64,000 nucleotides of DNA from an uncultured Bacteriovorax sp. (GTDB taxonomy: Bacteria > Bdellovibrionota > UBA1018). Location of the stretch: contig CAZDSX010000004.1 of assembly GCA_964508305.1 (NCBI GenBank), positions 3,359 through 67,358 of the forward strand, written 5' to 3'. Every line of letters starts with the position of its first letter. Within the stretch, counting starts at the first letter, position 1. The notes beneath the pieces are model-generated. The model was not told the origin of the DNA. It ran no database searches and saw only the letters and a program-made list of their open reading frames with translations. Shown here one piece after another: positions 1 through 64,000 of this stretch. The translations under genes and the position numbers were made by a program.

Positions 1-1104
1 GTTCGCCCTGGCGGTCCCTACGATCCTTCCCTCCCGCACGAAGGCGAGGTGGCTTCCGTTCAGGATCCCGGCTGCAGGCAGCGCAAATTCAAGTCGTGCG
101 GTGGCCGCTTCACCTACCCAAATATGTGCGGTGCTTCGCACCCAGTGACCGTCGGCGCGTCGGACTTCCACCTGAAGACCCGCCAGCGGAGGCGCACCCA
201 CCGGATCGAGCCAGCGGAAATCCCGGAGCAGCACTGACTGTTGTGCATAGGCCTGGAGGGTCCCTGCCCAGATCGTCTGGCTTTCGGCATCCGCAGCGAT
301 GGAGTAGAGGCGCTCGGATGGTGCGCTCGTCGCACTGTTCGGTTCGTCTTCGATGAGCGCCACATGGACCGGCACTCCGATCGGATGCTCATGAACTCCC
401 TGGTGCTCGGCCAGGCCTGAACCCTGATGGATCTCACGAACCCATCCCGGCTGACTGAACCCGGGTGGAAGCCGAGCGCTCGCCCACTCAAACCAGGCGG
501 ATGGGGCTGCAACTGAGGGATGCTGGATTCGCTGCAGGCGCGCCGGATCAGGAGGCAGGCCCAGTGTCTGGGCCAGCTTGAAGATCTGTGCGTCGTTGAA
601 GCCTCCAAGCGGAAAATCGAGATCCCTCGTCTCCGAGCCGCATGCAAAGGCCAGGGTCGAGGCCTGGCAGTGATCGGTGGCGTCTGCCAGCAGCACGCCG
701 CCTCGTAGGATCCCGCGATGCCCGGTGGCGACGCCATCATAGTTGCCGTCCCGGCCCAGTTGGCGGAGCGCGGAGAGCAGCAGCTCCGAATGGAGAAGGA
801 CTTCTGGCGAGGGCTCTTGTCCACGGAGCACCTCGTGAAGGTAGGGATCAGCGACCCGCTGTTCAAACAGGCCGCCTGCCGAAATGATCTCGAGCTCCAG
901 TCCGAGCTCGGACGCGCGGGCGGCGGCATGGCGGGCGGCCTCCGGTGATCCCACGGATTCGTGCACGGAGCGCCACGCGCCATGCTGGAAATCCGAAAAA
1001 TCGAGGAAAACACCGCGCATCTCGCAGTCCTGTTCTCGGAGGAGTGCGATCAGGACCGAGCTCCGGATGCCGCCGGTGAAGCCGACCAGGATCCTGCGGC
1101 TCAT
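1..1104 (-). CDS. MnmA/TrmU-like PP-loop tRNA 2-thiouridylase homolog (C-terminus runs off window start); catalytic residues appear substituted
   Basis: Manual reverse-strand translation from ATG at 1104 is open to position 1, which is why the ORF track does not list it. N-terminus MSRRILVGFTGGIRSSVLIALLREQDCEMRGVFL aligns to MnmA [20 protein letters not shown]...GLFM. ATGH motif present (DGVATGH). The PP-loop reads TGGIRSS instead of SGGxDSS, and the positions of the catalytic Cys102/Cys199 of E. coli MnmA read Leu/Pro. Confidence 0.5.
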   Translation of the reverse strand, partial: MSRRILVGFTGGIRSSVLIALLREQDCEMRGVFLDFSDFQHGAWRSVHESVGSPEAARHAAARASELGLELEIISAGGLFEQRVADPYLHEVLRGQEPSPEVLLHSELLLSALRQLGRDGNYDGVATGHRGILRGGVLLADATDHCQASTLAFACGSETRDLDFPLGGFNDAQIFKLAQTLGLPPDPARLQRIQHPSVAAPSAWFEWASARLPPGFSQPGWVREIHQGSGLAEHQGVHEHPIGVPVHVALIEDEPNSATSAPSERLYSIAADAESQTIWAGTLQAYAQQSVLLRDFRWLDPVGAPPLAGLQVEVRRADGHWVRSTAHIWVGEAATARLEFALPAAGILNGSHLAFVREGRIVGTARAN

Positions 1105-2336
1105 GCGCGACGGCCCTTGCGAGCCGCCTCGACGGACCGTGAAAGCGCAGGCAGGAAGCGTTCCTGCAAGGTCTCCCTCGAAATGCCGGGCGTGAGCGAG
1201 ATCCGCAAGCTCGCCAACGCGAGTTCATCCGGAAGGCCCATCGCCTTGAGGACATGGGAGGGGCGCCTGACTCCGGCCGAGCAGGCGGAGCCCGCGCTGA
1301 CGGCAAACCCTTCCAGATCCAGCCGATCGGTGAGCGCGATTCCGCGCGGGTCAACGTCGGCAAAGCTGACATTGAGTGTGTTGCAAACGCGCTCGGCTGC
1401 AGCCCCGTTGATGCGTGCGCCGGGGATCGCCCGAAGGATCTCGGACTCAAGCTCGTCCCGGAACGTGCCCAGTGCAACCTCGGCCCTCCAGATGGCGATT
1501 TCGGCTGCAAGCCCGAGCGACCAGGCCCCGAGAGCGTTTTCGGTTCCCGCCCGAAGCGCGCGCTGCTGGTTTCCGCTGAAAACTGGGATCGCAGCCAGGA
1601 GCTCGCGGCCGCGCCTGGAAAACGCAAGTACCCCGGTGCCGGACAGTGCTCCGAGCTTGTGTCCGGAGGTTACAAGGAAGTCGCAATCCGAAAAAGGCAG
1701 GTTTGCCTGAGATGCATGCGAGAGCTTGTCCCACGCCTGGGCCGCATCGATCAGGACCAGTCCGCCATGGCGTCGCAGGAGCGCACAGAGTTCGCCCAGT
1801 CGATGCTGGATCACCCCGGTCTCGTTGTTCACCCAAAGGAAGCTTGCGAGGAAGGGGCGTCCCTCACCGATCGCCCCCAGTGCCGAGAGTTCGGAGAGCC
1901 GAACCTCGAGAGCCTCGACATCCACCCTCCCCTGCGCGTCGAGCGGAAGTGCCACCAGCGAGCCAGGATGCTCGGCCTCCCAGCGTGCGCGGTAGGCCAG
2001 CGAGCCATTGTGCTCGGTGGGCGAATAGAGCCAATGAATGGGGCCATGGGAGCCGGCCAAAGCAAAACAGGCGGCCCGGATCGCGCCCTGGAGCGCTTCG
2101 GTGCCGCCTGAAGTGATGATCCAATCCTGCTCGGTGATTCCCGGAATCATTCGGGCGAGCGAAGCAGTCACCTGCTCCCGCGCACGACGCACCAAAGCAT
2201 TGGCTTCGCGGCCAAGCTGGTGTCCCGAGGAGGGATTGTACAGAACCGGGAGGACCTCGCCGATCTTCTCCCTCAACGGGTGAAGGGGCGGGATCCCTGC
2301 GTTGGCATCAAGATAGGTCGCGGCCCTTGCCGACAT
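1101..2336 (-). CDS. cysteine desulfurase (IscS/NifS family, PLP-dependent)
   Basis: Motifs TSGHKLG (PLP lysine) and SAGSACSAG (catalytic Cys loop). Start chosen at internal MSARAATYLDANAG to limit overlap with the upstream Rrf2 gene. ATG at 1104 of the next gene overlaps the stop TGA at 1101-1103. Confidence 0.8.
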   Translation of the reverse strand: MSARAATYLDANAGIPPLHPLREKIGEVLPVLYNPSSGHQLGREANALVRRAREQVTASLARMIPGITEQDWIITSGGTEALQGAIRAACFALAGSHGPIHWLYSPTEHNGSLAYRARWEAEHPGSLVALPLDAQGRVDVEALEVRLSELSALGAIGEGRPFLASFLWVNNETGVIQHRLGELCALLRRHGGLVLIDAAQAWDKLSHASQANLPFSDCDFLVTSGHKLGALSGTGVLAFSRRGRELLAAIPVFSGNQQRALRAGTENALGAWSLGLAAEIAIWRAEVALGTFRDELESEILRAIPGARINGAAAERVCNTLNVSFADVDPRGIALTDRLDLEGFAVSAGSACSAGVRRPSHVLKAMGLPDELALASLRISLTPGISRETLQERFLPALSRSVEAARKGRRA

Positions 2337-2835
2337 TGACCGATGCGCCCGTGGAAGCAGGGATCTGGAATCCGGTGTTCTCGAGAATCTGGTTCGTTGC
2401 GCGGCCAGTTTCCTGGGTCGTGCCACGTGCCTTGCGGATGAGGTCGCCCACCGAAGTCGTGGTGAGGTATTCCTGCATGATCAGGCCGAGGTTCTCGAAG
2501 TAAGTCTTGGTCAGGATGAACTCGACGGTGTCGGACTTGATGTCGCCGGTCCCGATGAGGTCACGCGCAGGGTTGATGTTTTCACCCACGCTCGTGAGCA
2601 CATCGCGCACGGAGATTTCGTCCATTGAGCGGGAAAGAACATAGCCGCCACCCGGTCCGCGCACGCTCTTGACCACTGCTCCCTTGCGGAGGCGGCGGAA
2701 AAGCTGTTCGAGGTAGTGGAGCGAGATCTTCTGGCGCTCAGAGATTTCCTGCAGACGCACTGGGCGACCATTCGAATTGAAGGTCAGGTCCAGAATTGCG
2801 CGCACTGCGTAGCGTCCCTTTGAAGTCAGCCTCAT
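2308..2835 (-). CDS. Rrf2-family transcriptional regulator (IscR-like)
   Basis: MRLTSKGRYAVRAILDL... N-terminal wHTH typical of Rrf2/IscR. Located upstream of the cysteine desulfurase. Start set at MRLTSKG (ATG 2833-2835). Confidence 0.8.
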   Translation of the reverse strand: MRLTSKGRYAVRAILDLTFNSNGRPVRLQEISERQKISLHYLEQLFRRLRKGAVVKSVRGPGGGYVLSRSMDEISVRDVLTSVGENINPARDLIGTGDIKSDTVEFILTKTYFENLGLIMQEYLTTTSVGDLIRKARGTTQETGRATNQILENTGFQIPASTGASVNVGKGRDLS

Positions 2836-2901
2836 AATAAAATTCTCCCAATCTCCCAAAACCGAGGGCCTTCTTGCACTCGGTGAAAAGGGGTTATCAT
2901 C

Positions 2902-2925
2902 TCGTAGTAGGGGCGTCAACTAATG
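2902..2925. promoter_or_regulatory. candidate IscR type-1-like operator half-site (ATTAGTTGAC) in the AT-rich divergent promoter region
   Basis: The sequence ATTAGTTGACGCCCCTACTACGAG on the bottom strand resembles the ATAGTTGAC half of the IscR type-1 box. It sits ~70 bp upstream of the Rrf2 start. Confidence 0.3.
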
Positions 2926-3012
2926 TGACAGAGCTAAATTCTGAATTTTCAGGACACTTTTTGGGTGTGGGGGTAGAATCTCAAGTAGGTTGCTGAAATT
3001 AGGAGAGTAATC

Positions 3013-3678
3013 GTGTCAGGTAATGGTTCCTCAGGAAGCGACGGCGTGGGTTCAAAGCAGGCCGGCTCTAGCGGATTCTCAATCGACAATGAAAAGTCGA
3101 TTCAGCTGGAAGTTCCATCGATTACAAAGCTTTTGGACCGCAAAAAGCTCGAGATCTCCTCCCCTGCCAACAAGGCCACCATTCGCCCCAAGGGGGGCAC
3201 GGATCGGCGGACCGAATCTCGCCTGCTCACGCTTCCCGAGGCTTCTGCCGCCCCCGCTCGACCTCAGTCGTCCGAGGACCTGGCCCGCAGGCTCAGGCAG
3301 GCCATCTCGGCCAGCTGGGTTGTGGTGCTGGCAGCCGAGGGCAAAGCCTTTAAGGCCCATTCGGTGCTGGGTGGCGATCGCAACCTTTGGAGTCTCTTTA
3401 CCGGGTTTGCGATCGGACCCGAGCATTCTCCCTCTCTTTTCTCGGCGCTTGCCCAGGGTCGGCAGGTTGAGCTCACTTCCGTTTCGGGCGCCTCCGACGC
3501 ACAAGCACTCCGTTCCGCGCTGGCACTCCCCGCATCGAGTGGCCTGATCGTCGTAGCTGCGGGAAGCGGAAGTGCAATGCCTTTCCTGCTGCTTGCAGCT
3601 TTCCCGGGCTCCTCCGGCGCAGCGCTCGGCCCAAGGCTCGCAGGACTGCTCAAGGAACTCGTTGCAGCCAAGCTCTAG
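3013..3678 (+). CDS. hypothetical protein (Ser/Gly-rich N-terminus, Ala/Leu-rich C-terminus)
   Basis: GTG start preceded by AGGAGA RBS at 3001-3006. Divergent from the Rrf2 gene. No recognisable motif. Confidence 0.55.
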   Translation: MSGNGSSGSDGVGSKQAGSSGFSIDNEKSIQLEVPSITKLLDRKKLEISSPANKATIRPKGGTDRRTESRLLTLPEASAAPARPQSSEDLARRLRQAISASWVVVLAAEGKAFKAHSVLGGDRNLWSLFTGFAIGPEHSPSLFSALAQGRQVELTSVSGASDAQALRSALALPASSGLIVVAAGSGSAMPFLLLAAFPGSSGAALGPRLAGLLKELVAAKL

Positions 3679-3689
3679 TTTAAGCCTGG

Positions 3690-4166
3690 CTACTTTTGGC
3701 TTCTGTACTGAATCGTGACTTCGCGGCGGTCGTGCTCCTGCGAGGGCGCCAGCTCGATCCTAAAGAGTGGAGTACGGGAGTCTGCCTCGAGCGCTTCGCA
3801 GAGTGAAGGAAACCTTGAGGTCCATTCCGACAACACGATCGCCGAAGACTCCCAGAAATAGGCGGGAATCCCGGCTGCCTCGAGATCCATTTCGTCCTCG
3901 ATCCGGTACAGGTCAAGGTGGATCAATCTGCGTCCGTTGGCCGGGTATTCGTGGGCCAGCGCGAAGGTGGGACTTCCTTCGGGACGAAGGGTTCCACCCA
4001 AAGCCGGGATCAGATGGCGTGCAGCCGTGGACTTGCCGGCTCCCATCGGACCTTCGAGCAGGATCCACGCGGGGGCGCGGAGCTCGCCTGCAAGATCCTG
4101 CATGATCCGACACAAATCCTGCTCAGCGCAGGCGCTGGCGGCCTTCCAGGTTTGCCAATGAGGCAT
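3690..4166 (-). CDS. tsaE: tRNA threonylcarbamoyladenosine biosynthesis protein TsaE
   Basis: Walker A LEGPMGAGKST plus TFALAHEY and HLDLYRIEDEMDLE signatures of YjeE/TsaE. Confidence 0.85.
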   Translation of the reverse strand: MPHWQTWKAASACAEQDLCRIMQDLAGELRAPAWILLEGPMGAGKSTAARHLIPALGGTLRPEGSPTFALAHEYPANGRRLIHLDLYRIEDEMDLEAAGIPAYFWESSAIVLSEWTSRFPSLCEALEADSRTPLFRIELAPSQEHDRREVTIQYRSQK

Positions 4167-5736
4167 CGGTTTGGATCTCCGCAGGCTTTTTGAGTTCCTT
4201 GAAGGCGTTTGGCAGGTTGCCGATGATGTCCGATGCGGTCATCCCACGATGACCGTGGGCCTGCGCCGCAAGATCCCCGGCAAGGCTGTGGATGTAGACG
4301 CCCAGCTGGGTCGCTTCAAATGCGTTCATCCCCTGCCCCAGAAGCCCGCCGATGATTCCGGCAAGCACATCGCCGCTTCCGGCGGTCGCCATGCCATCGT
4401 TGGGATAGTGGTTCAGGTAAAGCTTTTCGTCGGGCGAGGAGATCAAGGTGGCGGCTCCCTTGAGCAGCACCACGGAGTGGGTTCGCGCCACGGCATCCTT
4501 CACTGCCCTTACGGGATCCCGAACGACCTGCTCCTTGGGGACACCGAGCAGGCGCGCCATCTCGCCCGGATGCGGAGTGAGTACGGTTGCTCCCTTTCGA
4601 GCGATCAGGAAGTCATGGAGGTTGTGGTCGGCAATCAGGTTGAGTGCATCTGCATCCAGAACCACCGGGCCCTGGAAGCTCGAAAGGAGCTCGGTCAGGA
4701 TGTCTTTTCCTTCGGGCCTGAGGCCGAGACCGGGTCCTACAACGACGCTTGTAGTCTGGCCGAGCATCTTGCGATAGCCGGCCACTTCGGCGCGGTCCAT
4801 CTTGATTCCCAGTGACATGGTCTCATCCGGGAGCTTGGCCATCAGCTGGTCGAGGCATTCGGTCCAGGTACCCACGGTGACCAGCCCTGTGCCAATGCGA
4901 TGGGCTGCCTTCGCAGCCATGGTGATTGCACCGATGCGGCCCGGACTGCCGCCCACCAGCAGCGTGTGCCCGAAGCTGTTCTTATGGCCGTAGCGATCAC
5001 GCGAGTGGATGAGCTCAGCCATGCGCTCGGGCATGAGCAGGAACTTGTCCCCTTCGCGCCTAAAACGCGGAGGAAGCGTGATGTCGCAATTGATCAGTTC
5101 GCCGCGCTTGCCTGCGCCCGGCGGAAGGAAATGACCGAGCTTGGGGAAGCCAAAGGAGACTGTGAGCGCGGCCTGGATCGCCGCTCCCCGGATCTCGCCG
5201 GTATCACCGCTGACCCCTGTCGGGATGTCGAGGGCGACAATGTCATTGACGTGGGCATTGATGAGCTGGACGACGTCGTAGAAGATTCCCTCGATTTCGC
5301 CCTTGAGGCCCGTTCCAAGGATCCCGTCGATGGCGATGAATGGGCCGGAGTTGGAGCGGAAAAACTCCTCGAGCTCTGCGGCCGACTCTACGGCCGTCAG
5401 GCGGGCCTTCATCTTCTTGAGGATTTCAAAATTCTTGAGCGTAGCGCCGTGGTAGCGCGAGCCGTTGTCGAGGTGGAACACCCGTACCTTGCGTTCCAAG
5501 GCGATCAGTCGGCGCGCCACGACGAAGGCGTCACCCGCATTGTTGCCCTTGCCGGCAAAGACCAGGACTTCGGCCTCGCGGCCAGCCTGCGGAAAGCGCT
5601 CGAGCACGATGTGCGAGGCCGCGCGACCTGCGTTCTCCATGAGCAGCATCGCGTCGATGCCGTATTCCTGTTCGGAGATGCGGTCGAGCTCCCGCATTTC
5701 GGATGCCGTGGTGATGCGTAGCGGTGACTTGGACAT
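4123..5736 (-). CDS. nnr: bifunctional NAD(P)H-hydrate repair enzyme Nnr (YjeF_N epimerase + YjeF_C dehydratase)
   Basis: N-terminal FAGKGNNAGDAFVVAR motif and C-terminal carbohydrate-kinase-like domain (GSPGRIGA..., GDVLAG). 44-nt overlap with tsaE is a typical coupling. Confidence 0.85.
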   Translation of the reverse strand: MSKSPLRITTASEMRELDRISEQEYGIDAMLLMENAGRAASHIVLERFPQAGREAEVLVFAGKGNNAGDAFVVARRLIALERKVRVFHLDNGSRYHGATLKNFEILKKMKARLTAVESAAELEEFFRSNSGPFIAIDGILGTGLKGEIEGIFYDVVQLINAHVNDIVALDIPTGVSGDTGEIRGAAIQAALTVSFGFPKLGHFLPPGAGKRGELINCDITLPPRFRREGDKFLLMPERMAELIHSRDRYGHKNSFGHTLLVGGSPGRIGAITMAAKAAHRIGTGLVTVGTWTECLDQLMAKLPDETMSLGIKMDRAEVAGYRKMLGQTTSVVVGPGLGLRPEGKDILTELLSSFQGPVVLDADALNLIADHNLHDFLIARKGATVLTPHPGEMARLLGVPKEQVVRDPVRAVKDAVARTHSVVLLKGAATLISSPDEKLYLNHYPNDGMATAGSGDVLAGIIGGLLGQGMNAFEATQLGVYIHSLAGDLAAQAHGHRGMTASDIIGNLPNAFKELKKPAEIQTDASLANLEGRQRLR

Positions 5737-5760
5737 GGCCCTAGTGTGCCCTAAGGCGCC

Positions 5761-6513
5761 CTAAGGTGCAAAGATCTGGGATTTCATCTCGCGCACCGCC
5801 TGCTTGAGACCGACCATGGCGGCGCGGCAGACGATGGCGTGGCCGATATTGTATTCGGTGATGAGGGGTGATCCATCGGGCGCAGTCAGTTCGGCCACGG
5901 GTCGGACATTTGAGTAGTCAAAGCCATGCCCTGCATGGACCCCTATGCCGATGCTGTGGCCGAGGAGGCCGGCTTCTTCAATGCGGGACAGCTCTTGCCT
6001 GATCTTGGGCGCGGGTGGACGCTTCTGCTGGGTCAGCCCGCAATACTTGCCGGTATGGAGTTCGACGGCGTCGGCTCCCCACTTGGCGGAGAGGCGAACG
6101 GCCTCCTCCGAGGGCTCGACAAACAGGCTCACGAGGATCCCCTTCTTTTTGAGGCCGTCGATGACCTTCCGGATCATCCTTTCATTCTTCTTGAGCGCAA
6201 GGCCACCTTCCGTGGTCACTTCGCGGCGCTTTTCGGGGACCAGGCAGGACCACTCGGGCCGGACCTTGGAGGCGATCCGGAGCATTTCGTCGGTCGCAGC
6301 CATCTCGAGGTTGAGCGCAACCTTGAGGTACTTCCGCAACAATGTCACGTCGGCATCTTGAATATGCCTGCGGTCCTCCCGCAGGTGGATGGTGATCTGG
6401 TCGGCGCCGCCCGCCTCACAGGCCCGCGCGGCTTCGAGCATGTCCGGATACGGAGTGCCCCGAAGCTGCCTCAGCGTAGCAACATGGTCGATATTCACGC
6501 CCAGCAGGATCAT
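5761..6513 (-). CDS. pdxJ: pyridoxine 5'-phosphate synthase
   Basis: MILLGVNIDHVATLRQLRG...ITIHLREDRRHIQ conserved PdxJ N-terminus. ATG at 6511-6513 abuts the glmM stop. Confidence 0.85.
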   Translation of the reverse strand: MILLGVNIDHVATLRQLRGTPYPDMLEAARACEAGGADQITIHLREDRRHIQDADVTLLRKYLKVALNLEMAATDEMLRIASKVRPEWSCLVPEKRREVTTEGGLALKKNERMIRKVIDGLKKKGILVSLFVEPSEEAVRLSAKWGADAVELHTGKYCGLTQQKRPPAPKIRQELSRIEEAGLLGHSIGIGVHAGHGFDYSNVRPVAELTAPDGSPLITEYNIGHAIVCRAAMVGLKQAVREMKSQIFAP

Positions 6514-7925
6514 GCGAGTTTGCTCCGGATCTCCGCGGCGATCGAGTCCGCCAATCCACGGATCAGCGATGCGTCCTCGCCCTCCAGCAGCACACGGCAA
6601 AGGGGTTCCGTACCCGAAAACCGCACGAACACTCGGCCTCGGCCTGCGAGCTTCGACTCGGCGTCCTGGATCGCCTTTTGGACGGTGGGCAGATTTTCCA
6701 GCTTCTCCCTGCGGGAGATCCGGACATCGGCGCGCGCCTGCGGGAAAAGACGAATCGCCTTTTTGAGCTCCGAAAGCTTTTTGCCGGTGCGTTTCATGGC
6801 CTCAAGGACCTTGAGGGCGGCGACGATGCCGTCACCGGTGGTCGACTGATCGAGGAAGATGATGTGCCCCGACTGTTCGCCACCGAGGTTGAAGCCGTTC
6901 TTGCGCATGGTGTCCACGACATGGCGGTCGCCCACCTGCGCGCGGACCATGGCAATGCCGTGGTCTTTGAGCGTGAGTTCGAGCCCAAGATTCGACATCG
7001 GGGTGGTCACCACCGTGCTCTTGGAGAGGGTTCCTTCCTTGGCCATCTGGAGAGCAAGAATCCCGATGATCTGGTCCCCGTCGACGATCTCGCCGTTCTC
7101 GTCGGACATGATGCAACGGTCGCCGTCGCCGTCGAGGGCGATGCCCACGTCGGCACGGAACTGGATGGTCTTTCCGCAGATCTCCTCAGGATGGAGCGCG
7201 CCGCACTGGTCGTTGATGTTCAGACCGTTGGGACTTGAACCCGACTTGATGACTTCAGCGCCGAGCTCTTCAAAAACCATCGGGGCCACCTTGTAGGCTG
7301 CCCCGTTTGCGCTATCGAGGGCGATGCGCATCCCCATGAGGTCCAGATCCTTGGCAAAGAGTGCCTTGAGGAAGACCAGGTATCGGTTGTGGATGTCATC
7401 CAGGCGGAAGGCCTTGCCCACGAGGTCTGCCGTGGGTCGCTGGCCATCGATTTCCTTCGAGAGCACCAGGCGCTCGATTTCGTTTTCGAGTTCGTCCGGG
7501 AGCTTGTAGCCGTCGGCCGAGAAAATCTTGATCCCGTTGTCGTGGTAAGGGTTGTGCGAGGCGGAGATCATGATGCCCGCATCGGCGCGCATGCTCTGCG
7601 TGACAAAGGCGACCCCCGGGGTCGAGAGCGGGCCGATCAGGATCACGTCGGCTCCCATGGAGCAGATCCCCGAAGCGAGTGCGTTTTCGATCATGTATCC
7701 GGAGAGGCGCGTATCCTTGCCCACCACGATCTTGAGGCGGCGGATGGGCTTGCTGGACTCGAGGGGCTTGAGGCCTACCGGAAGCGTGCTGCGACCCAGG
7801 CCGATGGGCTGAGTGCGCAGGACATGGGCTACTGCGCGGCCCACGGCCATTGCGATCTCCCCGGTCATGGGGAACTGGTTGGCCATTCCACGGATGCCAT
7901 CGGTACCAAAGAGACGCTCTGCCAT
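6510..7925 (-). CDS. glmM: phosphoglucosamine mutase
   Basis: GTDGIRG N-terminus and active-site SASHNPYHDNGIKIF motif. Confidence 0.9.
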   Translation of the reverse strand: MAERLFGTDGIRGMANQFPMTGEIAMAVGRAVAHVLRTQPIGLGRSTLPVGLKPLESSKPIRRLKIVVGKDTRLSGYMIENALASGICSMGADVILIGPLSTPGVAFVTQSMRADAGIMISASHNPYHDNGIKIFSADGYKLPDELENEIERLVLSKEIDGQRPTADLVGKAFRLDDIHNRYLVFLKALFAKDLDLMGMRIALDSANGAAYKVAPMVFEELGAEVIKSGSSPNGLNINDQCGALHPEEICGKTIQFRADVGIALDGDGDRCIMSDENGEIVDGDQIIGILALQMAKEGTLSKSTVVTTPMSNLGLELTLKDHGIAMVRAQVGDRHVVDTMRKNGFNLGGEQSGHIIFLDQSTTGDGIVAALKVLEAMKRTGKKLSELKKAIRLFPQARADVRISRREKLENLPTVQKAIQDAESKLAGRGRVFVRFSGTEPLCRVLLEGEDASLIRGLADSIAAEIRSKLA

Positions 7926-7956
7926 ATGGCAGAGATTTTTGGCACGGAGCAGTAGT

Positions 7957-8877
7957 TCAATACAACGTCAATTTGACGGTTTCAGGGATGACTCGGACGA
8001 GCGTGATATTGGACGGCAGCGCCACATCCACGGGCTCGTTGTAGACGCCCTTGGTGCGGCCTTCGGCGTTGATGCGCCCAAAGACCTTGGAGCGATCCAG
8101 CTTGCGCAGATCCGCCGGCGATGCCCGGACCAGTGCAGTGATGGTGGTGGGCTCCACGCTGTACTGGAGCGAGGTTTTGACCCGGATCGAGAGGTTCCGG
8201 ATCTTGAAGTTGGCCCCATGCCCTTCGACCGAGATCCGCACCCGGGGCTTGGGTCCCGCTGGGATGACCCCGGCGCCCAGGACATCGAGGGAAACTTCGC
8301 GCTCCTCGCTTCCTGTCAAGGCGCCCAGGTCGATCGGAACGGTGGGGATCTGTGTGAGTGCATCGACCCGCGAATCCGGACCGCTCACGAGCACGGACTC
8401 GGGCAGAAGTTCGATGGATTTGAGCTTGAGCCCCTCGGGGAGCTCGCCCGTGGTCACGACGCGGATGGGTAGTGTCTTGGACTTGGTTGCCTCAAGCTTG
8501 ATCATCACCGAGCTCGGCGTCACGGCGAGGACACGAACTCCGATCGGGAGCCGGATGTTGTCCGAAAAGAAGCGATAGGTCACCAGGCCGGGCTTGCTGC
8601 CCACCAGGTTGATTCGGACCGGATCTTCCCGTCGATCCAGCACCGCACGAAGGAACGCCTTGGGCCCGGAGAGCCTGAAGCTCACCTTGTCGGGAACTTC
8701 GTTGGAGACTACGACCTCAGGCGAGGTCAGGACCTCGACGGGTACGTCCTTGGAGACCTCGACGTTGCGCGATCCCAGCACGACCACCCACAGAATCACT
8801 GCGATCAGGATCGAAATCAGCTTGGTCGGCAGGTTATGGGTCAGGAGCTCGCCCACCCCTTCGATGAAACGATCCAT
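7957..8877 (-). CDS. cdaR: YbbR-domain protein CdaR (diadenylate cyclase regulator)
   Basis: N-terminal TM helix followed by repeated YbbR-like beta-rich segments. Gene order cdaA-cdaR-glmM. Start set at MDRFIEG (ATG 8875-8877), directly after the cdaA stop. Confidence 0.7.
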   Translation of the reverse strand: MDRFIEGVGELLTHNLPTKLISILIAVILWVVVLGSRNVEVSKDVPVEVLTSPEVVVSNEVPDKVSFRLSGPKAFLRAVLDRREDPVRINLVGSKPGLVTYRFFSDNIRLPIGVRVLAVTPSSVMIKLEATKSKTLPIRVVTTGELPEGLKLKSIELLPESVLVSGPDSRVDALTQIPTVPIDLGALTGSEEREVSLDVLGAGVIPAGPKPRVRISVEGHGANFKIRNLSIRVKTSLQYSVEPTTITALVRASPADLRKLDRSKVFGRINAEGRTKGVYNEPVDVALPSNITLVRVIPETVKLTLY

Positions 8878-8879
8878 GA

Positions 8880-9725
8880 TCAGCCCCCCGTCCGGGCGCC
8901 CGCTTCGGGGTCGCTCTTCATCCACGAGCTCAGGCGCGAGATCAATCCGGACCGCGAGCGGCTCAGATCCAGCAGGGCCGTGAGGCTTCGCGAAAGTTCC
9001 TGCTCATTGAGGTTGGTCATCAGGCGGCCATTCTTGACGAGGTGGGCCTCACCGGCCTCCTCGGAAACCAGCACGACGATGGCGTCGGTATCCTCGGTGA
9101 TCCCGAGGGCTGCTCGATGGCGAGTGCCGTAACGCTTGTCGATGTTGGGATCCTTGGACAGCGGAAGGAAGCAGCCGGCGGCGGCAAGCCTTCCTGAGGT
9201 CACCATCACTGCACCATCGTGAAGTGGCGAGGTTTCGTGGAAGATGGAGTAAAGCATCTCGGCATTGACGCGAGCATCGATTCGCGAGCCGGTGTCGATA
9301 AAATTCTTGAGGCCGGTTTCGCGCTCGATCACGATCAGTGCGCCCACGCGCTCGCGTGCCAGCCGGGTTGCAGCACGTGAAATCTCGTCGACCATGGCGC
9401 GTTCTTCCTCTGCCGAAGACGACGAAAAGAACGGATTCTTCCCGACATGGGTCAGTGCCTTCCGGAGATCGTCCTGGAAAAGAACGATCACGATCAGGAT
9501 CAGGTAATCGAAAAAGTACGACAGGACCCAGTGCGTGGTGAAGAGCTCGAGAGCCGACGAAAGGAAGAAGCCGATCCCCAGGATGCCGAGACCCGTCAGC
9601 ATCTGCATCGCACGCGTCCCCTTGATGAGGAGGATCAGTCGATAAACGAGCAGCGCGACGATCCCGATGTCAAAGAGATCGCCGGGCCGCAAGCTGGCTC
9701 GAAGCTGTGCGAGAAGATCCGTCAC
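8880..9725 (-). CDS. cdaA: diadenylate cyclase CdaA (3 TM + DisA_N/DAC domain)
   Basis: DAC motifs GALIVIERETGL, DGAVMV and GTRHRAALG. Three N-terminal TM helices. The ORF track start (9866) would overlap ftsH by 133 nt, so the GTG at 9723-9725 (VTDLLAQL...) is proposed. Confidence 0.75.
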   Translation of the reverse strand: MTDLLAQLRASLRPGDLFDIGIVALLVYRLILLIKGTRAMQMLTGLGILGIGFFLSSALELFTTHWVLSYFFDYLILIVIVLFQDDLRKALTHVGKNPFFSSSSAEEERAMVDEISRAATRLARERVGALIVIERETGLKNFIDTGSRIDARVNAEMLYSIFHETSPLHDGAVMVTSGRLAAAGCFLPLSKDPNIDKRYGTRHRAALGITEDTDAIVVLVSEEAGEAHLVKNGRLMTNLNEQELSRSLTALLDLSRSRSGLISRLSSWMKSDPEAGARTGG

Positions 9726-9732
9726 TTCGAGG

Positions 9733-11637
9733 TCACGCTGGCTGGAAGCCGGGGTTGGAGGCCGGGGCCGTGCCGGTCGGAGTGCCCTCGTCAGGCGTCT
9801 CGGTCGGCGTCGGCTTGGCGCGGACGATCTTTTGTCCCTGCACGATCTGCTCGACTTCGGCACCATCGACGGTCTCGAACTCCAAGAGCGCTTCGGCCAG
9901 GTTGTGGAGGACCTGGATGTTCGTGCTCAGGATCTCGCGTGCACGACGGTAGTTCCGGTCGACGATGTCGCGCACTTCGCGATCGATCGTCTGTGCGGTC
10001 TGTTCTGAGTAGTCACGGTGCTGGGAAATATCCCTGCCAAGGAAGATCTGCTCCTCCTTCTGTCCAAAGGCGAGAGGCCCGAGGACGTCACTCATTCCCC
10101 ATTCGCAGACCATGCGACGGGCGATCTCGGTGGCCCGCTCGATGTCATTGCCGGCGCCAGTGGTCTTCTGCTTGAGGACCAGTTCTTCTGCGATGCGCCC
10201 GCCCATCAGGAAGGCGATGTTGTTTTCTGCCTTGTCCTTGGAAAGCGATACCGTGTCTTCGTTGGGAAGGGTCATCGTCACGCCGAGAGCCCTGCCGCGC
10301 GGGATGATCGTCACCTTGTGGATCGGATCGGTGCCCGGGATGTACTTGCCGACGAGCGCGTGCCCGGCTTCATGGTAGGCCGTTGTCCGGCGATCGATCT
10401 CGGTGAGCACCATGCTCTTGCGTTCGACCCCCATGATGACCTTGTCCTTGGCGTGCTCGAAATCGATCATCTCGAGCATCTTCTTGTTGATGCGTGCTGC
10501 AAGCAGCGCCGCCTCATTCACGAGATTTTCGAGGTCGGCACCCGAGAATCCCGGAGTACCCTTGGCGATGATCGAAAGGTCCACGCCCGGGCCCATCGGG
10601 GTCTTCTTGGTGTGGACTCGGAGGATCTCTTCGCGGCCGCGGACATCTGGCGGCGGAACCACCACGCGGCGGTCAAAGCGACCCGGACGCATGAGGGCCG
10701 GGTCGAGGACGTCGGGGCGGTTGGTTGCCGCGATGAGGATCACGCCGTCGTTGGATTCAAACCCGTCCATCTCGACGAGCAGCTGGTTGAGGGTCTGTTC
10801 ACGCTCATCGTGGCCTCCGCCCAGGCCTGCACCACGGTGGCGGCCGACGGCGTCGATTTCGTCGATGAAAATGATGCAGGGTGCGTGCTTCTTGCCCTGT
10901 TCAAAAAGATCGCGCACGCGAGAGGCGCCCACGCCAACGAACATTTCAACAAAGTCCGAACCGGAGATTGAAAAGAAAGGCACACCCGCTTCGCCTGCGA
11001 TGGCCTTGGCAAGCAGGGTCTTGCCCGTGCCCGGGCTGCCCATCAGGAGCACGCCCTTGGGGATGCGGCCGCCGAGTCGCGTGAACTTCTTTGGGTCCTT
11101 CAGAAACTCGATGATCTCCTCGAGCTCCTGCTTGGCTTCCTCGACGCCGGCGACGTCCTTGAATGTCACCTTGTTGCTCGATTCGTTGAGCAGGCGGGCC
11201 TTGCTCTTGCCAAAAGACATGGCCTTGCCCCCGCCCACCTGGATCTGGCGCATGAAGACAAAGAAAAAGACGAAGAGAAGCAGCACCGGGAACCACGAGA
11301 TCAGCGCCTGCTGCCAGACGGGCGTCTTTTCCTGGCGTTCGTAGTTCGGGATGATGTTGTTCTTCTCGAGGATCTCAAAGACCTTGGAGTTCGAAGTATC
11401 GCCGACCGTTTCGAAGAACTTTGGGCTGCCCGCCTGCGGCTCCTTGTAGGAACCGACGATCAGGTTGTCGGACTTGAAGGTGACTTCACCCACCTTGCCA
11501 TCCTTGAGCAGCTGAACGAACTCACTGAACTTGATGTCCTTCCTGCCGCGGGCTCCCGGATCAAAAGCCTTGAAAAGGCTGGCAAACAGAACAATCAGGA
11601 CCAGCCAGAGAGCCACCGTCTTGTGGGAAGATTTCAT
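9733..11637 (-). CDS. ftsH: ATP-dependent zinc metalloprotease FtsH
   Basis: AAA+ Walker A GPPGTGKT, SRH region, HEAGHA zinc-binding motif, two N-terminal TM helices. Confidence 0.95.
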
Positions 11638-11701
11638 AGGTAAAAACTAGCATGCGCCCAGTTCGAGGGCAAACCGGCGAGAGAGACTAAACTGACCCAA
11701 G

Positions 11702-12625
11702 TTACTCAAGAATCCAGCGGCTTTTGCCCGTTTCGCTCAACCATTCATGCGTCAACTTCCGGCCGCCCTCGATGTCGAGCGAGCGGGTCTGCTGCAGCTC
11801 CCTGGCCTCGGCGAGCGCTTCCCAGTGGGCCCGCCTCACGCGGACCCCCTCGCCGCCGAGCACCCCGGCCAGGATCGAGGTTTCGTCCGACCCCTCGGCC
11901 GGTGTCGCGACCCTCAGAGCCGCATCACTGAGGTGCTCGACCCATCGGGGAAACAGTGCATCGAGCCTGGGGCTCAGTTCGGCACGGATCCTTCCCCTAA
12001 GGAGTCGAAGATCTGAGTTGCTGGAATCCTCCCGCCAGCCCATTCCCTCTTCGGCCAGGAAGTCGCGAAGCTCCTGTCGGCGAGTCGTGAGGGCGAGCCT
12101 GACCTCGGATCCCTCCCGGAAACGGATTCCTGCTCCGTGGGTCTGGGATGCACCAGTCATCAAGCGCCAGAGAAGGGTTTCGGCCAGGTCATCGGCATGG
12201 TGGCCGGTGAGCAGGATGGAACCGGGACCATGCGCATGCAGCTGTTTGGCAAAGAAGTCCTTCCGCTCTGCCCGCGCAGCCCCCTCTGGGGAGACTCCAG
12301 CGCCGGCCCGGCCCTGGGAAGATCGACCTACGTGCACCGGAATACCGAGCTTTCGCCCGAGTTGCAGTACTGCAGCCTCATCCCCATCGCTCTCGTCTCC
12401 TCGCCACCCATGGTTAAAGTGCAGCAAGCCCGAGACTTTCCCTAGTCGCTGTCCGTAGACCGTCACAAGTTGCGCGATCGCGGTTGAGTCCGCCCCGCCT
12501 GAGCAGGCGCAAAGGATCTGCGAAGCTAAAAGATTGGGCTCATGATCACGAGCAAAGGAGATCCAGCGACGGATGAGGGTGCCGCCGACTTGGCCCGGGA
12601 CAGGTTTGTGTGAATGGTCCTGCAT
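11702..12625 (-). CDS. tilS: tRNA(Ile)-lysidine synthetase TilS
   Basis: PP-loop CSGGADS and TGHHADDLAETLL motif. Immediately upstream of ftsH, the usual tilS-(hpt)-ftsH arrangement with hpt absent. Confidence 0.85.
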   Translation of the reverse strand: MQDHSHKPVPGQVGGTLIRRWISFARDHEPNLLASQILCACSGGADSTAIAQLVTVYGQRLGKVSGLLHFNHGWRGDESDGDEAAVLQLGRKLGIPVHVGRSSQGRAGAGVSPEGAARAERKDFFAKQLHAHGPGSILLTGHHADDLAETLLWRLMTGASQTHGAGIRFREGSEVRLALTTRRQELRDFLAEEGMGWREDSSNSDLRLLRGRIRAELSPRLDALFPRWVEHLSDAALRVATPAEGSDETSILAGVLGGEGVRVRRAHWEALAEARELQQTRSLDIEGGRKLTHEWLSETGKSRWILE

Positions 12626-12694
12626 GGAATCAGGGTGATCAGTTCTTGACCCGATGACGCCCCTAGTTTAGCTTGGCGCCTCGATTCGGGGTAC

Positions 12695-12771
12695 GGCTGG
12701 GTAGCTCAGATGGTTAGAGCGGCGGATTCATAACCCGCAGGTCGGCAGTTCGATCCTGCCCTCAGCCACCA
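12695..12771 (+). tRNA. tRNA with CAU anticodon (elongator Met or lysidine-modified Ile2), CCA encoded
   Basis: Cloverleaf folded by hand: acceptor GGCTGGG/CTCAGCC with one G-U pair; D-arm GCTC-AGATGGTTA-GAGC; anticodon arm GCGGA-TTCATAA-CCCGC with a 31:39 A-C mismatch; T-arm GGCAG-TTCGATC-CTGCC; discriminator A. G1-C72 is paired, so it is not an initiator tRNA. Confidence 0.85.
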
Positions 12772-12791
12772 TCCCCCACTCTCGCTTCAGC

Positions 12792-13035
12792 CTAGAAGCA
12801 TCCCACCCACTTGGTGGTTTTTTGAGCACAAAAAGGGGCTTCCTGAACCTTGATGGCCTTCACGGGCGGAAGCTCGGAGGCGTACTGGTAGCCACCCCGG
12901 CCAACGGATGAAGTGACCACTTCAAACAGGAACCAGCCCACATACCCGGCCGCGACCAAGCCGCCCAGTATTGCTGGAATCACGGCGATGACGGGAATGC
13001 GGGGAATCGGGAACGGAAGCTTGCTCTGGCTCATA
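12792..13035 (-). CDS. small membrane protein (1 TM, ~80 aa), hypothetical
   Basis: Start MSQSKLPFPI preceded by AGGA. Hydrophobic helix IPVIAVIPAILGGLVAAGYVGWFLF. Divergent from yhhQ. Confidence 0.45.
12803..12823 (+). terminator. rho-independent terminator after the tRNA (CCACC-cactt-GGTGG-TTTTTT)
   Basis: 5-bp GC stem plus a T6 tract ~35 nt downstream of the tRNA 3' end. It overlaps the last codons of the convergent small ORF. Confidence 0.5.
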
Positions 13036-13092
13036 TGTCGCCATCCTATTTCAATTTGAGAAAGCGCACAACACCGCGCTAGCATCCGCATC

Positions 13093-13773
13093 ATGCAGAC
13101 GCGGACCTACAAGTACTACGACCTGGTGATGGCGGCCTTCGTGACCGTGCTGCTTTGCTCCAACTTGATTGGAGCTTCGAAAATCACGACCGTCGGTGGG
13201 TTTACCTTTGGCGCCGGGATCTTCTTTTTTCCGGTGAGTTATATTTTTGGCGACATCCTGACCGAAGTCTACGGGTATGCCAGGGCCCGCAAGGTGGTCT
13301 GGGCCGGATTTACGGCCATGGCTTTTGCGTCATTCATGGCTTGGTTTGTCGTGGGCCTGCCTCCAGCCGAGGGCTACGCCAATCAGGAGGCGCTTGAAAA
13401 GATCCTGGGAGGAACTCCAAGGATTGCCGGGGCCTCCCTGGTCGCCTTTTTTTGCGGGGAGTTTTGCAACTCCCTCACGCTCGCCAAGATGAAAATCTGG
13501 ACCAATGGCAAGAAGCTCTGGGCTCGTACCATTGGCTCGACCGTCGTGGGTGAGGCAGTGGATTCCCTGATCTTCTATCCGCTCGCATTCCTGGGGATCT
13601 GGGAGACCGCCCTCGTGCTCAAGGTCATGCTCAGCAACTACCTGCTCAAGGTCCTCTGGGAAGTGATCAACACTCCGCTCACCTACCAGGCCGTAAAGTT
13701 CCTCAAGAAGGCAGAGAACGAGGATTTTTACGACCGCGGAACCGACTTCACCCCATTCTCCCTGGAGACATGA
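13093..13773 (+). CDS. yhhQ: queuosine precursor transporter (YhhQ/DUF165 family)
   Basis: Hallmark FPVSYIFGDILTEVYGY motif and multi-TM profile. Confidence 0.8.
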   Translation: MQTRTYKYYDLVMAAFVTVLLCSNLIGASKITTVGGFTFGAGIFFFPVSYIFGDILTEVYGYARARKVVWAGFTAMAFASFMAWFVVGLPPAEGYANQEALEKILGGTPRIAGASLVAFFCGEFCNSLTLAKMKIWTNGKKLWARTIGSTVVGEAVDSLIFYPLAFLGIWETALVLKVMLSNYLLKVLWEVINTPLTYQAVKFLKKAENEDFYDRGTDFTPFSLET

Positions 13774-13875
13774 TGCCACTTGAAAAACACGGGACTTGTC
13801 GCTAGTTTGCCCGGCGAACCGGAGCCCTCCCCGTCGGGCGGGCAACTTCCGGTGATTAAGGAGTCAATCTAGACA

Positions 13876-14166
13876 ATGGCAAATACTCGTAAATCAACCA
13901 AGCGCGCAGTCCAGGCAAAAGCACGCCAGGATCGCAACACCATGGTTCGCAGCTCGACCCGTACCGCCGTCAAGGCAGTCGTCGAAGCAATCAAGACCAA
14001 GGATGCAACCAAGGTGAAGGAAGCCTACTCACAGGCCGTCAAGGCCCTCAGCAAGGCGGCAAGCAAGGGAGCCATCCCCAAGGGCCGCGCCTCCCGCAAG
14101 ATCGGCCGCCTGACCCACTTCCTCAAGAAGACGGTCCCGGCAGCTGTCGGCGGCAAGACGAAGTAA
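13876..14166 (+). CDS. rpsT: 30S ribosomal protein S20
   Basis: MANTRKSTKRAVQAKARQDRN... basic alpha-helical S20-like sequence, 96 aa. RBS AAGGAG at 13858-13863. Confidence 0.9.
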   Translation: MANTRKSTKRAVQAKARQDRNTMVRSSTRTAVKAVVEAIKTKDATKVKEAYSQAVKALSKAASKGAIPKGRASRKIGRLTHFLKKTVPAAVGGKTK

Positions 14167-14181
14167 GCTTTTTTGCCGCCT

Positions 14182-15150
14182 CTAGCGGCAGAACTGATGA
14201 ATCAGCACACCCCAGAGGGCCAATGGCTCCTGGGGTGTTTGCTTTACGGCGAAATCGAGGTCAAAGAGTGCCGCCTGCAGCTCCTGGATCTCGTCCTGCT
14301 GCCAGATTCCGAGCGCGCGACGGAGCTTGCCCTCGACAAAGGGTGGAATCCGGACAGACCGCGAGCGGGCGGCCAAAAGCCCAAGCATGCGAACATTCCA
14401 GCTCAACAGGCCCAGCAGCGGGAGGGAAAGCTCGGGTTTTGCCGCCAGGGTCTCAGCATGGGCGAGAGCCAACGTCAGGCTGCGCCTTTCGAGAAATGCG
14501 TGAATGAAGGCATCGCCTGCGCCCAGCGAGCCATCCGCACCCCCGACCATGACTTCCATCCCTGAGCCGGGCTGCGCCTGCTCGGAGAGCTCCCACTTGG
14601 CGACCTCGTTTTGGACCCAGTCGAGGCTCCAAGGCTCGCTCCGCACCAGGAGCTCCAACGGAAGCGCTTCGGGCCTGATTCCCCTTGCCTGCGCGAGATG
14701 CCTCACCCAGGCCTCGCGCTGGTCCTCAGGAACGGCTTCGCACCCCACGACCGCGGCCTTTTCCACGAGGAGCTTTGAAAACTTGCGTCGCCCGTCGAGG
14801 TCTTTTGAAAGAAAGATCACGCACCACGGAAGATCGGAGGCGGCCTGCCTGGGGCCCAAAAGTTCGGCCATCTGGTCCGGCTCCTTGATGAGGTGGGCCT
14901 CCCGCACCCAAACAATGCGCGTTCCGCCCCCCAGCGGAATGGACTGCGCCGAGGCCACCACGTCCTGTGCCGAGGACTGGGCTCCCTCGATTCGATCCTC
15001 GCACCAGCTTCGATCGCCCACGAGAGTCCGGGCCAGGAGCGCGCTGACTTCCCTGACGCGGTAGGCCTCCTCTCCGTGCACCCAATACACGGGCCAGGCC
15101 TGGCCCTGCTTGAGTTCCTGCTGGAGTTGCTTGGGTTCGAGCCTCATCAA
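14182..15150 (-). CDS. holA: DNA polymerase III subunit delta
   Basis: Size and position (lptE-holA, rpsT adjacent) plus a delta-like N-terminal domain (VYWVHGEEAY...). The family assignment rests on context and weak similarity. Confidence 0.6.
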   Translation of the reverse strand: MMRLEPKQLQQELKQGQAWPVYWVHGEEAYRVREVSALLARTLVGDRSWCEDRIEGAQSSAQDVVASAQSIPLGGGTRIVWVREAHLIKEPDQMAELLGPRQAASDLPWCVIFLSKDLDGRRKFSKLLVEKAAVVGCEAVPEDQREAWVRHLAQARGIRPEALPLELLVRSEPWSLDWVQNEVAKWELSEQAQPGSGMEVMVGGADGSLGAGDAFIHAFLERRSLTLALAHAETLAAKPELSLPLLGLLSWNVRMLGLLAARSRSVRIPPFVEGKLRRALGIWQQDEIQELQAALFDLDFAVKQTPQEPLALWGVLIHQFCR

Positions 15151-15761
15151 AAGTCCTGCATCATGGCGTTTCGCACGTCGCCCATCATGTCACCCGAGAC
15201 TTCCACCAGCGCGCGCTCAAATTCGCTCTCATTGATGAGAGCGCCGGTGCTGCCGAGCGGGCCTACCTGGCTGTTTGCGGGAAACGGACGCGCCCTGGAA
15301 AAGGTCCCGCTCCAGATCTCGCTCCTCCTGCCCGCGCTCCTGAGGGAGAACTGGCAGTCGAGACGTGCCTGGTACTCCGAAGCCACGAGCAGCTGCGCCG
15401 ATCCGACTTGCTTGGGGTTGAGATCCGAGGCCTTGATCTCACCCGAGACCGTTCGCTCTGCAATCAGCACGACCCCCTCCATCTCTGCGTCGGCGAGCTC
15501 GGGAGAGTTCACGGGACGCACTCCGGGAGTGGAGCTCAACATGCGGACCAACTGTGAATACACGGCGTTTTCAACCGCCGGCCGGAGGGTCTGGTTGCGC
15601 ACGGGATGGATGTAGATGCGCGACACGCCCGCAGCCTGCAGCCGGGATGCCGTCCGGGAGGTCCTGAGCGAATAGCCGCATCCGGGAAGAAGAAAGCTGG
15701 CCGCGAATCCCAGCGCGAGCAGGCGCCGGAACGCAGGAGTAGGACTGGATAAACTCCCCAT
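15147..15761 (-). CDS. lptE: LPS-assembly lipoprotein LptE
   Basis: Lipoprotein signal ...SFLLPGCGYSLR matches the LptE N-terminal signature GCG[WY]xLR. ATGA overlap with holA. Start set at MGSLSS (15761). Confidence 0.65.
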   Translation of the reverse strand: MGSLSSPTPAFRRLLALGFAASFLLPGCGYSLRTSRTASRLQAAGVSRIYIHPVRNQTLRPAVENAVYSQLVRMLSSTPGVRPVNSPELADAEMEGVVLIAERTVSGEIKASDLNPKQVGSAQLLVASEYQARLDCQFSLRSAGRRSEIWSGTFSRARPFPANSQVGPLGSTGALINESEFERALVEVSGDMMGDVRNAMMQDF

Positions 15762-15809
15762 GGATCTCTCGATAGCAGAGAAGCCGGGCCCTGTGGTACC
15801 CGAGAATCC

Positions 15810-16205
15810 ATGGATTTTAGAAAGATTGGCGACCTTCTGAGGGGTACCGCCCTGCCGGAGACCTTCAGGTCGAGACTGAAGGAAGCCGAGGCGGTTTCGA
15901 GGTGGGAAATCGCCGTGGGTCCCACGATCGCCAAGTACGCGCAGGCCATTCGGGTCGAAGCCGGCGTATTGCATGTCGAAGTCGGACACCCCATGTGGCG
16001 CTCGGAGCTGCATCATCGCAGGCGCCAGATCCTCGAAATCCTCAACTCAGGGGTGACTTCCGAAGACGCCGTCCTCAAGGACCTTCACTTTGTGGACCCA
16101 AAGAGGTTGTACGCAACGCTCAAGAGCCAGAACAGCAGCACAGCCCAGAACCAGGCCGGCGCCCTTCCAAAAAAGTCCAAAAGCAGGGATCCCGGTCCCG
16201 GTTGA
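15810..16205 (+). CDS. DUF721/DciA-like protein (putative replicative helicase loader family)
   Basis: Pattern IGDLL...W..AVGP.IA......V..GVL.V.V....W..EL......IL..LN is typical of DUF721 domains. Confidence 0.55.
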   Translation: MDFRKIGDLLRGTALPETFRSRLKEAEAVSRWEIAVGPTIAKYAQAIRVEAGVLHVEVGHPMWRSELHHRRRQILEILNSGVTSEDAVLKDLHFVDPKRLYATLKSQNSSTAQNQAGALPKKSKSRDPGPG

Positions 16206-16540
16206 TGGCCCAGGTCCTGCCGGATGCTTGCCGCAGCCGCCGGCGGCTGCTCCTGCACTGAGGTCGTCGCAGTAGCCGTGATCTCGTCGGTTTCGTCCTC
16301 GGCAATCGTGGCGGTTCCGCCCGAGTCTCCGTCCCTGCGCACCTGTGACCACGAGATGCCGAGCTGCTTGTGGAGTTCCTCGGATTCGTGGAACGAGAAC
16401 CAATAACCATTCTCCGCGCAGGCCTCGTCGCCCAGCTCCACCGCCCCCTCGCGGATCCGCCGCAGGACATCGTTGCGTCCCATCGGTCCGATGAGATCGA
16501 AGCGATCCTTGCGGTTGATGCGAAGGAGCCAACGGGTCAT
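16085..16540 (-). CDS. DUF4339 (GYF-like) domain protein with C-terminal TM anchor
   Basis: N-terminal WLLRINRKDRFDLIGPMGRNDVLRRIREGAV...GYWFSFHESEEL resembles the DUF4339 fold. C-terminal helix WFWAVLLFWLLSVAYNLF. Overlaps the convergent DUF721 ORF by ~120 nt. Confidence 0.5.
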   Translation of the reverse strand: MTRWLLRINRKDRFDLIGPMGRNDVLRRIREGAVELGDEACAENGYWFSFHESEELHKQLGISWSQVRRDGDSGGTATIAEDETDEITATATTSVQEQPPAAAASIRQDLGHQPGPGSLLLDFFGRAPAWFWAVLLFWLLSVAYNLFGSTK

Positions 16541-17307
16541 TGCAGGACCTCGAAGCTCTTCTTGTCTGCATCAAGGAACCGTCGAATCACCTCGTGGTCG
16601 GTCTTCTTGAACTCTTCGGGTGATCCCCAGAAGGCAAAACGCCCTTCATGAAGAAAAGCAATCTGATCCGCAAGGCGCAATGCGGAGGGAATGTCATGGC
16701 TGATCACAAGCGACGTGAGCTTGAGCTCGCGTTTGAGCGTCTCGATCAACTCATCAACCGTGACGCGAGTGACGGGATCGAGACCCGTGGTGGGCTCGTC
16801 GTAAAGGAGGATCTCAGGCTCCCTGATGATGGCCCTCGCAAGGGCCACTCGCTTCTTCATCCCGCCCGAGAGCTCGTTCGGATACTTGTCATAGCCCTTG
16901 GCGATCCCAAGGATCCTCAGGCTGTTCATGACCTTGGTCTCGATCTGCTCCTCGGTGAGCCGGGTGTGCTCCCGCAGCGGAAAAGCCACGTTTTCGAAGA
17001 TCGTCATGTCATCGAACAGCGCGCTGTTCTGGAAGAGCATCCCGAAGACCTTGCGGTGCTCGGCGAGCTCGCGCCCCTGCAGTTCGGACATGTTCCGGCC
17101 ACTGACCCAGACCTCGCCCGAGTCGGGACGAAGGAGCCCGAGGATGTGCTTGAGCGTGACGGACTTGCCCACTCCCGAGGGGCCGAGGATGTAGGTCAGC
17201 TTCCCTTTCGGAAAATCCACCGTCAGGCCGTTGAGCACGGTATCGCGCCCTCCTCGAAAGGCCTTCCTGACATTCTTGAAACGGATGGTTCCTGCGGTTT
17301 CAGACAT
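16537..17307 (-). CDS. ABC transporter ATP-binding protein (MlaF/Ttg2A-like)
   Basis: Walker A GPSGVGKS, signature LSGGMKKRVALARAI, Walker B ILLYDEP, H-loop. Confidence 0.85.
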   Translation of the reverse strand: MSETAGTIRFKNVRKAFRGGRDTVLNGLTVDFPKGKLTYILGPSGVGKSVTLKHILGLLRPDSGEVWVSGRNMSELQGRELAEHRKVFGMLFQNSALFDDMTIFENVAFPLREHTRLTEEQIETKVMNSLRILGIAKGYDKYPNELSGGMKKRVALARAIIREPEILLYDEPTTGLDPVTRVTVDELIETLKRELKLTSLVISHDIPSALRLADQIAFLHEGRFAFWGSPEEFKKTDHEVIRRFLDADKKSFEVLQ

Positions 17308-18511
17308 AGATTCGTTTTACCCTCGCTCCAACCGAAGTCAAAATCTCATAAGGAATCGTGCCGGCGGCCTCGGCCTGTTTCCAGGGATCGATCCCGCCGC
17401 CGAAGACTGTCGCCCTGTCGCCTGCGCGGACTGACGAAGGCGCCTCGACGCCCGTGAGGTCCATCGAGACGGTGCCCGCAAACATGCATCGCCGCCCCTT
17501 GAGGATCACGCGGGCTGCAGATCCCGGAGCACCCCAGATTCGAGACACCCCATCCGCATAGCCCATTCCCAGCACGGCAATCCGGCGCGTGGAAGCTGCC
17601 ACGTACTTCGCCCCGTAGCCCACGGTCTCACCGCGATCCACTTGGCGGGTCATGCAAACGATCCCGCCAAAATCCATGACGGGGCGAAGCCCGCGTCCAG
17701 CTGCCTGCGGATAGGGCGGAACACCGTACAGGGACAACCCCGGCCGGGCGATCGAAGTTAGGCCTTGAAGCCCCCACTGCCGCAACCCCCAGATCCCGGA
17801 ACTGTTGGCCAGGTGAAAGCGGGTCACTCCTCCGGTGACGCCCGAAAGAGCGCCGACGATCTCGCGAAACTGACTGATCTGCTGCCGACTCAATCGCGAC
17901 CCAGGCAGCTCGCCCTGCGCAAGATGCGAGAGGATGCCGCTCGGAAGCCGGCTGCGATCAGCGAACCCGGCCAGTGCATCCCGGATTGAATGAAGTTCCG
18001 ACACGTTGATCCCCAGACGGTTCATGCCCGTGTTGAACTTGAGCTCATAAGGGATGCGACCGAGCCACCTTGAACGACTGAAACGAAGCCAATCCTCGCG
18101 ACTTGCGATGACGGGAGTGATTCCAAACCGGGCGCACGCCTCCCCGACGGAGTCACTCCAGGGCCCCGCCCCCGAGAAGGCGATCACCCGCACGCGTGCA
18201 CCCCGGGAGCCCAGGGACTCACGGAGCGCAATCGCCTCGTCCATTGTTGCGACTCCGAGTCCGGCGAGCCTTTTCCTTGTCGCTGCATCCGCAACCAGTG
18301 TCCTTGCAGCCCACTCGGCACCATGGCCGTAGGCATCGGCCTTGACCATGGGAATGAGATCCTGGCCCTGCGCCTCCCGCGCAAGGACCTGGAAGTTGGA
18401 GAGCAGCGCGGAGCGGCTGCAGATGGCTGACGCCCTAGGCGTTGAGCTGCGGGGGCGCGGGCCTGAGGATCGCATGGTGGTACCTGCCAGCTTGGGCAAG
18501 GAGGCGTTCAA
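17300..18511 (-). CDS. alr: alanine racemase
   Basis: PLP motif MVKADAYGHG and C-terminal racemase domain. The N-terminal ~35 aa are Ser/Arg/Pro-rich and a later start is possible. Confidence 0.75.
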   Translation of the reverse strand: MNASLPKLAGTTMRSSGPRPRSSTPRASAICSRSALLSNFQVLAREAQGQDLIPMVKADAYGHGAEWAARTLVADAATRKRLAGLGVATMDEAIALRESLGSRGARVRVIAFSGAGPWSDSVGEACARFGITPVIASREDWLRFSRSRWLGRIPYELKFNTGMNRLGINVSELHSIRDALAGFADRSRLPSGILSHLAQGELPGSRLSRQQISQFREIVGALSGVTGGVTRFHLANSSGIWGLRQWGLQGLTSIARPGLSLYGVPPYPQAAGRGLRPVMDFGGIVCMTRQVDRGETVGYGAKYVAASTRRIAVLGMGYADGVSRIWGAPGSAARVILKGRRCMFAGTVSMDLTGVEAPSSVRAGDRATVFGGGIDPWKQAEAAGTIPYEILTSVGARVKRIYV

Positions 18512-19892
18512 ACTGCATTCGATTTTCGAAACTCTTCACACCGGGCTGGAGGAGGATGAACAATCCCAGGAGCTGGGGCCTGAGACCCGCACCCGCCGGA
18601 GAACGAAGTTCAAGCACCTCGAAATGGGAGACTCCGAGACGCGACAGCATGGCAGCCTGGAATGCAGGCTGATCGGCGAATTTTCCGGCGACATCGCTCA
18701 CAGGAATCCGCATCGAAACCGGCACGGTGGCAGCCGGAATTCCAACCTGGTCGCGGAAAATCGCCATTCCCGTGTCCCGATGGAACTCAAGGAAGACCAC
18801 CGGGGACTCGGCTCCCTCGGCAAGACAGACCATGACTCTGCGGCCCATCTCCTGGAAGGACCTGGACTTGAGGACGGAGTGCGTCCAATTGCGATCAGGA
18901 ACTCCCGACTGCCCCGACAGGTGCGCCGCGCTCGACCCGCTTTGAATGACCCTGGGGATCAATACTTCGATGCCCTCACGCGAAGAAGCGACTGCGGCGC
19001 CGGCAGGAGCCGACTCGGACACGGAGGTTTGGCTGGAAGTCCGCGCCCGGACGGAACGACAGGCCCGCCGCACTCCCAGAAAGATCAGCCAGGCAAATGC
19101 AGCAACTCCGGCGCCCCAGAGCCATTGGAAGATCGACACACCCCAGGCCGACAGCCAGCGCCAGGCCCGCTCCTGGAGTGAGGGTGCGGCAAGGCCCTGC
19201 GAGACGCGTTCTTCGAGGGTGAGCCAGCCCAGGCTGGGTGAACGGGACCAAAGCGGAAGGACTTCGACCTGGTCGAAAGACCGGGTTGAAGCCGGGTTGG
19301 CAAAATGCTCGTTGCGATCCAGCGAACTTCCCACGAAGGCTCCCTCGGACTGGAACAGCACTTCGCCATCGGAGGTAAAGATCCAGTATCGGCTTCCCTG
19401 CACGGCCTCCGCAGGAACAAATGCACGCGCCGGATCCATGAGCACCATGACGCTTCGATCCGAGAGCTCCGCAGGCTTCTCGAGAAGCACCATCGGGCGC
19501 TCCCAGCCCTGGCGACGGCCCAGCACCATGGCGCGCAACGCACCCCCTGCAGGTGGTTGCGGCACGACGCTCGAGGCAAGCAGCTGCATGACCTGTTGAG
19601 ACTCGAACACTGAAAAAACCGCGCCCTCGGGCTCCGAAAGCTTCCTGACAATCCTCGTGCCGCCAGCCCAGCGCACTTCGATCCAAAGCGCCGTGGAAAC
19701 GCCCACTTCCGAGCGATCTCCACAGCCTTCGCCGGTCCGGAGGCAGCGCGACAGCGCCGATTCGATCCGCGAAAGGCTCTTTTCGAACTGGTCGGCCCAG
19801 GAAATCGTCCGCGCCGGCGCGTCCGAGGCCAGGGCAGGCCCGTTGGAGAGGATCAGCAGCAGGTAGAAAGTGGCGCGAAAGACGCGTAACAT
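18435..19892 (-). CDS. hypothetical exported/membrane protein (signal peptide + one internal TM)
   Basis: N-terminus MLRVFRATFYLLLILSNGPALASDAP. Internal helix WGAGVAAFAWLIFLGV. No recognisable motif. Competing antisense ORFs look low-complexity. Confidence 0.4.
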   Translation of the reverse strand: MLRVFRATFYLLLILSNGPALASDAPARTISWADQFEKSLSRIESALSRCLRTGEGCGDRSEVGVSTALWIEVRWAGGTRIVRKLSEPEGAVFSVFESQQVMQLLASSVVPQPPAGGALRAMVLGRRQGWERPMVLLEKPAELSDRSVMVLMDPARAFVPAEAVQGSRYWIFTSDGEVLFQSEGAFVGSSLDRNEHFANPASTRSFDQVEVLPLWSRSPSLGWLTLEERVSQGLAAPSLQERAWRWLSAWGVSIFQWLWGAGVAAFAWLIFLGVRRACRSVRARTSSQTSVSESAPAGAAVASSREGIEVLIPRVIQSGSSAAHLSGQSGVPDRNWTHSVLKSRSFQEMGRRVMVCLAEGAESPVVFLEFHRDTGMAIFRDQVGIPAATVPVSMRIPVSDVAGKFADQPAFQAAMLSRLGVSHFEVLELRSPAGAGLRPQLLGLFILLQPGVKSFENRMQFERLLAQAGRYHHAILRPAPPQLNA

Positions 19893-19904
19893 GCTGGCTA
19901 CTCA

Positions 19905-21533
19905 ATGGTACCCCAAGTCCTTGTCTTAGGAACAGGAATCGCCGGTCTCTCCACCGCGCTCAAGTTCGCCGAAACAGAGGGCGTCATTCAAGTGACGCTC
20001 ATCTCGAAGGACCGTGCCGACGAGGGCTCGACCCGCTACGCCCAGGGCGGAATTGCATCCGTCTGGTCCGAACAGGATTCCTTTGAGCAGCACATCCAGG
20101 ACACCCTCCAGGCGGGCGCAGGACTCTGCGAGCCCAGGGCCGTTGACCTTTGCGTGCGCGAGGGACCCGGGCGAGTCCGGGAGCTGATCGAGTGGGGCGT
20201 GCGCTTCACCCAAAAACATGCGGGCACCGGCACCGACGAGCATGCGGATTATGACCTTCACCGGGAGGGAGGCCACAGCCAGCGACGGATCCTCCATGCC
20301 GATGACCTCACGGGGCTTGAGATCGAGCGCGCCCTCTTGGAGCAGGTCCGGTCCCACCCCAGGATCCGCGTCCTCGAGCGGCACATTGCCGTCGACCTGA
20401 TCACCGAAGGAAAACTCTTCAAACGATGGCGCAAGCCGGGCCGCTGCCTCGGTGCCTATGTCCTCGACGAATCCACGGGAAACGTTTTGACCCTTGCGGC
20501 CGACCTCACGGTCCTCGCAACGGGGGGCGCCGGCAAGGTCTACCTCTACACCTCCAACCCGGACGTGGCCACCGGTGACGGAGTGGCCATGGCACATCGG
20601 GCGGGCGCGCGCGTGGCAAACCTCGAGTTCATGCAGTTCCACCCCACCTGCCTGTTCCATCCCGAGGCGCGCACATTCCTGATTTCCGAGGCGCTCCGGG
20701 GCGAAGGGGCTGTGCTGCGCAACCTTGCAGGCGAAGCATTCATGGAACGCTACCACCCGCTCAAGGACCTCGCGCCGCGAGATATCGTGGCCCGGGCGAT
20801 CGACTCCGAGATGAAGCGGACCGGCGATCGCCACGCATGGCTGGATGCCTCCGCCATCGTCGAAGCGTCCAGGAAGTTTCCGAACATCAGCGAGACTTGT
20901 CGACGGCTTGGAATCGACATCGCATCCCAGCCCATCCCGGTCGTTCCAGCCGCACACTACCTCTGCGGCGGAATCGTCGTGAACGAAAATGGCGAGACCG
21001 GGATTGAAGGGCTGTATGCCGTGGGCGAAGTAGCGTGCACGGGACTCCATGGGGCAAACCGCCTGGCCAGCAACTCGCTCCTTGAGGCGGTAGTCTATGC
21101 CCACCGGGTTTTTGAGCATGGACTCCATCAACTCACGGCACTGCAAACCTCGCGAGCCTCGGCGGGCGAACTCTCCCCACCCTCGCTTCCTGCCTGGGAT
21201 CCCGGACGCGCCACGCCACTAGAAGAGAAGATCGATATCGCGGCCACCTGGCTCGAGATCCGCAGCCTGATGTGGAACTACGTGGGCATCGTGCGCACCA
21301 ACCCGAGGCTCGAGCGGGCGCGCCGCCGCCTGGAGCTCATCCAGTCCGAGGTCAATGCGTACTACTGGAACAACCTTCTCACGCGCGACCTGATCGAGCT
21401 CAGGAACCTCATCACCGTGGCGGAGCTGATGGTTCGTTGCGCGCTCTCGCGCAAGGAAAGCCGGGGTCTCCATTTCACCATGGATTATCCCGGTTGCGAT
21501 GACGCGCACTTCAGGCGCGATACCGTGATTTGA
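19905..21533 (+). CDS. nadB: L-aspartate oxidase
   Basis: FAD-binding VLVLGTGIAGLSTA and RYAQGGIA motifs; fumarate reductase/succinate dehydrogenase flavoprotein fold. Confidence 0.9.
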   Translation: MVPQVLVLGTGIAGLSTALKFAETEGVIQVTLISKDRADEGSTRYAQGGIASVWSEQDSFEQHIQDTLQAGAGLCEPRAVDLCVREGPGRVRELIEWGVRFTQKHAGTGTDEHADYDLHREGGHSQRRILHADDLTGLEIERALLEQVRSHPRIRVLERHIAVDLITEGKLFKRWRKPGRCLGAYVLDESTGNVLTLAADLTVLATGGAGKVYLYTSNPDVATGDGVAMAHRAGARVANLEFMQFHPTCLFHPEARTFLISEALRGEGAVLRNLAGEAFMERYHPLKDLAPRDIVARAIDSEMKRTGDRHAWLDASAIVEASRKFPNISETCRRLGIDIASQPIPVVPAAHYLCGGIVVNENGETGIEGLYAVGEVACTGLHGANRLASNSLLEAVVYAHRVFEHGLHQLTALQTSRASAGELSPPSLPAWDPGRATPLEEKIDIAATWLEIRSLMWNYVGIVRTNPRLERARRRLELIQSEVNAYYWNNLLTRDLIELRNLITVAELMVRCALSRKESRGLHFTMDYPGCDDAHFRRDTVI

Positions 21534-22098
21534 TCTCCGAGATCTTGAAGACAGACCGGAAAGGGATTCCCTTGGAGGCGAAGAACTCGGAGGCCCCCTG
21601 CTCCCGGTCCACGACCGTCACCACCCCCAGGACTTCAAACCCCGCGTCCATCACCTTCTCGACGGCCTGCCACGCAGATCCACCCGTGGTCGAGACATCC
21701 TCGACGACCACCAGCTTCGCATGGGATGGAACGTGATCCAGTCCCTCGATCACCTTGGAGGTACCGTGCCCCTTGGCCTCCTTGCGAACGATGAACGCAG
21801 GAACGCCGCGCGGATGATGTCGATTGAAGGGTGGATCAAGGCTTCGGACTGAAACGGCCGTGGCGATCGGATCAGCCCCGAGGGTCAGGCCCCCCACCGC
21901 AGCGACATCCTTCAGCCAGCCCTCTCGCTCAAGGAGCGAACAGATCTCCAGCCCCACGCAGCTCGCTCCGTCTGCACTGAGGGTCGTGGCCTTGAGATCG
22001 ATGTAAAAACTGCTCTTCTTGCCCGAAGCCAGAGTGAAGTCGCCCTCACGGTAGCTTTTTTCAAGGATGATCCCGATCAGCTGTTGGCGCGTATCCAT
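21511..22098 (-). CDS. pyrE: orotate phosphoribosyltransferase
   Basis: PRPP-binding loop LVVVEDVSTTGGS; typical OPRTase length. Confidence 0.85.
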   Translation of the reverse strand: MDTRQQLIGIILEKSYREGDFTLASGKKSSFYIDLKATTLSADGASCVGLEICSLLEREGWLKDVAAVGGLTLGADPIATAVSVRSLDPPFNRHHPRGVPAFIVRKEAKGHGTSKVIEGLDHVPSHAKLVVVEDVSTTGGSAWQAVEKVMDAGFEVLGVVTVVDREQGASEFFASKGIPFRSVFKISEIKSRYRA

Positions 22099-22976
22099 GC
22101 TCTCAGGTCCTCGAAGGCCTTCTGTCGGTCAATCTCATTGAAGGATTCATGGTAAAAACCCTCATAGCGCAGGACTTTCTTTCCCGGATGCTCGAGGCGC
22201 CCGGCAAACGCAAGTGTCGCCTCCGAGTCCACGAGCCCGTCGGCCATGGGCACGATGAACTGGACGGGAACAAAAATCCCCCCCGTGCGGGCACTCGCGC
22301 GGGCAATCGCCGAGACCATCTCGGTGAAAAACCGTGGGGTGGCCTTGGAATGGACGAGCTGGTCATTGCGATACGCCTCGACCGCCCGAAGATCATGGCT
22401 GATCAGCCCCGAGTCGAGACCCGTCTCCATCTGGAAGGATCCCAGCACCCGGGACAACAGGTGGCCCGCCGCCTTTTTGATCGCTGGAACCGGGTACTTG
22501 AGGCCGAGCAGAGGCGCACTCAGTGTCGCGCTCTTGAGGAAGATGACGGACTTTTCCTGGAGCATGAGCAGCGAAATCAGTCCGCCCATGCTGTGCCCGA
22601 GCAAGTGCACTGCCGGGGCACGCCCCGACTCGGCCGACGTGAACTCCTGGATGGTCGACTGAAGGAGGGAATAGGCATCATCGATGTACTGATCGAATCG
22701 GTCCACATGTCCGCGCACTCCCTGCGAACGTCCATGACCCCGATGATCCATGCAGATCACGGCATCAATGGAGTCCTCCAGATGCCTTGGGAAGTGGGAA
22801 TATCGGGCGCCATGCTCGCCCTGTCCGTGGACAATGAAGAGCACCCTTGGAACCGCAGGGAGGTTCTTTTTAACGAACTTCGAGATGAACAGGCTCGCCC
22901 TGCCATCGAAGGAAGGCTGGCTTGCCCAGCGATACTCCCATCCCTCCGGAAGATGCTCAGGCGTGCTCACTGACAT
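22077..22976 (-). CDS. alpha/beta hydrolase (lysophospholipase/monoacylglycerol lipase-like)
   Basis: Nucleophile elbow LLGHSMGG and HGQGEHGARY motif. Confidence 0.8.
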   Translation of the reverse strand: MSVSTPEHLPEGWEYRWASQPSFDGRASLFISKFVKKNLPAVPRVLFIVHGQGEHGARYSHFPRHLEDSIDAVICMDHRGHGRSQGVRGHVDRFDQYIDDAYSLLQSTIQEFTSAESGRAPAVHLLGHSMGGLISLLMLQEKSVIFLKSATLSAPLLGLKYPVPAIKKAAGHLLSRVLGSFQMETGLDSGLISHDLRAVEAYRNDQLVHSKATPRFFTEMVSAIARASARTGGIFVPVQFIVPMADGLVDSEATLAFAGRLEHPGKKVLRYEGFYHESFNEIDRQKAFEDLRAWIRANS

Positions 22977-23826
22977 AGCTCTCGATCGCCTTTTTTCCTT
23001 CAGGACTCAGCTTCTCGAATCGGAAGCTGAAGCCCTTGCCATCTTCGAGCTCGCGCACGATCACGCCCTCGGCGACGAAGGCATCAATTCCCTCCTTGGC
23101 CCCGCTGGGCGTGGAGATGTTGAGCTTGAGTACGGTACCTACCGGACCCGGGAGCTCGGATGTCAGGCACTGCATTCCGCCAACGCTCACATCGCGGCAA
23201 AGCCCGGAGAAAACCCGTCCATCGGCCGCCATCATGCTGCGAGCCAGGAGCGGGACCCGCGGGGCACGCCTGCGTTCGATCCTCGATGGCTGCGCTTCGG
23301 CCTCACGCACCGCTTGGGTCGCAGCAGGTTGCGGAGCTCCACCTGAGCGCGACCTGCGGCTCTCCTCAACGCTCTCGGTGAACTCCGGAAGCGCCTTGAG
23401 CTTCTGCCATCCGGTCATGCCTTCGGACCATGCATGGACATCGCCGTGGATCTTTCCGATCCTAAGGAAGCGATGGAGCTCCTCCTCGGTGAATGGACCA
23501 AACTGCGAATCACTATAGTAAAGGAACCACTGGATGGCCTTGGGCACGGGCGGAGGTGCCGACTTTTCCGCGGCAGGCCTCGACGGTGGCTGGGCACTGG
23601 GCTCAGTGGGGACCGCGACCTTGAACGCCGGAATATCGCAGAGCCTCATCCACTTGGCCTGCTCCTTCCGCCAGCCGTAATGAGCCCAGGTCAGGCTCCC
23701 CTGCTGGATGCGTTCAACGATTTCACTGGGTGACATCGGGCCGATCCACTTTTGTGCATCGATGGCGATGTACCAAACGGGCTGGTTCTCGGAAGTCGAG
23801 AACAGGACTTTGGATGTGTTTTCCAT
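22957..23826 (-). CDS. tandem DUF4339 (GYF-like) domains fused to a C-terminal PilZ c-di-GMP-binding domain
   Basis: Two DUF4339-like repeats: WYIAIDAQKWIGPMSPSEIVERIQQGSL...W..L and QWFLYYSDSQFGPFTEEELHRFLRIG...GWQKL. PilZ motifs RRAPRVPL...CRDVSVGGMQ. Confidence 0.7.
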   Translation of the reverse strand: MENTSKVLFSTSENQPVWYIAIDAQKWIGPMSPSEIVERIQQGSLTWAHYGWRKEQAKWMRLCDIPAFKVAVPTEPSAQPPSRPAAEKSAPPPVPKAIQWFLYYSDSQFGPFTEEELHRFLRIGKIHGDVHAWSEGMTGWQKLKALPEFTESVEESRRSRSGGAPQPAATQAVREAEAQPSRIERRRAPRVPLLARSMMAADGRVFSGLCRDVSVGGMQCLTSELPGPVGTVLKLNISTPSGAKEGIDAFVAEGVIVRELEDGKGFSFRFEKLSPEGKKAIESYVSEHA

Positions 23827-23991
23827 GCTGTCCCCAAGTGTAAATGAGCTTGGGCCAAAATCTGTCGAATCTTTTGACAGGTGACAGCCTCTCGCACGCG
23901 GGAGTGCCGCCGCGCTCTCGAAACAGCATCGAAAGTGCCACGCAAGATACCTGAATCATTGGATTATTTAAGTTCCCCGGATGGAGGCACT

Positions 23992-24007
23992 TGGCACCGG
24001 CCTTGCT
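23992..24007 (+). promoter_or_regulatory. sigma-54 (-24/-12) promoter TGGCAC-N5-TTGCT
   Basis: Exact match to the RpoN consensus TGGCAC-N5-TTGCW (GG 23993-94, GC 24005-06, 10-nt spacer). ~30 nt upstream of the lipoprotein start. Confidence 0.65.
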
Positions 24008-24035
24008 CTTAACCTTCCCTGAGGAAGTGCATTTT

Positions 24036-25337
24036 ATGAACAAGAAGACCCTACTGACCCTGACGGCGATTTCGAGCCTCGCACTCACGGCCTGCGGAAA
24101 GCAGACCTTTGAGACGGTCAGCACCGTCTCCCAGAACCAGGCTCCCGGGTACTTCGACCTCGCTCCCAAGGTCGACATCCTGCTCGCACAGGACAACACC
24201 GGCTCAATGAACGAGATCTACAACGACGTCGGAAGCCAGATGCCGGCTTTCCTCGACGATCTCTCCCGCTCCGGCTGGGACTACCACTTTGCATCCATGC
24301 CGCTCACGGCAAGCCAGATGGACCAGCAGCTCTTCAGCCAGGTGCTTGCCTCCAAGCAGGACCGCAACTGGGGAGCTTCCGAGTGGATCCAGCCGTACCC
24401 GGGCGCCTCATTTGGCGATGCGGACTCCGGCGAGGTCAATGCCTCCTACTTCCGCCGCCCCTTTGAATACACCGACTACCACCAGAACCTCGTTCCTTCG
24501 AACGCACTGGGCGGGGTGGAACCGGGCATGGAGACCGTGCGTCGCCAGCTCAAGAACCACATGGCTGACAGCAATTTCCACCGCCAGGACGCACTGCTCG
24601 TCGTGATCGTGGTCGGAAACGGTGACGACACTTCGGGCCGCAAGATCTGCCGTCGCTGGGACGGCTACGAGGCTCCGTGTGATGCTCCCGGCATGGGTTC
24701 GGCAACTGCCATCCGCTGCGGAACTCCCGGCGCCGTGCTCGCCGACAACTGCAGCCCCGGCGCACTGGCCTCGAACCCCGGCAACCTCGTGCCGGGAACC
24801 GCAGCCTACGCCAAGGAATTCTACAAGCAGCAGCTCCAGGCCCTTCGTCCGAGCTCATCGCAGATCAAGCTCTTTGCTGCAGTCTCGGGCGCATCGGGCA
24901 CCTCGAACTGCCGCGGACACGGCTCACTGGCCGGCGCACAGTACATGTCGATTGCCTCCGCGCTCGGCGGCTCATCGCATGACATCTGCGCAAACAGCGC
25001 AGGCGCCGTGCTTGCTAGCATCAGGAGTGCGCTCAATATCCAGAAGCTCGCTCTCCGCACCATCTACCTCATGATGGATGCCGAGCCGGACACCGCATCG
25101 ATCCGCGTGGTTCGATATATCGGCGGCGACCGTAACCAGGCAGTGGACGTCCCCCAGGACGCCACCAACGGCTGGACCTACGCAGGCTTGATCCAGGACC
25201 AGCCGCGCGTGGTCACTGACGGCCCGAACCCGGTCACCATGAACACGGCCACGGGCTGGGCGGTCAGGCTCAACGGAACCGCAAGGCTCCAGGGCTCGGA
25301 TACGGCGGAAGTCATCTTCCTCCCCCGCACCAACTGA
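24036..25337 (+). CDS. lipoprotein with vWA-like (MIDAS DNTGS) domain, hypothetical
   Basis: Lipobox LALTAC after MNKKTLLTLTAISS. VDILLAQDNTGSMNE resembles the vWA MIDAS DxSxS/DxTxS motif. Cys-rich central region. Confidence 0.6.
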   Translation: MNKKTLLTLTAISSLALTACGKQTFETVSTVSQNQAPGYFDLAPKVDILLAQDNTGSMNEIYNDVGSQMPAFLDDLSRSGWDYHFASMPLTASQMDQQLFSQVLASKQDRNWGASEWIQPYPGASFGDADSGEVNASYFRRPFEYTDYHQNLVPSNALGGVEPGMETVRRQLKNHMADSNFHRQDALLVVIVVGNGDDTSGRKICRRWDGYEAPCDAPGMGSATAIRCGTPGAVLADNCSPGALASNPGNLVPGTAAYAKEFYKQQLQALRPSSSQIKLFAAVSGASGTSNCRGHGSLAGAQYMSIASALGGSSHDICANSAGAVLASIRSALNIQKLALRTIYLMMDAEPDTASIRVVRYIGGDRNQAVDVPQDATNGWTYAGLIQDQPRVVTDGPNPVTMNTATGWAVRLNGTARLQGSDTAEVIFLPRTN

Positions 25338-25351
25338 TCACTCATTAAAAA

Positions 25352-26275
25352 TCAACGGGCAGAGCCCGAGGAGCGGGTCCGAGAGCCGGTCGACGGCGCG
25401 GACCCGCTTCCGTTTTGGGGTTGCAGGGCCTTTTGCGGGCGCCCCGAAACGCGTCGATCTTCAACATGCACGGGAACGGCGTCCTGCTCCTTCTTTGCGG
25501 CGATCCTCTCAAAGGAGCGCTGAAGGAACTTCACACAGGCCGGACCTGCCTTCTTGGTCCTCGAGTCGTAATACCCGGGATTGCGGAGCATATTCCGAAT
25601 TCCCATCTCCACGTTCAGTGCAGGACAGAGCATCGCAATCCGTCCAAAACACTTGGAGTCGCTTTCGGGCCGGCAGTCCAGCAAACCGTCGAAAAATGCC
25701 TCCGCACCCTTTTCAGCCCTAAAAAAATCCATGGACTGGCACCGGGAGAAGGCCTCCTCAGGCCGGTTGCGGATCAGCTCAACATAGCGACCAAACCGGG
25801 CGATCGCATCAGCACTGGAAGCACCCCTTTGGATCCGATCGGGCGACTGCTGAAGGATTCCGTAATTGGTCTGATGATCATAGCGAACACTGCGATCCTT
25901 CTCACGCTGCAGCCGCGTCTCAACCTGCTCACGCGACCAACGCACCGAGGATGCCTGCGGATGGGTCCAGTCAAACGCGGCCGCAGCCGTGTGGCTGCTC
26001 ATGTCGGTCACATTGGTGGGATCCCCGCCCGACTCTTTCAGGGCAAATGCGAGCGCCTTGCTCGCCACTTTTGCCAGCTCGGCAGGATCAGCACCTTCTC
26101 TTGAGACCCTGGGCGTCGCACTGAGGACCACTGAGACCAGCGAGTGGGATACGGCACGCCCATGGACACAGCACTCGAGTTCCTCTTTGCAGGCGGCCAG
26201 CGCGGAGGACAGTCCGGGAAGAACTCCCGAGACCAAAAGAGCCGCTGATAGTGGGACGCGAAGCCGAACCCTCAT
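25352..26275 (-). CDS. secreted hypothetical protein (signal peptide, several conserved Cys)
   Basis: MRVRLRVPLSAALLVSGVLPGLSSALAA signal. No recognisable motif. Confidence 0.5.
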   Translation of the reverse strand: MRVRLRVPLSAALLVSGVLPGLSSALAACKEELECCVHGRAVSHSLVSVVLSATPRVSREGADPAELAKVASKALAFALKESGGDPTNVTDMSSHTAAAAFDWTHPQASSVRWSREQVETRLQREKDRSVRYDHQTNYGILQQSPDRIQRGASSADAIARFGRYVELIRNRPEEAFSRCQSMDFFRAEKGAEAFFDGLLDCRPESDSKCFGRIAMLCPALNVEMGIRNMLRNPGYYDSRTKKAGPACVKFLQRSFERIAAKKEQDAVPVHVEDRRVSGRPQKALQPQNGSGSAPSTGSRTRSSGSAR

Positions 26276-26306
26276 GGGTTCAAGTGTACTTGAGTCGTAA
26301 GTCCGG

Positions 26307-26963
26307 TCAAAACTTCATCTCGGGGACGTCGCCGGCAACACTGAGCTTGGCTTCGGTCGCCTTCAAGATCTCATCCACCGAGACTCCGGGCGCACGCTCG
26401 CGAAGCACCAGTCCCTGCGGTGTCACATCCATGACAGCAAGCTCTGTTACGATCTTCTTCACGCAGTGCGTGCCGGTGAGCGGGAGCTGGCACTTCTTGA
26501 GCACCTTGGAGCTCCCATCCTTGGCCACATGCTGCATGGCCACGATCACATTGCGGGCGCCTGCCACGAGATCCATCGCGCCGCCCATTCCCTTGACCAT
26601 CTTGCCGGGAACCATCCAGTTGGCGAGGCTTCCCGTCTCGTCGACTTCCATTGCGCCAAGCACCGTGAGGTCAACTTTTCCGCCGCGGATCATCGCAAAC
26701 GAATCGGCACTCGAAAAAAACGCGGCCCCCGGGATTGCCGTGACGGTTTCCTTGCCGGCATTGATGAGGTCAGCGTCCATCTCGGACTCGGTGGGATAAG
26801 GCCCCATTCCCAGAAGTCCGTTTTCGCTCTGAAGGATGACCGTCATGCCCTTGGGAATGTAGTTTGCCACCAGCGTGGGGATGCCGATGCCGAGATTGAC
26901 GTAGTATCCGTGGCGAAGCTCCTGGGCGATGCGCTGGGCGATTTGCTCGCGTGAAAGTGCCAT
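26307..26963 (-). CDS. scoB: 3-oxoacid CoA-transferase subunit B
   Basis: [13 protein letters not shown]...NLGIGIPT...SENG motif of CoA-transferase B subunits. RBS GAGGCAGGGA upstream of ATG 26961-26963. Confidence 0.85.
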
Positions 26964-26967
26964 GGAT

Positions 26968-27678
26968 TTATCCCTGCCTCGTGGTCTTGCGCTCGATGCG
27001 CTTTTGGTAGTTCGAACCCTGGAAAATCCGGTGCACGTAAATGCCCGGCGTATGGACGTGGTCGGGATCAAGGGTGCCGACCGGCACGAGCTCTTCGACT
27101 TCTGCGATGCAGATCCTTCCACAAGTTGCCATCATGGGATTGAAGTTGCGTGAGGTCTTGCGGAACACGAGGTTTCCGTAAGCATCTCCCCGCCACGCCT
27201 TCACGATCGAAAAGTCAGCCACGATCGAGCGCTCGAGCACATACTTGCGCCCGTCAAACTCACGCACATCCTTGCCTTCGGCCACGACCGTGCCCACTCC
27301 GGTGGGAGTGAAGAAGGCAGGAATCCCCGCGCCACCGGCACGGCACTTTTCAGCAAGAGTCCCCTGTGGGGTGAGTTCGATCTCGAGCTCGCCCGAGAGC
27401 ACGAGCTGCTCAAAAAGTTTGTTCTCGCCCACGTAGCTCGAAATCATCTTCTTGACCTGGCGCTTTTGGAGCATGAGCCCGATGCCAAAATCATCGACGC
27501 CTGCATTGTTCGAAACGCAGGTCAGGTTTTTCACACCCTTCTCAACGAGTGCGCCGATCGTGTTCTCTGGAATCCCGCAGAGGCCAAATCCACCCAGAGC
27601 CAGGATCGCACCGTCCGGGATGTCCTTCACCGCCTCGCGCGGACCTGCGACGACCTTCGAAAAAACCGGCGCGCTCAT
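26968..27678 (-). CDS. scoA: 3-oxoacid CoA-transferase subunit A
   Basis: [10 protein letters not shown] motif of CoA-transferase A subunits. Confidence 0.85.
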
Positions 27679-28862
27679 GCGAGCACCTCAAGGCAAACTG
27701 CCGTCGCCTCACCGCCCCCGATGCAAATCCCGGCAACACCTTTTTTGAGGCCCTTGTCCTTGAGCGCGCTGATGAGAGTCACCAAAATACGGGCTCCGCT
27801 TGCGCCGATGGGATGGCCGAGCGAAATACCGCCGCCCCAGACGTTGAGCTTGTCGTTGGGGATCTCGAGCTCCTTGCGCGCTGCCATCGAGACGACTGCA
27901 AACGCCTCGTTCACTTCCCAGAGATCAACAGAAGCCTTGTCCCAGCCTGCCTTTTTGAGCGCGCGGCGCATGGCCTCGGCGGGAGCGGTCGTGAACCACT
28001 CGGGCTCCTGCGCAAAACTCCCGTAGGAAACGAGCTTGGCCAAGGGCTTGAGGCCAAGCTGCTTGGCCTTGTCGGCCGACATCAGAACCAGCGCTGCTGC
28101 GCCGTCATTGATCGTCGAAGCATTGGCTGCCGTCACCGAACCTGCCTTGTCGAAGGCGGGCTTGAGAGTCGGGATCTTGTCGAACTGAACCTTGGCAGGC
28201 CCCTCGTCCGAATCCACGATCACATCTCCCTTTTTGGAGCTGATCTTGACCGGCGCGATCTCAGCCTTGAACTTGCCTGCCGCCTGCGCCTCTTGAGCGC
28301 GCTTGAAGCTCTGGATCGCAAACGCATCCTGCTCCTCGCGCGAGAACTTCCACTCACGCGCACAAAGCTCGCCACAGTTGCCCATGTGCTGGTTCTTGTA
28401 AGGATCCCAGAGTCCGTCATGCACCATCGCATCGATGAGCTGCGTGTGGCCCATACGAGCGCCAGCGCGAGCAGCCGGCATGACGTAGGGAGTGTTGCTC
28501 ATGCTTTCCATGCCGCCAGCCACGACCACATCGGAGTCACCGAGTGCGATCGACTGCATTCCCATCATCACCGCTTTCATGCCGCTTCCGCAGACCTTAT
28601 TGATAGTCGTGGCGGGAGCTGACTTCGGGAGCCCCGCACCGATGGACGCCTGCCTTGCGGGGGCCTGACCGACTCCGGCCTGGAGCACATTGCCCATGAT
28701 CACTTCTTCAACCTGCTCTGGCTTGATTCCTGCGCGCTCGACTGCGGCCTGGATGGCCGCTGCACCCAATTGCGGCGCCGTGAGACTCGAAAGCGAGCCC
28801 TGGAAGCTACCCAGTGGGGTTCTAGCGATGGCAACGACAACGACGTCACGTGAAGTATTCAT
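27675..28862 (-). CDS. acetyl-CoA C-acetyltransferase (thiolase II)
   Basis: Active-site [12 protein letters not shown]-terminal [11 protein letters not shown] and CIGGGEATA motifs. Start at [10 protein letters not shown] (ATG 28860-28862). Confidence 0.9.
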
Positions 28863-28924
28863 GATGGCCTTGGGTTTTAAGGCAAAAACTGAACGAAATC
28901 CAAAGCAATCCCCGTCCGCTTTTG

Positions 28925-28948
28925 ACCCTGTGTCACCGCCCACACAGG
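28925..28948. promoter_or_regulatory. palindromic candidate operator CCTGTGTCACCGCCCACACAGGG with TGTCAC repeat
   Basis: Inverted repeat CCTGTGT...ACACAGG in the divergent region between the thiolase operon and the 29000 gene. Confidence 0.3.
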
Positions 28949-28999
28949 GCTGTCACAAAAATTGGCATCGGTTGAGTAATTCACTAGACTATAGAGGCT

Positions 29000-30187
29000 A
29001 TGGGGTGCTCTCGCCTTCTCAGGTTATTGAATCTTCTCCTCCTCGCGGCATCAGCCGGAGCGGGCTATAACCTTCCGCCCACAGACGAACTTTCCCGCAA
29101 GTCGGATGAAGCCTTCTTCAAGAAACTGAAAGCACATTACAGCGGCCAGAATCGACCGAGCGAATCCCGCTGTTCCAGTTCGTCACAGTCTTCGGCATTT
29201 CAGGCTGGCTTCGATCAGGGGCTATCGGGTGAGGCCTACCTCCTGCCGCTGGGGGTGGTCGACCTTTCTCCCAACCCTAACGATCCCCGTGAAGAGGCCA
29301 GAAATTTTGAGGCCAATTTAGCCTGCAAAGGAACCAGTGACGACTATTGCTGTGAGCTTGGCTTTAGGAAGGGTGAACGTGCCTTGAGGGTGGCGCTCGA
29401 AAAGGTTCCAGCCGGAGACCCAACGAGCCCGACCTGCGCACGCGAAATGACCGAAGGCTCCGCCCTGGCTATCCACTACTGCAGTGCCAATCATCAGATC
29501 TCTCCGCCCGAGGGAATTCAGTTCGCCAACAAAAGGGCGTCCACCGGCAACGCCTATTGCAGCGAGAATCAGGCAAGGGAGGCGGAAAGGAAAAGCCAGG
29601 AAGTCGCCGCACAGACCGAGAACTTGGATCGCCTCTTTAGAACCAGTTTCGCGACGCAGACCCAGAATGGCCAGTTCGAACTTCACCCACCCAGATTTGG
29701 GGGCAGTCTGGAGTCCAACAGTCCGCTCGTTTTGACGAACTTTCAGCTCCCCTCGTTGCTAGGAGACGCGTGGTTCGAGACGCCGCTGAGTCCGACCAGC
29801 GTTTTCTCCTTTAAACACAGCCGATCGGAGGCGGAATGGAGCTTTGGTCGCTGGCTCCGCGAAATGGAGCTCAGCAACGCCTTGAGCCAACTCGCCCAAG
29901 CCAAGTCCGCACTGAAGGCGATCCAGGATAAGGCCGTGTGCACCCAGGATCCCGACAGCCCACTTCCCGACCAAAAATACCAGGGCTGCTTCGTATCGGG
30001 CTTCTCCAACATCCTTCACACCTTCCTTCCCACTTGCGAGGAGAAGATCCTTGAGGAGGCCGCACGACTCAACGTTGGAGACGATCCCTCCAAGGCCAGC
30101 CAAGCCGAGAAGAAGCCCGAGCCCCACCCGGGCTCTTCATCCGGCAAAGCAACCTCCGGTAGGCAGAAGGCGGGTGGAGCGAAATGA
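29000..30187 (+). CDS. secreted hypothetical protein (Cys-rich)
   Basis: Signal peptide MGCSRLLRLLNLLLLAASAGAG. No recognisable motif. Translationally coupled (ATGA) to the next gene. Confidence 0.5.
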   Translation: MGCSRLLRLLNLLLLAASAGAGYNLPPTDELSRKSDEAFFKKLKAHYSGQNRPSESRCSSSSQSSAFQAGFDQGLSGEAYLLPLGVVDLSPNPNDPREEARNFEANLACKGTSDDYCCELGFRKGERALRVALEKVPAGDPTSPTCAREMTEGSALAIHYCSANHQISPPEGIQFANKRASTGNAYCSENQAREAERKSQEVAAQTENLDRLFRTSFATQTQNGQFELHPPRFGGSLESNSPLVLTNFQLPSLLGDAWFETPLSPTSVFSFKHSRSEAEWSFGRWLREMELSNALSQLAQAKSALKAIQDKAVCTQDPDSPLPDQKYQGCFVSGFSNILHTFLPTCEEKILEEAARLNVGDDPSKASQAEKKPEPHPGSSSGKATSGRQKAGGAK

Positions 30188-31671
30188 AGCCATCCGCTGC
30201 GATTCGATTGGCTGCCCTCATCCCCCTGGTTCACATTCTGAGCCCTGTCACTGCGCAGGCTGGGTCACACGGACGCGAGGATGGGCCTAAAGACTGGTCA
30301 CTTAAGCCTCTGATAGTACCAGAACCATCCTCAGCTGAACACCAAGCTAAAACCCCAGCCGCTCCCGCCACCTCCGAGCCCGCCTCGCCGCCTTCAACGG
30401 CCTATTGCCATTGGGATAGCAGCCAGCCCAGAATCAATCCGCAGATTCGACCGACGCCATCACCTCTGCCCACCAATCCCGTGGAGCAACCGGTTCGCCC
30501 GATTCGTGACATTGCAATTGCCGCAGATCCCTCAAGCCGAAGCCAGATGGTAGCCGAACTCAGCCCCTTCATGTCGGACCCATTCGGCTCAGGCTTTCGA
30601 AGCGAGCTCGCATCGGATCTTGAACGCTTGAACGAGGCGACCCGCTCACGCGATAGCTCAGCTCGCTCACCCATCGCCATCTCGCGCGCATCCGAACAGG
30701 CAGCGAGGATCTCCTCAAATCCCGGCAGCAAGCTCGCACCCCAGGACAGGCGACTCCTCGAGTCCGTCCAAAACCGATTGAGCTCACTGCAAGGCACCAC
30801 CCCGGACCTTGCCATGAGCGAGCTCATGCGCGGAGCCAACAAGCCCATTCCGCTGGTGAGCGTTTACGATGAATCCATCCCTGGCCCGATCGTGGATCGT
30901 GCGGCGCTTTTTCTCAGCCTTTCTCCGACGGAGCAGGCCGCTCTGGCGAGCCAGATCAAGCGCGCCGAAACGGTACCCAATGTACAGCTCCAGTTCATCC
31001 AAGGTCTTCTGCCTCGGGATTGGAACGCCTCGAGCCGCATTCGCTCCGAGAGCAACAGCTGCGCCGGATTCATTGGCATTACCCTTCGGGACCAGCTCAG
31101 GTCCGCGCGGCTCCAGGTTGCTGATCTGGAGATCCTCCATGAGTACGTCCGCACAGGCAGCGCATCTGCACTGGACTCGGTCGGCAAGGCCAAGGCCCTT
31201 GCCCTCAAGTCGCTTGGTGCGCAGCTCAAGGCCGTGCAGGTCCAGCTGGGTGAACCCCTGATGCCGGGGGACCTTCTGATCCATCGGCACTCAGGCGAGG
31301 ACGATGGCGAAGCGTGGATCGTCCACGAATACGATGTGTTTTACAAAAGCGCTCGCGTGGTCAATCCGTTTGGATTCGGCATCCCCTCGGGCGCATCGGG
31401 TGCCGGAATGGGAAGGCTCAAGACCTTCAACTTGCTCGAAGACAGCCAGTCGGTTTCCGAGTTCAACGCAGACCTCTCGCCGGCTCGCCCCAAGCAGGGC
31501 GTGATGGCCCTCAGGCTCCGCGGCGAATCGCTTGCCGAAGACTGCTCGTCGGCCATTCGCGCCATTCGGGAGTTTGCCGCCCAGCAGCCCGCATCGACGG
31601 CCGCAGTGGGCCGACAGCCTGCGTCCGCCCCCCAGCAGAGTTCCCCCCCGGTGAAGGGAAGCGCACTCTAG
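30184..31671 (+). CDS. secreted hypothetical protein with a possible papain/NlpC-P60-like Cys...His core
   Basis: Signal peptide MKPSAAIRLAALIPLVHILSPVTAQA. Segment NSCAGFIGITLRDQ is followed ~75 aa later by PGDLLIHRHSGEDDGEAWIVHEYD. Similarity to NlpC/P60 motifs is suggestive only. Confidence 0.5.
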   Translation: MKPSAAIRLAALIPLVHILSPVTAQAGSHGREDGPKDWSLKPLIVPEPSSAEHQAKTPAAPATSEPASPPSTAYCHWDSSQPRINPQIRPTPSPLPTNPVEQPVRPIRDIAIAADPSSRSQMVAELSPFMSDPFGSGFRSELASDLERLNEATRSRDSSARSPIAISRASEQAARISSNPGSKLAPQDRRLLESVQNRLSSLQGTTPDLAMSELMRGANKPIPLVSVYDESIPGPIVDRAALFLSLSPTEQAALASQIKRAETVPNVQLQFIQGLLPRDWNASSRIRSESNSCAGFIGITLRDQLRSARLQVADLEILHEYVRTGSASALDSVGKAKALALKSLGAQLKAVQVQLGEPLMPGDLLIHRHSGEDDGEAWIVHEYDVFYKSARVVNPFGFGIPSGASGAGMGRLKTFNLLEDSQSVSEFNADLSPARPKQGVMALRLRGESLAEDCSSAIRAIREFAAQQPASTAAVGRQPASAPQQSSPPVKGSAL

Positions 31672-31687
31672 CCCTAAAGCACCTCCT

Positions 31688-32800
31688 GTGGCATTCATGG
31701 GCTGCATGCTTAAGCCCATTGCTCGTATTGTACGCATTACGGCCTCTGCGATCTTGTTGCTCGCTTCCGTCTCCAACGCAGGAACGATTGCTCCACAGGA
31801 ACTTCCGGATCTGGTCGAAAAAGTCCTGCCCGGAGTCGTCAATATCAGCTCCATGACGGTGGCCCAGCAGGGCATCCCCGGAATGGAGGACTTTTTCCTT
31901 TTCTGGGGGATCCCGCGCGAGCGGCGACAGAGCTCGCTGGGTTCGGGCTTCATCATCAATGCCGAGGAGGGCCTCGTCCTCACCAACAACCACGTGGTTG
32001 CCCATGCAACCGAGGTGCAGGTCAGCCTGGTGGACAAGAAAAGTTACAGTGCACGGATCATCGGTCTCGACCCCAAACTGGATCTTGCGCTCCTGCAACT
32101 TGCCGATCCCAAGACCCGCAGGCCCCCGGCTGGACTCAAGTCGGTGCCGTTTGGCGACTCAAGCACGGTTCGGATTGCCGAACCCGTATTTGCCGTGGGA
32201 AATCCCTTCAGTCTCCAGCACACGGTCACGGTGGGAATCATCTCGGCCAAGAACCGTACGATCGGGATCGGGCCGTTTGACAATTTTCTCCAGACCGATG
32301 CCTCGATCAACCCGGGCAACTCGGGCGGGCCGCTGTTCAACTTCAAGGGCGAAGTGATCGGAATCAATACGGCCATCTTTTCCAAGAGCGGCCAAAGCGG
32401 CGGGCTGGGCTTTGCGATCCCCGCAAACGAGGCCAAGGCTGTGATCGATTCCCTCAAGCGCTACGGCCGAGTCCCACGCCCCTGGCTGGGGATCCTTTCC
32501 GAACGCGTGACGCCACCGCTTGCCCGGTACTACGGCCTTCCCGTCGAGTCGGGAGTCTTGGTTTACAACCTGGTCAACCGCGCTCCTGCCATCAAAGCGG
32601 GGATTCGCCAGGGAGACATTCTGATCTCGATCGACGGGACACAGGTCCAGGACAGCTACGACGTGGAGCGGGCCCTCAACCGCAAGAAGCCTGGCGACAC
32701 CGTCGAACTCAAGCTCAACCGCGCAGGCCAAAGCATCAGCAAGTCGGTCAAGATGACCGAGCTGCCTATCAACGAAGACCTGCCTCCGGGCATGATCTAA
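31688..32800 (+). CDS. htrA: HtrA/DegP-family periplasmic serine protease (trypsin-like + PDZ)
   Basis: Catalytic motifs TNNHVV, D, and GNSGGPL. C-terminal PDZ segment. Confidence 0.9.
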   Translation: MAFMGCMLKPIARIVRITASAILLLASVSNAGTIAPQELPDLVEKVLPGVVNISSMTVAQQGIPGMEDFFLFWGIPRERRQSSLGSGFIINAEEGLVLTNNHVVAHATEVQVSLVDKKSYSARIIGLDPKLDLALLQLADPKTRRPPAGLKSVPFGDSSTVRIAEPVFAVGNPFSLQHTVTVGIISAKNRTIGIGPFDNFLQTDASINPGNSGGPLFNFKGEVIGINTAIFSKSGQSGGLGFAIPANEAKAVIDSLKRYGRVPRPWLGILSERVTPPLARYYGLPVESGVLVYNLVNRAPAIKAGIRQGDILISIDGTQVQDSYDVERALNRKKPGDTVELKLNRAGQSISKSVKMTELPINEDLPPGMI

Positions 32801-32818
32801 AGGAACATAAGGAATCCC

Positions 32819-33442
32819 ATGATCCACGAACGCCGCAAGGGCACAGGCAGCAGCCACTCCCCCCTCCCCGTCGACTACACTCGAATGGTGGAGGAAGTAT
32901 TCACGACCAACTTCTCGGATTCAGTCGACCGACTGGAGCTCGAACCGAAGCCCGTGTTTGTCGCAGGCGGGGAGATCTACGCCGACGAAATCGTCGTCCA
33001 TATCGCCCTCGTGCAGGAGGGACGAATCGCGGCCACGCAGGCGTATGCCAGCACGGATTTCGACCCCAAGGCGAGCTCACCCAAGATCGAGGACCTGCTT
33101 GCGGTTTGTGTCGACGCGGTGGGCGAAGTGTTTGCCGGAGTCTTTGAGGCATCGAGCAAGCTCGAAGACAAGGAGGCCATCCTGACGGCAAGCCTCAACG
33201 ACCTCGGCGAAAAAGGCCCTGTTCCCCAGGAGTGGACCCAAATCGAAATTGAAAAGCGCAAGATTCACGTCCGCGTGGACAAGACCAATCCCGCGATGGA
33301 TGCGGCAGCCGATGCCTGGCTTGCCAAGAATGATCCTGAGTTCCTCAAAAACGAGGAAAAGAACCTCAAGAAGGCAGAGCAGCTCTTTGTTCTCCCGCCA
33401 AAGACCTCGTCCGGAAAAAAGGGCGGGGGCCCGCTCCACTAG
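32819..33442 (+). CDS. hypothetical acidic cytoplasmic protein
   Basis: RBS AAGGAA upstream. No recognisable motif. Confidence 0.5.
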   Translation: MIHERRKGTGSSHSPLPVDYTRMVEEVFTTNFSDSVDRLELEPKPVFVAGGEIYADEIVVHIALVQEGRIAATQAYASTDFDPKASSPKIEDLLAVCVDAVGEVFAGVFEASSKLEDKEAILTASLNDLGEKGPVPQEWTQIEIEKRKIHVRVDKTNPAMDAAADAWLAKNDPEFLKNEEKNLKKAEQLFVLPPKTSSGKKGGGPLH

Positions 33443-33456
33443 CAGGCATCCACTCT

Positions 33457-34455
33457 GTGATCCGATTGCCGGGCTCACTGTTTCTAAAAAGGGGTATTGT
33501 CAGTGCAAGCCTGTGCCTCGGTGCATGCGCGCATGCACCACCGCCGTCCACGGCAAGCTGGATTGCCATGGGAACCCGTGTCGAGCTGAGGGGGCCGGGC
33601 TGCGTCGATCAGGGTACTCGAATTCGACTCGGGAACGAGGCAATGGCCGTGATTCGCGAGACCGAGAGCCGCTATTCGACCTGGCTTCCCGATTCACCGC
33701 TTTCGCGACTCAACCAGCTTCGCTCCCAAGCCATTCCTAAGGTCAACCCTGAACTGGATCGCCTTTTCGAAGAGCTCGAGCGGGTGATCGAGCTCTCTCT
33801 CGCCTGGGAGGGCGCCTTCCATCCGGGCCTCGGACGCTGGATCCTCGCGGGTGGCGCTCGCGAAGGCAAGGCACCTGAGGCAGCCAGATTGAAAGCCCTG
33901 GGAACCCCGCCCCGGATCTCCGCTCTTCGCAGGTTTCCCCGAGGGTCCAGAGTCAAAAAGGCGCTCGAAGACCCAAGATGGGTGTTTGAGGAAGGAGGCT
34001 TCGCCAAGGGGCTTGCGCTGGATTTGGCAGTAAAATCCTTTGATCTCACGGCGTCCCAGTGCAGCGTGGAGCTGAACCTGGGCGGACAACTGATCCACCG
34101 CGGCCCCAGCCCCAGTCGTGTTCATGTTGCATCACCCACGAATCGATCCGAGGCCTGGGTCGAAGTCACGATCCACAACGAGTCGGTCGCGACATCAGGA
34201 CAATCGGAGCAACCCGGACATATCCTTGACCCTCGCACTGGCCTCCCCACTCCGCGACTTGGCTCCGCCACTGTACTCCACGCATCGGCACTGATGGCCG
34301 ACATCGGGGCCACAGCACTGGCAGTGCTCGGCCCGCACGCGACTCCTTGGGTGGACTGGCTCTACCTCACCCCTGACGGGCACGCCTATGCTCCCGTCAG
34401 GCTCAAGGGTCGACTGAGGCCCCTGCGTCCACTCCAGTGGCACTGGGTGGATTGA
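33457..34455 (+). CDS. apbE: FAD:protein FMN transferase ApbE (lipoprotein)
   Basis: Lipobox LCLGAC. ApbE motifs AMGTRVEL, GGFAKGLALD, SVATSGQSEQ...HILDPRTGLP. Confidence 0.85.
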   Translation: MIRLPGSLFLKRGIVSASLCLGACAHAPPPSTASWIAMGTRVELRGPGCVDQGTRIRLGNEAMAVIRETESRYSTWLPDSPLSRLNQLRSQAIPKVNPELDRLFEELERVIELSLAWEGAFHPGLGRWILAGGAREGKAPEAARLKALGTPPRISALRRFPRGSRVKKALEDPRWVFEEGGFAKGLALDLAVKSFDLTASQCSVELNLGGQLIHRGPSPSRVHVASPTNRSEAWVEVTIHNESVATSGQSEQPGHILDPRTGLPTPRLGSATVLHASALMADIGATALAVLGPHATPWVDWLYLTPDGHAYAPVRLKGRLRPLRPLQWHWVD

Positions 34456-34476
34456 CATCCGCCAGTGCCAGCGCTA

Positions 34477-34496
34477 TTGAGACTCATTATCAATAA
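34477..34496. promoter_or_regulatory. candidate Fur box (TGAGACTCATTATCA)
   Basis: The right half-site ATTATCA is perfect and the overall shape is 7-1-7 compared with TGATAATnATTATCA. Located 15-35 nt upstream of the fur start. Confidence 0.45.
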
Positions 34497-34510
34497 CGCG
34501 CTTTAGACCG

Positions 34511-35050
34511 ATGATGAACAAAAAACCCAGGCCCACGCTCCAGTGCGGCAGGCCGGCCCAGGCGCCCGCCAGAATCAGCCCCGCCGAAGTTGCAGCATAC
34601 AGACAGAAACTCTCCCACTACCTCTCCAAGAGCGGAGGGCGCTTCACCGAGCCTCGATGGCAGGTGGCGCTTGCGATCCTGGATGCGGGCCGGCACCTCG
34701 ATTCAGGAGCGATCGTGGAGCGAGTCAAACGCACCGACCCCCGGATCGGTGCTGCCACCGTATACAGAGCCATCAAACTGCTTTGTGACGCCGGAATCCT
34801 TGAGGAATCCCATCAGGGCGCGACCGGCAAGACCGTCTACGAACTCTGCGGCGATGAACACCATGACCATATCGTCTGCAGCGACTGCGGGGCAGTGTTC
34901 GAGTTCCATGACCGAGCACTTGAGAAGGCGCAGGAAGAGATCGCTTCGAAGGAAGGCTTCAAGCTTGAAGGCCACCGGCATGTACTCATGGGGCGCTGTG
35001 CCTGGCTTTCAAAGGAAAACTCACCAAAAAACAAAGGGGCCCGCAGATGA
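34511..35050 (+). CDS. Fur-family metalloregulator (Fur/Zur/PerR)
   Basis: Winged-helix N-terminus and C-terminal HHDHIVCSDCG metal-binding cluster. Confidence 0.85.
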   Translation: MMNKKPRPTLQCGRPAQAPARISPAEVAAYRQKLSHYLSKSGGRFTEPRWQVALAILDAGRHLDSGAIVERVKRTDPRIGAATVYRAIKLLCDAGILEESHQGATGKTVYELCGDEHHDHIVCSDCGAVFEFHDRALEKAQEEIASKEGFKLEGHRHVLMGRCAWLSKENSPKNKGARR

Positions 35051-36363
35051 AGTTGAAACCCACCGGTATGCTGATCGTACTTTGGATCGCCCTGCTGGGC
35101 CATGGAGCCGTCATGGCTCGGGCCGAGACGGGGACTGCAGAGCTTGAGCGCCGAATCGATCTTCTTGCACAGGAACTCGAAAATCTCCGGCTCGGCGAAG
35201 TCTCTGCCAAAGCCGATCAGCGCCAGCATGGACTGGGACCTGCTGCATCCAAAGTCTACCGCAACAAGACCGGTGTCTCGATCGGCGGCTATGGAGAGCT
35301 CGTCTACCAGGACTTTGATGCCACCCGTGACTCGGGCGCAAGCATCCCTCCCCAGGACCAGGTCAATTTTCAGAGGCTGGTCCTCTATTTCGGATACAAG
35401 TTCAGTGACAAACTCCTGCTCAATACGGAGCTTGAATTCGAGCACGCAAGCAGCAGCGGCAACCGCGCAGGCCAGAACGGCTCGTGGGGCCTGGAGTTTG
35501 CCTACATTGACTACCAGATCGATCCCGCGCTCAGCGTACGAGCGGGCAATCTGCTCCTCCCCATGGGATGGATCAACGAGCTGCATGAGCCCACCGTCTT
35601 CCTCGGCGTGAGGCGGCCCGACGTCGAACTCGCCATCTTGCCCTCGACCTGGCGGGAGAACGGCGTGGGACTCTATGGGGAACTGGGGAATTGGAGTTAT
35701 CGCACCTACCTCATCAATGGTTTTGATGCCGGCGGCTGCCGTGCGGCGAGCTGCGGAAACGGCGGTTTTGATTCCACGGGAATTCGCCAGGGACGGCAGA
35801 ACGGCTCAAGGGCCCTGGCCCAGGACCCGGCATGGGTGAGTCGCCTGGACTGGACGCCGATCGCCGGTGCGACGCTCGGCGGAGCCTTTTACGCGGGCGA
35901 TGCCGGACAGGACCAAACGACGAACAGCACTCCCGATCTCCCCATCCGGATTGCCGACCTTCATCTTGAATACAGGCGAGCAGGATGGGACGCGCGCGCC
36001 CTTGCCGCAGCAAGCTGGATCCAGAATACGGCAGCACTCAACACTGCAAGGTCACTCTCGGGCGCCAATGGAGTGGGCTCAAGGCAGTACGGCTGCTATG
36101 CGCAGCTCGGGCGGGTTTTCGGGGCCGAGTCGGGATCCGCATGGGTCAAGACCCCATTTCTTCGCTATGAACAGTGGAACTCCCAATGGTCAGTGCCAGC
36201 CGGTTTTGATCGAAATCCTGCAAATGCCCAACGAAGCCTGACACTGGGGCTTCAATTGAAGTCACTGGACCAGCTGGTGCTCACGGCAGAACTCCAGGAC
36301 TTCAGCAACGGAGCGAATACGGGGCTCGATCAACTCAATCTTGGAATGGGGTTCATCTTTTGA
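35047..36363 (+). CDS. outer-membrane beta-barrel porin-like protein (N-terminal coiled coil; OprO/P-like)
   Basis: Signal peptide. Coiled coil ELERRIDLLAQELENLR. Alternating amphipathic beta-strands. C-terminal aromatic GMGFIF terminus typical of outer-membrane proteins. ATGA overlap with fur. Confidence 0.6.
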   Translation: MKLKPTGMLIVLWIALLGHGAVMARAETGTAELERRIDLLAQELENLRLGEVSAKADQRQHGLGPAASKVYRNKTGVSIGGYGELVYQDFDATRDSGASIPPQDQVNFQRLVLYFGYKFSDKLLLNTELEFEHASSSGNRAGQNGSWGLEFAYIDYQIDPALSVRAGNLLLPMGWINELHEPTVFLGVRRPDVELAILPSTWRENGVGLYGELGNWSYRTYLINGFDAGGCRAASCGNGGFDSTGIRQGRQNGSRALAQDPAWVSRLDWTPIAGATLGGAFYAGDAGQDQTTNSTPDLPIRIADLHLEYRRAGWDARALAAASWIQNTAALNTARSLSGANGVGSRQYGCYAQLGRVFGAESGSAWVKTPFLRYEQWNSQWSVPAGFDRNPANAQRSLTLGLQLKSLDQLVLTAELQDFSNGANTGLDQLNLGMGFIF

Positions 36364-36893
36364 AGGCAGGCCTGCTCCAACTCATGGCAATCACTCCTGC
36401 GATTGCTTCAATCGCTCCCCATGCTCACGCCAAGGTCTTCCAAGGCACTGAGGCCTTCCTGTCCGGGCTTGCAGGGTCCTGTCCGATCCAAAAGACGACC
36501 CACTACCTCACCGCCGAGCAGCTGGGCCGCCTGGGCAGGGTGCCGACGGCCATCATCGTGAGGTATCAAATCGCCTGCGCAAGCTTGGGTTCGAAATGGG
36601 TCTACTTCGACTCTCATCGAGTGCGGACCCAGTCGGAGACGCTTGCGATCGTGATCGGTGGCGACTCGAGGCTCGAGGAGGTTCGAGTACTGTCATTTGA
36701 CGAGCCCGAGGAGTACCTCCCCAAGCCCAAGTGGTTCCAGGTGTTTACCGGAAAGGGACTCTCCCCGAGCCTTGCACTTCAAGCCGACATTCCGATGATC
36801 ACGGGCGCCACCCTCTCCGCCCGCTCAGCCACCGAGGCAGTACGAAGGACCCTCTCCATCCATCGCGAGATCGGCAAGGAGGGAACCCAGTGA
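36360..36893 (+). CDS. periplasmic FMN-binding-domain protein (probable ApbE flavinylation substrate)
   Basis: Signal peptide. FMN_bind signature DIPMITGATLSARS matches the flavinylation motif [IV][ST]GAT[L][ST]. ATGA overlap with the porin gene. Confidence 0.65.
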   Translation: MKAGLLQLMAITPAIASIAPHAHAKVFQGTEAFLSGLAGSCPIQKTTHYLTAEQLGRLGRVPTAIIVRYQIACASLGSKWVYFDSHRVRTQSETLAIVIGGDSRLEEVRVLSFDEPEEYLPKPKWFQVFTGKGLSPSLALQADIPMITGATLSARSATEAVRRTLSIHREIGKEGTQ

Positions 36894-37342
36894 GCAGCCG
36901 GATGAGCCCCAGAACCAGGGGCGTATTCCACGGCGGAAACCTCTGGGTGGGAGCAAGCGGAGTCCTCTATGCCGTAATCAAATGGCTGGTTCCGAAACCT
37001 GCCTCGGAGTTCGGGATAGCAGTGCACCCCTGGGAGCCTGCCCTCAAGGCGCTCCACCTGGCCACTTCTCCATTGTTGGTTTTTGCCATCGGCTGGCTCT
37101 GGCACTCCCACGTTCAAGGACAGCTCCGACGAAGCGGGCGGAAAAAACGCGTCTCGGGGATGAGCCTTGTCCTTCTGGCTGCGCCTATGGTTTTTTCGGG
37201 CATTTTTTACCAAATCGCAGTGAGCGAGGCGGCCCGGACATTTTGGTCACAGGTCCATCTCTGGTGCGGGATGGCATGGATCGCAGGATCGTTAGCGCAT
37301 TGGGAGCACTTGAGATCCATTTTCAAGCAAGGCCGGTCTTAG
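36890..37342 (+). CDS. His-rich 4-TM membrane protein (possibly cytochrome-b/DUF4405-like)
   Basis: GTG at 36890 overlaps the previous stop and is preceded by AAGGAGGG. Four predicted helices with conserved-looking His residues (WLWHSHV, HLWCG, AHWEHL). Confidence 0.5.
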   Translation: MSSRMSPRTRGVFHGGNLWVGASGVLYAVIKWLVPKPASEFGIAVHPWEPALKALHLATSPLLVFAIGWLWHSHVQGQLRRSGRKKRVSGMSLVLLAAPMVFSGIFYQIAVSEAARTFWSQVHLWCGMAWIAGSLAHWEHLRSIFKQGRS

Positions 37343-38085
37343 AACGCGTCGGTCTCGTCTTCGAAGTCACGCTTGATGCTATCGATGCTTGAATCGGCAT
37401 CGGAGCTTGCTTCAGCCTCGAAATCATCATCATTTTCCTCGAGGTCGAGATCCACGATGACCTTGGCAAATTCCTTGTCGTTGGCGAGGTCCTGGCGGAT
37501 CGCTTCGATGTACTTCTCAGGATACTTGGCCACGAGCTCTTCGATGTACTGGTTGAGCTTGCCTTCCTTGAGGATGACTTCCTTGCGCTTAATCTTCTTC
37601 CAATTCTTGATGTAGTGCAGGCGGCAGTATCCGGCCGAAGTGCCGAGGCCTTCGCAGGCCACCTCGCGGCAGACCGTATCGAAGGTCGGCTCCACGGTCA
37701 GGCGTCCCATCAGGCGTTCGGTGACTCTTTCAACGGCGGCGGCAGCTGCGCTGACTGCCTTCGCAGAAGCCTTGGCCGCCTTGGCAGAGGGTGCCTTGCC
37801 AGAGGGTACCTTGACCGAGCCGGCCTTCGCGGGAGCGGACTTGGCGACAGCCTTGAGGGGTAGCGACTGCTGGACTGGAGCCTTGCCTGCGGCCTTGGTT
37901 GCTGCTGCCTTGGGGGCCGCCTTTGCCGCGGGCTTGGTGGTCGACTTGACTGCCTTGACGGCGGCCTTGACGGCGCCCTTCAAAGTCTTGCTGATCGACG
38001 AGCCCTTTGAGGGCTGGTACTTCATGTGAGTCGGCTTCTGGACGGAGGCGGACTTGCGGGCAGGATTGTTCTTTCGAGCAGCCAT
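37339..38085 (-). CDS. lysine/alanine-rich histone H1/AlgP-like protein with a Cys/His C-terminal domain and acidic tail
   Basis: N-terminal KAAxK/AKAA repeats of ~110 aa. C-terminal module CREVACEGLGTSAGYCRLH (Cx4Cx9CxxH). Terminal DDDFEAEASSDADSS acidic tail. RBS GAGG upstream of ATG 38083-38085. Confidence 0.6.
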   Translation of the reverse strand: MAARKNNPARKSASVQKPTHMKYQPSKGSSISKTLKGAVKAAVKAVKSTTKPAAKAAPKAAATKAAGKAPVQQSLPLKAVAKSAPAKAGSVKVPSGKAPSAKAAKASAKAVSAAAAAVERVTERLMGRLTVEPTFDTVCREVACEGLGTSAGYCRLHYIKNWKKIKRKEVILKEGKLNQYIEELVAKYPEKYIEAIRQDLANDKEFAKVIVDLDLEENDDDFEAEASSDADSSIDSIKRDFEDETDAF

Positions 38086-38087
38086 CG

Positions 38088-38103
38088 AAAACGACCTCGT
38101 TTT
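38088..38103. promoter_or_regulatory. perfect palindrome AAAACGACCTCGTTTT overlapping the RBS of the H1-like gene, in the 34-bp divergent region before nagA
   Basis: 7-bp arms with a 2-nt spacer. It contains the GAGG Shine-Dalgarno sequence of the minus-strand gene. Confidence 0.3.
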
Positions 38104-38119
38104 TTGTTAGGCTCTGTGG

Positions 38120-39157
38120 GTGCCACGAGCAAAAACCCCGGTCAAGAGCAAAGCCCCCAAAAAGCCTGTCATCCCGGCAGGTTTAGGTACCATTTCAGGT
38201 CCCTTTGATCTGCATTTTCATGGAGCCTTTGGAATCGACCTCATGGTCGCCGGTGCCTCCCAACTGGACCTGATGTGCCGAAAACTGCGCAAAGCGGGCA
38301 ACAGCGCCTTTCTGGCCACCACGCTCAGCACCCCGCTTCCCATGTTTGAAGCCGCATTGGAGAGACTGGGGCAGTGGATCCGATCAAAATGGGAAGAAGG
38401 CCCCGTTCAATCCGAGGCATTCTGCGTGGGGATCCACCTCGAAGGACCATTCCTGGCCCAAAGCTGCTGCGGAGCCCACCCGCCCGAGTGCCTCCTGGAT
38501 CCGAGCCTCGAGCTGCTTCAAAAGTGGTGGGAGCTTTCCGGACGGACGCTGGCTCGAATCACCCTCGCACCCGAGCGTGGAGCGCGCGAAGAAGTTCAAA
38601 AAATCCTTAAATTCTGCCGCAAAAATGCAATCAGCGTGAGTCTCGGGCACTCCCAGGCCTCGGGCGCCCAGGCGGAGTACTGGCATCGCCAGGGGATCCG
38701 GAATCTCACCCACGCCTGGAATGCCATGCCCTTCCATCACCGCGATCCCGGCATCCTCGGAGCGTACCTCGGCAGGGCCGACACGTGGGTCGAGCTCATT
38801 GCCGACGGCGTGCATGTAGCCGACCCGGTCCTGGGTTGGACGCACACCATCCACCCGGACGGAGTCTTTTGGGTCTCCGATTGCGTGCCCGCCGGCCAGC
38901 ACGAGGGCCCATGCTCCTTCGGCCCCCTCGAGATCCGTGCCGATGGCAAGGTCTGCCGGACTCCCCAGGGGCATCTCGCAGGGGGGGCCCTGACACTGGC
39001 CCAGCTCGGCCGTGACGCGCTCAAGCGAAAGGCCGTGGAGGGCATCTCGGCCGCACGAATCAGCCAGTGGACCGCCCAGCGCCCCTGGAAAGCGCTCGGG
39101 CTGACGCCTCAACGAACCCGCTGGATGCGGGGCCTCTCGAGGCTTCATCGGGCTTAA
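38120..39157 (+). CDS. nagA: N-acetylglucosamine-6-phosphate deacetylase-like amidohydrolase (N-terminally shortened)
   Basis: Motifs DLHFHGAFGID, GIHLEGPFL, HAWNAM, ELIADGVH. GTG start. Lacks the usual N-terminal beta-sandwich. Confidence 0.65.
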   Translation: MPRAKTPVKSKAPKKPVIPAGLGTISGPFDLHFHGAFGIDLMVAGASQLDLMCRKLRKAGNSAFLATTLSTPLPMFEAALERLGQWIRSKWEEGPVQSEAFCVGIHLEGPFLAQSCCGAHPPECLLDPSLELLQKWWELSGRTLARITLAPERGAREEVQKILKFCRKNAISVSLGHSQASGAQAEYWHRQGIRNLTHAWNAMPFHHRDPGILGAYLGRADTWVELIADGVHVADPVLGWTHTIHPDGVFWVSDCVPAGQHEGPCSFGPLEIRADGKVCRTPQGHLAGGALTLAQLGRDALKRKAVEGISAARISQWTAQRPWKALGLTPQRTRWMRGLSRLHRA

Positions 39158-39217
39158 AACCCAATTGACGCGTACCCCCCCAGCAGCTAAGGTCCGCCCC
39201 TCAGCCATAAGAGTCTG

Positions 39218-39880
39218 ATGATGAAAGTCTATCTTCACGAAATCACTGAGCAAGGGACCGACGTCGACTTCGGCCAGCAGGACAGCTGGGCGATGCAGGC
39301 AGTGTCTCGCGCTGACGAAGCTGCGCAGGACCCGGTTGCACCGGTGCGTCCCGCAGGAGCGCTTCGCCCTCTGGCGGGTCACCTCACGCTTCGCAAGGTG
39401 GATGAAGTGGTCGTGATCAACGGCTCTCTCAAGACCGAGGTCAACCTCCTTTGCAGCCGCTGCGCGAGCCCGTTCCAGCTCGCCTGCAGCCCGACCTTCC
39501 AGAGCCTGTTCTGCACGGATCCGGCGATGGCGGGAATCGCACACCTCGACAAGGACAAGCAGGGCCGCGCCACCGGCAAGATCGTCGGCCGCCTCAAGGG
39601 CCACGCTCGCCATGCCCATGACTTTGCGGGACAGGATAGCCGAGATGCCGACCTGGACATCACTTATCTCTCAGAAGACTGGCTGGAGCTCGGAGACGTG
39701 CTCACGGAACAGATCCAGCTGCTCGTGCCTTTCCAGCCCCTTTGCTCAGAGGAGTGCAAAGGCATTTGCGCAAACTGCGGCGCTGACCTTAACAAAGGAC
39801 GCTGCGCCTGCTCCAAGCTTCAAAAATCCAACGCCTTCTCGGTGCTGAAGAACCTCCGGGTTCCGGCCCAGAACTCATAA
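39218..39880 (+). CDS. yceD: YceD/DUF177 (large-subunit rRNA accumulation protein)
   Basis: C-terminal CxxC...CxxC cluster and position directly upstream of rpmF-plsX. Confidence 0.75.
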
Positions 39881-39908
39881 ACAACGTCGATCAATAGAGG
39901 AGAAAACC

Positions 39909-40112
39909 ATGGCAACACCAAAAAAGAAGATTTCCAAAAGCCGCCGCAACATGCGCCGTTTCGCCGGAGGCAACAAGCTCGCCACCCCGACGATCATCAC
40001 CTGCCCGTCGTGCAACGAGCCGACCCGCCCGCACCGCGTGTGCAAGTGCGGCACCTACGCCGGCAAGCAGGTCGTGGCTCCCAAGGCCTCCAGCGCTCAG
40101 GCAAGCAACTAA
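39909..40112 (+). CDS. rpmF: 50S ribosomal protein L32
   Basis: [18 protein letters not shown]-terminus and CPSC...CKCG zinc ribbon. Confidence 0.85.
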
Positions 40113-40133
40113 AGCGAAGTTCACTCAAGCCCC

Positions 40134-41228
40134 ATGGCTGAGCTGATCCTCGATGTGATGGGGGGCGATCACGCGCCCCAAGCCATCCTGCACGGCGCCG
40201 CTGACGCCCTGCCACTGCTCAAGCAGGCGGGAGCCTCTCTCACGCTGATCGGTAATCGCGCGCTCTGCGAGCGCGTGCTTTCCACCAAGCACTGCCGCGC
40301 CCTCGTTTCGGCGATCGACGCAGGAAGCGTGAAGTGGATCGAGGCGACCGACAACATCGAGATGGACGACACCATCAAGTCGTTGCGGCAAAAGCCCAAG
40401 GCATCGATCAATATCGGGTGCCAGCTCGCTTCCGAGTCCTGGAAGCGCTGGAAGAAGGGTGAACCTGGCGCCGCTCCTGCCGCTTTCATCAGCGCAGGAC
40501 ATTCGGGCGCAATGATGGCTTCGGCCCTGATCAACATGGGCAGGCTCAAGGGAGTTGAGAGGCCGGGAATTGCCGTGACGCTTCCCACTCTCAGCCTCGA
40601 CGGCTGCGTCGTCATCGACGTGGGGGCCAATGTCGACTGCAAGCCCGAACACCTGCGTGACTTTGCCGTGATGGGCGCGCTTTATGCCCAAGTCGACAGA
40701 AAATCCCCCGGACTTCCGCGGGTTGGAATCCTGAGCAACGGCGAAGAAAAGAGCAAAGGCAACGAGCTCACGCGTGCTGCACGCGAGCTGGTCGAGGCAC
40801 TTCCCTACTTCAGCGAGATTGCCCGGTTCGAGGGCTACGCAGAAGGAAAGGAAATCTTCAAAGGCCAGGTCGATGTCGTGGTGTGTGACGGCTTTGTTGG
40901 CAACGTGGTGCTCAAATCCGTTGAAGGCCTCGGCTCGGCCGTCGTCCGCATCCTCAAGGACAGCGCCAAATCCAATCCGCTGGCCATGGCAGGGTTCCTC
41001 CTGGCTGCTCCCGTTTTCAGGGCCCTCAAAAAGAAGCTCGACTACGCCGAGTATGGAGCGGCTCCCCTTCTTGGAGTCCAGGGCTATGCCTTCATCTGCC
41101 ACGGTCGGAGCAATCCCAAGGCCGTGGTGAGCGCCCTGCTTCGCGCGCACACTGCCCTGCAGAAGCAGGTCGTTGAAGGCCTTGAGAGCGCACTCCTGCG
41201 AAACACCCAGTCCGAGGTCACGAGCTAA
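40134..41228 (+). CDS. plsX: phosphate acyltransferase PlsX
   Basis: Conserved PlsX N-terminus ILDVMGGDHAP and GFVGNVVLKS motif. Confidence 0.9.
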   Translation: MAELILDVMGGDHAPQAILHGAADALPLLKQAGASLTLIGNRALCERVLSTKHCRALVSAIDAGSVKWIEATDNIEMDDTIKSLRQKPKASINIGCQLASESWKRWKKGEPGAAPAAFISAGHSGAMMASALINMGRLKGVERPGIAVTLPTLSLDGCVVIDVGANVDCKPEHLRDFAVMGALYAQVDRKSPGLPRVGILSNGEEKSKGNELTRAARELVEALPYFSEIARFEGYAEGKEIFKGQVDVVVCDGFVGNVVLKSVEGLGSAVVRILKDSAKSNPLAMAGFLLAAPVFRALKKKLDYAEYGAAPLLGVQGYAFICHGRSNPKAVVSALLRAHTALQKQVVEGLESALLRNTQSEVTS

Positions 41229-41229
41229 C

Positions 41230-42246
41230 ATGAACGCCAAGCCACAGTCGCCCTTTGCAGCGAGGATCATCGGCACGGGATCAGCCTTCCCCAAGCGCAA
41301 ACTCACGAACGACGAGCTCGCCCCCAAGATCGACTCAAGCGATGAGTGGATCCGGGAGCGCACCGGAATCGCCGAGCGTCGCATCTCCGAACCAGGCAAT
41401 GCGGCCGAGTACAACTCGTCGCTGGGATATGAGGCCGCCCTCAAGGCACTCGAGATGGCGGGCAAGAAGCCCGAGGACATCGACCAGATCCTTTACGCGA
41501 CCTGTTCGGGAGACACGATCATCCCCTCGACCGCCTGCTGGCTACAAAGCAAACTGGGAGCGACCAAGGCCTGGGCCGTGGACCTGAACGCCGCCTGCTC
41601 GGGGTTTGTCTACGCCCTGGCGACGGCCGACATGTTCATCCGCGCAGGACAAAGCAAGTGCGTGCTGGTTGTTGGCGCCGAGGTCCTTTCTGCCAACGTC
41701 AACTGGGGCGATCGCACGAGCTGCATCCTCTTTGGTGATGGCGCTGGCGCAGCGGTCGTCGAACGCTGTGAACCCAACTCACCCTCCCGCATCCTTTCGA
41801 GCCACCTTCAGAGCGATGGCTCACTCTGGGAGCTCCTCATCATTCCGGGCGGCGGCACTCGCCAGCCTGCGACCCACGAGGTCCTGGATGCCCACCAGAA
41901 CAAGATCCACATGAAGGGCAAGGAGATCTTCAAGATTGCCGTCAAGACGCTTGCCGATTTCGCCACCGAAGCCGTTGAAAGCAACGGCTACAAGCTTTCG
42001 GATGTGGACTGGTTCATTCCGCACCAGGCCAACATGCGCATCATTGAGGCCGTCGCAAACCGCCTCGAGATGCCCATGGAAAAGGTCCTCGTCAATATCG
42101 AGCGCTACGGCAACACGTCATCTGCGACCGTCCCGACGATGCTCGACGAAGCCGTCCGCGATGGCCGGATCAAGAAGGGCCAGCTTCTGGTCATGGACGT
42201 CTTTGGCGCGGGCCTGACCTACGGGTCCGTACTGGTTCGCTGGTAA
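41230..42246 (+). CDS. fabH: 3-oxoacyl-ACP synthase III
   Basis: Active site AACSGFVYAL, with His/Asn motifs HQAN and GNTSSAT. Start at MNAKPQ (ATG 41230) just after the plsX stop. Confidence 0.9.
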   Translation: MNAKPQSPFAARIIGTGSAFPKRKLTNDELAPKIDSSDEWIRERTGIAERRISEPGNAAEYNSSLGYEAALKALEMAGKKPEDIDQILYATCSGDTIIPSTACWLQSKLGATKAWAVDLNAACSGFVYALATADMFIRAGQSKCVLVVGAEVLSANVNWGDRTSCILFGDGAGAAVVERCEPNSPSRILSSHLQSDGSLWELLIIPGGGTRQPATHEVLDAHQNKIHMKGKEIFKIAVKTLADFATEAVESNGYKLSDVDWFIPHQANMRIIEAVANRLEMPMEKVLVNIERYGNTSSATVPTMLDEAVRDGRIKKGQLLVMDVFGAGLTYGSVLVRW

Positions 42247-42282
42247 CTCGAACTCACCATTTCCAAAACGGAGGAGACCTCG

Positions 42283-43314
42283 ATGTCCTCAAGCAGCAAG
42301 AAGATGATGGCGCTTTTTCCCGGCCAGGGGGCCCAGCATGTCGGAATGGGAAAGGAACTATTCGAGAACTTCGCAGTTGCCCGCGAAGTCTTCGAAGAAG
42401 CTTCCGATGCCGTCAGCCGCGACCTCAAGAAGCTTTGCTTTGAAGGCCCGGACGCCGATCTCACCCTGACGGAAAACACCCAGCCCTGCCTGCTCACCAC
42501 ATCGGTTGCGGCATTCCGCGTGGCCGCAAAGGAACTCGGGTTTGCGCCATCGGTCGTTGCCGGACACTCACTGGGAGAGTATTCGGCGCTTGTTGCAGCC
42601 GGTGCACTCCCGCTTTCGACTGCTGCACGATGGGTCCGCGAACGAGGAGCCGCCATGCAGAAGGCCGTTCCCGCCGGGCAAGGAACCATGGCGGCCGTCA
42701 TGGGCGGGGATGACTGGATCGATGCTCTTTGTGCCAAGGCCACGGCTTCGGCCAAAGCCAAGCGCTCCACTGCGGGAGGTGAAGCTTCCGAATTCACGGT
42801 CGAGGCGATTGTTCAGCCCGCAAACTTCAATACTCCCGGCCAGATCGTCATCGCAGGCTCCACGGATGCAGTGACCGAGGCCGTTTCCATGATCAAGACG
42901 GATCCGGAGTTTGCTGGCGGAAAGGCGATCCCTCTCAATGTGAGCGCTCCCTTCCATTGCAAGCTCATGAAGCCCGCCCGTGACCGCATGGCGGAACTCT
43001 TTACTGAAGCCAAGGGCCACGAGAAGCCTTCGCACCTGTCCTGCCCGTATGTCCCCAATCGAACGGGGATCCTCACGCGCGAGCCGGGAGTCGTGCTCGA
43101 ACTCCTCGTCGAACAGGTGGATCACCCGGTCCTCTGGAAGCAATCTTTTGCAGGGCTTTTGGAGCAAGGCTTTGAGCTCGGCGCCGAGTTCGGCCCTGGG
43201 AAGGTCCTTGCCGGCATGGCCAAGCGCATCGGGCAGCCCATCGGAAAGTCAGCCGCCATCACGGGCACGGGGGACCTTGCAGGACTCAAGGCCCTTGAAG
43301 CCGTTTGGAAGTAA
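42283..43314 (+). CDS. fabD: malonyl CoA-ACP transacylase
   Basis: Active site GHSLGEYSALV and FPGQGAQ N-terminus. Confidence 0.9.
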   Translation: MSSSSKKMMALFPGQGAQHVGMGKELFENFAVAREVFEEASDAVSRDLKKLCFEGPDADLTLTENTQPCLLTTSVAAFRVAAKELGFAPSVVAGHSLGEYSALVAAGALPLSTAARWVRERGAAMQKAVPAGQGTMAAVMGGDDWIDALCAKATASAKAKRSTAGGEASEFTVEAIVQPANFNTPGQIVIAGSTDAVTEAVSMIKTDPEFAGGKAIPLNVSAPFHCKLMKPARDRMAELFTEAKGHEKPSHLSCPYVPNRTGILTREPGVVLELLVEQVDHPVLWKQSFAGLLEQGFELGAEFGPGKVLAGMAKRIGQPIGKSAAITGTGDLAGLKALEAVWK

Positions 43315-43328
43315 CAGGAGATTGGATC

Positions 43329-44078
43329 ATGTCTGAAACTGCAAAAAAACCCGTAGCTCTCGTCACCGGCGCCTCACGAGGCATCGGTACTGCCATCGCT
43401 CTCAAGCTTGCGCGCGAAGGCTTCCATGTCGTGATCAATTACGCCTCGAGCGAGGAGCGGGCCCGCAAGGTGCTCGCTGACATCGAAGCCGCGGGCGGCA
43501 CGGGGGAGCTCTGCGGTTTCAACGTCGGAAGTCCCGAAGAAGTCGACGCCAAGTTCGATGCCCTCCACAAGGCCCACGGAGCGCTCGCCGTCCTGGTCAA
43601 TAATGCCGGCATCACCATTGACGGCCTGCTGATGCGCCTCAAAAACGAGGACCTCGACAAGACCTTGGACATTGACCTCAAAGGCGCCATCTACTGCACC
43701 CGGGCCGCCACCAAGGCCATGATGAGGGCTCGCTCAGGCTCCGTGATCCAGATTTCGAGCGTGATCGGTGAGATGGGCAACGCCGGCCAGAGCGCCTATG
43801 CAGCGGCCAAATCGGGGCTCATTGGCTTCACCAAGAGTGTGGCAAAAGAGCTTGGATCCCGAGGGGTTAGGGCCAACGTCATCACCCCCGGATACATCGC
43901 CACTGACATGACTCAGGACTTGACGCAGGACCAAAAAGAGGCCATCTTGCGCAACATTCCGCTCGGATTTGTCGGCGAACCAGAGGACGTGGCTTCAGTA
44001 GTTGCGTTCCTTGCTTCTCCGGCAAGCCGCTACATCACCGGTCAGGTGTTGGGCGTGAACGGCGGCATGTACATGTAA
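43329..44078 (+). CDS. fabG: 3-oxoacyl-ACP reductase
   Basis: SDR motifs [13 protein letters not shown] and YAAAK. RBS AGGAGA. Confidence 0.9.
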
Positions 44079-44095
44079 CTTTTGGAGAAGCCGAA

Positions 44096-44338
44096 ATGTC
44101 CGCATCCTTGGAAGAAAGAGTCAAAAACCTGATCTGCGACCAGCTTGCTGTTGAAGCAGAGAAGGTCACCCCCACCGCTTCGTTCATCGAAGACCTGGGC
44201 GCTGACAGCCTCGACATCGTCGAGCTCGTCATGCAGATGGAAGAAGAATTCGACCTCGACATCCCGGATGAAGACGCCGAGAAGATGAAGACGGTCGGAG
44301 ATGTCGTGAAGTACATCTCTTCCAAGACCACCCACTAA
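44096..44338 (+). CDS. acpP: acyl carrier protein
   Basis: [14 protein letters not shown] phosphopantetheine attachment motif. Confidence 0.95.
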
Positions 44339-44425
44339 AAGCATTTTGAAGATCGAGATCGGGACGCAAACAGGAGTGCCACGCGCCTCCCGGTGCGTCC
44401 CGATCTGCTTTTACGGAACCCAAGC

Positions 44426-45766
44426 ATGAGCGCAAACACTTCCCATCGCCGCGTCGTCATCACAGGCCTCGGAGCAGTATCGCCGCTGGGCCTCGGAATC
44501 GCCCAGAACTGGAGCTCGGCCCTCGAGGGTCGCTCAGGCATCGACCGGATTTCGCTTTTTGACCTGACCGACTGTCCGGTCACGATCGCGGGCGAAGTGC
44601 GCAACTTCGATGTCTCAAGACCCGTGGGCCCGCTCAATCCGTTTGCGGGCGACCCCACGGTCACCGAAGCCGTGCCACCGCTCACCATGGCTGCAAACGC
44701 CAAGGAAGCGCGCAAAATGGGTCGCTTCATCCACCTTGCGCTTGCTGCAGGCATCGAAGCCTACGAAGACGCAGGCCTCGACCCCAAGCGCCCGTCACTT
44801 AACCCCGAGCGCATGGGCTGCAATATCGGCGTGGGCATGGGCGGCCTTCCTGAGATTGGTGACGTCTACGACACGCTCATCCACAAGGGTTACAAGCGCA
44901 TCACCCCTTTCTTCATCCCTCAAGTCATCCCCAACCTGGCAGCAGGGCATCTCTCGATGCTGCTCAATCTCAAGGGTCCTAACCTCTGCAATGTGACAGC
45001 CTGCTCATCGAGCGCCCACAGCATTGGCGAGAGCTTCAAGCTCATCGCAAGGGGCGATGCCGATCTCATGGTGACGGGTGGTGCCGAAGCCGTGATCAGC
45101 AAACTTGGAATCGGCGGCTTTGCCGTCATGCGCGCGCTTTCCACGCGCAATGACGAGCCCGCACGGGCTTCTCGTCCGTTTGACGTCGCTCGCGACGGCT
45201 TTGTCATGGGCGAAGGCGGAGCGGTGATCATCCTCGAGGAACTTGAGCACGCCAAAAAACGCGGTGCCAAGATCTATGGCGAGATCCTGGGCTACGGCGC
45301 CAGTGGCGACGCCTACCACATGACCACCCCCGCACCCGAGGGTGAGGGCGGCAGGCGCGCCATGGCCATGGCACTCAAGGATTCGGGCCTGGAGCCCACA
45401 CAGATCGGCTACATCAATGCACACGGGACATCGACCCCTGCGGGTGACGTCGAGGAGTCGCGCGCGATCAAGCGCCTTTTCCCCGAAGGCCCCAGGCACC
45501 TCCATGTGAGCTCGACCAAGTCGATGACGGGACACCTGCTCGGTGCGGCAGGCGCCATCGAAGCCATCTTCTCGATCCTCGCGATCAAGGAGGGCAAGAT
45601 CCCACCCACGATCAATCTCGAAAACCTGGATCCAGGCTGCGCCGAGACGGGGCTCAACTTCACGCCCAACCACGCCATCGATAAGAAGATCGATTACGCC
45701 CTTTCCAACAGCTTCGGATTTGGCGGGACCAATGCCTCGCTCATCTTCGGAAAGTTCAAAGGGTAG
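44426..45766 (+). CDS. fabF: 3-oxoacyl-ACP synthase II
   Basis: Active-site Cys in ACSSSAHSIG, and His motifs NAHGTST and GHLLGAAGA. Confidence 0.9.
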   Translation: MSANTSHRRVVITGLGAVSPLGLGIAQNWSSALEGRSGIDRISLFDLTDCPVTIAGEVRNFDVSRPVGPLNPFAGDPTVTEAVPPLTMAANAKEARKMGRFIHLALAAGIEAYEDAGLDPKRPSLNPERMGCNIGVGMGGLPEIGDVYDTLIHKGYKRITPFFIPQVIPNLAAGHLSMLLNLKGPNLCNVTACSSSAHSIGESFKLIARGDADLMVTGGAEAVISKLGIGGFAVMRALSTRNDEPARASRPFDVARDGFVMGEGGAVIILEELEHAKKRGAKIYGEILGYGASGDAYHMTTPAPEGEGGRRAMAMALKDSGLEPTQIGYINAHGTSTPAGDVEESRAIKRLFPEGPRHLHVSSTKSMTGHLLGAAGAIEAIFSILAIKEGKIPPTINLENLDPGCAETGLNFTPNHAIDKKIDYALSNSFGFGGTNASLIFGKFKG

Positions 45767-46236
45767 ATGAACATGAAGGCCCCCCGCATCTACATCGCGT
45801 CGGACCATGCGGGCGTTGCCCTCAAGGCCGCCATCCAAAAGCTCCTGCCCGGATATGACTGGCAGGATCTTGGTCCGATCGACGGCAACCACAAGGTGGA
45901 CTACCCGGACATGGCCGAGGCCGTCGGCCTGAAGATGGCTGCCGCTGGGAGCGATGCACGCGGAATCCTGATCTGCGGAAGCGGAATCGGAATGAGCATT
46001 TCTGCAAACAAGATCCCCGGGGTTCGTGCCGCGCTGGTTGAAAACCCAGTCTCTGCGAGGCTCTCGCGTGAGCACAACGATGCCAACGTCCTGTGCCTGG
46101 GCTCCCGATTCATCGCGCCTGAGTACGGTGCCGAGATCGCCAAGATCTGGCTGGAGACACCCTTCTCCGAAGACGAGCGTCACGACGTTCGAGTCAAAAA
46201 GATCGCCAACATGGAAAAAAAGAACGGAGGCTCCAA

Positions 46237-46240
<4 letters not shown>
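45767..46240 (+). CDS. rpiB: ribose-5-phosphate isomerase B
   Basis: RpiB/LacAB motifs [22 protein letters not shown] and ANVLCLG. Confidence 0.85.
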
Positions 46241-47504
<1,264 letters not shown>

Positions 47505-47508
<4 letters not shown>

Positions 47509-48032
47509 GATGCCCCTACTGCTCGGCCGTTGAAACCAAGGTCATCGACTCGCGCATCAACCAGACCAACGACATCACGCGCAGGCGCCGGGAGTGCCCG
47601 AACTGCGATGGCCGCTTCACGACCTATGAGCGAGTCGAAGAAGTGATGCCCGTCGTGATCAAAAAGGACGGCAGGCGCGAGCCGTATGTCCGAGAGAAGG
47701 TCAAGGACGGCATCGTCAAGTCCTGCCAGAAGCGCGCAGTGACCACGGCCCAAATCGAAAAAATGATGGGCGATCTGGAGCGCCGGATCGCAAGCTTTGG
47801 CGCCAAGGAAATCCCCTCCCGCAACATCGGCCACATGGTCATGCAGGAGCTCCACAAGCTCGACAAGGTGGCCTATGTGCGCTTCTCGGCCGTCTATCGG
47901 GATTTCAAGGACGTCGAAGAGTTCGTCGCTGAACTCACCCAGCCCGAGCCCGCGACCCTCGAGGATGATCCTTCACTGCTCGTTTTCCCATTTGCAGTTC
48001 CGCCCTCTCCGCCCGAAGGTAAGAAATCATGA
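47505..48032 (+). CDS. nrdR: transcriptional repressor NrdR
   Basis: MRCPYC...C zinc ribbon followed by an ATP-cone. ATGA overlap with glyA. RBS ACGGAGG. Confidence 0.9.
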
Positions 48033-48478
48033 GCAAGAACGCAGGCAGCCGCAGGCAGGCCCGAGAAGCCGCATTCCAGATCCTCTACAAGCTCGATGGC
48101 CAGCCCGCCGAGTACGAGACCTGGCTTTCCGACCCCTCCAAGATGGCCCGTGAGCTCGCCAGCCACTTTGCCCACTTCCTGGTGCCCGAGGCCCAGCGCG
48201 AATTTGCAGCAGAACTTGCAGCCGGCGCACTGCGCGAGCGTCAAAAAACGGACGAAATCATCCAAGGTGCCCGCACGGAGTGGAAGCTCTCGCGAATGGC
48301 AGCCGTCGACCGCAACCTGCTCCGCCTGGCTGTTTACGAACTGACCCACTTCCACGACATCCCACCCTCGGTGACCATCAACGAGGCCATCGAGCTTGCC
48401 AAGCAGTTCGGCGAGGCTGACTCGGCCGGCTTCATCAACGGAGTCTTGGACCAAGTCGCCCGCGAGAAGCGCGCCTAG
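48029..48478 (+). CDS. nusB: transcription antitermination factor NusB
   Basis: RRQAREAAFQILYKLD N-terminus and FINGVLD C-terminal motif. ATGA overlap with nrdR. Confidence 0.9.
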   Translation: MSKNAGSRRQAREAAFQILYKLDGQPAEYETWLSDPSKMARELASHFAHFLVPEAQREFAAELAAGALRERQKTDEIIQGARTEWKLSRMAAVDRNLLRLAVYELTHFHDIPPSVTINEAIELAKQFGEADSAGFINGVLDQVAREKRA

Positions 48479-48581
48479 GTGCGGCAAACTTTGCCCGGGT
48501 GCTCACTCGGACTCCCCAATACTTGACCCGGGTTTCCCGAACAGGGGAGACTAGAGTCAGGAGGGAAGCCGGCTCGGCACC

Positions 48582-49043
48582 ATGGCCCAACGTCCAGTCA
48601 CCGCTCAGCAAACCCAGCTCGAATCCTCGGCTACGCGCGCCCTCTTTGAGGGGCAGGCAGATGCGTGGATCCTCGGCCTCTCTTCGACTGAGCGCCCTCC
48701 CCGCGGTCTTGCGGGCTCGCTCGACTGGCACCTCCGGGGCTGGATCAGCCAATCGATCCAACAGGGCATTTTTGAGGGACTTGCGGGCGAATGCGCCTAT
48801 TTGCCGTACGTCCACCAGGGACGCACACTCCACCTCCTGCTCGTGGGCCTCGGAGACAGTCACGGCAAGAGGAAGCGCTCACTGCCTGCTGCATCGCTCA
48901 GTGCACTCAAACAGAATCTCAAGGCACTGGGCCGCCCGAGCTGGGGACTCTCGGTCGCTGACCTTGGAGAAGATTCCATCGAGCCGCTCAGCCAATGCAT
49001 CGGACAAGCTTTCAAGGGAGGCCAGCTGTGGATCAGTCCGTGA
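48582..49043 (+). CDS. hypothetical protein 1 of a 4-gene overlapping cluster
   Basis: ATG with AGGAGGGAAG ~15 nt upstream. No recognisable motif. Confidence 0.45.
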   Translation: MAQRPVTAQQTQLESSATRALFEGQADAWILGLSSTERPPRGLAGSLDWHLRGWISQSIQQGIFEGLAGECAYLPYVHQGRTLHLLLVGLGDSHGKRKRSLPAASLSALKQNLKALGRPSWGLSVADLGEDSIEPLSQCIGQAFKGGQLWISP

Positions 49044-49426
49044 AGCTTCCAGCCCAGACCAACTCCCAATTCCTGGCCCAGCTTCCGGAGCTGGCCGAAG
49101 AGCTGCTGTCGCTTTCGAATGAGTTTGAAGTGGGAATGCAGTCCCAGCTGATGAAGGCCCGCATGACCGAGGGACTCCGTGGCTGGGGTGTCCTCGAAAA
49201 GCTCGCCCGCGAAAGCCTGCATGAGCGCGGACGCGATGCCGCCCGTGCTCGCGCCGAGTCTGAAAGGGCCGAAGCACTGGCCACGGCCCGCCAGCAAAAG
49301 CCATTCGTTCCCACTCGCAAGCTCACCGCGTCCCTCCAGACCAAGGCAGTGGAAGCCCTCCAAGACCCGTCCGTGGTCGCAGCCCTTGTTCAATGGTCAC
49401 GCAAGCCGCAACCTCCGAACGCTTAA
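49030..49426 (+). CDS. hypothetical protein 2 (helical, Ala/Arg/Glu-rich C-terminus)
   Basis: GTG starts at 49030 and 49042 straddle the upstream stop. The ORF track ATG at 48995 would overlap by 49 nt. Confidence 0.4.
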
Positions 49427-49965
49427 ACCAGCTTGAAAGTCAGCTGGCGGCAGATTGGAACGGGACCCAGGACCCGCTCCAAAGGCTTGCATTGCTTCGC
49501 AGGCACTTTCGACTGCTCCACGAACTGCTCAACGAAGAGCTTGCTGCCGAAACCCCGTCGGAGGCGCTCCCCAGGCTCCGGGCTCGTCACGACGAGCTGG
49601 CCGCTTTTCCAGTGGAGCACTCCGGCACCCCGGCAGCCACGCTGCGAAACCAGCTGCTCGGACCTGCTCCCACGCTGGGGAGCCCGGAAAAAGGCACACC
49701 CTTAACCCATTCGCTTCCTGAATTCCTCGGGCGAACCGGCCGCGAATGGGAAGCGTTGCTGTATCGCGTGGCCCCCGACTGGGGGTGGAAGCCCTCGCGC
49801 AGGGAGATCCTGCTTGAGCAACCCTCGGCCATCCAGAAGCTGATTCGGCGCGAACGCGCCTCGATTGGACAGGGCTCCTTGATGCTTGGACTGGAAAAAT
49901 CCCCCAACGGACCGCATCTTTGGTGGATGCATGAACTGGTCGAAGCCAAGGCAGCCCTGAAATGA
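49393..49965 (+). CDS. hypothetical protein 3 (helical)
   Basis: The ORF overlaps the previous gene by ~34 nt. The exact start is uncertain. Confidence 0.4.
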   Translation: MVTQAATSERLNQLESQLAADWNGTQDPLQRLALLRRHFRLLHELLNEELAAETPSEALPRLRARHDELAAFPVEHSGTPAATLRNQLLGPAPTLGSPEKGTPLTHSLPEFLGRTGREWEALLYRVAPDWGWKPSRREILLEQPSAIQKLIRRERASIGQGSLMLGLEKSPNGPHLWWMHELVEAKAALK

Positions 49966-50513
49966 GGCTTGCCGAGTTCCTCGCCGAAATCCTGACCGCG
50001 CATGGACAGGTCCTCCTCAGGCTCGCAGCCCTGCTGGGCGAGGAGCGCCTGCTGGATTTACTGGAGCGAGCCGAGGAGCTCTACCCGCTTGCGGACGAGG
50101 ATGCGGAGACCTTTTCAAGATGGGAACAGTGGCTTCGCTCCATGCTCGTCACGAGCCCCGGGGACACCTCTCCGCAGGCCATGGCCGAGATCCAGTCGGC
50201 CGTGAACGCCCTCAATCTCCCCGAGGTGCTCGAATTCTATGTCTGGGCGTACCCGACCTACCGCGCCTATGTGGAAACCGGGATTGAGCTTTCGATGCGC
50301 ATTCCTCGAATGAGCGCCACGGGCGCACCCAGTGAGAACGGCCTCCAGCTCACGGACAATGCCCTGGAGCGCGCGCGCGAGTGGTTTAAAAGACTGCCTC
50401 TCCCGTCAGAGATCGGACTTGCAGCCGAGCGGGCGGCAGAGATCCCCTGGCTTCGCTTCAGGGCCGAGGTCCTCAAACGAGTAGGAAGGCGCCCCCTCGG
50501 GCCTGTCTACTAG
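49962..50513 (+). CDS. hypothetical protein 4 (helical)
   Basis: ATGA overlap with the previous ORF. Its stop overlaps the convergent polA stop. Confidence 0.45.
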   Translation: MRLAEFLAEILTAHGQVLLRLAALLGEERLLDLLERAEELYPLADEDAETFSRWEQWLRSMLVTSPGDTSPQAMAEIQSAVNALNLPEVLEFYVWAYPTYRAYVETGIELSMRIPRMSATGAPSENGLQLTDNALERAREWFKRLPLPSEIGLAAERAAEIPWLRFRAEVLKRVGRRPLGPVY

Positions 50514-53287
50514 AGCTCCATCCAATTCGAGCCATGGCTCGAGTTCACCCGCAGTGGCACGGCAAGATCATGGAACGGTGCCAGGGCTCCTTCCATGGCC
50601 TCGACCACCATCCTCTCGATCCGCTCGGCCTCGTCCTTTGGACAATCAATGACCACTTCGTCGTGAACCTGGATGATCAGGCGAGCCCCACTCTTGAGAT
50701 CGCGGAGTCGTTCGTCGATCTCGATCATCGCAAGCTTCATGAGATCGGCAGCCGTTCCCTGGATCGGAGTGTTCATCGCCATGCGCTCGGCATTGGCGCG
50801 GATTGCGGGATTCTTGGAATGGATATCCGGAAGCTGGCGTTTGCGTCCCAGCAGGGTCGTGACGAAGCCTTTTTCGCGGGCTCCGACGATGGCGCCATCC
50901 AGATACGCCTTCACCCCCGCGTAACGCTCAAAGTAGCGCTCAATCGTCTCCGCAGCCTCCTTGCGGGAGATCTTGAGCTCCTGCGAGAGTCCAAATGCGG
51001 TTTTTCCGTACATGAGCCCGAAGTTGATCGCCTTTGCAATCGAGCGCTCGCGATCCCCCACCTGGTCAGCCGGAATTCCGAAGATCTCGGCAGCCGTTCG
51101 ACGGTGCACGTCTTCATCGGCCCTGAATGACCGAACCAGCTCGACGTCCCCACTCATATCAGCGAGCAGCCTGAGTTCGATCTGGCTGTAATCCGCCGAA
51201 ATAAGGACATTGCCCGGACTGGGCACAAAAGCCCCCCGGATCCGAATCCCGCGATCCGAGCGGATCGGAATATTCTGCAGATTGGGATCCGAACTCGAGA
51301 GCCTGCCCGTCGCCGTGCCGGCCTGATGGAAAGAGGCGTGGATCTTTCCAGTGACCGGATCCTTGAGCGTCGGCAGCGGATCGACATAAGTGCCCTTGAG
51401 CTTGGAGATCTCCCGATACTCAAGCAGGAGGCGTGGGACCTCATGCATGGGCGCCAAGGCTTCAAGCGTTGCAGCGTCGGTGGAGTAGCCCGTCTTGGTC
51501 TTCGACTGAGTGGGAAGCCCCAGGTGCTCAAAGAGCAGCACGCCCAGCTGCTTGGGCGAATTCAGGTTGATCGGGCCCGGAGCAAATGCGGATATTTTTT
51601 TTTCGAGCGCAACGAGTTCCCTATCAAACTCGATGGCGAGGCCCTTGAGATAGGCCTCGTTGATGCAGACCCCGTTCATCTCCATCCTGGAGAGCACCTG
51701 CACCAGTGGCAGATCCACGCGCGAAAAAACTTCCATCAGGCGTTCGCGCTCGAGCTCGCGGTGAAGCAGGCGCCAGAGCCTGAGAGCCACCCAGGCGTCC
51801 TCTGCTGAATAGCGAGTCGCCACATCCACGGGGACCATGTCGAAAGTGATCTGGTCCTTTCCTTTCCCGCAGACTTCCTCGTAAGTGAGCATCGAGTAAT
51901 CGAGATACTGCGAAGCCAGGGTCTTGAGATCGTGCCTTCCCTCGGGCGCAAGCAGGTAGGCTGCAACCATGGTGTCGGCACCGATTCCATCGGGCTCAAT
52001 TCCCTGCGCACGGCACACACTGAAGTCGTACTTGAGGTTCTGTCCGATCTTCTTGATCCGGGGATCCTCGAGCAGGGGCCTCACGCGCTTCCAAACCTCT
52101 GCGATCGGCAGCTGCTCCACCTGCGTGCCGCGGTGTCCGACTGGCACGTAATAGGCTTCAGCATCATCGACGGCGAGTGCAAAACCCACGATCTCAGCCA
52201 CGCGCGGATTGAGTGAAGTCGTCTCGAGATCAAACCCGAACTCACCTGCCTTGCGGATCTTCCCCACAAGTCCATCCAGAACATCAAGGTTTGTCACGGT
52301 GATGAAATTGCCCTTGATCCGGCTTGCCTCAACCGCTGGCGCACCTGCCTGACCTGCTTGACCCGCCTGGGGCGCCTGGGAGGCAGGCTTCCTGCCGTTC
52401 CACTTTTCCAAGAGCGAAGTGAACCCGAGCTCCTTCAGCAAGGTGACGCACTCCTCGCCCACCTGGAACTCATACTTGAAATCCTGCTCGCTTACGGCGA
52501 GCGGAAGATCCATGTGGACAGTGGCAAGCTCCTGCGAGAGCAGCGCGGCCTGCTCTTCTGCCACCAGGGTCTGTCCCTTCTTTCCCGAGATCCGCCCCTC
52601 CTTGGCAGCCTTCAGGATGCCTTCGAGCGATCCATGTTCCTTGAGCAGATCCACGGCACCCTTGGGTCCGATCCCGCTCACTCCGGGGATATTGTCCGAG
52701 CTGTCCCCTGTCAGGGCCAGGAAGTCCCGGACCTGGGAGGGAGGAACCCCCATCTTCTCCGTGACCTGTGCGGGGTCATAGGTGATGTTCTTGAGTGTGT
52801 CGAGCATCCTGACCCGATCACCCACCAGCTGCATGAGATCCTTGTCACCCGAAACGATGACGACTTCGTGGCGGGGCGAAAGCTCGCACCAGCGGCGCGC
52901 CAGGGTCGCAATCAAGTCGTCAGCTTCCACGCCGCTCTTTCTAAAGGAGTGGATCTGCATGGCGCGGATGAGCTGTTCGATTCGGTCAAATTGCGGAAGG
53001 AGCTCTTCGGGAGGGCTCGAGCGATTGGCCTTGTACTCGGCGTAGCGCTCCTTGCGAAAAGAAGGCTCCTTGGAATCGTAGGCCACCACCATGAACTGGG
53101 GCTTGGCCTCATCCACGAGCCTCTGGATCATCGTTGCCACGCCATAGACGGCATTGACGGGCTCGCCTGCACGCGTCGTCAGTGGACGGATGGCGTAGAA
53201 GGCACGAAAGATAAAAGAGGAAATATCGAGAAGATAAAGCGTCTGTGCAGGATCCTGCTTGGGGAGCGACATCGGCATCTCCCTCAA
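50510..53287 (-). CDS. polA: DNA polymerase I
   Basis: 5'-3' exonuclease N-terminus, 3'-5' exonuclease-like middle, and polymerase motifs A (DYSQIELR), B (RRxAKAINFGLMYG) and C (VHDE). Confidence 0.95.
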   Translation of the reverse strand: MREMPMSLPKQDPAQTLYLLDISSFIFRAFYAIRPLTTRAGEPVNAVYGVATMIQRLVDEAKPQFMVVAYDSKEPSFRKERYAEYKANRSSPPEELLPQFDRIEQLIRAMQIHSFRKSGVEADDLIATLARRWCELSPRHEVVIVSGDKDLMQLVGDRVRMLDTLKNITYDPAQVTEKMGVPPSQVRDFLALTGDSSDNIPGVSGIGPKGAVDLLKEHGSLEGILKAAKEGRISGKKGQTLVAEEQAALLSQELATVHMDLPLAVSEQDFKYEFQVGEECVTLLKELGFTSLLEKWNGRKPASQAPQAGQAGQAGAPAVEASRIKGNFITVTNLDVLDGLVGKIRKAGEFGFDLETTSLNPRVAEIVGFALAVDDAEAYYVPVGHRGTQVEQLPIAEVWKRVRPLLEDPRIKKIGQNLKYDFSVCRAQGIEPDGIGADTMVAAYLLAPEGRHDLKTLASQYLDYSMLTYEEVCGKGKDQITFDMVPVDVATRYSAEDAWVALRLWRLLHRELERERLMEVFSRVDLPLVQVLSRMEMNGVCINEAYLKGLAIEFDRELVALEKKISAFAPGPINLNSPKQLGVLLFEHLGLPTQSKTKTGYSTDAATLEALAPMHEVPRLLLEYREISKLKGTYVDPLPTLKDPVTGKIHASFHQAGTATGRLSSSDPNLQNIPIRSDRGIRIRGAFVPSPGNVLISADYSQIELRLLADMSGDVELVRSFRADEDVHRRTAAEIFGIPADQVGDRERSIAKAINFGLMYGKTAFGLSQELKISRKEAAETIERYFERYAGVKAYLDGAIVGAREKGFVTTLLGRKRQLPDIHSKNPAIRANAERMAMNTPIQGTAADLMKLAMIEIDERLRDLKSGARLIIQVHDEVVIDCPKDEAERIERMVVEAMEGALAPFHDLAVPLRVNSSHGSNWMEL

Positions 53288-53889
53288 GACTTCTCGAGGA
53301 CGCGAGTACCCGCCATGATGTCACCCAGCCTGGCCTCGCCCTGCATTCGTGCCATGAGCGTGATCTCCACCAGCATCAGCGGGACACCCACCAGGATGCA
53401 GATGATCCAGCCCCAGAGCGGGATGATTGCAAAAAAAGTGGCCACGCCCACGGGCAGATTGCGGATCATGGCGTCCTTGAAATTGGCCGGCTGTCCGTCG
53501 CCCGTTCGAATCACCCGAAGCCCCATCATCCGCTTGCCCAGGCTCTGTCCGCTGAATCCCCAGCGCTGAAGCCCATCCCCGCAGACGCTGTACACAAATC
53601 CCGCCAGAGGTCCGAACGGCCCCGGGATCAGCAGGCCAAAAAGTCCAACAACGAGCAGGTCCAGCATCTTGGCGGCAACGCGCTGGAAAACTGCAAACTT
53701 ATGGCGAGCCCCCACGGGAAGCGTTCCGCGAACCGAATCGGTCACGAGGTCCTGCGCCTCCCGAAGGCGCTTGAGGATCAGTTCGATCACTCTGTTGAGT
53801 TCAAGAAGACCCGCTCGGATCAAGCGGAAAATCTTCTCGATTCCCGCGCCCTTGTTTCCGCCCGTATTCTTACTATCCAACGAACTCAT
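53284..53889 (-). CDS. RDD-family membrane protein
   Basis: Multi-TM with GQSLGKRMMGLRV-type RDD motif. ATGA overlap with polA. Confidence 0.6.
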   Translation of the reverse strand: MSSLDSKNTGGNKGAGIEKIFRLIRAGLLELNRVIELILKRLREAQDLVTDSVRGTLPVGARHKFAVFQRVAAKMLDLLVVGLFGLLIPGPFGPLAGFVYSVCGDGLQRWGFSGQSLGKRMMGLRVIRTGDGQPANFKDAMIRNLPVGVATFFAIIPLWGWIICILVGVPLMLVEITLMARMQGEARLGDIMAGTRVLEKS

Positions 53890-54500
53890 TTGCCGTCCTT
53901 TGACAGAAAGAACCGATCCAAAAGGTCGACCAGGCTATGGACGACAAAGATGTGGGTTTCTTGAATGCGGCTGGAGTTCTTGCCGGCACTCGCATTCAGC
54001 GCGATATCCGCAAGAGCAGCAAGCTTTCCTCCCGAGCCTCCGGTCAAGCTGATCACCTTGCAGCCCTTGGACCGCGCCGACTCGACGGCTCTCACCACAC
54101 TCGGACTGTTTCCCGAGGTCGAAATCGCAATCAACACATCTTGCGCTTTAGCCAGGGCTTCCACCTGCCTCGAAAACACGAACTCATAACCATAATCATT
54201 GGCGAGCGCCGTCAGATTGGAACTGTCCGTCGTCAAGGCAATGGCTGGAAGCGCCCTGCGCTCCATGAGCATGCGGCCCACCATCTCGGCCGCCATGTGC
54301 TGGGCGTCGGCCGCCGAGCCTCCATTGCCACAGATCAGGACCTTGCCGCCTCCAGCGAGGCAATGTCCAAGTAGCTCCGAAGCTTTGACGAGCAGGCCCC
54401 CGGATTCCTTCAAAAATTGCTCCCGGATGGCCGTTGACTCAGCCGAAGTTTGGGTGAGATAGTCCAGCGGCGCCTGCATCGAATCAGAACTGGGTGACAT
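53886..54500 (-). CDS. gmhA: SIS-domain phosphoheptose isomerase (GmhA/DiaA family)
   Basis: CGNGGSAADAQHMAAEM closely matches the GmhA GNGGSAADAQHF motif. ATGA overlap with the RDD gene. Confidence 0.8.
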   Translation of the reverse strand: MSPSSDSMQAPLDYLTQTSAESTAIREQFLKESGGLLVKASELLGHCLAGGGKVLICGNGGSAADAQHMAAEMVGRMLMERRALPAIALTTDSSNLTALANDYGYEFVFSRQVEALAKAQDVLIAISTSGNSPSVVRAVESARSKGCKVISLTGGSGGKLAALADIALNASAGKNSSRIQETHIFVVHSLVDLLDRFFLSKDGK

Positions 54501-54529
54501 GGCGCAGAACTTATCCTTTAGGGGCCACT

Positions 54530-54859
54530 ATGGCAAACGCACACGTAAAAACCGCAACCGATCAGAACTTCCCGACCGACATCCTCAAGGCCTCGCAGGT
54601 CACCCTCGTGGACTTCTGGGCGGAGTGGTGCGGTCCCTGCCGCGCACTCGCCCCGACGATCGACTCCATTGCCGAAGAGTTCGCCGGCAAGGTCAATGTC
54701 TTCAAGCACAACGTGGACGACCATCCGGTCACCCCCGGCCAGTACAGCATCCGCGGTATTCCGACCCTGCTCGTATTCAAGGGCGGCCAGGTCGTCGACC
54801 AGATCGTGGGCAACCAGCCCCGCGAAGTGATCGTTCAGGCCATCCAGCGCCACCTCTAA
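54530..54859 (+). CDS. trxA: thioredoxin
   Basis: WAEWCGPCRALAP active site. Start at MANAHVKTATDQNF. Confidence 0.9.
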   Translation: MANAHVKTATDQNFPTDILKASQVTLVDFWAEWCGPCRALAPTIDSIAEEFAGKVNVFKHNVDDHPVTPGQYSIRGIPTLLVFKGGQVVDQIVGNQPREVIVQAIQRHL

Positions 54860-54934
54860 AAGACGCCAGCCGACCAAAAGAGTTTGACGCATCCCTCGAT
54901 TCCGGTATCCTCTTAAAAAAAGAGGAGAAATCCC

Positions 54935-55600
54935 ATGGAATCGGGAAACTTCACGCAGGGAATCGTAGGCGCATTTCAGCAGGGCGGCTTCTCCATGTGG
55001 CTCATCGCGGTGGCTTTGGCCGTCTCGGTGGCTTTCATGCTGGAGCGCATGGTCAAATTGGCCCAGGCCAATGTTGATGGTGCGGCCTTCATGTTCGAGA
55101 TCCAAAAGTACATCCTGGCCAATGACCTGGACGGGGCCATCCGGCTCTGTAACGGAGCCGGAAACGCCGCCCTCCCCCGCGTGATCAAGGCCGGCCTCCA
55201 GCGCGCCTCCCGCGACCAGGAACAGATCCAGAACGCCATTGATGCTGCAAGCCTCGAGGTGATCCCAAAGCTCGAGCGCAGGCTTCCCTATCTTTCGCTC
55301 ATTGCCAACATCGCGACCCTCCTGGGTCTCCTGGGCACCATCTCGGGTCTGATCAAGTCCTTCGCAGCCGTGGCCCTTGCCGATCCGGCCCAGCGCCAGG
55401 CCATTCTCGCTGCCGGTATCTCGGAAGCCATGAACGCTACGGCTTTCGGTCTTGTGACCGCCATCCTGACGATGGTCGTGCACAGCGTGCTGAGCAGCAA
55501 GGCCTCCAAGATCATCGAAGAAGTCGATGAATACGGAGTCAAGCTGCTGGACCTGCTTTCGGCCCGCAAGTTCCGTCATTCTTCGGAGAAGGCGGAGTAA
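54935..55600 (+). CDS. MotA/TolQ/ExbB-family proton channel (AglR-like)
   Basis: Three TM helices and a conserved TolQ/ExbB C-terminal region. RBS AAGAGGAG. Confidence 0.85.
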   Translation: MESGNFTQGIVGAFQQGGFSMWLIAVALAVSVAFMLERMVKLAQANVDGAAFMFEIQKYILANDLDGAIRLCNGAGNAALPRVIKAGLQRASRDQEQIQNAIDAASLEVIPKLERRLPYLSLIANIATLLGLLGTISGLIKSFAAVALADPAQRQAILAAGISEAMNATAFGLVTAILTMVVHSVLSSKASKIIEEVDEYGVKLLDLLSARKFRHSSEKAE

Positions 55601-55606
55601 CCGACC

Positions 55607-56152
55607 TTGCTCAAGCGCCCGAGCACACGCAGACGCTCCGCTCCTTCGGAAGTGGCGATCAACCTGGTGCCCATGCTGGACGCCCTGGTGACGCTGATCG
55701 GCTTCCTGCTCTTCTCGATGAGCTTCCTGGCCCTCGTCTCGGTGGAAACACCGATGCCGCAGATCAGCCCGGACGACGTTCAGCAGAAGATCAAGGAAAA
55801 GCCCCTTCAGCTCACGGTGAGCATCAAGGACAAGGAAACCGAGATCTGGAGCCCCTTCGAGCGGATCAAGTCGCAGTCGATCCCGCACAATGCCGAGGGG
55901 ATGCCGGACGCTCCTGCAATCCATGCGGCACTGATCGAAGTGAAGAGGCAGTTCCTGAACGAGAACAAGGTGGTACTGGTACCCGCAGCGTCCACTTCGT
56001 ACGACATCCTCATCTCGGTGATGGACGCACTTCGCGTGCTTGAGCCCACGGATCCGGCGCTCTTCAAGAAGAACGAACAAACCGGGATCGATGAACCCCT
56101 GAAGGCGCTCTTTCCTGAAGTCGTCTTCGGAAACCTCTTGGGAGAAGGCTGA
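55607..56152 (+). CDS. ExbD/TolR-family protein 1 (AglQ/AglS-like)
   Basis: TTG start. Single TM INLVPMLDALVTLIGFLLF with the conserved Asp, plus a periplasmic domain. Confidence 0.8.
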   Translation: MLKRPSTRRRSAPSEVAINLVPMLDALVTLIGFLLFSMSFLALVSVETPMPQISPDDVQQKIKEKPLQLTVSIKDKETEIWSPFERIKSQSIPHNAEGMPDAPAIHAALIEVKRQFLNENKVVLVPAASTSYDILISVMDALRVLEPTDPALFKKNEQTGIDEPLKALFPEVVFGNLLGEG

Positions 56153-56154
56153 TC

Positions 56155-56733
56155 ATGGCTGGTACCCGCTCCATTCGGTTTCGCAGGGCCCGCCGCAAGC
56201 ACAAGGAGATCGAGCTCCAGCTCACGAGCATGCTCGATGTGCTGGTCATCATCCTCGTATTCCTCCTCAAGAGCTATTCGACGTCGACCAACAACTTCAC
56301 GACGCTTCCGGGCCTGAAGCTTCCGCTTTCCGCATCTCAGGACATTCCGCCGGACAGCCTCCACCTGATCATCACGCCCGAAGGCATGACCTTTGAGAGC
56401 GTACGGATCGTGGAGTTTGATCTCGGTGCAGGATCGCTCGGCGCCACGGACGCAGATGCGCAGTATTCGCTCAAGCCCGTGGACCTCGCTGAGGACGGCC
56501 GCCAGATCAAGCCCCTCTATGAAGCCCTGGTCAAGGCCAAGGACCGCGCCGAGCTCCTGCGTGCGAAGTCCAAGGCTCGCGACGCACAGGGAAATCCCCT
56601 TCCGTTTGACGGAATCCTCGCCATCCAGGCCGACAAGCGGGTGCATTACGACACGATCCGCAAGATCATGTATACGGCAGCGACAGCGGGCTACAAGACC
56701 TTCAGGCTGCTCGCGCTCAAGCGCGACGGCTAG
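56155..56733 (+). CDS. ExbD/TolR-family protein 2 (AglQ/AglS-like)
   Basis: Single TM LTSMLDVLVIILVFLL with the conserved Asp, plus a periplasmic domain. Confidence 0.8.
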   Translation: MAGTRSIRFRRARRKHKEIELQLTSMLDVLVIILVFLLKSYSTSTNNFTTLPGLKLPLSASQDIPPDSLHLIITPEGMTFESVRIVEFDLGAGSLGATDADAQYSLKPVDLAEDGRQIKPLYEALVKAKDRAELLRAKSKARDAQGNPLPFDGILAIQADKRVHYDTIRKIMYTAATAGYKTFRLLALKRDG

Positions 56734-56744
56734 GCATCGGAACT

Positions 56745-57815
56745 TTAGATCATCTGCAGGCGACACTCGCCCTGGCTGGCGAGAGCAAACCCGGTCATCT
56801 TATAAAGAAGCCTTGCTCCACAGTTGGCGTCCCATTCGGCAAGGTCAGCGCCTTCGGGTCCCGGAGCGACTTCGTTCAAGTCAAAGCCGACGATTTTTCG
56901 GCCAGACTCGACCAGTGTCCTCAGGATGAAGATGGCCTCTGAAAAGTCGAGGCCCCCCGGCACCGGCGTGCCCGTGTGCGGACAGTAGCGTGGATCGAGG
57001 CCATCAATGTCGAACGACACATAGACGTTCTTGGGAAGCTCCTCGACGATTTGCCAGGCCAGTCCCGAAAACGACTCCCCACGAAGGCGGCTCTGGGCAA
57101 TGTCACGGTCCCAGAACACGCGAACGCGGCCGCCCTCACGGGAACAAAATTCCACTTCCTGCTCGCAGACATCTCGAATGCCGACCTGCACGAGCTTGCG
57201 TACTTGAGGGAGCCGCGTCAGTACGTTGTACATGATCGAAGCATGCGAATCCTCGAAGCCCTCGTAAGCCACACGCGTATCTGAATGGGCATCAAAATGA
57301 AGGATCCCGACATCGGGGTAGGCCTCGACATGGGCCCGGATCGCGCCAAATGGCGTTGAGTGATCTCCCCCCACCAATCCCACAAGCTTGCCTGCCCGGA
57401 TGAGGGATGCCACATCCTGGTAGACCACCTCGTTGAGGCGTGAGCCAAGCTCGTTGACCTGCTTGAGTGCGGACTCCAGCTCGGCATTTCCCGAGATCTC
57501 TCCACCCACTTCGATGATCTTTTGCGCAAGCGACCTTCCACGCTCATTCCATTGGCAGATCTCAGGGCGGGATGGACGCATGAAAAGTCCCGGTTCGTAG
57601 GGCTTCACCACGTCCATGTCATAAAGATCGACCTGGCGGCTGGCTTCCAGGATCGCATCCGGTCCTCCCGAGGTGCCACCTCCGTATGAGGTCGTGACCT
57701 CCCAGGGAACCGGGAGGTAAACGACGCGAGCCTCTTCCTCGCTGTACGGCAGACCAAAGATGCCGGAGTCTCCGGAGGCAGCTGCATTGGGATCAAAGCG
57801 CACGGACTGGGACAT
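56745..57815 (-). CDS. agmatinase/arginase-family ureohydrolase
   Basis: Mn-binding motifs HFDAHSDT, SFDIDGLDP and GGDHS. Confidence 0.85.
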   Translation of the reverse strand: MSQSVRFDPNAAASGDSGIFGLPYSEEEARVVYLPVPWEVTTSYGGGTSGGPDAILEASRQVDLYDMDVVKPYEPGLFMRPSRPEICQWNERGRSLAQKIIEVGGEISGNAELESALKQVNELGSRLNEVVYQDVASLIRAGKLVGLVGGDHSTPFGAIRAHVEAYPDVGILHFDAHSDTRVAYEGFEDSHASIMYNVLTRLPQVRKLVQVGIRDVCEQEVEFCSREGGRVRVFWDRDIAQSRLRGESFSGLAWQIVEELPKNVYVSFDIDGLDPRYCPHTGTPVPGGLDFSEAIFILRTLVESGRKIVGFDLNEVAPGPEGADLAEWDANCGARLLYKMTGFALASQGECRLQMI

Positions 57816-57826
57816 GAGGATATTCC

Positions 57827-58210
57827 TTACTGGCTGAGGTCGATCTCCAACATCGAGCCCGCACCTGGTTCAAGCCGGATTCTCCGGCTCACCCGCTCGC
57901 GAACGCACACTCGGGCATCCTCCTTTTGGCAGACATAGAGACTGCCTTCAAGAAGGAGTTCAGGCTGAGGGAGATCGCGGATCTCGAAACGCTGGCCGGC
58001 AAGGTCACTTACACCCCAATGCCCGACCACCGAATCCCCCGCCTTGAGCTGCATCTCCGAAGGAGCCTGGGGATTGACCTTGAAACCATCCTTGAGCTGA
58101 AAGGCTACCTGGACCGGGCCTCCCGGACTCACGCGCGCGACACCCCTGGCGCGCAGCTGTGGGCACGCGGCCAGGACGACGAACAGCGCTCCATACCAGG
58201 CAATCCGCAT
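57827..58210 (-). CDS. small periplasmic hypothetical protein
   Basis: Signal peptide MRIAWYGALFVVLAACPQ. Lies downstream of the FHA/PglI-like gene in the same orientation. Confidence 0.45.
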   Translation of the reverse strand: MRIAWYGALFVVLAACPQLRARGVARVSPGGPVQVAFQLKDGFKVNPQAPSEMQLKAGDSVVGHWGVSDLAGQRFEIRDLPQPELLLEGSLYVCQKEDARVCVRERVSRRIRLEPGAGSMLEIDLSQ

Positions 58211-58220
58211 CGACCGGGGT

Positions 58221-60284
58221 TTACTGCTTTCCTGCCGGTGAAAACTTGAACGGGTAGCTCACCTGGACCGTGCCACCACCGCGGGGGACTGGAAAGTCGA
58301 TGCGACGGATGACATTGAGGATACAGCGCTCCGTTGGTGCATGGTTGAGCGAGGTCGAAGCCACCCCGGCTTCCGTTACCTTGCCTCCACCACCGATCAC
58401 GAAGGTCGTTCCCACTCGTCCTGCCAGGTTCGGATTCTCAGCATTGATCTCGCGCTCGTAACAGAGCCTGAATTCATCCCTGTGAGCCAGCAGTGCTGCC
58501 TCGATCGCCGAGGCGTCCACGGCTCCCAGAACCACGGCCTCCTCAGGCCCGCCCGAGCGAATCAGCACGCGACTCTTGCCACCGATGATTCCTGAACCAT
58601 CGCCGGCAGCGCCGAGCCCCGTTCCCACGCGACCACCGCCGCGCCCCTTTTCACCCAGGCCTCCGGCACCCAGTGTCTCTGCGTTGCCACCCCCGCCTGC
58701 ACCGGTCCCACTGAGCGCGAGTCCGCCGTTACCCTGCGTGGTGAAGCCGCCAAAACCCTTCAGCCGCTCGCCGTCTTTACCAAGCCTTGCCGCTGAATTG
58801 CCGAGGATATCGAGGATCTTGTCGCTTGCCCCCTTGAGGAGGTCAGCGTTGCCTACGTCCTTCACCTCACTGTTCCCACCACCGCCGATCCCCTTGCCGC
58901 CTTGGGGCGAGGGACGTTGGGCGAGATCCTGGGGGGTCTTGCCAGGAGCCGCATTCTTGGAACCACGCGAGCCTTCCTTGCCGGCAGCACGTGCGCCTTC
59001 ACCTTCCTTGGCAGCGCTCTCTGCACGAGTCTGCTTCGGGAGCTGGGTCGGTCGATTGGCCTGAGCCTGCTGCGCACCCACGTTCATCTCCTTGGGTACC
59101 GGCAGCTTTGCGTTTTCAGGATTGGGCTTCAGATCCACCTTGGTGACGGTTGGCTTGGGCGGGACCGGCTTTGCTGGGGTCTGGGCCTGCGCTGCCTCGG
59201 GAACCGTCTGCTTTTTGGGCTTCGGGACCTGGGCCGAGAACTTCTCCGGCTGGTAGAGGATCGTGGCGATGCGCTCGGGCATCTGCTCGGCCTCAAGCTC
59301 CTGAGGGAGCTTGACGTTCATCATGGACACGAGGAACAAGATGGTCACTGCAAGTGAGCCGCCCAGCATTCTCCAGAAAACCGGATCATGCTCGATCATT
59401 CGACCGGGCTTGAGCTTGGGAGGAGCCGGAGTGAAGCTCAGGTAGAACATCACGTCTCCGACCTGGATCTTGGCAAACTCGTTGCGCTGCAGGTCCAGGG
59501 TCGAGCCATGCGAGGCCTGGACCTGGGCAAGCGTCTCGAGGCGCCCTGCGCGCTGGATCACACCCTTCATCTTGGGGTCCAGGTGGAGCGTGAAGCGCTC
59601 CTGCGCCCTCGAAATCAAGATGTGGCTGGACTGCGAAAGCAGCGACGGTATGCCGAACCGAGCGGTCCTGGACTCGCCAATCTCGACGCTCGTCTCGTCC
59701 ACGAAATGGGCGACATCCAAGATCGTCCCGTGCCAGGACATCACAACTTCCACCGACTGGCGGTGGGTGGTCGAATAATCAAAGATCTCGTCAACGGGTC
59801 CGGCCTGGTCAAGGAGAAGTGACTGGATGTCCTCGCTCTGTTTGACGAAAAGAGCACGCCCCTCGGCCTTCATCTCGAACTTGAGTGGAGGCGGCGCTAC
59901 CGTCTTCTTGATCTCCTCGATCGCGAAGCGAACGCGAACCCCGCCAAACTCGAGCACGTCGCCGGAAGAGAGCGTCCGCACCACCGATGTCTCACCGTTG
60001 ACCCTGAGACCCGTCTCGCTCGCGAGATCAAAGACGGTCGCCTCGACCGGGCCATCGAGCCTGCCCTCTCGGGTCAGTTCGATCACTGCATGGATGGGCG
60101 AGATCCCCTTTCCAGTCAGCCGTACATCCGAGGACTCCATGGAGCCGACCGTGAGCCGGGGCTTTTGGACCCGGATCGAACTTTCGGCTCTCTGCCCCTC
60201 GATGACAAAAACTGCCGCCACCTGGTCCAGCCTGAGGCCGCCGGACTGCTGTTTTTGGTTCGTATCATTCGTGGAATTTGGCAT
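58221..60284 (-). CDS. FHA-domain protein with TM segment, Gly-rich linker and AgmX/PglI-type C-terminal (TonB-C-like) domain
   Basis: N-terminal FHA fold (RLTVGS...VRLTGKGISPIHAVIEL...GLRVNG). TM WRMLGGSLAVTILFLVSMM. Pro/Lys-rich and GGGG-rich linker. C-terminus CYEREINAENPNLAGRVGTTFVIGGGGKV...FPVPRGGGTVQVSYPFKFS. Confidence 0.75.
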   Translation of the reverse strand: MPNSTNDTNQKQQSGGLRLDQVAAVFVIEGQRAESSIRVQKPRLTVGSMESSDVRLTGKGISPIHAVIELTREGRLDGPVEATVFDLASETGLRVNGETSVVRTLSSGDVLEFGGVRVRFAIEEIKKTVAPPPLKFEMKAEGRALFVKQSEDIQSLLLDQAGPVDEIFDYSTTHRQSVEVVMSWHGTILDVAHFVDETSVEIGESRTARFGIPSLLSQSSHILISRAQERFTLHLDPKMKGVIQRAGRLETLAQVQASHGSTLDLQRNEFAKIQVGDVMFYLSFTPAPPKLKPGRMIEHDPVFWRMLGGSLAVTILFLVSMMNVKLPQELEAEQMPERIATILYQPEKFSAQVPKPKKQTVPEAAQAQTPAKPVPPKPTVTKVDLKPNPENAKLPVPKEMNVGAQQAQANRPTQLPKQTRAESAAKEGEGARAAGKEGSRGSKNAAPGKTPQDLAQRPSPQGGKGIGGGGNSEVKDVGNADLLKGASDKILDILGNSAARLGKDGERLKGFGGFTTQGNGGLALSGTGAGGGGNAETLGAGGLGEKGRGGGRVGTGLGAAGDGSGIIGGKSRVLIRSGGPEEAVVLGAVDASAIEAALLAHRDEFRLCYEREINAENPNLAGRVGTTFVIGGGGKVTEAGVASTSLNHAPTERCILNVIRRIDFPVPRGGGTVQVSYPFKFSPAGKQ

Positions 60285-60298
60285 TGGGTTTGGCCTCT

Positions 60299-60502
60299 TC
60301 AGCGGGTCTGGAGGATGTCTCGGACCATCTCTGGGTGGAAATTCTTGCGGGGCTTGACCAGCGAATCAAACTTCTCTTCGGGGCGACGCTGGAAGTAGAG
60401 CTCGGTCTTCTTGGGATAGATCACGCGAGGGGACTTTTCGGCGGCATGCACTGCCGATGGAACGAAAGCCGACAAAACCAAGCAGGCCACTGCAATCTTC
60501 AT
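60299..60502 (-). CDS. small secreted protein (67 aa), hypothetical
   Basis: Signal peptide MKIAVACLVLSAFVPSAVHA. Start overlaps the stop of the upstream TPR gene (ATGA-type coupling). Confidence 0.45.
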   Translation of the reverse strand: MKIAVACLVLSAFVPSAVHAAEKSPRVIYPKKTELYFQRRPEEKFDSLVKPRKNFHPEMVRDILQTR

Positions 60503-63500
60503 GATTCCTCCGTCGAAGGCTGGTTCTTCTTCTGTTTCTTCAAGGCTTCACAGTGCTCCTCGAGGAGCTCGGCAGCCACCTTCTCGAACTGGCCCTTGGG
60601 GCGGCGAAGCTCGCCGAGCTGGTCAAGGCAGGCGGCAGGATCCAGGGGCGCTGCAGCCGCAGCAGTCTGGAATACCTGGGCAAAGCGCCGCGCGTCCCCA
60701 CCGCTCAACTGCGCTCGAACGAACGCACTCTTGGCGAGGGTTGGATTTCCCAGGCCCTGCAGAGCAGTGGCCAGCCCATCCTCGCCCTCACCGGAGTGAT
60801 CCTTGGCAAGCACCTGTTCCCAGAGCTTCTTGGCGGGGGCAAAAACAAGGTAGTAGTTCAGGAGCTGTGCGCGGTTGGCCTTGGCAATCGTGGCGGCATC
60901 ATCCACTGCAATGGCCTGCTTGAGGTAGGCGTTCACCTGCAGCGCACCGTAAGGCTCCTCGAGTCCGTACTGGAGCTCCTTGAGGAGGGCGATGTTGTTG
61001 ATGATTGCTGCATTCTTGGGTTCAAGTGCGAAGGCACGATCCAGGGCAATCGAAGCCAGTGCCAGGTTCTCCTGCTCGGTCGCCAGCCAGACTCCGTAAC
61101 GGGCCCAGAAGGCCGCGTCGCGGGCATTTTTGACCAGGGCTTCGCGGATCTTCTCAACGGCGAACTGCTTTTCGCTGCCACGGGGATCCATCCACCTCAG
61201 CACCGGACGCGTACCCTGCGCTCGAACGGAACGTTCCAAGAACGCGAGTTCGCCCATCACACGCGAAATATCGGGGCTGAGCCACTCACTCTCCTGAGCC
61301 TTGGTGAGCTGTTGCTTGAGGATCTGGCCGGCCTTGGAGCGAAGCACGGCGGAGGCCTGCTTGACGGTCTTGTCCTCGGGCGCAACAGCTTCCATCTCGG
61401 CCGCAAGATCCAATGCCGCCTTGGCCTGCTTGTAGGACGCCTGGACCGAGTATGGCCCTCCGATCTCAAGGACTGGGGCCAGCGCCTTGGTCAGGAGCTC
61501 GAAATTCTGGAGCCGCTTGGGGAGAAGCTTGGCGAGGTTCTCCGGCAGGAGCTTTTCGGACTGCGACTTGTCGGCAAGGATCTGTGCCTCGGCTGCGCGC
61601 GCAAGCTCCCAACGGGCGACGCTGACAAAGAAGGCCGAGGGCCCCTTGGCCGCACTGGATGCCGCCTTCTTGAGGGAGCCAATGGCTTCATCCTTGAGGC
61701 CGATCCGGGCCTGGAGCTGACCGAGCCGAAGCGTGCACTCCACTTCTTCCTCGCTCCCCGCAAAGCCCATGCACTCCTTGTACGATTGTGCCGCAAGCGC
61801 ATCGCGCTTCTTGGATTCATGGTACTTGGCAAGCTGGGCGGCAACGCGGGCCCGGCCCGGGGCCTGCGGAAAGGTGCGGACAAACTGCGCCACGAGCGCC
61901 ACGCGCTGCTCATCGCGATCGACCGCTTCAAAGATTCGGATCGCCGACTCAAGCGCTTCCGAGTCCTTGGAGAGGAGCCCCAGGCGCTCGAGCACGGCCG
62001 CAGAACCTTCGAACTTGCCTTGGACGAAAAGCAGGGTCGCCGAGTTCCGCATGGCCTGTGCAGCAGCCTGGCTCTCGGGAAGCTTCTTTTGCCACACGCC
62101 CAGGACGCGGTCGGCGTCCTCCATGTCGTTCATGCGCAGGTAAGTCGCCACGGCGTTTTCAAAGGCCTTGGACATGGCCTCGCGGGCCTTTGCATCCTTG
62201 CCAATGCCGCCTGCAGCCTTCTGCTCGGCCTCTTCCGCAAACTTTTCGTATGCGCGCGCAGCCTTCTTGAGGTCACCATCCCGCTCATAGAACAGGATCT
62301 TCATGACCTTGAGGCGTTCGCGATAATCAGCCACAAGCGCGCGGATCTTGCCCCCGGTTTGACCGTCATAAGCCATGAGCTCCTCGAACTCGACCACCTT
62401 TTCGAGCTGGTCTTCGAGGTCAGAGGCGGCCTTCTTGGCCTCTGGGCCTGACTTGTCCTTCTTTTCGGCGTCAGCAAGCTTGTCACTATAAAGCTGGATC
62501 CAGAGCCTGGCAGCAGTCACGCCCTGCCCGGTCTTGGGATGCTTCTTCATGATCTTCTTGAGGCGGACGATGGCCTCCTCGCGAGACCCCTCGTAACCGG
62601 CCAGAACCTGTGCCGAACGCATCTCGGCTTCTCGAGCCTCGATCGTGCCTTCGATGGACTCAACGAGGTCGTCAGCCGACTTGACGAAGTCGCGCTCCAG
62701 CGGCGTAGGCTCGGTCCTGAGCTTGATGCTGTTTTTTTGGGCTGAATTATCACGCTTGATCGCGTCAGCGAGGCTTGCGGTCCAAAGAGCGGCAGCCTCC
62801 TTGGCGTAACGCTTGTCCTCGCTCGCGATCACGAGCTTATAAAGTTCAGAGGCCTCCTTGGCCTTGCCCAGCTCGCGCTTGACGTCTGCGAGGTACATCT
62901 GGATTTCGGGCCGCTCCTTGCGGGGATCAGCCAAAGAAAGCAGCTTTTCGATGTACGCCGTATAAAACTTCTCCGCGACCTCAAGTGCCTTGCGATCCGA
63001 AGACTTGCGGTACTTCTCGTGGTTCTCGGTACCGGTGCGACGAATCATGGCGCGCAGGTTTTGCCAGGCGGTCTCGGTCTCGCCCTCGGCATTGGGGTAC
63101 AGCTTGATGTCATCGCCATCTTCTTTGCCGTTTTCCTTGCCGAAAACTCGTCCAAGGGCGTGATCATAAAGGCCCTTGCGCAGGTCAAGGTCGACGAGCT
63201 TCACACGGAAACGGAAGGCAGCCTCGTCCTTGGGCTTGGTGATGAGCAGCGACTCGTAGACCTGGATGGCCTTGTCGGGCTCCACGTTGCGCTCGTATTG
63301 GCGCCCCAGGCCTTCGAGGATCTTGGGATAGAGTGCGAGGTTTCCGGCAGTGCGCTGGAAGTAATCGACGGCATCCTGCACGTTCCCAGACTCGGTCATG
63401 AAGATCGCAAGGTCACGAAGGGCCTCTTCGCGGATGGAGAGGAGCTTCTCCTTGCCCGCAGTGGCCAGCCGGATGGCTTCCTTCATTTCGGCAACGGCGC

Positions 63501-64000
63501 GCTCGTACTGCTTCTGGCGATAGCGGCACCAGGCCAGGCGATGACGGACGCGTGGCACTTGCGACTCAAAACCAGGGGCCTGGGCGGAGCTGGCCAGCGC
63601 GTTCTCGAAATAGGTCTCGGCCGTGCGGTAATCGCGCGCATTGAATGCAACTTCGCCGAGCTCCTTGTAGGCTTCGACGGCGAAAGCGCTCCGCGGAAAA
63701 CGCTGGATGATCTTGGAGTAATACTCCCTGGCCTTTTGCTCCTCGCCGAGCTCCGAATAGTTGTAGCCCAGGAAGTAATACACCTGGTCCATCCGTTCGT
63801 ACTTCACGCCAAAATCCACGATCTCCTGGCAGGCTGCGATGGCGGCCTTGAGATAAGGCACCGAGCGGGAGCGGTCGATGAACTTGTCTTCCTGCTTGAG
63901 CTCGAGCCTCAGTTCATGGGCACGGCCCTCGAGGAGGAACTCGGCACGGTAGGCCTCGATATAGATCTCGGCGAGCCTGAGGTACAAGTCCGCACGACGC
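60499..64000 (-). CDS. giant TPR-repeat protein (AgmK/GltI-like), N-terminus beyond the window end
   Basis: More than 1160 aa of tandem TPR-like helical repeats. The frame remains open upstream of the track's TTG start to position 64000. Confidence 0.75.
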   Translation of the reverse strand, partial: RRADLYLRLAEIYIEAYRAEFLLEGRAHELRLELKQEDKFIDRSRSVPYLKAAIAACQEIVDFGVKYERMDQVYYFLGYNYSELGEEQKAREYYSKIIQRFPRSAFAVEAYKELGEVAFNARDYRTAETYFENALASSAQAPGFESQVPRVRHRLAWCRYRQKQYERAVAEMKEAIRLATAGKEKLLSIREEALRDLAIFMTESGNVQDAVDYFQRTAGNLALYPKILEGLGRQYERNVEPDKAIQVYESLLITKPKDEAAFRFRVKLVDLDLRKGLYDHALGRVFGKENGKEDGDDIKLYPNAEGETETAWQNLRAMIRRTGTENHEKYRKSSDRKALEVAEKFYTAYIEKLLSLADPRKERPEIQMYLADVKRELGKAKEASELYKLVIASEDKRYAKEAAALWTASLADAIKRDNSAQKNSIKLRTEPTPLERDFVKSADDLVESIEGTIEAREAEMRSAQVLAGYEGSREEAIVRLKKIMKKHPKTGQGVTAARLWIQLYSDKLADAEKKDKSGPEAKKAASDLEDQLEKVVEFEELMAYDGQTGGKIRALVADYRERLKVMKILFYERDGDLKKAARAYEKFAEEAEQKAAGGIGKDAKAREAMSKAFENAVATYLRMNDMEDADRVLGVWQKKLPESQAAAQAMRNSATLLFVQGKFEGSAAVLERLGLLSKDSEALESAIRIFEAVDRDEQRVALVAQFVRTFPQAPGRARVAAQLAKYHESKKRDALAAQSYKECMGFAGSEEEVECTLRLGQLQARIGLKDEAIGSLKKAASSAAKGPSAFFVSVARWELARAAEAQILADKSQSEKLLPENLAKLLPKRLQNFELLTKALAPVLEIGGPYSVQASYKQAKAALDLAAEMEAVAPEDKTVKQASAVLRSKAGQILKQQLTKAQESEWLSPDISRVMGELAFLERSVRAQGTRPVLRWMDPRGSEKQFAVEKIREALVKNARDAAFWARYGVWLATEQENLALASIALDRAFALEPKNAAIINNIALLKELQYGLEEPYGALQVNAYLKQAIAVDDAATIAKANRAQLLNYYLVFAPAKKLWEQVLAKDHSGEGEDGLATALQGLGNPTLAKSAFVRAQLSGGDARRFAQVFQTAAAAAPLDPAACLDQLGELRRPKGQFEKVAAELLEEHCEALKKQKKNQPSTEES

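What the first reader, a model, noticed from the sequence alone, without database searches (positions are those of the whole stretch)
1..1104. MnmA/TrmU homolog downstream of the cysteine desulfurase lacks the PP-loop Asp and both catalytic cysteines (possible pseudoenzyme)
The N-terminus aligns convincingly to MnmA (VGFTGGIRSSV vs [11 protein letters not shown]; ATGH present). The PP-loop reads TGGIRSS, with Asp replaced by Arg. The segments corresponding to E. coli Cys102 (PNPDILCNKEIKF) and Cys199 (GICFIGE) read PSPEVLLHSELLL and FPLGGF. The KDQSYFL tRNA-binding motif is degenerate (TDHCQASTL). The reading frame is intact for more than 1.1 kb, so this is a selected but probably non-catalytic paralog coupled to the Rrf2-cysteine desulfurase module.
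Basis: partly seen in the sequence, partly recalled or inferred. Interest (0 to 1): 0.55.

Follow-up and report, generated by a model that had tools for sequence, protein, structure and literature searches.

The report
Cysteine-free, remodelled MnmA orthologue in Bdellovibrionota
In this Bdellovibrionota genome, the gene that normally makes the wobble 2-thiouridine of tRNA still encodes a well-folded, selected protein but has lost every residue known to be needed for that chemistry. Related bacteria show the same decay repeatedly, so an enzyme thought near-universal may be dispensable or repurposed here.

Summary
Window 1..1104 (minus strand, 368 of 379 codons) encodes a three-domain MnmA homologue (AlphaFold pLDDT 93; TM 0.71-0.83 to E. 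coli MnmA).

- **Lost residues:** the PP-loop reads TGGIRSS (Asp to Arg). Asp99, Cys102 and Cys199 of E. coli correspond to Glu, Leu and Ser. No cysteine is conserved anywhere in the family.
FPLGGF aligns with E. coli FPVGEL, not with the Cys199 loop.
- **Not a paralogue:** it sits at the ancestral Rrf2 - cysteine desulfurase - MnmA - MtaB operon of Bdellovibrionota/Oligoflexia, with ATGA overlap to the desulfurase. In relatives the same slot holds fully canonical MnmA, versions lacking only the Asp, at least five cysteine-free lineages, and in one contig no gene at all.
- **Neighbours intact:** the desulfurase, and MtaB in the relatives, keep their catalytic residues.
- **Selection:** the gene evolves about 10 times faster than its neighbours but stays under purifying selection (dN/dS about 0.14). 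Its remodelled pocket is conserved (Arg14, Asp35, Arg130, His105, His195).

I conclude it is not a thiouridylase by either known mechanism. It is most likely a retained ligand-binding, non-catalytic partner of the desulfurase module. Whether a second canonical mnmA exists in the genome could not be tested.

The parts
1..1104 (-). MnmA-like gene: 368 of 379 codons, with the last 11 codons and the stop lying beyond window base 1. The predicted protein has the three-domain MnmA fold.
   Evidence: Translation; Pfam and NCBIfam matches; alignment to PDB MnmA; AlphaFold model with pLDDT 93 and pTM 0.91; Foldseek top hits 2der/2det/2deu with TM 0.71-0.83; full-length product P0282.
1057..1077 (-). 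PP-loop TGGIRSS (residues 10-16). The Asp of the canonical SGGxDS is replaced by Arg14, which is present in every family member that covers this position (11 of 11).
1000..1002 (-). Asp35 at the end of strand 2. Canonical MnmA has Arg, Gln or Lys here. Asp35 is invariant in the Arg family, so it may form a charge-swapped pair with Arg14.
   Evidence: Asp at this column in 4 of 122 sequences that keep the PP-loop Asp, 19 of 64 sequences that lack it, and 9 of 9 members of the Arg family. Spatial proximity to Arg14 was not verified.
784..813 (-). Segment PSPEVLLHSE, equivalent to E. coli PNPDILCNKE. Asp/Cys99 corresponds to Glu101, Cys102 to Leu104 and Asn103 to His105.
715..729 (-). ATGHR motif. 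ATGH is retained, and the canonical Tyr129 is replaced by Arg130.
652..678 (-). TDHCQASTL, the degenerate counterpart of the canonical KDQSYFL motif. Only the Gln is kept.
502..528 (-). IQHPSVAAP, the loop equivalent to E. coli DSTGICFIG. Cys199 corresponds to Ser197, and a His-Pro pair is conserved in the cysteine-free clade.
1101..2336 (-). Type I (NifS/IscS/DndA-like) cysteine desulfurase with an intact PLP lysine (SGHKLGA) and catalytic Cys (SAGSACS). Its stop codon overlaps the MnmA-like start codon (ATGA).
2308..2835 (-). Rrf2/IscR-like regulator, the first gene of the operon. It overlaps the desulfurase start by 29 nt.

Best explanation
The gene is the positional orthologue of mnmA in an uncultured Bdellovibrionota (NCBI 'Oligoflexia') bacterium. 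It has lost tRNA-U34 2-thiolation chemistry but is kept as a folded protein.

**Shown:**
- It keeps the three-domain MnmA fold and the glycine cradle of the PP-loop.
- It lacks the PP-loop Asp, the Asp/Cys99-Cys102-Cys199 triad and any conserved cysteine. It therefore can neither carry a persulfide nor bind the [4Fe-4S] cluster used by the two known MnmA mechanisms.
- It is translationally coupled to an intact cysteine desulfurase. In all relatives it is followed by an intact MtaB.
- It is under purifying selection that is relaxed about fivefold relative to its neighbours.
- Its most conserved part is the remodelled former active site (Arg14, Asp35, His105, Arg130, His195-Pro196).

**Inferred:**
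- It works as a non-catalytic, ligand-binding subunit (nucleotide or anion, possibly RNA) of the desulfurase module. This would resemble the way degenerate PP-loop proteins such as Ctu2/Ncs2 persist as partners.
- These lineages either lack MnmA-made s2U34 or obtain it from an enzyme encoded elsewhere.
For: - **Residue losses:**. The lost residues are essential in experiments (PMC7025502; PMC11784392).
- **No conserved Cys:** none in the 8-member cysteine-free clade.
- **Fold retained:**
- **Same operon slot as canonical MnmA:**
- **Graded series at one locus:** 16 fully canonical copies (model score above 510), several lacking only the Asp, at least 5 cysteine-free lineages, and one clean deletion in L031 with 5 nt between the desulfurase and MtaB.
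- **Cavity filling:** Cys102 is replaced by bulky hydrophobic residues (F, L, Y, M, W) in independent lineages, as expected when an empty cluster cavity is filled.
- **Rates:** dN is 0.25 against 0.026 for GlmM and YjeF, but dN/dS is 0.14.
- **Domain conservation:** the N-terminal domain is the most conserved within the family, 43% against 33%.
- **Link to the desulfurase:** desulfurase divergence tracks MnmA degeneracy (Spearman 0.76, n=31), while MtaB divergence does not (0.30, n=22). The desulfurase Lys and Cys are intact in every lineage, and the MtaB Cys motifs are intact in the six relatives checked.
- **Internal control:** TilS in the same window keeps a canonical SGGADS PP-loop.
- **Charge:** the family is acidic (pI 5.7-6.3) against a canonical median of 8.5. 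Canonical Lys107, Lys149, Lys175 and Arg243 are lost.
Against: - No experiment supports any of this, and no whole genome was available. A second canonical mnmA, or a TtuA/NcsA-type enzyme, may exist.
- The partner role is inferred only from gene overlap and correlated divergence. That correlation is not corrected for phylogeny and could equally reflect joint relaxation.
- A strongly conserved, remodelled pocket is also what a new catalytic activity would look like.
- Arg14/Asp35 may be a charge swap that preserves ATP-Mg binding.
- The lost basic residues and the acidic pI argue against retained tRNA binding, so the ligand is unknown.
- One lineage deleted the gene (L031), so whatever it does is dispensable there.
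Confidence: 0.5

Rival explanations
1. Decaying relic. The s2U34 function was abandoned or taken over, and the ORF persists mainly because it lies inside a translationally coupled essential operon (desulfurase - X - MtaB - RNase III - Era - Der). The protein itself has little or no function.
For: - dN is 10-fold higher than in the neighbours.
- Catalytic residues were lost repeatedly and independently.
- The gene is cleanly deleted in L031.
- 4-nt overlaps on both sides in relatives.
Against: - pN is 0.21 against pS 0.68, giving dN/dS of 0.14.
- More than 40 positions are invariant across family members that share only 30-40% identity, including Arg14, which is specific to this family.
- The AlphaFold model built from the family alignment is confident.
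- Bacteria delete useless genes quickly, yet the family spans deep divergence: FtsH is 84% identical where the MnmA-like protein is 37% identical.
Confidence: 0.15
2. Still a U34 thiouridylase with a non-canonical mechanism. Arg14/Asp35 would replace the Asp17/Lys38 arrangement for ATP-Mg binding and adenylation. Sulfur would come directly from the persulfide on the mobile loop of the co-translated desulfurase, or from free sulfide.
For: - Arg14 and Asp35 are invariant, and Asp recurs at position 38 in lineages that lost the PP-loop Asp.
- The PP-loop glycines, ATGH and Gln151 are retained.
- Coupling to, and correlated divergence with, the desulfurase.
- These organisms still use AAA, GAA and CAA codons (25-72% of Lys, Glu and Gln codons).
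Against: - No cysteine and no cluster ligand remain.
- No extra conserved Cys appears in the desulfurase.
- Asp99 is not conserved within the clade (G, E or A).
- tRNA-facing basic residues and the KDQSYFL motif are lost.
- The residue at the PP-loop Asp position varies freely (A, S, N, Q, H, G, E, Y, L, M, P) in sister lineages.
- No Cys-free thiolase of this family has been described in the papers I searched.
Confidence: 0.12
3. Neofunctionalised enzyme. The remodelled pocket (Arg14, Asp35, His90, His105, Arg130, His195) would catalyse a different reaction that needs no sulfur carrier, on tRNA or on a small molecule.
For: Family-specific residues are conserved exactly where the old active site was, and the N-terminal domain is the most conserved. 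PP-loop enzymes without catalytic Cys exist; TilS is one (general knowledge, and TilS is present in this window).
Against: - The other cysteine-free lineages (L069 clade, L073, L045, P0129/P0138, P0055/L034) do not converge on the same residues. This points to loss rather than a common new function.
- The evolutionary rate is high.
- No candidate substrate is indicated by the gene context.
Confidence: 0.13
4. Ctu2-like partner of a canonical MnmA encoded elsewhere.
For: There is a precedent. Ctu2/Ncs2 lacks the cluster cysteines yet is required together with Ctu1/Ncs6 (PMC10067955). A second copy cannot be excluded from 64 kb.
Against: - The degenerate gene sits in the ancestral mnmA slot, so the canonical copy would have to be the newcomer.
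- No second MnmA-like sequence is in the window (tblastn).
- Bacterial MnmA is crystallised with tRNA rather than with a second subunit (entry titles of 2der/2det/2deu). That it acts as a monomer is my recollection, not a result obtained here.
Confidence: 0.1

Closest known systems
C-type ([4Fe-4S]) MnmA, e.g. Thermus thermophilus MnmA (PMC7025502)
   Same: Same superfamily and three-domain fold. The nearest relatives of the window protein (P0005, P0010) and the canonical copies at the same locus carry the CxxC...C motif of this type. So the window protein descends from a C-type MnmA.
   Different: All three cluster cysteines are gone (Glu, Leu and Ser at those positions). The PP-loop Asp, described as 'strictly conserved' and essential (D13A is dead), is Arg. 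The score is far below the NCBIfam equivalog cut-off (85 against 284 bits).
D-type MnmA, E. coli (PDB 2der, 2det, 2deu)
   Same: Best structural match: TM 0.71-0.83 across all three domains. ATGH, FPxG, the EHxG motif and the PP-loop glycines are shared.
   Different: Asp17, Cys102 and Cys199 are replaced. Lys107, Lys149, Lys175 and Arg243 and the KDQSYFL motif are lost. The protein is acidic rather than basic.
Bacillus subtilis YrvO-MnmA (CymR/Rrf2 - desulfurase - MnmA operon; abbreviated s2U pathway)
   Same: Same gene order: an Rrf2 regulator, a dedicated type I cysteine desulfurase and MnmA. In B. subtilis, sulfur passes directly from the desulfurase to MnmA (PMC11784392). The B. subtilis gene order itself is from my own knowledge.
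   Different: The acceptor here has no cysteine to receive the persulfide. The operon also continues into MtaB, RNase III, Era and Der.
Ctu2/Ncs2, the non-catalytic PP-loop-family partner of Ctu1/Ncs6
   Same: A thiouridylase homologue that keeps the fold, lacks the cluster cysteines and is retained by selection (PMC10067955).
   Different: Ctu2 is a duplicate that works with an active paralogue, and it belongs to the TtuA/Ncs6 branch. The window gene is the orthologue itself, no active partner is known, and it belongs to the MnmA branch.

Membership tests
MnmA/TrmU tRNA 2-thiouridine(34) synthase | Sequence match to the family domain model (Pfam PF03054, gathering score 20.6) | tested here: met
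   57.4 bits, E 2e-15, residues 4-184.
MnmA/TrmU tRNA 2-thiouridine(34) synthase | Score above the NCBIfam equivalog cut-offs (NF001138: 284 bits; TIGR00420: 237 bits) | tested here: not met
   85 and 66 bits. For comparison, the relative P0025 scores 262 and P0005 scores 140.
MnmA/TrmU tRNA 2-thiouridine(34) synthase | Three-domain architecture: PP-loop domain, central barrel and C-terminal barrel | tested here: met
   AlphaFold model with pLDDT 93. Foldseek TM 0.71-0.83 to 2der/2det/2deu/2hma over about 390 alignment columns.
MnmA/TrmU tRNA 2-thiouridine(34) synthase | PP-loop SGGxDS with the Asp needed for adenylation | tested here: not met
   The loop reads TGGIRSS. The Asp is reported as strictly conserved, and D13A is inactive (PMC7025502).
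MnmA/TrmU tRNA 2-thiouridine(34) synthase | Catalytic / cluster triad (Asp or Cys)99 - Cys102 - Cys199 | tested here: not met
   Glu101, Leu104 and Ser197 at these positions. No conserved Cys in the clade.
MnmA/TrmU tRNA 2-thiouridine(34) synthase | Formation of s2U34 on tRNA-Lys, -Glu and -Gln | not testable with these tools
   Needs biochemistry or tRNA mass spectrometry.
Positional orthologue of mnmA in the Bdellovibrionota Rrf2 - desulfurase - mnmA - mtaB operon | Same flanking genes and orientation as loci that carry canonical MnmA | tested here: met
   Window, L001, L003-5, the P0012 contig, L015, L019, the P0129 contig and 31 metagenome loci with full-length desulfurase and MnmA genes. 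MtaB equivalog: 373.6 bits against a cut-off of 357.
Pseudoenzyme (non-catalytic homologue retained by selection) | Loss of residues essential for the ancestral reaction | tested here: met
   with the mutational literature.
Pseudoenzyme (non-catalytic homologue retained by selection) | Purifying selection and conservation across deep divergence | tested here: met
   dN/dS of 0.14. Twelve 50%-identity clusters share GFTGGxRS and other motifs.
Pseudoenzyme (non-catalytic homologue retained by selection) | Demonstrated absence of catalysis, and a defined non-catalytic role | not testable with these tools
   Only inference from gene context and correlated divergence with the desulfurase.
Ctu2/Ncs2-like partner of an active paralogue | An active catalytic paralogue in the same genome | tested here: inconclusive
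   None in the 64-kb window (tblastn).

The most novel reading that the evidence does not exclude
A sizeable branch of Bdellovibrionota/Oligoflexia has given up MnmA-type wobble 2-thiolation altogether. This modification is regarded as conserved in all domains of life. The orthologous gene has decayed at least five times and been deleted once, although these bacteria still use AAA, GAA and CAA codons heavily. In the Arg-family the protein has been rebuilt around a new, cysteine-free pocket (Arg14/Asp35 charge swap, Arg130, His105, His195). That pocket would carry out a new function with the cysteine desulfurase, either regulatory or a new ATP-dependent reaction.
Probability: 0.25. Interest if true: 0.8.

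Novelty: new variant of a known kind. Interest (0 to 1): 0.6.

Why it matters
s2U34 and MnmA are treated as near-universal in bacteria, and the PP-loop Asp is described as strictly conserved. Here there is a natural series at one orthologous locus: canonical, Asp-less, cysteine-free and deleted.

If no backup enzyme exists, a bacterial lineage decodes Lys, Glu and Gln A-ending codons without MnmA-made s2U34.

If the protein has a new role, it would be a bacterial example of a tRNA-modification enzyme turned into a pseudoenzyme or new enzyme, and the orthologue itself rather than a duplicate.

The series also gives natural mutants for the unresolved persulfide versus [4Fe-4S] question in MnmA. 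Many orthologues keep the three cysteines while dropping the Asp.

It also warns that automatic annotation, such as the JGI name 'tRNA U34 2-thiouridine synthase MnmA/TrmU', overcalls function.

Tried and rejected
1. **High-GC hypothesis.** The idea was that rare A-ending Lys, Glu and Gln codons make s2U34 dispensable. It is rejected. Degenerate or deleted loci span 39-62% GC and use A-ending codons for 25-72% of these amino acids, the same range as canonical loci.
2. **Genome-contig scan.** The first attempt failed for lack of a conserved stretch. The second used N-terminal patterns and returned only distant canonical MnmAs.
3. **Recovering the source contig beyond the window.** Look-ups of P0162 (FtsH) and P0282 (the window's own product) found no record.
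4. **dN/dS against the 99%-identical L017.** There are only 3 differences, all non-synonymous and within 6 codons. This is uninformative.
5. **Second mnmA.** Only the window could be searched, and it holds none. This is not evidence about the genome.
6. **Literature.** Searches for a described degenerate or inactive MnmA, or for MnmA in Oligoflexia or Bdellovibrio, found nothing relevant. A search for structural detail on residue 38 also found nothing.
7. **Extra cysteine in the desulfurase.** I looked for one that could compensate for the lost acceptor. None is conserved.
8. **Isoelectric point as a proxy for tRNA binding.** The family is acidic against a basic canonical median, but the canonical range is wide, so this is only weak evidence.
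9. **Model coordinates.** They are not available to scripts, so the Arg14-Asp35 distance could not be measured.
Full report
**1. The observation**

The finding lies on the minus strand. An ATG at 1104..1102 opens a frame that stays open to window base 1 (368 codons). The window's own full product is in the protein collection as P0282: 379 aa, from an NCBI contig of 86,027 bp. So 11 codons are cut off.

The protein is an MnmA homologue well beyond chance:
- Pfam PF03054: 57.4 bits, E 2e-15.
- NCBIfam MnmA NF001138: E 4.6e-24 over profile positions 1-343 of 345. At 85 bits it is far below the equivalog cut-off of 284.
- phmmer against E. coli MnmA 2der: E 1.2e-12.

The HMMER pairwise alignment and two MAFFT alignments (8 and 158 sequences) agree on these correspondences:
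- SGGVDSS aligns with TGGIRSS (Asp17 to Arg14).
- PNPDILCNKE aligns with PSPEVLLHSE (Asp99 to Glu, Cys102 to Leu, Asn103 to His).
- KDQSYFL aligns with DHCQASTL.
- ATGHY aligns with ATGHR.
- DSTGICFIG aligns with RIQHPSVAAP (Cys199 to Ser).

The absence of a cysteine at the Cys199 position is nevertheless correct. Nucleotide coordinates of all motifs were checked by translation.

**2. Fold and family**

An AlphaFold model was built for P0001 (99% identical, full length) with a 150-sequence alignment. It is confident (pLDDT 93, pTM 0.91). Its best PDB matches are the E. coli MnmA-tRNA complexes and S. pneumoniae TrmU, with TM 0.71-0.83 over all three domains.

An exhaustive profile search of 1.84 billion representatives shows a sharp score gap. 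Seven clusters score 199-550 bits, and the rest score 158 bits or less. Together with the first search this defines a small family, P0001-5, P0009-14 and P0080. All members that cover the N-terminus carry GFTGGxRS[SAT].

Within the family, P0005, P0010, P0014 and P0080 keep whichever of the cluster cysteines their sequence covers: P0005 and P0010 all of CxxC...C, the fragments P0080 the CxxC and P0014 the third Cys. P0001-4, P0009 and P0011-13 have none at these positions and share no conserved Cys anywhere. One member's cluster-mate is named 'Oligoflexia bacterium' by NCBI. The window's FtsH has its best named relatives in Oligoflexia, Bdellovibrionia and Bdellovibrionota MAGs at 79-84% identity.

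**3. Context: orthologue, not paralogue**

In the window the order on the minus strand is FtsH, CdaA, YbbR, GlmM, PdxJ, YjeF, TsaE, a divergently transcribed hypothetical gene, Rrf2, the cysteine desulfurase and the MnmA-like gene.
- The desulfurase stop and the MnmA-like start overlap as ATGA.
- Rrf2 and the desulfurase overlap by 29 nt.

The same order continues into MtaB, RNase III, Era and Der in relatives that carry several different versions:
- the 65%-identical P0002 (L001);
- the Cys-retaining P0005 (L003-5);
- P0012;
- the His-for-Asp, Cys-retaining P0025 (L015);
- P0032, which keeps both the Asp and the cysteines; on its short contig (L019) only the downstream MtaB-like gene and an upstream fragment could be seen;
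- the independently cysteine-free P0129.

The downstream gene passes the MtaB equivalog cut-off (373.6 against 357 bits). It keeps its radical-SAM and N-terminal cysteine motifs.

I then used the highly conserved Rrf2 protein to pull 80 related metagenome loci and scored the genes downstream.
- 16 loci carry a fully canonical C-type MnmA ([10 protein letters not shown], NPCxxCN, KDQ[ST]YFLF, DSQEICF).
- Others lack only the PP-loop Asp.
- Others lack the cysteine triad, nearly all with the Asp also replaced: L034, L045, L068, L069, L073, L079, L081 and L082, and by the part that is seen also the truncated L024 and L044.
- L031 has no mnmA at all, with only 5 nt between the desulfurase and MtaB.

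The window gene is therefore the positional orthologue of mnmA. No second MnmA-like sequence is present in the 64-kb window. The rest of the genome could not be examined.

**4. Evolutionary pattern**

Neighbour-joining trees are rough, and long-branch artefacts are possible. They place the Arg-family as one clade with the Cys-retaining members basal. They show at least five cysteine-free lineages, each next to Cys-retaining relatives.

Across about 64 orthologues without the PP-loop Asp, that position holds H, A, E, G, S, N, Q, Y, T, L, M, P, K or R. Within the Arg-family, Arg is invariant. Cys102 is replaced by F, L, Y, M or W in independent lineages, as expected when an empty cluster cavity is filled.

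Between the window and L001:
- Housekeeping neighbours are 91-98% identical (dN 0.008-0.058).
- The desulfurase is 82% identical (dN 0.115).
- The MnmA-like protein is 65% identical (dN 0.25).
- For the MnmA-like gene pS is 0.68 and dN/dS about 0.14. Selection is relaxed about fivefold but clearly purifying.

Within the cysteine-free clade the N-terminal, formerly catalytic domain is the most conserved (43% against 33% pairwise identity). Of the positions that are at least 80% conserved in canonical MnmA:
- The clade keeps mainly glycines, ATGH, Gln151, FPxG and EHxG.
- It loses Asp17, Cys49, residue 99, Cys102, Lys107, Tyr129 (to Arg), Lys149, Lys175, Cys199, Gln242, Arg243 and Gln344.

The family is acidic (pI 5.7-6.3), while canonical MnmA has a median pI of 8.5.

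The desulfurase keeps its PLP lysine and catalytic cysteine in every lineage, including the one with no mnmA. Its divergence nevertheless correlates with MnmA degeneracy (Spearman 0.76, n=31), while MtaB's does not (0.30, n=22). This correlation is not phylogenetically corrected.

TilS in the same window has a normal SGGADS loop. The change is therefore specific to MnmA and not a genome-wide oddity.

**5. A caveat on the PP-loop**

At the end of strand 2 (E. coli Lys38), sequences that keep the PP-loop Asp have Arg, Gln or Lys in 89 of 122 cases and Asp in 4. Sequences without the Asp have Asp there in 19 of 64 cases. The Arg-family has Asp there in 9 of 9.

Arg14/Asp35 may therefore be a charge-swapped pair, or a relocated carboxylate. 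So Asp-to-Arg alone does not prove loss of nucleotide binding. I could not measure the distance, because model coordinates are not exposed. This matters mostly for the Cys-retaining relatives, which may still be active. The loss of all cysteines in the window protein stands regardless.

**6. How it most likely works**

Both described MnmA mechanisms need what is missing here. These are the persulfide relay on Cys199 and Cys102 with Asp99, and sulfide held on a [4Fe-4S] cluster bound by residues 99, 102 and 199. D99A, C102S/A and C199A are inactive in E. coli (PMC11784392). The triple-Cys and D13A mutants are inactive in T. thermophilus (PMC7025502).

I therefore consider the protein not a thiouridylase by known chemistry (shown at the level of residues, inferred for activity).

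It is nonetheless kept, folded and translationally coupled to an intact desulfurase, and its former pocket is its best-conserved part. My best explanation is a ligand-binding, non-catalytic subunit of the desulfurase module (inferred). The rivals are:
- a decaying relic kept by operon architecture;
- a thiouridylase that uses the desulfurase persulfide in trans;
- a new enzyme;
- a Ctu2-like helper of a canonical MnmA encoded elsewhere.

**7. Comparison and novelty**

The protein descends from C-type MnmA. It shares its operon logic with B. subtilis YrvO-MnmA. In evolutionary fate it resembles Ctu2/Ncs2 (PMC10067955), but it is the orthologue itself rather than a duplicate.

It passes the fold and Pfam tests for the MnmA superfamily. 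It fails the equivalog score, the PP-loop Asp and the catalytic triad. It should therefore not be filed as a tRNA 2-thiouridine synthase, although one source names relatives that way.

I found no description of such MnmA variants in the searchable literature. Shigi et al. call the Asp strictly conserved.

I rate it a new variant of a known kind, with moderate-to-good interest. The value lies less in this one gene than in the natural series at one locus, from canonical through Asp-less and cysteine-free to deleted. That series implies that MnmA-made s2U34 may be dispensable or replaced in part of a bacterial phylum. The main weakness is that everything rests on contigs, without a complete genome and without experiments.

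Noticed in passing
window 2308-2835 (-) compared with L001 8034-8561: The Rrf2 regulator gene has far lower synonymous divergence between the window and L001 (pS 0.13, dS 0.14) than every neighbouring gene (pS 0.55-0.74). The protein is also 75-94% identical across all 80 metagenome loci. This could reflect nucleotide-level constraint, such as an embedded regulatory or RNA element, or recent recombination.
   Followed up: no
L031 6410-9180: In this related metagenome contig the operon has no mnmA at all. The desulfurase ends at 7696 and MtaB starts at 7702. This locus uses A-ending Lys, Glu and Gln codons 72% of the time.
   Followed up: partly
L032 6001-9278, L038 4159-7213, L056 6001-9080: In these three related loci, MnmA and MtaB follow Rrf2 directly with no desulfurase hit in between. 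MnmA keeps the Asp in L032 and L056 and has Ala at that position in L038. So the desulfurase can also be missing from the operon.
   Followed up: no
window 11702-12625 (-) and 12695-12771 (+): TilS (TIGR02432: 115 bits against a cut-off of 93.6), with a canonical SGGADS PP-loop, lies next to the only tRNA gene in the window. That tRNA has a CAT anticodon and is called tRNA-Met. It could instead be the tRNA-Ile(CAU) substrate of TilS.
   Followed up: no
window 3013-3678 (+): A 221-aa ORF is transcribed divergently from the Rrf2 operon and has no NCBIfam hit. An unannotated gene sits at the same place in L001, L003, L015 and the P0012 contig. It evolves fast: 73% identity to L001, 28% to L003, dN/dS 0.16.
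   Followed up: no
window 124-141 (-), compared with L017: The only differences from the 99%-identical Logan contig L017 are three amino-acid changes within six codons (RSTAHIWVGE against RSAAHLWAGE). There is no synonymous change in 368 codons.
   Followed up: no
window 1101-2336 (-) and relatives: The catalytic loop of the desulfurase reads GSACSAGVRRPSHV in the window and L001, and GLRKP in L003. Loci with canonical MnmA have GV(L/I)EPSHV, so an acidic residue is replaced by basic ones next to the persulfide-carrying cysteine.
   Followed up: no
window 13093-13773 (+), 3690-4166 (-): Other tRNA-modification-related genes lie nearby: a queuosine-precursor transporter (TIGR00697: 119.5 bits) and TsaE (TIGR00150: 65.9 bits against a cut-off of 60.1). 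The t6A pathway that supplies MtaB's substrate is therefore represented next to the operon.
   Followed up: no

Follow-up and report, generated by a model that had tools for sequence, protein, structure and literature searches.

The genes for ApbE, an outer-membrane porin, a periplasmic FMN_bind protein and a small membrane protein with four transmembrane helices (4-TM) form a conserved cassette found again beside iron importers in hundreds of little-studied bacteria. In our window (the whole 64-kb stretch of DNA that was analysed) a Fur-family regulator gene stands among them, and the locus probably encodes a Fur-repressed, envelope-spanning accessory module for iron acquisition. This five-gene set has not been described before as a unit. 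An earlier note on this DNA had read the locus as a candidate extracytosolic flavoprotein redox system that is regulated by iron and serves to reduce and take up ferric iron; the present in silico results support this reading. It had also considered the arrangement to be absent from textbooks; this holds for the unit itself but not for the general kind, because ApbE-flavinylated proteins together with membrane cytochromes in iron assimilation have already been published (Meheust et al., 2021, PMC8238504; Huang et al., 2024, PMC11334425).

An ORF check of the window recovered all five genes on the + strand, with coordinates unchanged from those listed previously (Table 1). The overlaps reported between them were found as ATGA at the fur/porin junction and GTGA at the FMN_bind/4-TM junction, whereas the porin/FMN_bind junction proved to be TTGA. 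The last ORF starts mechanically at 36731, and the coupled GTG at 36890 gives the protein of 150 aa. The N-terminus of ApbE carries a lipobox-like sequence (...SLCLGAC). Since a hairpin and a promoter separate apbE from fur, apbE is probably on its own transcript here. The -35 element of this putative promoter (TTGACA, 34452-34457) overlaps the apbE stop and is followed, after a spacer of 17 nt, by the -10 element TATTGA (34475-34480); it escaped a consensus scanner on account of its weak -10. The same TTGACA-17-TATTGA layout was found in front of fur in one relative (L002).

Table 1 Features of the locus, in positions of the window
Feature	Position	Strand	Details
apbE	33457..34455	+	FAD:protein FMN transferase, probable lipoprotein; Pfam ApbE 113.7 bits, E 1.4e-32
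Putative sigma-70 promoter of fur operon	34452..34480	+	Read from sequence
Putative Fur operator	34471..34499	.	29-bp near-palindrome GCGCTATTGA-N9-TCAATAACGC; inverted repeat I2
fur-family metalloregulator	34511..35050	+	179 aa; PF01475 107 bits
Outer-membrane porin	35047..36363	+	438 aa; 16-stranded, OprP-like fold, signal peptide
Periplasmic RnfG-like FMN_bind protein	36360..36893	+	177 aa; TTG start 36360; Pfam FMN_bind 22.4 bits, cut-off 22
Small 4-TM inner-membrane protein	36890..37342	+	150 aa; GTG start; AF2 4 helices, pLDDT 81.9

Relatives of the porin were identified in at least 571 species genomes of Acidobacteriota, Gemmatimonadota, Bdellovibrionota and other groups, and the linkage proved to be highly conserved: FMN_bind lies downstream of the porin in 82 of 85 loci and the 4-TM gene in 75 of them, and ApbE adjoins the porin in 64 of the 70 loci with room for it. 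Among the 48 loci with enough upstream sequence, Fur with FeoB, or Fur with FTR1/FtsX/ABC iron-uptake genes, immediately precedes the cassette in one half (24); the cassette directly follows an FTR1/FtrD-like permease with FtsX-FtsX-ABC in 15 loci and FeoAB in 8. Typical orders are Fur-FTR1/FtrD-like-FtsX-FtsX-ABC-ApbE-porin-FMN_bind-4TM and Fur-FeoA-FeoB-ApbE-porin-FMN_bind-4TM. Neither Fur nor an importer was encoded within 8 kb in half of the related loci, and the 64-kb window contains neither Feo nor FTR1 genes. Unbiased neighbour clustering revealed no recurrent family beyond the Feo/FTR1 neighbours. In one close relative, a CCP_MauG di-haem peroxidase gene is located between apbE and fur.

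The putative Fur box noted in front of fur could be confirmed. No match to the 19-bp Escherichia coli Fur consensus was found at up to 3 mismatches, whereas the 7-1-7 core TGATAATNATTATCA is matched with 2 mismatches at 34478-34492 (TGAGACTCATTATCA), the sole match at this level in the window (0.30 matches per window are expected at up to 3 mismatches). The near-palindrome that encloses this core overlaps the -10 element and the likely transcription start. Phylogenetic footprinting also supported the claimed iron control. A Fur-box-like palindrome, TGAGAYT-N-ARTCTCA, marks the 5' edge of the cassette in 44 of 68 loci, often in 6-bp-offset pairs like classical Fur boxes, and related loci totalling 1.09 Mb gave canonical Fur-box matches (up to 2 mismatches) at this edge only, 10 in all. 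The refined operator was enriched 54-fold at cassette heads, with its PWM refined and scored on the same loci and only the seed step as the independent part; with this PWM, the operator in the window reached 23.2 bits, the top score in the 64 kb. These data suggest that the operon responds to Fur. The regulator, correctly assigned to the Fur family before, has HHDH and CxxC motifs and an N-terminal extension of ∼35 aa that is kept in relatives. Its best NCBIfam model is Fur (PRK09462, 95 bits, compared with at most 38 for PerR and 28 for Zur), but this does not reach the equivalog cut-off (146), so that sequence cannot prove the subtype.

Profile alignment upheld both the earlier FMN_bind assignment and the ITGATLS motif for flavinylation, whose site is T151. 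A full-length match to RnfG (9eri_G, E 1.1e-6) that includes the TGAT motif was obtained with the family profile, and G149, A150 and T151, invariant or nearly so in an alignment of 31 relatives, fall on the RnfG site. The protein shares its domain and its [S/T]GA[S/T] flavinylation site with RnfG and NqrC. In contrast with them, it is found outside any Rnf or Nqr complex, and its signal peptide (ending at AHA, before K) looks cleavable, whereas RnfG/NqrC have a membrane anchor. Family-specific invariant residues are H86, R89, E93, E115, Y119 and W125; RnfG lacks the invariant motifs HRVRT..E and FDEPxEY of this family.

The 4-TM protein agrees with its earlier description as a His-rich membrane protein. 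Its invariant columns among 115 diverse relatives (down to 22% identity) are G24, P61 and four histidines, H56 and H74 on TM2 and H123 and H137 on TM4, which lie at matched depths in the helix B/D pattern of cytochrome b; H46, within a periplasmic HPxEP loop, is nearly invariant. Fusions to ApbE are recurrent, and an extra TM segment in them places ApbE outside the cytoplasm. The suggested match to DUF4405 was not obtained: no Pfam family scored above threshold (DUF4405, E 0.015), and the sub-threshold matches among the 115 members comprised DUF4405 (23), Ni_hydr_CYTB (21) and unrelated membrane families such as Acyl_transf_3 and CopD (10 for CopD). The protein fits a minimal di-haem cytochrome b, which would bind haem through the four histidines.

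The porin-like barrel with an N-terminal coiled coil was also corroborated (helix 27-49), its Pfam Porin_O_P score being below threshold. The barrel is unusually conserved (∼50% identity across phyla), and a long L3-like loop (171-202) carries an invariant NELHEP motif. In a crude analysis, the conserved lumen residues were mainly Glu/Asp/His (E84, the lumen-facing E128, E130 and E132, D155, E204 and the NELHEP loop), in contrast with the arginine ladder of the phosphate-selective porins OprP and OprO. The identity to these porins and to the coiled-coil porin DcaP is only 14%, and the regulation and neighbours are iron-related rather than phosphate-related. A precedent for a metal-cation-specific porin that serves high-affinity metal uptake under a Fur-family regulator is MnoP, which is controlled by Mur but is not known to be associated with redox proteins. 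In Bradyrhizobium, MnoP forms a channel of the outer membrane that is selective for Mn2+ (cited in PMC6011978).

On this basis, the module might work as follows. When iron is scarce, Fur would leave the operator, and fur, porin, FMN_bind and 4-TM genes would be transcribed as one translationally coupled operon. Iron would enter through a dedicated trimeric OprP/DcaP-like porin with a conserved Glu/His-rich constriction and barrel wall. The 4-TM protein, with a bis-His haem close to either face of the membrane, could pass electrons from the membrane quinol pool to the FMN_bind protein, flavinylated covalently on Thr151 by ApbE, and the reduced flavoprotein may then reduce Fe(III) or keep iron ferrous. 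Fe(II) import would depend on FeoB- or FTR1-type transporters, encoded in cis in many relatives and presumably elsewhere in this genome. The need for a reductase is not obvious, because ions, and not Fe(III) chelates, would be expected to pass through a narrow pore of the OprP type. The absence of Feo/FTR1 from the window, the half of related loci that lack Fur and importer genes nearby, the sub-threshold matches of the 4-TM protein to unrelated membrane families, the refinement of the operator PWM on the loci that it scored and the regulator score below the Fur cut-off also count against an iron-acquisition module.

Electrons could also run in the opposite direction, though we consider this unlikely: the flavoprotein and the 4-TM protein would act as an electron sink when Fe(II) is oxidized in the periplasm, and this oxidation would be coupled to Fe(III) permeation of the FTR1 type. 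In FtrABCD the part of the sink belongs to FtrB/FtrD, and in P19-FTR1 clusters possibly to thioredoxin-like proteins. The 15 loci with the cassette right behind the permease would fit, as would the replacement of thioredoxin-like by FMN-binding genes in P19/FTR1 clusters (Meheust et al., PMC8238504). However, other loci have the same cassette behind FeoAB, which needs no oxidation to import Fe(II), and the window lacks FTR1. Moreover, low-potential FMN oxidizes Fe(II) poorly and reduces Fe(III) well. It is similarly doubtful that the 4-TM protein is a metal permease or metal-binding membrane protein that completes an outer-to-inner-membrane route with the porin, the flavoprotein receiving electrons from elsewhere. 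The lack of a significant haem-family match, the CopD hits and the missing importer near the cassette, in the window and at half of related loci, agree with this; yet the invariant residues are paired histidines on alternate helices, the membrane part shows no transport motif of conserved acidic or polar residues, and the same His logic occurs in DUF4405, PepSY and MsrQ (PMC11334425). In addition, a periplasmic protein that is flavinylated depends on an electron donor in the membrane, the cassette encodes no other, and the ApbE fusions link the 4-TM protein to flavin electron transfer.

A defence against peroxide or redox stress under a PerR-like regulator, for example flavoprotein-driven periplasmic repair or detoxification, had been offered as an alternative before and is very improbable. 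The CCP_MauG gene and the regulator score below the equivalog cut-off speak for it, whereas the regulator scores far higher with Fur than with PerR and has the HHDH motif, the operator is Fur-box-like, and the genes that recur beside the cassette are Feo and FTR1 rather than catalase, AhpC or Msr genes. We regard as most improbable of all a dissimilatory extracellular electron transfer conduit like MtrAB with flavin replacing the haems; the parallel to porin-cytochrome complexes (outer-membrane barrel, periplasmic redox protein, inner-membrane donor) is superficial, and the barrel conservation would be in line with it.

The favoured iron-acquisition module resembles flavinylation clusters in which membrane cytochromes (FoxB/VciB-type PepSY, MsrQ, DUF4405) are tied to iron assimilation (PMC8238504, PMC11334425): both combine ApbE, a secreted flavinylation substrate and a membrane protein whose most conserved residues are His, and both are Fur-controlled and linked to transporters of ferrous iron. 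It differs in its small membrane component, below the Pfam thresholds of all three families and with four helices against six in characterized DUF4405; in its RnfG-like substrate instead of DUF2271 or Flavodoxin_4; and in the porin as a constant member, none being mentioned in either study. The cassette also shares an FMN-binding gene and FTR1 association with P19/FTR1 (cFtr1-P19, FtrABCD-like) clusters, onto which it is joined under Fur in the 15 relatives. By comparison, the window lacks FTR1, P19 and ABC genes, the cassette pairs with FeoAB as well, and the reported examples are mostly Gram-positive, without porin or 4-TM protein (PMC8238504). One of the known flavinylation clusters, the Fur-repressed ApbE cluster CC_3059-3063 of Caulobacter, responded to low iron with a 12- to 44-fold induction (PMC3751524).

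The earlier note described five same-strand genes at window positions 33457-37342, and open reading frames and Pfam profiles confirmed this layout with small corrections (table below). The mechanically called frame of the last gene begins at 36731, but the GTG at 36890 overlaps the FMN_bind stop and, taken as the start, gives a protein of 150 aa. The junctions are ATGA (fur/barrel), TTGA with a TTG start (barrel/FMN_bind) and GTGA (FMN_bind/4-TM). Because of these overlaps, the last four genes are translationally coupled, as had been suggested, with the correction that the barrel/FMN_bind junction is TTGA and not of the ATGA/GTGA type. A convergent gene on the opposite strand (37339-38085) overlaps the 4-TM gene tail to tail by 4 nt (37339-37342), the stop codon of the latter included, and the operon therefore ends at 37342. 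The product of this convergent gene (248 aa) has a Lys/Ala-rich, histone-H1-like N-terminal half and had no Pfam match.

Genes at 33457-37342 and elements of the apbE-fur gap (window coordinates)
Feature	Position	Strand	Remarks
apbE	33457-34455	+	Pfam ApbE (PF02424), 113.7 bits
-35 hexamer, TTGACA	34452-34457	+	perfect; overlaps apbE stop
Near-palindrome GCGCTATTGA-N9-TCAATAACGC, 29 bp	34471-34499		putative Fur operator
-10 hexamer, TATTGA	34475-34480	+	weak; 17-nt spacer after TTGACA
Fur-family gene	34511-35050	+	PF01475, 107.2 bits
Porin (barrel), 438 aa	35047-36363	+	
FMN_bind protein, 177 aa	36360-36893	+	Pfam FMN_bind (PF04205), 22.4 bits
4-TM membrane protein, 150 aa	36890-37342	+	GTG start overlapping FMN_bind stop

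Related loci were gathered with the porin alignment, and ORFs called in 85 loci were searched with profiles built for this analysis. FMN_bind followed the barrel in 82 of the 85 loci, the 4-TM gene was located downstream in 75, and ApbE adjoined in 64 of the 70 loci with room for it, so that the linkage is conserved in relatives. Relatives of the barrel were found in the orders Fur-FTR1/FtrD-like-FtsX-FtsX-ABC-ApbE-barrel-FMN_bind-4TM, Fur-FeoA-FeoB-ApbE-barrel-FMN_bind-4TM and bare ApbE-barrel-FMN_bind-4TM. Divergent metagenomic contigs that carry FMN_bind relatives have the genes arranged as Fur-barrel-FMN_bind-4TM, and ApbE may or may not adjoin. Among the 48 loci with more than 6 kb of upstream sequence, Fur was present in 19, FTR1 in 15, FeoB in 8 and any of these in 24. 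When the remaining neighbouring ORFs of about 80 loci were all clustered, no further recurrent family emerged; the clusters reflected synteny within lineages (ClpX, TyrRS, citrate synthase and the like) or were antisense artefacts. Thus, four genes form the core of the cassette (those for ApbE, the porin, FMN_bind and the 4-TM protein). In the window lineage this core is rearranged, with fur and its operator lying between apbE and the porin. In a scan of one genome per species, the barrel was identified in at least 571 genomes, and the carriers listed include Thermoanaerobaculia and other Acidobacteriota, Gemmatimonadota, Bdellovibrionota, Planctomycetota, Elusimicrobiota, Kiritimatiellae and Eisenbacteria. 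The porin has more than 2,500 homologues (~50% identity across 93% of its length), and the 4-TM family has about 1,100 clusters (1,097 cluster representatives in an exhaustive profile search). By these counts the cassette is very widespread, and it is also tightly conserved. Of the named relatives, the nearest is a MAG labelled 'Pseudomonadota bacterium', whose porin is 60% identical, and Bdellovibrionales MAGs were among the more distant matches (42-47% identity).

The apbE-fur gap is 55 nt long and holds promoter-like hexamers and the near-palindrome. The core of the palindrome, TGAGACTCATTATCA (34478-34492), is a 7-1-7 Fur box with two mismatches and is the sole match at this threshold in the 64-kb window (60% G+C), where just 0.30 matches would be expected with three mismatches. 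One three-mismatch match, at 54184, was dismissed because it lies within a coding ORF. The 19-bp Fur consensus of E. coli had no match within three mismatches, and the 7-1-7 core was used instead. No promoter was called in the region by the sigma-70/terminator scanner; the fur promoter was read by eye and is backed by L002, a related locus with proteins about 45-63% identical to those of the window, which retains the layout TTGACA-17-TATTGAGA...ATCAATAACG before fur. The putative operator spans the -10 hexamer and the predicted start site, which is the classical geometry of repression. It scored 23.2 bits with the position weight matrix of cassette operators, the highest value in the window, and both this score and the 7-1-7 match uphold the Fur box that had been proposed downstream of apbE. 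As judged from sequence, it is a candidate cognate operator at a regulated promoter, with homologous sites conserved at cassette heads. The second-best score (20.2 bits) was obtained for TGAGATCCATTTTCA at 37311-37325, within the last codons of the 4-TM gene. This site is probably due to chance (about 0.1 such sites expected per window), since the C-terminus differs in a 95%-identical relative (P0062).

A hairpin at 34438-34470 straddles the apbE stop (RNA dG -25.8 kcal/mol, z -2.8). It is built on a perfect 9-bp inverted repeat, TGGCACTGG/CCAGTGCCA, whose stem extends to about 15 bp; the TTGACA hexamer sits in its loop and no U-tract follows. The hairpin may serve as a 3'-end or insulator element between apbE and the fur operon, and because such a stable structure straddles the stop codon, apbE is probably transcribed separately in the window. 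An Rfam scan of the window returned only a tRNA (12695-12768, 62 bits), with no riboswitch or sRNA family near the operon.

Across the 1.09 Mb that the related loci span, 10 canonical 7-1-7 Fur boxes (at most two mismatches) were counted, all of them at the 5' edge of a cassette; this count is independent of any matrix training. A matrix seeded on these sites converged on TGAGAYT-N-ARTCTCA, which differs from the classical TGATAAT-N-ATTATCA. With this matrix, whose refinement is partly circular, 54 sites of at least 16 bits were detected in 58 kb around the starts of Fur, ApbE and barrel genes, compared with 18 in the remaining 1.04 Mb (54-fold enrichment) and 13 in shuffled loci. A site was carried by 44 of 68 loci. 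Many sites were overlapping 15-mer pairs with a 6-bp offset (related loci L061, 1407/1413; L060, 6926/6932; L083, 6615/6621; L026, 1100/1106), and in the Baichoo and Helmann model such pairs are said to be a hallmark of classical Fur boxes binding two dimers. The regulator itself belongs to the Fur family (PF01475 cut-off 23.1 bits). It scored 95.4 bits with the NCBIfam Fur model PRK09462, under the equivalog cut-off of 146, and far lower with the other subtypes (PerR at most 38, Irr 30 and Zur 28 bits). An N-terminal extension of ~35 aa with a conserved L(Q/K)CGR motif precedes the Fur domain (window 34511-34615; L002 4160-4230).

The FMN_bind assignment was marginal with Pfam (cut-off 22 bits) and was sustained by profile alignment, in which the family profile matched RnfG (9eri_G; E 1.1e-6); the protein is RnfG-like over its whole length. 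The ITGATLS motif, pointed out earlier as a flavinylation motif, aligns to TGSTIT, the flavinylation site of RnfG, and agrees with the [S/T]GA[S/T] pattern; it is therefore a predicted flavinylation site. In an alignment of 31 relatives, G149 is invariant, A150 and T151 reach at least 90% conservation, and H86, R89, E93, E115, Y119 and W125 are invariant as well. RnfG is devoid of two motifs of this family, D-x-HRVRT-x-x-E and F-D/N-EPxEY-x-P...W (window residues 84-125), and their HRVRT..E and FDEPxEY segments may form a metal-binding or partner-docking site near the flavin.

The predicted structure of the last protein has four helices in 150 aa (pLDDT 81.9). In 115 relatives, with identity down to 22%, the only invariant columns were G24, H56, P61, H74, H123 and H137, and H46 in an HPxEP loop was nearly invariant. 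According to the model, H56 and H123 would lie near the periplasmic ends of TM2 and TM4, and H74 and H137 near the cytoplasmic ends, the cytoplasmic side being marked by the Arg/Lys-rich TM2-TM3 loop. Di-haem cytochromes b have two His on helix B and two on helix D, and the placement observed here, two on TM2 and two on TM4, corresponds to this pattern. There is good reason to infer that the protein binds haem. The family checks proposed for this gene gave no assignment: DUF4405 (PF14358) remained below threshold (16.2 bits against 26.7; E 0.015) and no Pfam match to the PepSY-like family was obtained. DUF4405 (23 of 115 relatives, best E 0.0016) and Ni_hydr_CYTB (21 of 115) were the commonest sub-threshold families among the relatives, and Acyl_transf_3 and CopD also appeared, as noise. 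Four transmembrane His are the top-conserved residues of DUF4405 cytochromes and likewise of this protein, whereas the characterised DUF4405 member has six TM segments (Huang et al., 2024; PMC11334425) and the window protein four helices. Sequence searches against the PDB returned nothing meaningful, fold searches gave non-specific matches, and hhalign of the family against E. coli CybB was negative. Considering the CybB result and the sub-threshold DUF4405 score, the protein was placed neither in cytochrome b561 (PF01292, Ni_hydr_CYTB) nor in DUF4405. In several metagenomic relatives (P0208, P0268, P0299, P0315, P0334 and P0263), the 4-TM protein is fused to a C-terminal ApbE via a fifth hydrophobic segment, and in the related loci L002 and L003 it is fused to an Amidohydro_2 domain (L002 6585-7919). 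An apparent FMN_bind-4TM fusion in P0324 looks like a frameshift artefact.

The porin starts with a predicted signal peptide, and its AF2 model (pLDDT 82.4, pTM 0.80) has a helix (27-49) and 16 strands, consistent with the trimeric-porin fold of the Porin_O_P type. Strands 5 and 6 are joined by a long loop (171-202), which is where general porins have their L3 constriction loop. The Porin_O_P profile (PF07396), the family check suggested for this gene, stayed below its gathering score (17.4 vs 20.9 bits), and PDB sequence searches returned nothing meaningful. The protein is likened to a substrate-specific OprP-type channel by prediction, although its sequence fails Porin_O_P membership. The porin family shows unusually high conservation, and three motifs are invariant: NSEIEFEH (126-133), NELHEP (177-182), which lies in the loop, and TWRENG (201-206). 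A crude alternate-residue analysis placed E84, E128, E130, E132, D155, E204 and D268 facing the lumen, where conserved residues were mostly acidic (13 D+E vs 7 K+R). On account of this surplus the modelled pore looks cation-leaning, unlike OprP and OprO, in which an arginine ladder and a lysine cluster give anion (phosphate) selectivity. A pore of OprP size suits ions and not siderophores. The idea of a metal-specific porin has its nearest functional precedent in MnoP, a Mn2+ porin (PMC6011978).

The best reading of these data is a Fur-repressed assimilatory iron-reduction pathway, which lends in silico support to the iron-regulated extracytosolic flavoprotein redox system of the earlier note. 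In such a pathway, electrons would travel from the membrane through the 4-TM protein, acting as a cytochrome b, to the periplasmic protein flavinylated by ApbE; this flavoprotein would reduce iron let in through the dedicated porin, and the product would be imported by Feo or FTR1. Electrons might also flow in the reverse direction and serve FTR1, which recurs upstream of related cassettes; reduction is preferred to oxidation in view of the low potential of FMN, the linkage of the cassette to Feo and published precedent. The 4-TM protein might be a permease, and it matched no cytochrome family above threshold; its invariant histidines are those that suggest haem ligation. A stress defence module of the PerR type would also have a Fur-family regulator, and by profile scores the one in the window resembles Fur far more closely than PerR, Zur or Irr. 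A dissimilatory electron conduit is a further, unlikely alternative. Neither FeoB nor FTR1 was found in the 64-kb window, which is a weak point of the assimilatory reading.

Within the assimilatory reading, a more specific proposal is possible, though we consider it rather unlikely to hold in full: that the cassette is a self-contained, TonB-independent front end for iron uptake, common in Acidobacteriota, Gemmatimonadota and Bdellovibrionota, and represents a new class of assimilatory iron reductase that spans the cell envelope. It would combine the first dedicated outer-membrane porin selective for iron cations (an OprP-fold channel in which a Glu/His ladder replaces that of arginine), a covalent flavoprotein of the periplasm that has a conserved His/Glu metal site of its own, and the smallest known di-haem cytochrome b (four helices, 150 aa; His on helices B and D as in respiratory cytochrome b). 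Iron passage across the outer membrane is usually attributed to TonB-dependent receptors for chelates; to our knowledge, the crossing of free or weakly complexed iron and periplasmic Fe(III) reduction for Feo or FTR1 are poorly understood beyond a few model organisms. The carrier phyla dominate soils and sediments and have almost no genetics. If the model is true, the repertoire of flavinylation-based electron transfer would gain a dedicated porin, a minimal cytochrome b scaffold would be relevant to bioenergetics and protein design, and the Fur-box variant could be used for mapping iron regulons in these phyla. The attraction lies in the possible iron-selective porin and minimal cytochrome b, placed in an uncharacterised iron-regulon cassette with a testable mechanism, and in functional names for four families now annotated 'hypothetical protein'.

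Extracytosolic electron transfer that depends on ApbE and involves a membrane cytochrome, in many cases for iron, is already known. Flavinylation has been linked to iron assimilation through VciB and PepSY-like ferric reductases, through DUF4405 cytochromes and through Fur-repressed ApbE clusters (Meheust et al., 2021, PMC8238504; Huang et al., 2024, PMC11334425; PMC3751524). As in the clusters of Meheust et al. (2021), ApbE and FMN_bind are close together in the window (two genes apart, within the five allowed) and both have signal-like N-termini. The ten key transmembrane components of that survey (Nqr, Rnf, NapH-like, MsrQ-like, PepSY-like, DsbD and others) had no Pfam match in the window cluster, which would belong to its 'no core transmembrane system' class. 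The 4-TM component escapes the Pfam-based keys of both systematic surveys (PMC8238504, PMC11334425), neither of which describes this cassette or mentions a porin, and targeted literature searches found no description of it. The cassette extends the existing flavinylation paradigm without overturning it.

The ApbE protein itself is well above the family cut-off (25.6 bits), with an N-terminus (...SASLCLGAC) that is lipobox-like as read by eye. An orthologue of the E. coli type was ruled out (35.7 bits against 498 for the NCBIfam equivalog). On the 220-kb contig of P0002, the closest full-length FMN_bind homologue (59% identity), apbE and fur are separated by an inserted gene for a di-haem cytochrome c peroxidase (CCP_MauG).

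Follow-up and report, generated by a model that had tools for sequence, protein, structure and literature searches.

The locus described here is a Bdellovibrio-type copy of the Agl–Glt machine, the proton-driven, envelope-spanning apparatus that powers gliding in Myxococcus, and is a recognisable member of that known family rather than a new kind of system. It occupies positions 54935 to 64000 of the window, a stretch of 64,000 nucleotides from an uncultured Bdellovibrionota (Oligoflexia-type), a lineage of predatory bacteria. One ExbB/TolQ-like gene and a pair of distinct ExbD/TolR-like genes lie on the plus strand, convergent with a minus-strand operon encoding a large TPR protein, a 67-residue secreted protein, a protein built of FHA domain, transmembrane helix, Gly-rich segment and AgmX/PglI-type C-terminal domain, a 127-residue lipoprotein and an arginase-family enzyme (Table 1). 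All reading frames listed in an earlier note on this DNA are present at their positions, with family-match E-values far beyond chance, and ORF positions and profile matches bear out the ExbB-ExbD-ExbD triplet beside a convergent operon that it described. Its proposal of an Agl–Glt-type, gliding-machinery-like cluster is supported by family matches, by gene order and by a one-to-one correspondence of components with a Bd0828-0838-type cluster of B. bacteriovorus (L068; BLASTP).

Table 1. Genes and protein segments of the locus, in window coordinates.
Feature	Coordinates	Strand	Basis
AglR-like proton-channel subunit (TolQ/ExbB/MotA family), 221 aa	54935..55600	+	MotA_ExbB PF01618, 96.8 bits
TolR/ExbD-like subunit 1 (AglQ-like), 181 aa, transmembrane Asp (…VPMLDALV…)	55607..56152	+	PF02472, 43.8 bits
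TolR/ExbD-like subunit 2 (AglS-like), 192 aa, transmembrane Asp (…TSMLDVLV…)	56155..56733	+	PF02472, 45.8 bits
Arginase-family ureohydrolase, 356 aa	56745..57815	-	PF00491, 178 bits
Small envelope lipoprotein, 127 aa, two invariant Cys	57827..58210	-	Lipobox LAAC; alignment A7
GltG/PglI-like TonB/TolA-type force transducer, 687 aa	58221..60284	-	GltG NF033760, NF033768, FHA, AF2 layout
GltG-like residues 590-682, AgmX/PglI-type (TonB-C-like) C-terminal domain	58239..58517	-	NF033768, 80.3 bits (cutoff 40)
GltG-like residues 405-588, periplasmic linker, Pro/Lys-rich then Gly-rich	58521..59072	-	pLDDT below 50
GltG-like residues 301-323, single transmembrane helix	59316..59384	-	AF2 helix and hydrophobic stretch
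GltG-like residues 176-286, second cytoplasmic beta-domain, directly before the membrane helix	59427..59759	-	AF2 all-beta, pLDDT about 90
GltG-like residues 22-124, N-terminal cytoplasmic FHA domain	59913..60221	-	FHA, 36 bits; pLDDT about 90 (AF2)
GltF/CglF-like small secreted protein, 67 aa, signal peptide	60299..60502	-	Orthologue match to CglF; 51-nt in-frame deletion
TPR protein, continues past window end	60499-64000	-	ORF and TPR
C-terminal part of TPR protein	60499..61287	-	GltE/AglT-like TPR module, residues ~1026-1220 (about 60565-61149)
GltD/AgmU-homologous part, TPR protein residues ~80-979	61288..64000	-	hhalign against AgmU family

The motor triplet is of the AglRQS type, as the earlier note had it. 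The AglR-like protein falls under the NCBIfam equivalog cutoffs for TolQ (74 bits, cutoff 221) and ExbB (50 bits, cutoff 206). It is 41% identical to the 221-residue AglR-type protein of the B. bacteriovorus cluster (E 4e-47, BLASTP), compared with scores of 45 and 41 bits against solved TolQ and ExbB. The AglS-like subunit matches a 196-residue AglS-type protein of B. bacteriovorus (E 3.5e-8, BLASTP), and the AglQ-like subunit weakly matches a 158-residue TolR-like protein (E 0.005, BLASTP). In 22 of 34 loci, the triplet lies nearby, within about 9 kb.

NCBIfam profiles and the AF2 layout support the FHA protein as a GltG/PglI-type, TonB/TolA-like transducer. It scores 163.9 bits over three stretches against the GltG model NF033760, missing the equivalog cutoff of 650, and matches the 707-residue GltG-type protein of B. 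bacteriovorus (E 7e-17 and 4e-10, BLASTP). The model arranges it as FHA domain, second beta-domain, membrane helix, disordered linker and C-terminal alpha/beta domain, the same layout as in M. xanthus GltG (PMC11761067). The top 50 Foldseek matches listed for the N-terminal domain are all FHA domains (E ~1e-8). The second beta-domain, with its predicted all-beta fold, sits where M. xanthus GltG has its 'central FHA domain' (PMC11761067) and is a candidate FHA-type domain. Despite its predicted disorder, the linker is more conserved than any other part of the protein, with about 42 invariant columns across 40 homologues. The C-terminal domain (pLDDT about 85) clears the cutoff of the AgmX/PglI profile to which the earlier note had assigned it; against TIGR01352 TonB_Cterm it reaches 17.8 bits (E 0.003), under the cutoff of 27.1. 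A PDB sequence search with this domain returned no match, and structure searching did not confirm its TonB-C-like fold.

The earlier note took the FHA domain to be a phosphothreonine-binding input that places a gliding-type motor under Ser/Thr-kinase control. The FHA fold is clearly present, and FHA–phosphopeptide signalling is used elsewhere in Bdellovibrio; one of the fold matches is the DgcB FHA structure 6hc1. However, the alignment points to a non-canonical phosphothreonine site. The canonical GR pair reads G47-S48, so that the phosphate-contacting Arg is replaced by Ser48, a residue almost unchanged across 40 homologues; the S-R-x-H motif reads S-P-I-H, with Pro63 in place of the Arg after the conserved Ser; and the Asn of the N-G-T loop is a Thr. 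With other residues in place of the canonical Arg and Asn, the domain does not imply control by a kinase. The B. bacteriovorus GltG homologue carries G-H at the GR position, and no kinase or PP2C phosphatase motif was found within the window. The best PDB sequence match of the domain is the FHA domain of KIF13B (3fm8), which reportedly binds its partner without phosphorylation. Docking of the M. xanthus GltG FHA domain onto GltI has likewise been modelled free of phosphorylation (PMC11761067). We consider kinase control of this motor very unlikely. Nor does an FHA domain set the locus apart from Agl–Glt, as had been claimed: the annotation of M. xanthus GltG/PglI already includes FHA along with TonB-C (PMC3169522, Table 1 therein), and the B. 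bacteriovorus homologue also has the domain.

The TPR protein is 1241 residues long, as given by a 100%-identical database protein (P0121), in line with the more than 1160 residues noted earlier; its first 79 residues lie outside the window. Sequence comparison identifies it as GltD/AgmU-like and predicted to be periplasmic. It has a signal peptide and takes the gltD position in the operon. Its family (A6) aligns with the B. bacteriovorus AgmU family (A5) over 905 columns (hhalign, probability 100%, E 2.9e-97), and the protein matches the 1066-residue AgmU of B. bacteriovorus (E 3e-36, BLASTP). We therefore rejected the earlier identification as a giant AgmK/GltI-like protein, GltI being cytoplasmic and 3822-4132 residues long (PMC3169522, PMC11761067). 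Towards the C terminus, the family also aligns with a 281-residue GltE-type protein of B. bacteriovorus over 186 columns (hhalign, probability 96.6%, E 5.8e-10; BLASTP E 0.007). No separate gltE gene was found in any of 38 colinear loci, and the protein looks like a GltD–GltE fusion.

Relatives encode a protein of 92-94 residues, of which the 67-residue ORF represents a shortened allele. The 51-nt in-frame deletion, with its junction near 60397/60398 and flanked by GAGCT microhomology, takes out the nearly invariant motif LDFEGxxIEGExRNPGE, the most conserved of the family, and the window's copy may therefore be impaired. The 93-residue orthologues in L002 and L005, two of the related loci, score 40.5 and 37.9 bits against NF033764 CglF (cutoff 90), CglF being the same protein as GltF (PMC4488436). 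The GltF-like protein also matches the 95-residue ORF of the B. bacteriovorus cluster (E 3e-8, BLASTP).

The whole operon is visible in a 90%-identical relative (L002) and in 61%-identical relatives (L005/L006). In L002, the genes upstream encode a single GltA/B-type outer-membrane barrel together with a GltC-like protein. The relatives' barrel scores 64.9 bits against OMP_myx_plus TIGR04565 (cutoff 60) and their GltC-like protein 112 bits against GltC NF033756 (cutoff 450). Judging from these relatives, the gltC and barrel genes would lie just past the window end. The five-gene order OMP-GltC-TPR-GltF-GltG is colinear in all 38 related Bdellovibrionota loci. In relatives, AddAB-like helicase-nucleases flank the cluster at one end, and thioredoxin, SIS, RDD and PolA at the opposite end. 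The earlier note would have counted a canonical tonB or tolA just outside the window against its reading; none is adjacent to the cluster in relatives that reach past the window end.

The agmatinase and the small protein, which the earlier note had listed in the operon, are lineage-specific rather than conserved parts of the machinery. The arginase-family enzyme scores 166 bits against TIGR01230 agmatinase, just below the cutoff of 174; its sequence shows the metal-binding motifs GGDHS, DAHSD and DIDGLDP, and it is probably an agmatinase. Its gene is tightly packed behind the glt genes in the closest clade only, comprising nine related loci whose GltG is at least 59% identical to that of L002. 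The 127-residue lipoprotein has no family match in Pfam or NCBIfam searches. A shallow AF2 model (pLDDT 74) predicts a beta-sandwich, which in structure resembles only the N-terminal domain of DsbD, and that weakly (E 0.02-0.1, TM ~0.4). Both genes are clade-specific insertions, probably co-transcribed as passengers.

We think it probable that the locus encodes an Agl–Glt-type, proton-motive-force-driven, envelope-spanning force-transmission machine of the 'expanded core complex' kind found in B. bacteriovorus and M. xanthus, with surface (gliding) motility as its most likely output. Homology, domain arrangement and conserved gene order are established here, whereas we infer subunit contacts, proton use and the motility output by analogy with genetic, two-hybrid and AlphaFold work on M. 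xanthus. The AglR-type TolQ-like protein and the two non-identical TolR-like proteins, with their membrane-embedded Asp, would form the inner-membrane proton channel and motor. The single membrane helix of the GltG-like protein would dock on it, as TolA and TonB do on their own motors, while the Gly-rich periplasmic segment and AgmX/PglI domain would bind the large GltD(-GltE) TPR scaffold. The small GltF-like protein could bridge GltG/GltD to GltC, which would hold the GltA/B-type outer-membrane barrel. The two cytoplasmic FHA-type domains would serve to dock other proteins and not to read phosphothreonine.

Scores against the Myxococcus equivalog models all fall well short of cutoff (GltG 164/650, GltC 112/450, CglF 40/90), which marks the proteins as distant homologues rather than orthologues of proven gliding genes and is a caveat to the gliding reading. 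The same Agl–Glt/Nfs-type machinery might instead draw on the proton-motive force for another task at the cell surface. It could move or arrange a polysaccharide or coat, contribute to outer-membrane homeostasis, or act in one of the steps by which prey is attached to or invaded. The 'core complex' occurs in many non-gliding bacteria, where its function is unknown (PMC3169522), and in M. xanthus the paralogous Nfs system assembles the spore coat with the same parts (PMC3858216). The locus carries no adhesin gene and lacks GltH, GltI, GltJ and GltK; M. xanthus cannot do without any of these four or the adhesin CglB. The conserved housekeeping neighbourhood of most loci (addAB-like, trx, polA) fits a core envelope function, and experimental identification of the Bdellovibrio gliding machinery is still outstanding (PMC13104615). 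However, the locus has the 'Group A' additions GltF and GltA/B-type barrel, tied by Luciano et al. to motility-capable Myxococcales and Bdellovibrionales, and B. bacteriovorus, with four such clusters, does glide. A non-motility output is possible but doubtful.

We give almost no credence to an ordinary ExbB-ExbD-TonB nutrient-uptake or Tol-Pal-type system, with the FHA protein as a long TonB/TolA and the TPR protein as a CpoB/YbgF-like accessory. The motor proteins are indeed members of the TolQ/ExbB and TolR/ExbD superfamilies, the C-terminal domain weakly matches TonB_Cterm, the TPR protein weakly matches YbgF (36-48 bits), and several database sources name homologues 'TonB family protein'. 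Yet the TolQ, TolR, ExbB, ExbD, TonB and YbgF models are all far under their cutoffs, and in relatives the 10 kb on either side hold no gene for a TonB-dependent receptor, TolB or Pal. Two different TolR-like genes are an AglQS feature, and the GltC-, GltD- and GltF-like partners come in fixed order.

Like Tol-Pal and ExbBD-TonB, the Agl–Glt-type locus pairs a motor of this superfamily with a single-pass, periplasm-spanning transducer ending in an alpha/beta domain, and its TPR protein weakly resembles the YbgF/CpoB accessory. Unlike them, it has two TolR paralogues and cytoplasmic FHA domains on the transducer, lacks TolB, Pal and a TonB-dependent receptor, and leaves all Tol and Ton equivalog models under threshold. 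The M. xanthus Agl-Nfs spore-coat system, a paralogous Glt-like envelope complex with the same kind of motor, illustrates that the architecture allows a non-motility output. With M. xanthus Agl-Glt (AglRQS plus GltA-K and CglB), the locus shares a TolQR-like motor whose two TolR-like subunits differ, a GltG of the same domain layout, the gltD-(E)-F-G order, and GltC with a GltA/B-family barrel. The Myxococcus-built NCBIfam models pick up GltG, GltC and CglF/GltF, although no score comes close to its equivalog cutoff. In contrast to M. xanthus, GltH to GltK, including the cytoplasmic giant TPR protein GltI, and CglB are missing from the locus, and the genes lie in one place rather than three clusters.

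The closest known systems are two 'expanded core complex' clusters of B. bacteriovorus, Bd0828-0838 (L068 in strain 109J) and Bd1474-1481 (Table S3 of Luciano et al. 2011). Identities are low (21-41%). The locus has a single barrel gene instead of two, gltE apparently fused to the GltD C terminus instead of a separate lipoprotein gene, convergent instead of co-directional motor genes, the arginase-family and lipoprotein genes between gltG and the motor, and addAB/polA instead of lptC/rpoN as neighbours. Its long GltD (1241 residues) resembles Bd1478 (1237 residues), from the cluster without a separate GltE. B. bacteriovorus and the present locus encode, in the same order, a GltB-type barrel, GltC (529 residues in B. 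bacteriovorus, 507 here), GltD/AgmU, a small GltF-like ORF (95, and 93 in the family of this locus) and an FHA-containing GltG (707 and 687); with an AglR of 221 residues in each and two TolR-like proteins, every component is matched pairwise.

The segment at 54935-64000 probably encodes a trans-envelope machine of the Agl-Glt type, the M. xanthus gliding machinery composed of the AglRQS motor and GltA-K. All open reading frames listed in an earlier note made from the sequence alone are present, and five minus-strand genes converge on a plus-strand motor triplet (see table). Exact-sequence look-ups of the GltG-like protein, the 67-aa protein, the arginase and P0121, a database protein identical to the window TPR protein, returned no record, and those of the ExbB-like and 127-aa proteins matched only contigs of ~1 kb. 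The content beyond 64000 was therefore deduced from a relative (contig L002) whose GltG-like protein is 90% identical.

Genes of the locus, domains of the GltG-like protein and GYF-PilZ genes
Feature	Position	Strand	Evidence or remark
MotA/TolQ/ExbB-family protein, 221 aa	54935-55600	+	PF01618 96.8 bits; preceded by a thioredoxin gene
ExbD/TolR-family protein 1, 181 aa	55607-56152	+	PF02472 43.8 bits
ExbD/TolR-family protein 2, 192 aa	56155-56733	+	PF02472 45.8 bits
Arginase-family enzyme	56745-57815	-	TIGR01230 (agmatinase) 166 bits, slightly below cutoff 174
Lipoprotein, 127 aa	57827-58210	-	
GltG-like protein, 687 aa	58221-60284	-	FHA 36 bits; NF033768 80.3 bits, cutoff 40
GltF-like protein, 67 aa	60299-60502	-	Signal peptide
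TPR protein	60499-64000	-	Continues past the window end
GltG-like, FHA domain	residues 22-124		AlphaFold2, pLDDT ~90
GltG-like, second all-beta domain	residues 176-286		AlphaFold2, pLDDT ~90
GltG-like, TM helix	residues 301-323		AlphaFold2
GltG-like, disordered stretch	residues 329-588		AlphaFold2
GltG-like, Gly-rich periplasmic linker	residues 405-588 (58521-59072)	-	pLDDT < 50
GltG-like, alpha/beta domain	residues 591-681		AlphaFold2, pLDDT ~85
GYF-GYF-PilZ homologue in the window	22957-23826	-	GYF_2 79 bits, PilZ 46 bits
GYF_2 x2 + PilZ genes after gltG in related loci	L032:11943-12830; L035; L039; L040:11992-13032; L041; L064:460-1323		

The whole operon is seen in L002 and in two 61%-identical relatives (L005 and L006), on contigs that reach past the equivalent of the window end. 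There, AddAB-like helicase-nuclease genes are followed by genes for a barrel, a GltC-like protein, the TPR protein (1230-1241 aa), the GltF-like protein and the GltG-like protein, and then by those for a small protein, the arginase, a convergent ExbD-ExbD-ExbB set, thioredoxin, a SIS protein, an RDD protein and PolA. The barrel and gltC genes would lie outside the window and are deduced from these relatives. The barrel, an outer-membrane beta-barrel of 250-269 aa, scores 64.9 bits against OMP_myx_plus (TIGR04565, cutoff 60) in L002 and is encoded by a single gene, versus the two expected for GltA and GltB. The GltC-like protein of L002 (507 aa) scores 112 bits against NF033756, whose cutoff is 450.

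Scanning a genome collection with the GltG alignment yielded 61 loci, every one from Bdellovibrionota; nearly all homologues of the GltG-like protein belong to MAGs of uncultured Oligoflexia, Bdellovibrionales and Bacteriovoracaceae. With gene positions assigned by tblastn, the order barrel-GltC-TPR-GltF-GltG holds in all 38 loci having enough upstream sequence. An ExbB-ExbD-ExbD triplet lies within ~9 kb downstream in 22 of the 34 evaluable loci (convergent in 19, co-directional in three), and the arginase gene accompanies the operon in nine. The conserved unit is therefore the five-gene Glt module, and the motor is a frequent, non-obligatory neighbour. The module is flanked by AddAB-like genes upstream and by genes for thioredoxin, a SIS-domain protein, an RDD protein and DNA polymerase I downstream. 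These housekeeping surroundings (window 50510-54859; relatives L005-L060) are common to many Bdellovibrionota MAGs, which points to a long history of vertical inheritance and not to a recent transfer.

Component by component, the locus matches a cluster of B. bacteriovorus (L068; CP020946) of the Bd0828-0838 type catalogued by Luciano et al. 2011 (Table S3). That cluster encodes, in order, proteins of 240, 266 (barrel), 529 (GltC), 1066 (GltD), 281 (GltE), 95, 707 (FHA; GltG), 221 (AglR), 158 and 196 aa. BLASTP gives each component a partner there: the ExbB-like protein with the 221-aa AglR type (41% identity, E 4e-47), the TPR protein with GltD (E 9e-33), the GltC-like protein with GltC (E 1.6e-29), the GltG-like protein with GltG (E 7e-17 for the C-terminal part, E 4e-10 for the FHA domain), the 192-aa TolR-like protein with the AglS type (E 3.5e-8), the GltF-like protein with the 95-aa ORF (E 3e-8) and the barrel with its 266-aa counterpart (E 1e-6). 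The earlier note's main reading, a locus resembling gliding machinery, holds. The link to Myxococcus comes from NCBIfam models and the literature, the gene-for-gene comparison having been made against B. bacteriovorus.

The motor genes stand in tandem, one TolQ/ExbB-like of the AglR type and two distinct TolR/ExbD-like (AglQ, AglS), as in Agl-Glt. Both TolR-like subunits carry a membrane-embedded aspartate, read from the sequence as PMLDALV (181 aa) and SMLDVLV (192 aa), and so do their B. bacteriovorus counterparts. Against solved TolQ and ExbB, the ExbB-like protein reaches only 45 and 41 bits, in contrast to its AglR-type match. Two other identities for the locus were weighed. An ExbB-ExbD-TonB system was rejected since all scores fall below cutoff (ExbB 49.7/206, ExbD 18.9/123, TonB_Cterm 17.8/27.1) and no TonB-dependent receptor gene is found near the locus in the relatives' flanks. 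A Tol-Pal system fails likewise (TolQ 74/221, TolR 24/127, YbgF 36-48/90), and its partners are missing, with neither tolB nor pal in these flanks. The claimed absence of tonB and tolA beside the locus extends beyond the window end, where the relatives show neither gene adjacent.

The large TPR protein had been proposed to resemble AgmK/GltI. P0121 matches all 1162 window residues at identity and has a full length of 1241 aa; the L002 orthologue carries a signal peptide. The names of ten distant cluster representatives say just 'tetratricopeptide repeat protein' or nothing, but a profile of distant ~1070-aa relatives leads to two B. bacteriovorus proteins (P0323 and P0339) named 'adventurous gliding motility protein U'. 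Comparing the family of the window protein (A6) with that of B. bacteriovorus AgmU (A5) by hhalign gave a probability of 100% (E 2.9e-97, 905 columns), aligning residues 46-979 to 81-1025 of 1066. The M. xanthus GltD/AgmU, a TPR protein of the envelope, has ~1190 aa and its gene opens the series gltD-E-F-G; GltI/AgmK of that species is cytoplasmic, with 3822-4132 aa (PMC3169522 Table 1; PMC11761067). Size, signal peptide, gene position and AgmU homology all contradict the GltI/AgmK identity, which we dropped; by these comparisons, the TPR protein is GltD/AgmU-like and predicted to be periplasmic, its gene lies next to gltG as in Agl-Glt clusters, and its length agrees with the ~1000-1240 aa of GltD/AgmU proteins. 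Its residues 1026-1220 align with the 281-aa GltE-type lipoprotein of B. bacteriovorus (hhalign probability 96.6%, E 5.8e-10), a score that TPR-TPR likeness can inflate. The gene for this lipoprotein comes after gltD in B. bacteriovorus, and none of the 38 colinear loci has a separate gltE gene. The simplest reading is a putative GltD-GltE fusion, although profile comparisons tend to draw TPR repeats together.

The GltG-like protein combines a cytoplasmic FHA domain, a single TM helix, a long periplasmic linker and a C-terminal domain that, as the earlier note had it, is of the AgmX/PglI type, scoring well above the NF033768 cutoff. An AlphaFold2 model was built on 40 homologues. The top 50 matches listed by Foldseek for the whole model were FHA domains (E ~1e-8), and a PDB sequence search with the C-terminal domain gave no match. 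The TonB-C-like fold of this domain is hence a prediction resting on the family model, FHA matches having filled the Foldseek list. Against the M. xanthus GltG equivalog model (NF033760) the protein reaches 163.9 bits versus a cutoff of 650, and so ranks as a homologue of M. xanthus GltG, not as the NCBI-defined equivalog. Across the 40 aligned sequences, ~42 columns in the Gly-rich part of the linker are invariant, more than in the FHA domain. This conservation agrees with the model for M. xanthus, where a Gly-rich GltG segment folds into a groove of GltD (PMC11761067); by analogy, the linker is probably a GltD-binding segment that folds upon binding.

The FHA domain had been read as an addition to Agl-Glt that would place the complex under Ser/Thr-kinase control. 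M. xanthus GltG has the same layout (N-terminal FHA, central FHA-like domain, TM helix, long linker, TonB-C-like domain; PMC11761067), so the domain belongs to the GltG family and is no addition. Although the FHA fold is present, the canonical phosphothreonine site (Gly-Arg, Ser-x-x-His, Asn) is not. In an alignment with OdhI, GR is replaced by G47-S48, S-R-R-H by S62-P63-I-H65 and S-x-N-G-T by S-E-T-G-L, with Thr91 in place of the Asn; S48 and P63 are almost invariant among the 40 homologues, and the B. bacteriovorus GltG-type protein has G-H at the GR site. The best PDB sequence match of the domain is the FHA domain of KIF13B (3fm8), which reportedly binds its partner without need of phosphorylation. 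Searching all six reading frames of the window with regular expressions, a crude test, turned up no motif of a Ser/Thr kinase or of PP2C. With a non-canonical site and no such motif, kinase control is unsupported, and the FHA domain is probably not a phosphothreonine reader.

The 67-aa protein is a putative, shortened form of GltF, also known as CglF (PMC4488436). Orthologues of 92-93 aa score 40.5 bits (L002) and 37.9 bits (L005) against the CglF model NF033764, below its cutoff of 90, and these orthologues are the ones that match the B. bacteriovorus 95-aa ORF; the window allele has no match at E <= 0.01, because a conserved motif is deleted. Compared with the 90%-identical relative (L002:9709-9990), the window gene has a 51-nt in-frame deletion, with its junction near 60397/60398 and flanked by GAGCT microhomology, that removes the almost invariant LDFEGxxIEGExRNPGE. 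On the sister contig L004, the G-run at this spot lacks 1 nt. Natural loss of function, variation within the population and an assembly artefact are each conceivable origins of the window allele. M. xanthus GltF is modelled with a beta-strand that pairs with the GltG C-terminal domain (PMC11761067); should the deleted motif be that strand, the allele may be defective.

The genes between gltG and the motor vary among lineages. The arginase gene occurs at the operon in its nine loci only, all of the closest clade, and the small lipoprotein gene in the same nine plus L008 and L045 (tblastn); they are lineage-specific insertions. Gaps of 10-11 nt suggest that both are co-transcribed with the glt genes in the window. 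The arginase gene is separated by 11 nt from the lipoprotein gene before it and by another 11 nt from the stop codon of the convergent ExbD gene; the enzyme scores just short of the agmatinase threshold, keeps its metal-binding motifs intact and is extended by ~120 aa at the N-terminus. The lipoprotein has invariant C94 and C102 and a conserved GF(K/V)xNxxAP motif, and no Pfam or NCBIfam family matches it; its likeness to the DsbD N-terminal domain is weak (E 0.02-0.1; TM ~0.4 with a shallow model) and falls short of an assignment. An identical 127-aa protein is encoded on an 86-kb NCBI contig. In several sister clades, the gene directly downstream of gltG encodes two GYF_2 domains and a PilZ domain, the latter a type of c-di-GMP receptor. 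The window homologue lies ~34 kb from the glt cluster (38% identity, E 1e-67). Since M. xanthus GltJ has a GYF domain, this protein may be a cytoplasmic regulatory partner and a candidate cyclic-di-GMP link. In other clades, the gene directly after gltG encodes a cyclic-nucleotide-binding-domain protein (two loci, L021:2929-3381 and L049:6993-7445) or an MgtC-family membrane protein (five loci, L053, L058, L061, L066 and L067); accessory or regulatory genes thus seem to gather at the post-gltG position, as at a hotspot. Elsewhere in the window, four ORFs of 448-495 aa are without a Pfam match at E <= 1e-5 (18435-19892, -; 23991-25337, +; 30184-31671, +; 40125-41480, -), some of which may be spurious, the sequence being 60% G+C.

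Judged by their AglRQS, TolQR and ExbBD homologues, the two TolR-like proteins would form a proton-driven inner-membrane motor with the 221-aa protein. The GltG TM helix would couple to it; in M. xanthus, a two-hybrid assay detected an interaction of AglR with GltG (PMC3169522). The GltG linker and C-terminal domain would grip the GltD(-E) scaffold, GltF would bridge to GltC, and GltC would hold the barrel in the outer membrane. This set of contacts is carried over from Myxococcus studies. Given such a machine, we lean towards gliding as the likeliest output, since B. bacteriovorus, with four clusters of this kind, is a glider (Luciano et al. 2011). A 2026 review notes that the Bdellovibrio gliding machinery lacks experimental identification (PMC13104615), and the paralogous spore-coat system Nfs shows that such an architecture can also be put to a non-motility task (PMC3858216). 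A bolder reading would join all parts: a compact, vertically inherited eight-gene Agl-Glt form (AglRQS, one barrel, GltC, fused GltD-GltE, GltF, and a GltG with FHA domains that no longer bind phosphothreonine). It would serve a large lineage of uncultured Bdellovibrionota as a minimal, self-sufficient engine for gliding or surface transport, regulated by the GYF-GYF-PilZ c-di-GMP receptor in the cytoplasmic role that the GltJ GYF domain has in Myxococcus. We regard this as speculative and unlikely.

Compared with M. xanthus, all equivalog cutoffs are missed (GltG 164/650, GltC 112/450, CglF 40/90), and the locus proteins rank as distant homologues of the Myxococcus equivalogs. GltH, GltI, GltJ, GltK and CglB are found neither at the locus nor in the relatives' 10-kb flanks. 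In M. xanthus, GltI is a cytoplasmic TPR protein of >3800 aa, GltJ has the layout ZnR-GYF-TM-TonB-C and CglB is an adhesin; no ORF of GltI size is found in the window, and the GltJ model matches only the shared C-terminal domain (43 bits). Unlike in known Agl-Glt systems, the motor is convergent rather than co-directional, and an arginase-family gene and a small lipoprotein gene are inserted in this clade. Taken as a single genome finding, the locus is an expected homologue of a catalogued kind of system, not a new one. Across the 38 colinear loci, uncultured Bdellovibrionota keep a fixed five-gene Glt module, usually adjoined by an AglRQS-type motor, in which the FHA domain is unlikely to read phosphothreonine. 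With one barrel gene instead of two and GltE apparently fused to GltD, this module is simpler than the Myxococcus system, and its smaller parts list is more tractable for experiments on force transmission across the periplasm by a TolQR-type motor.
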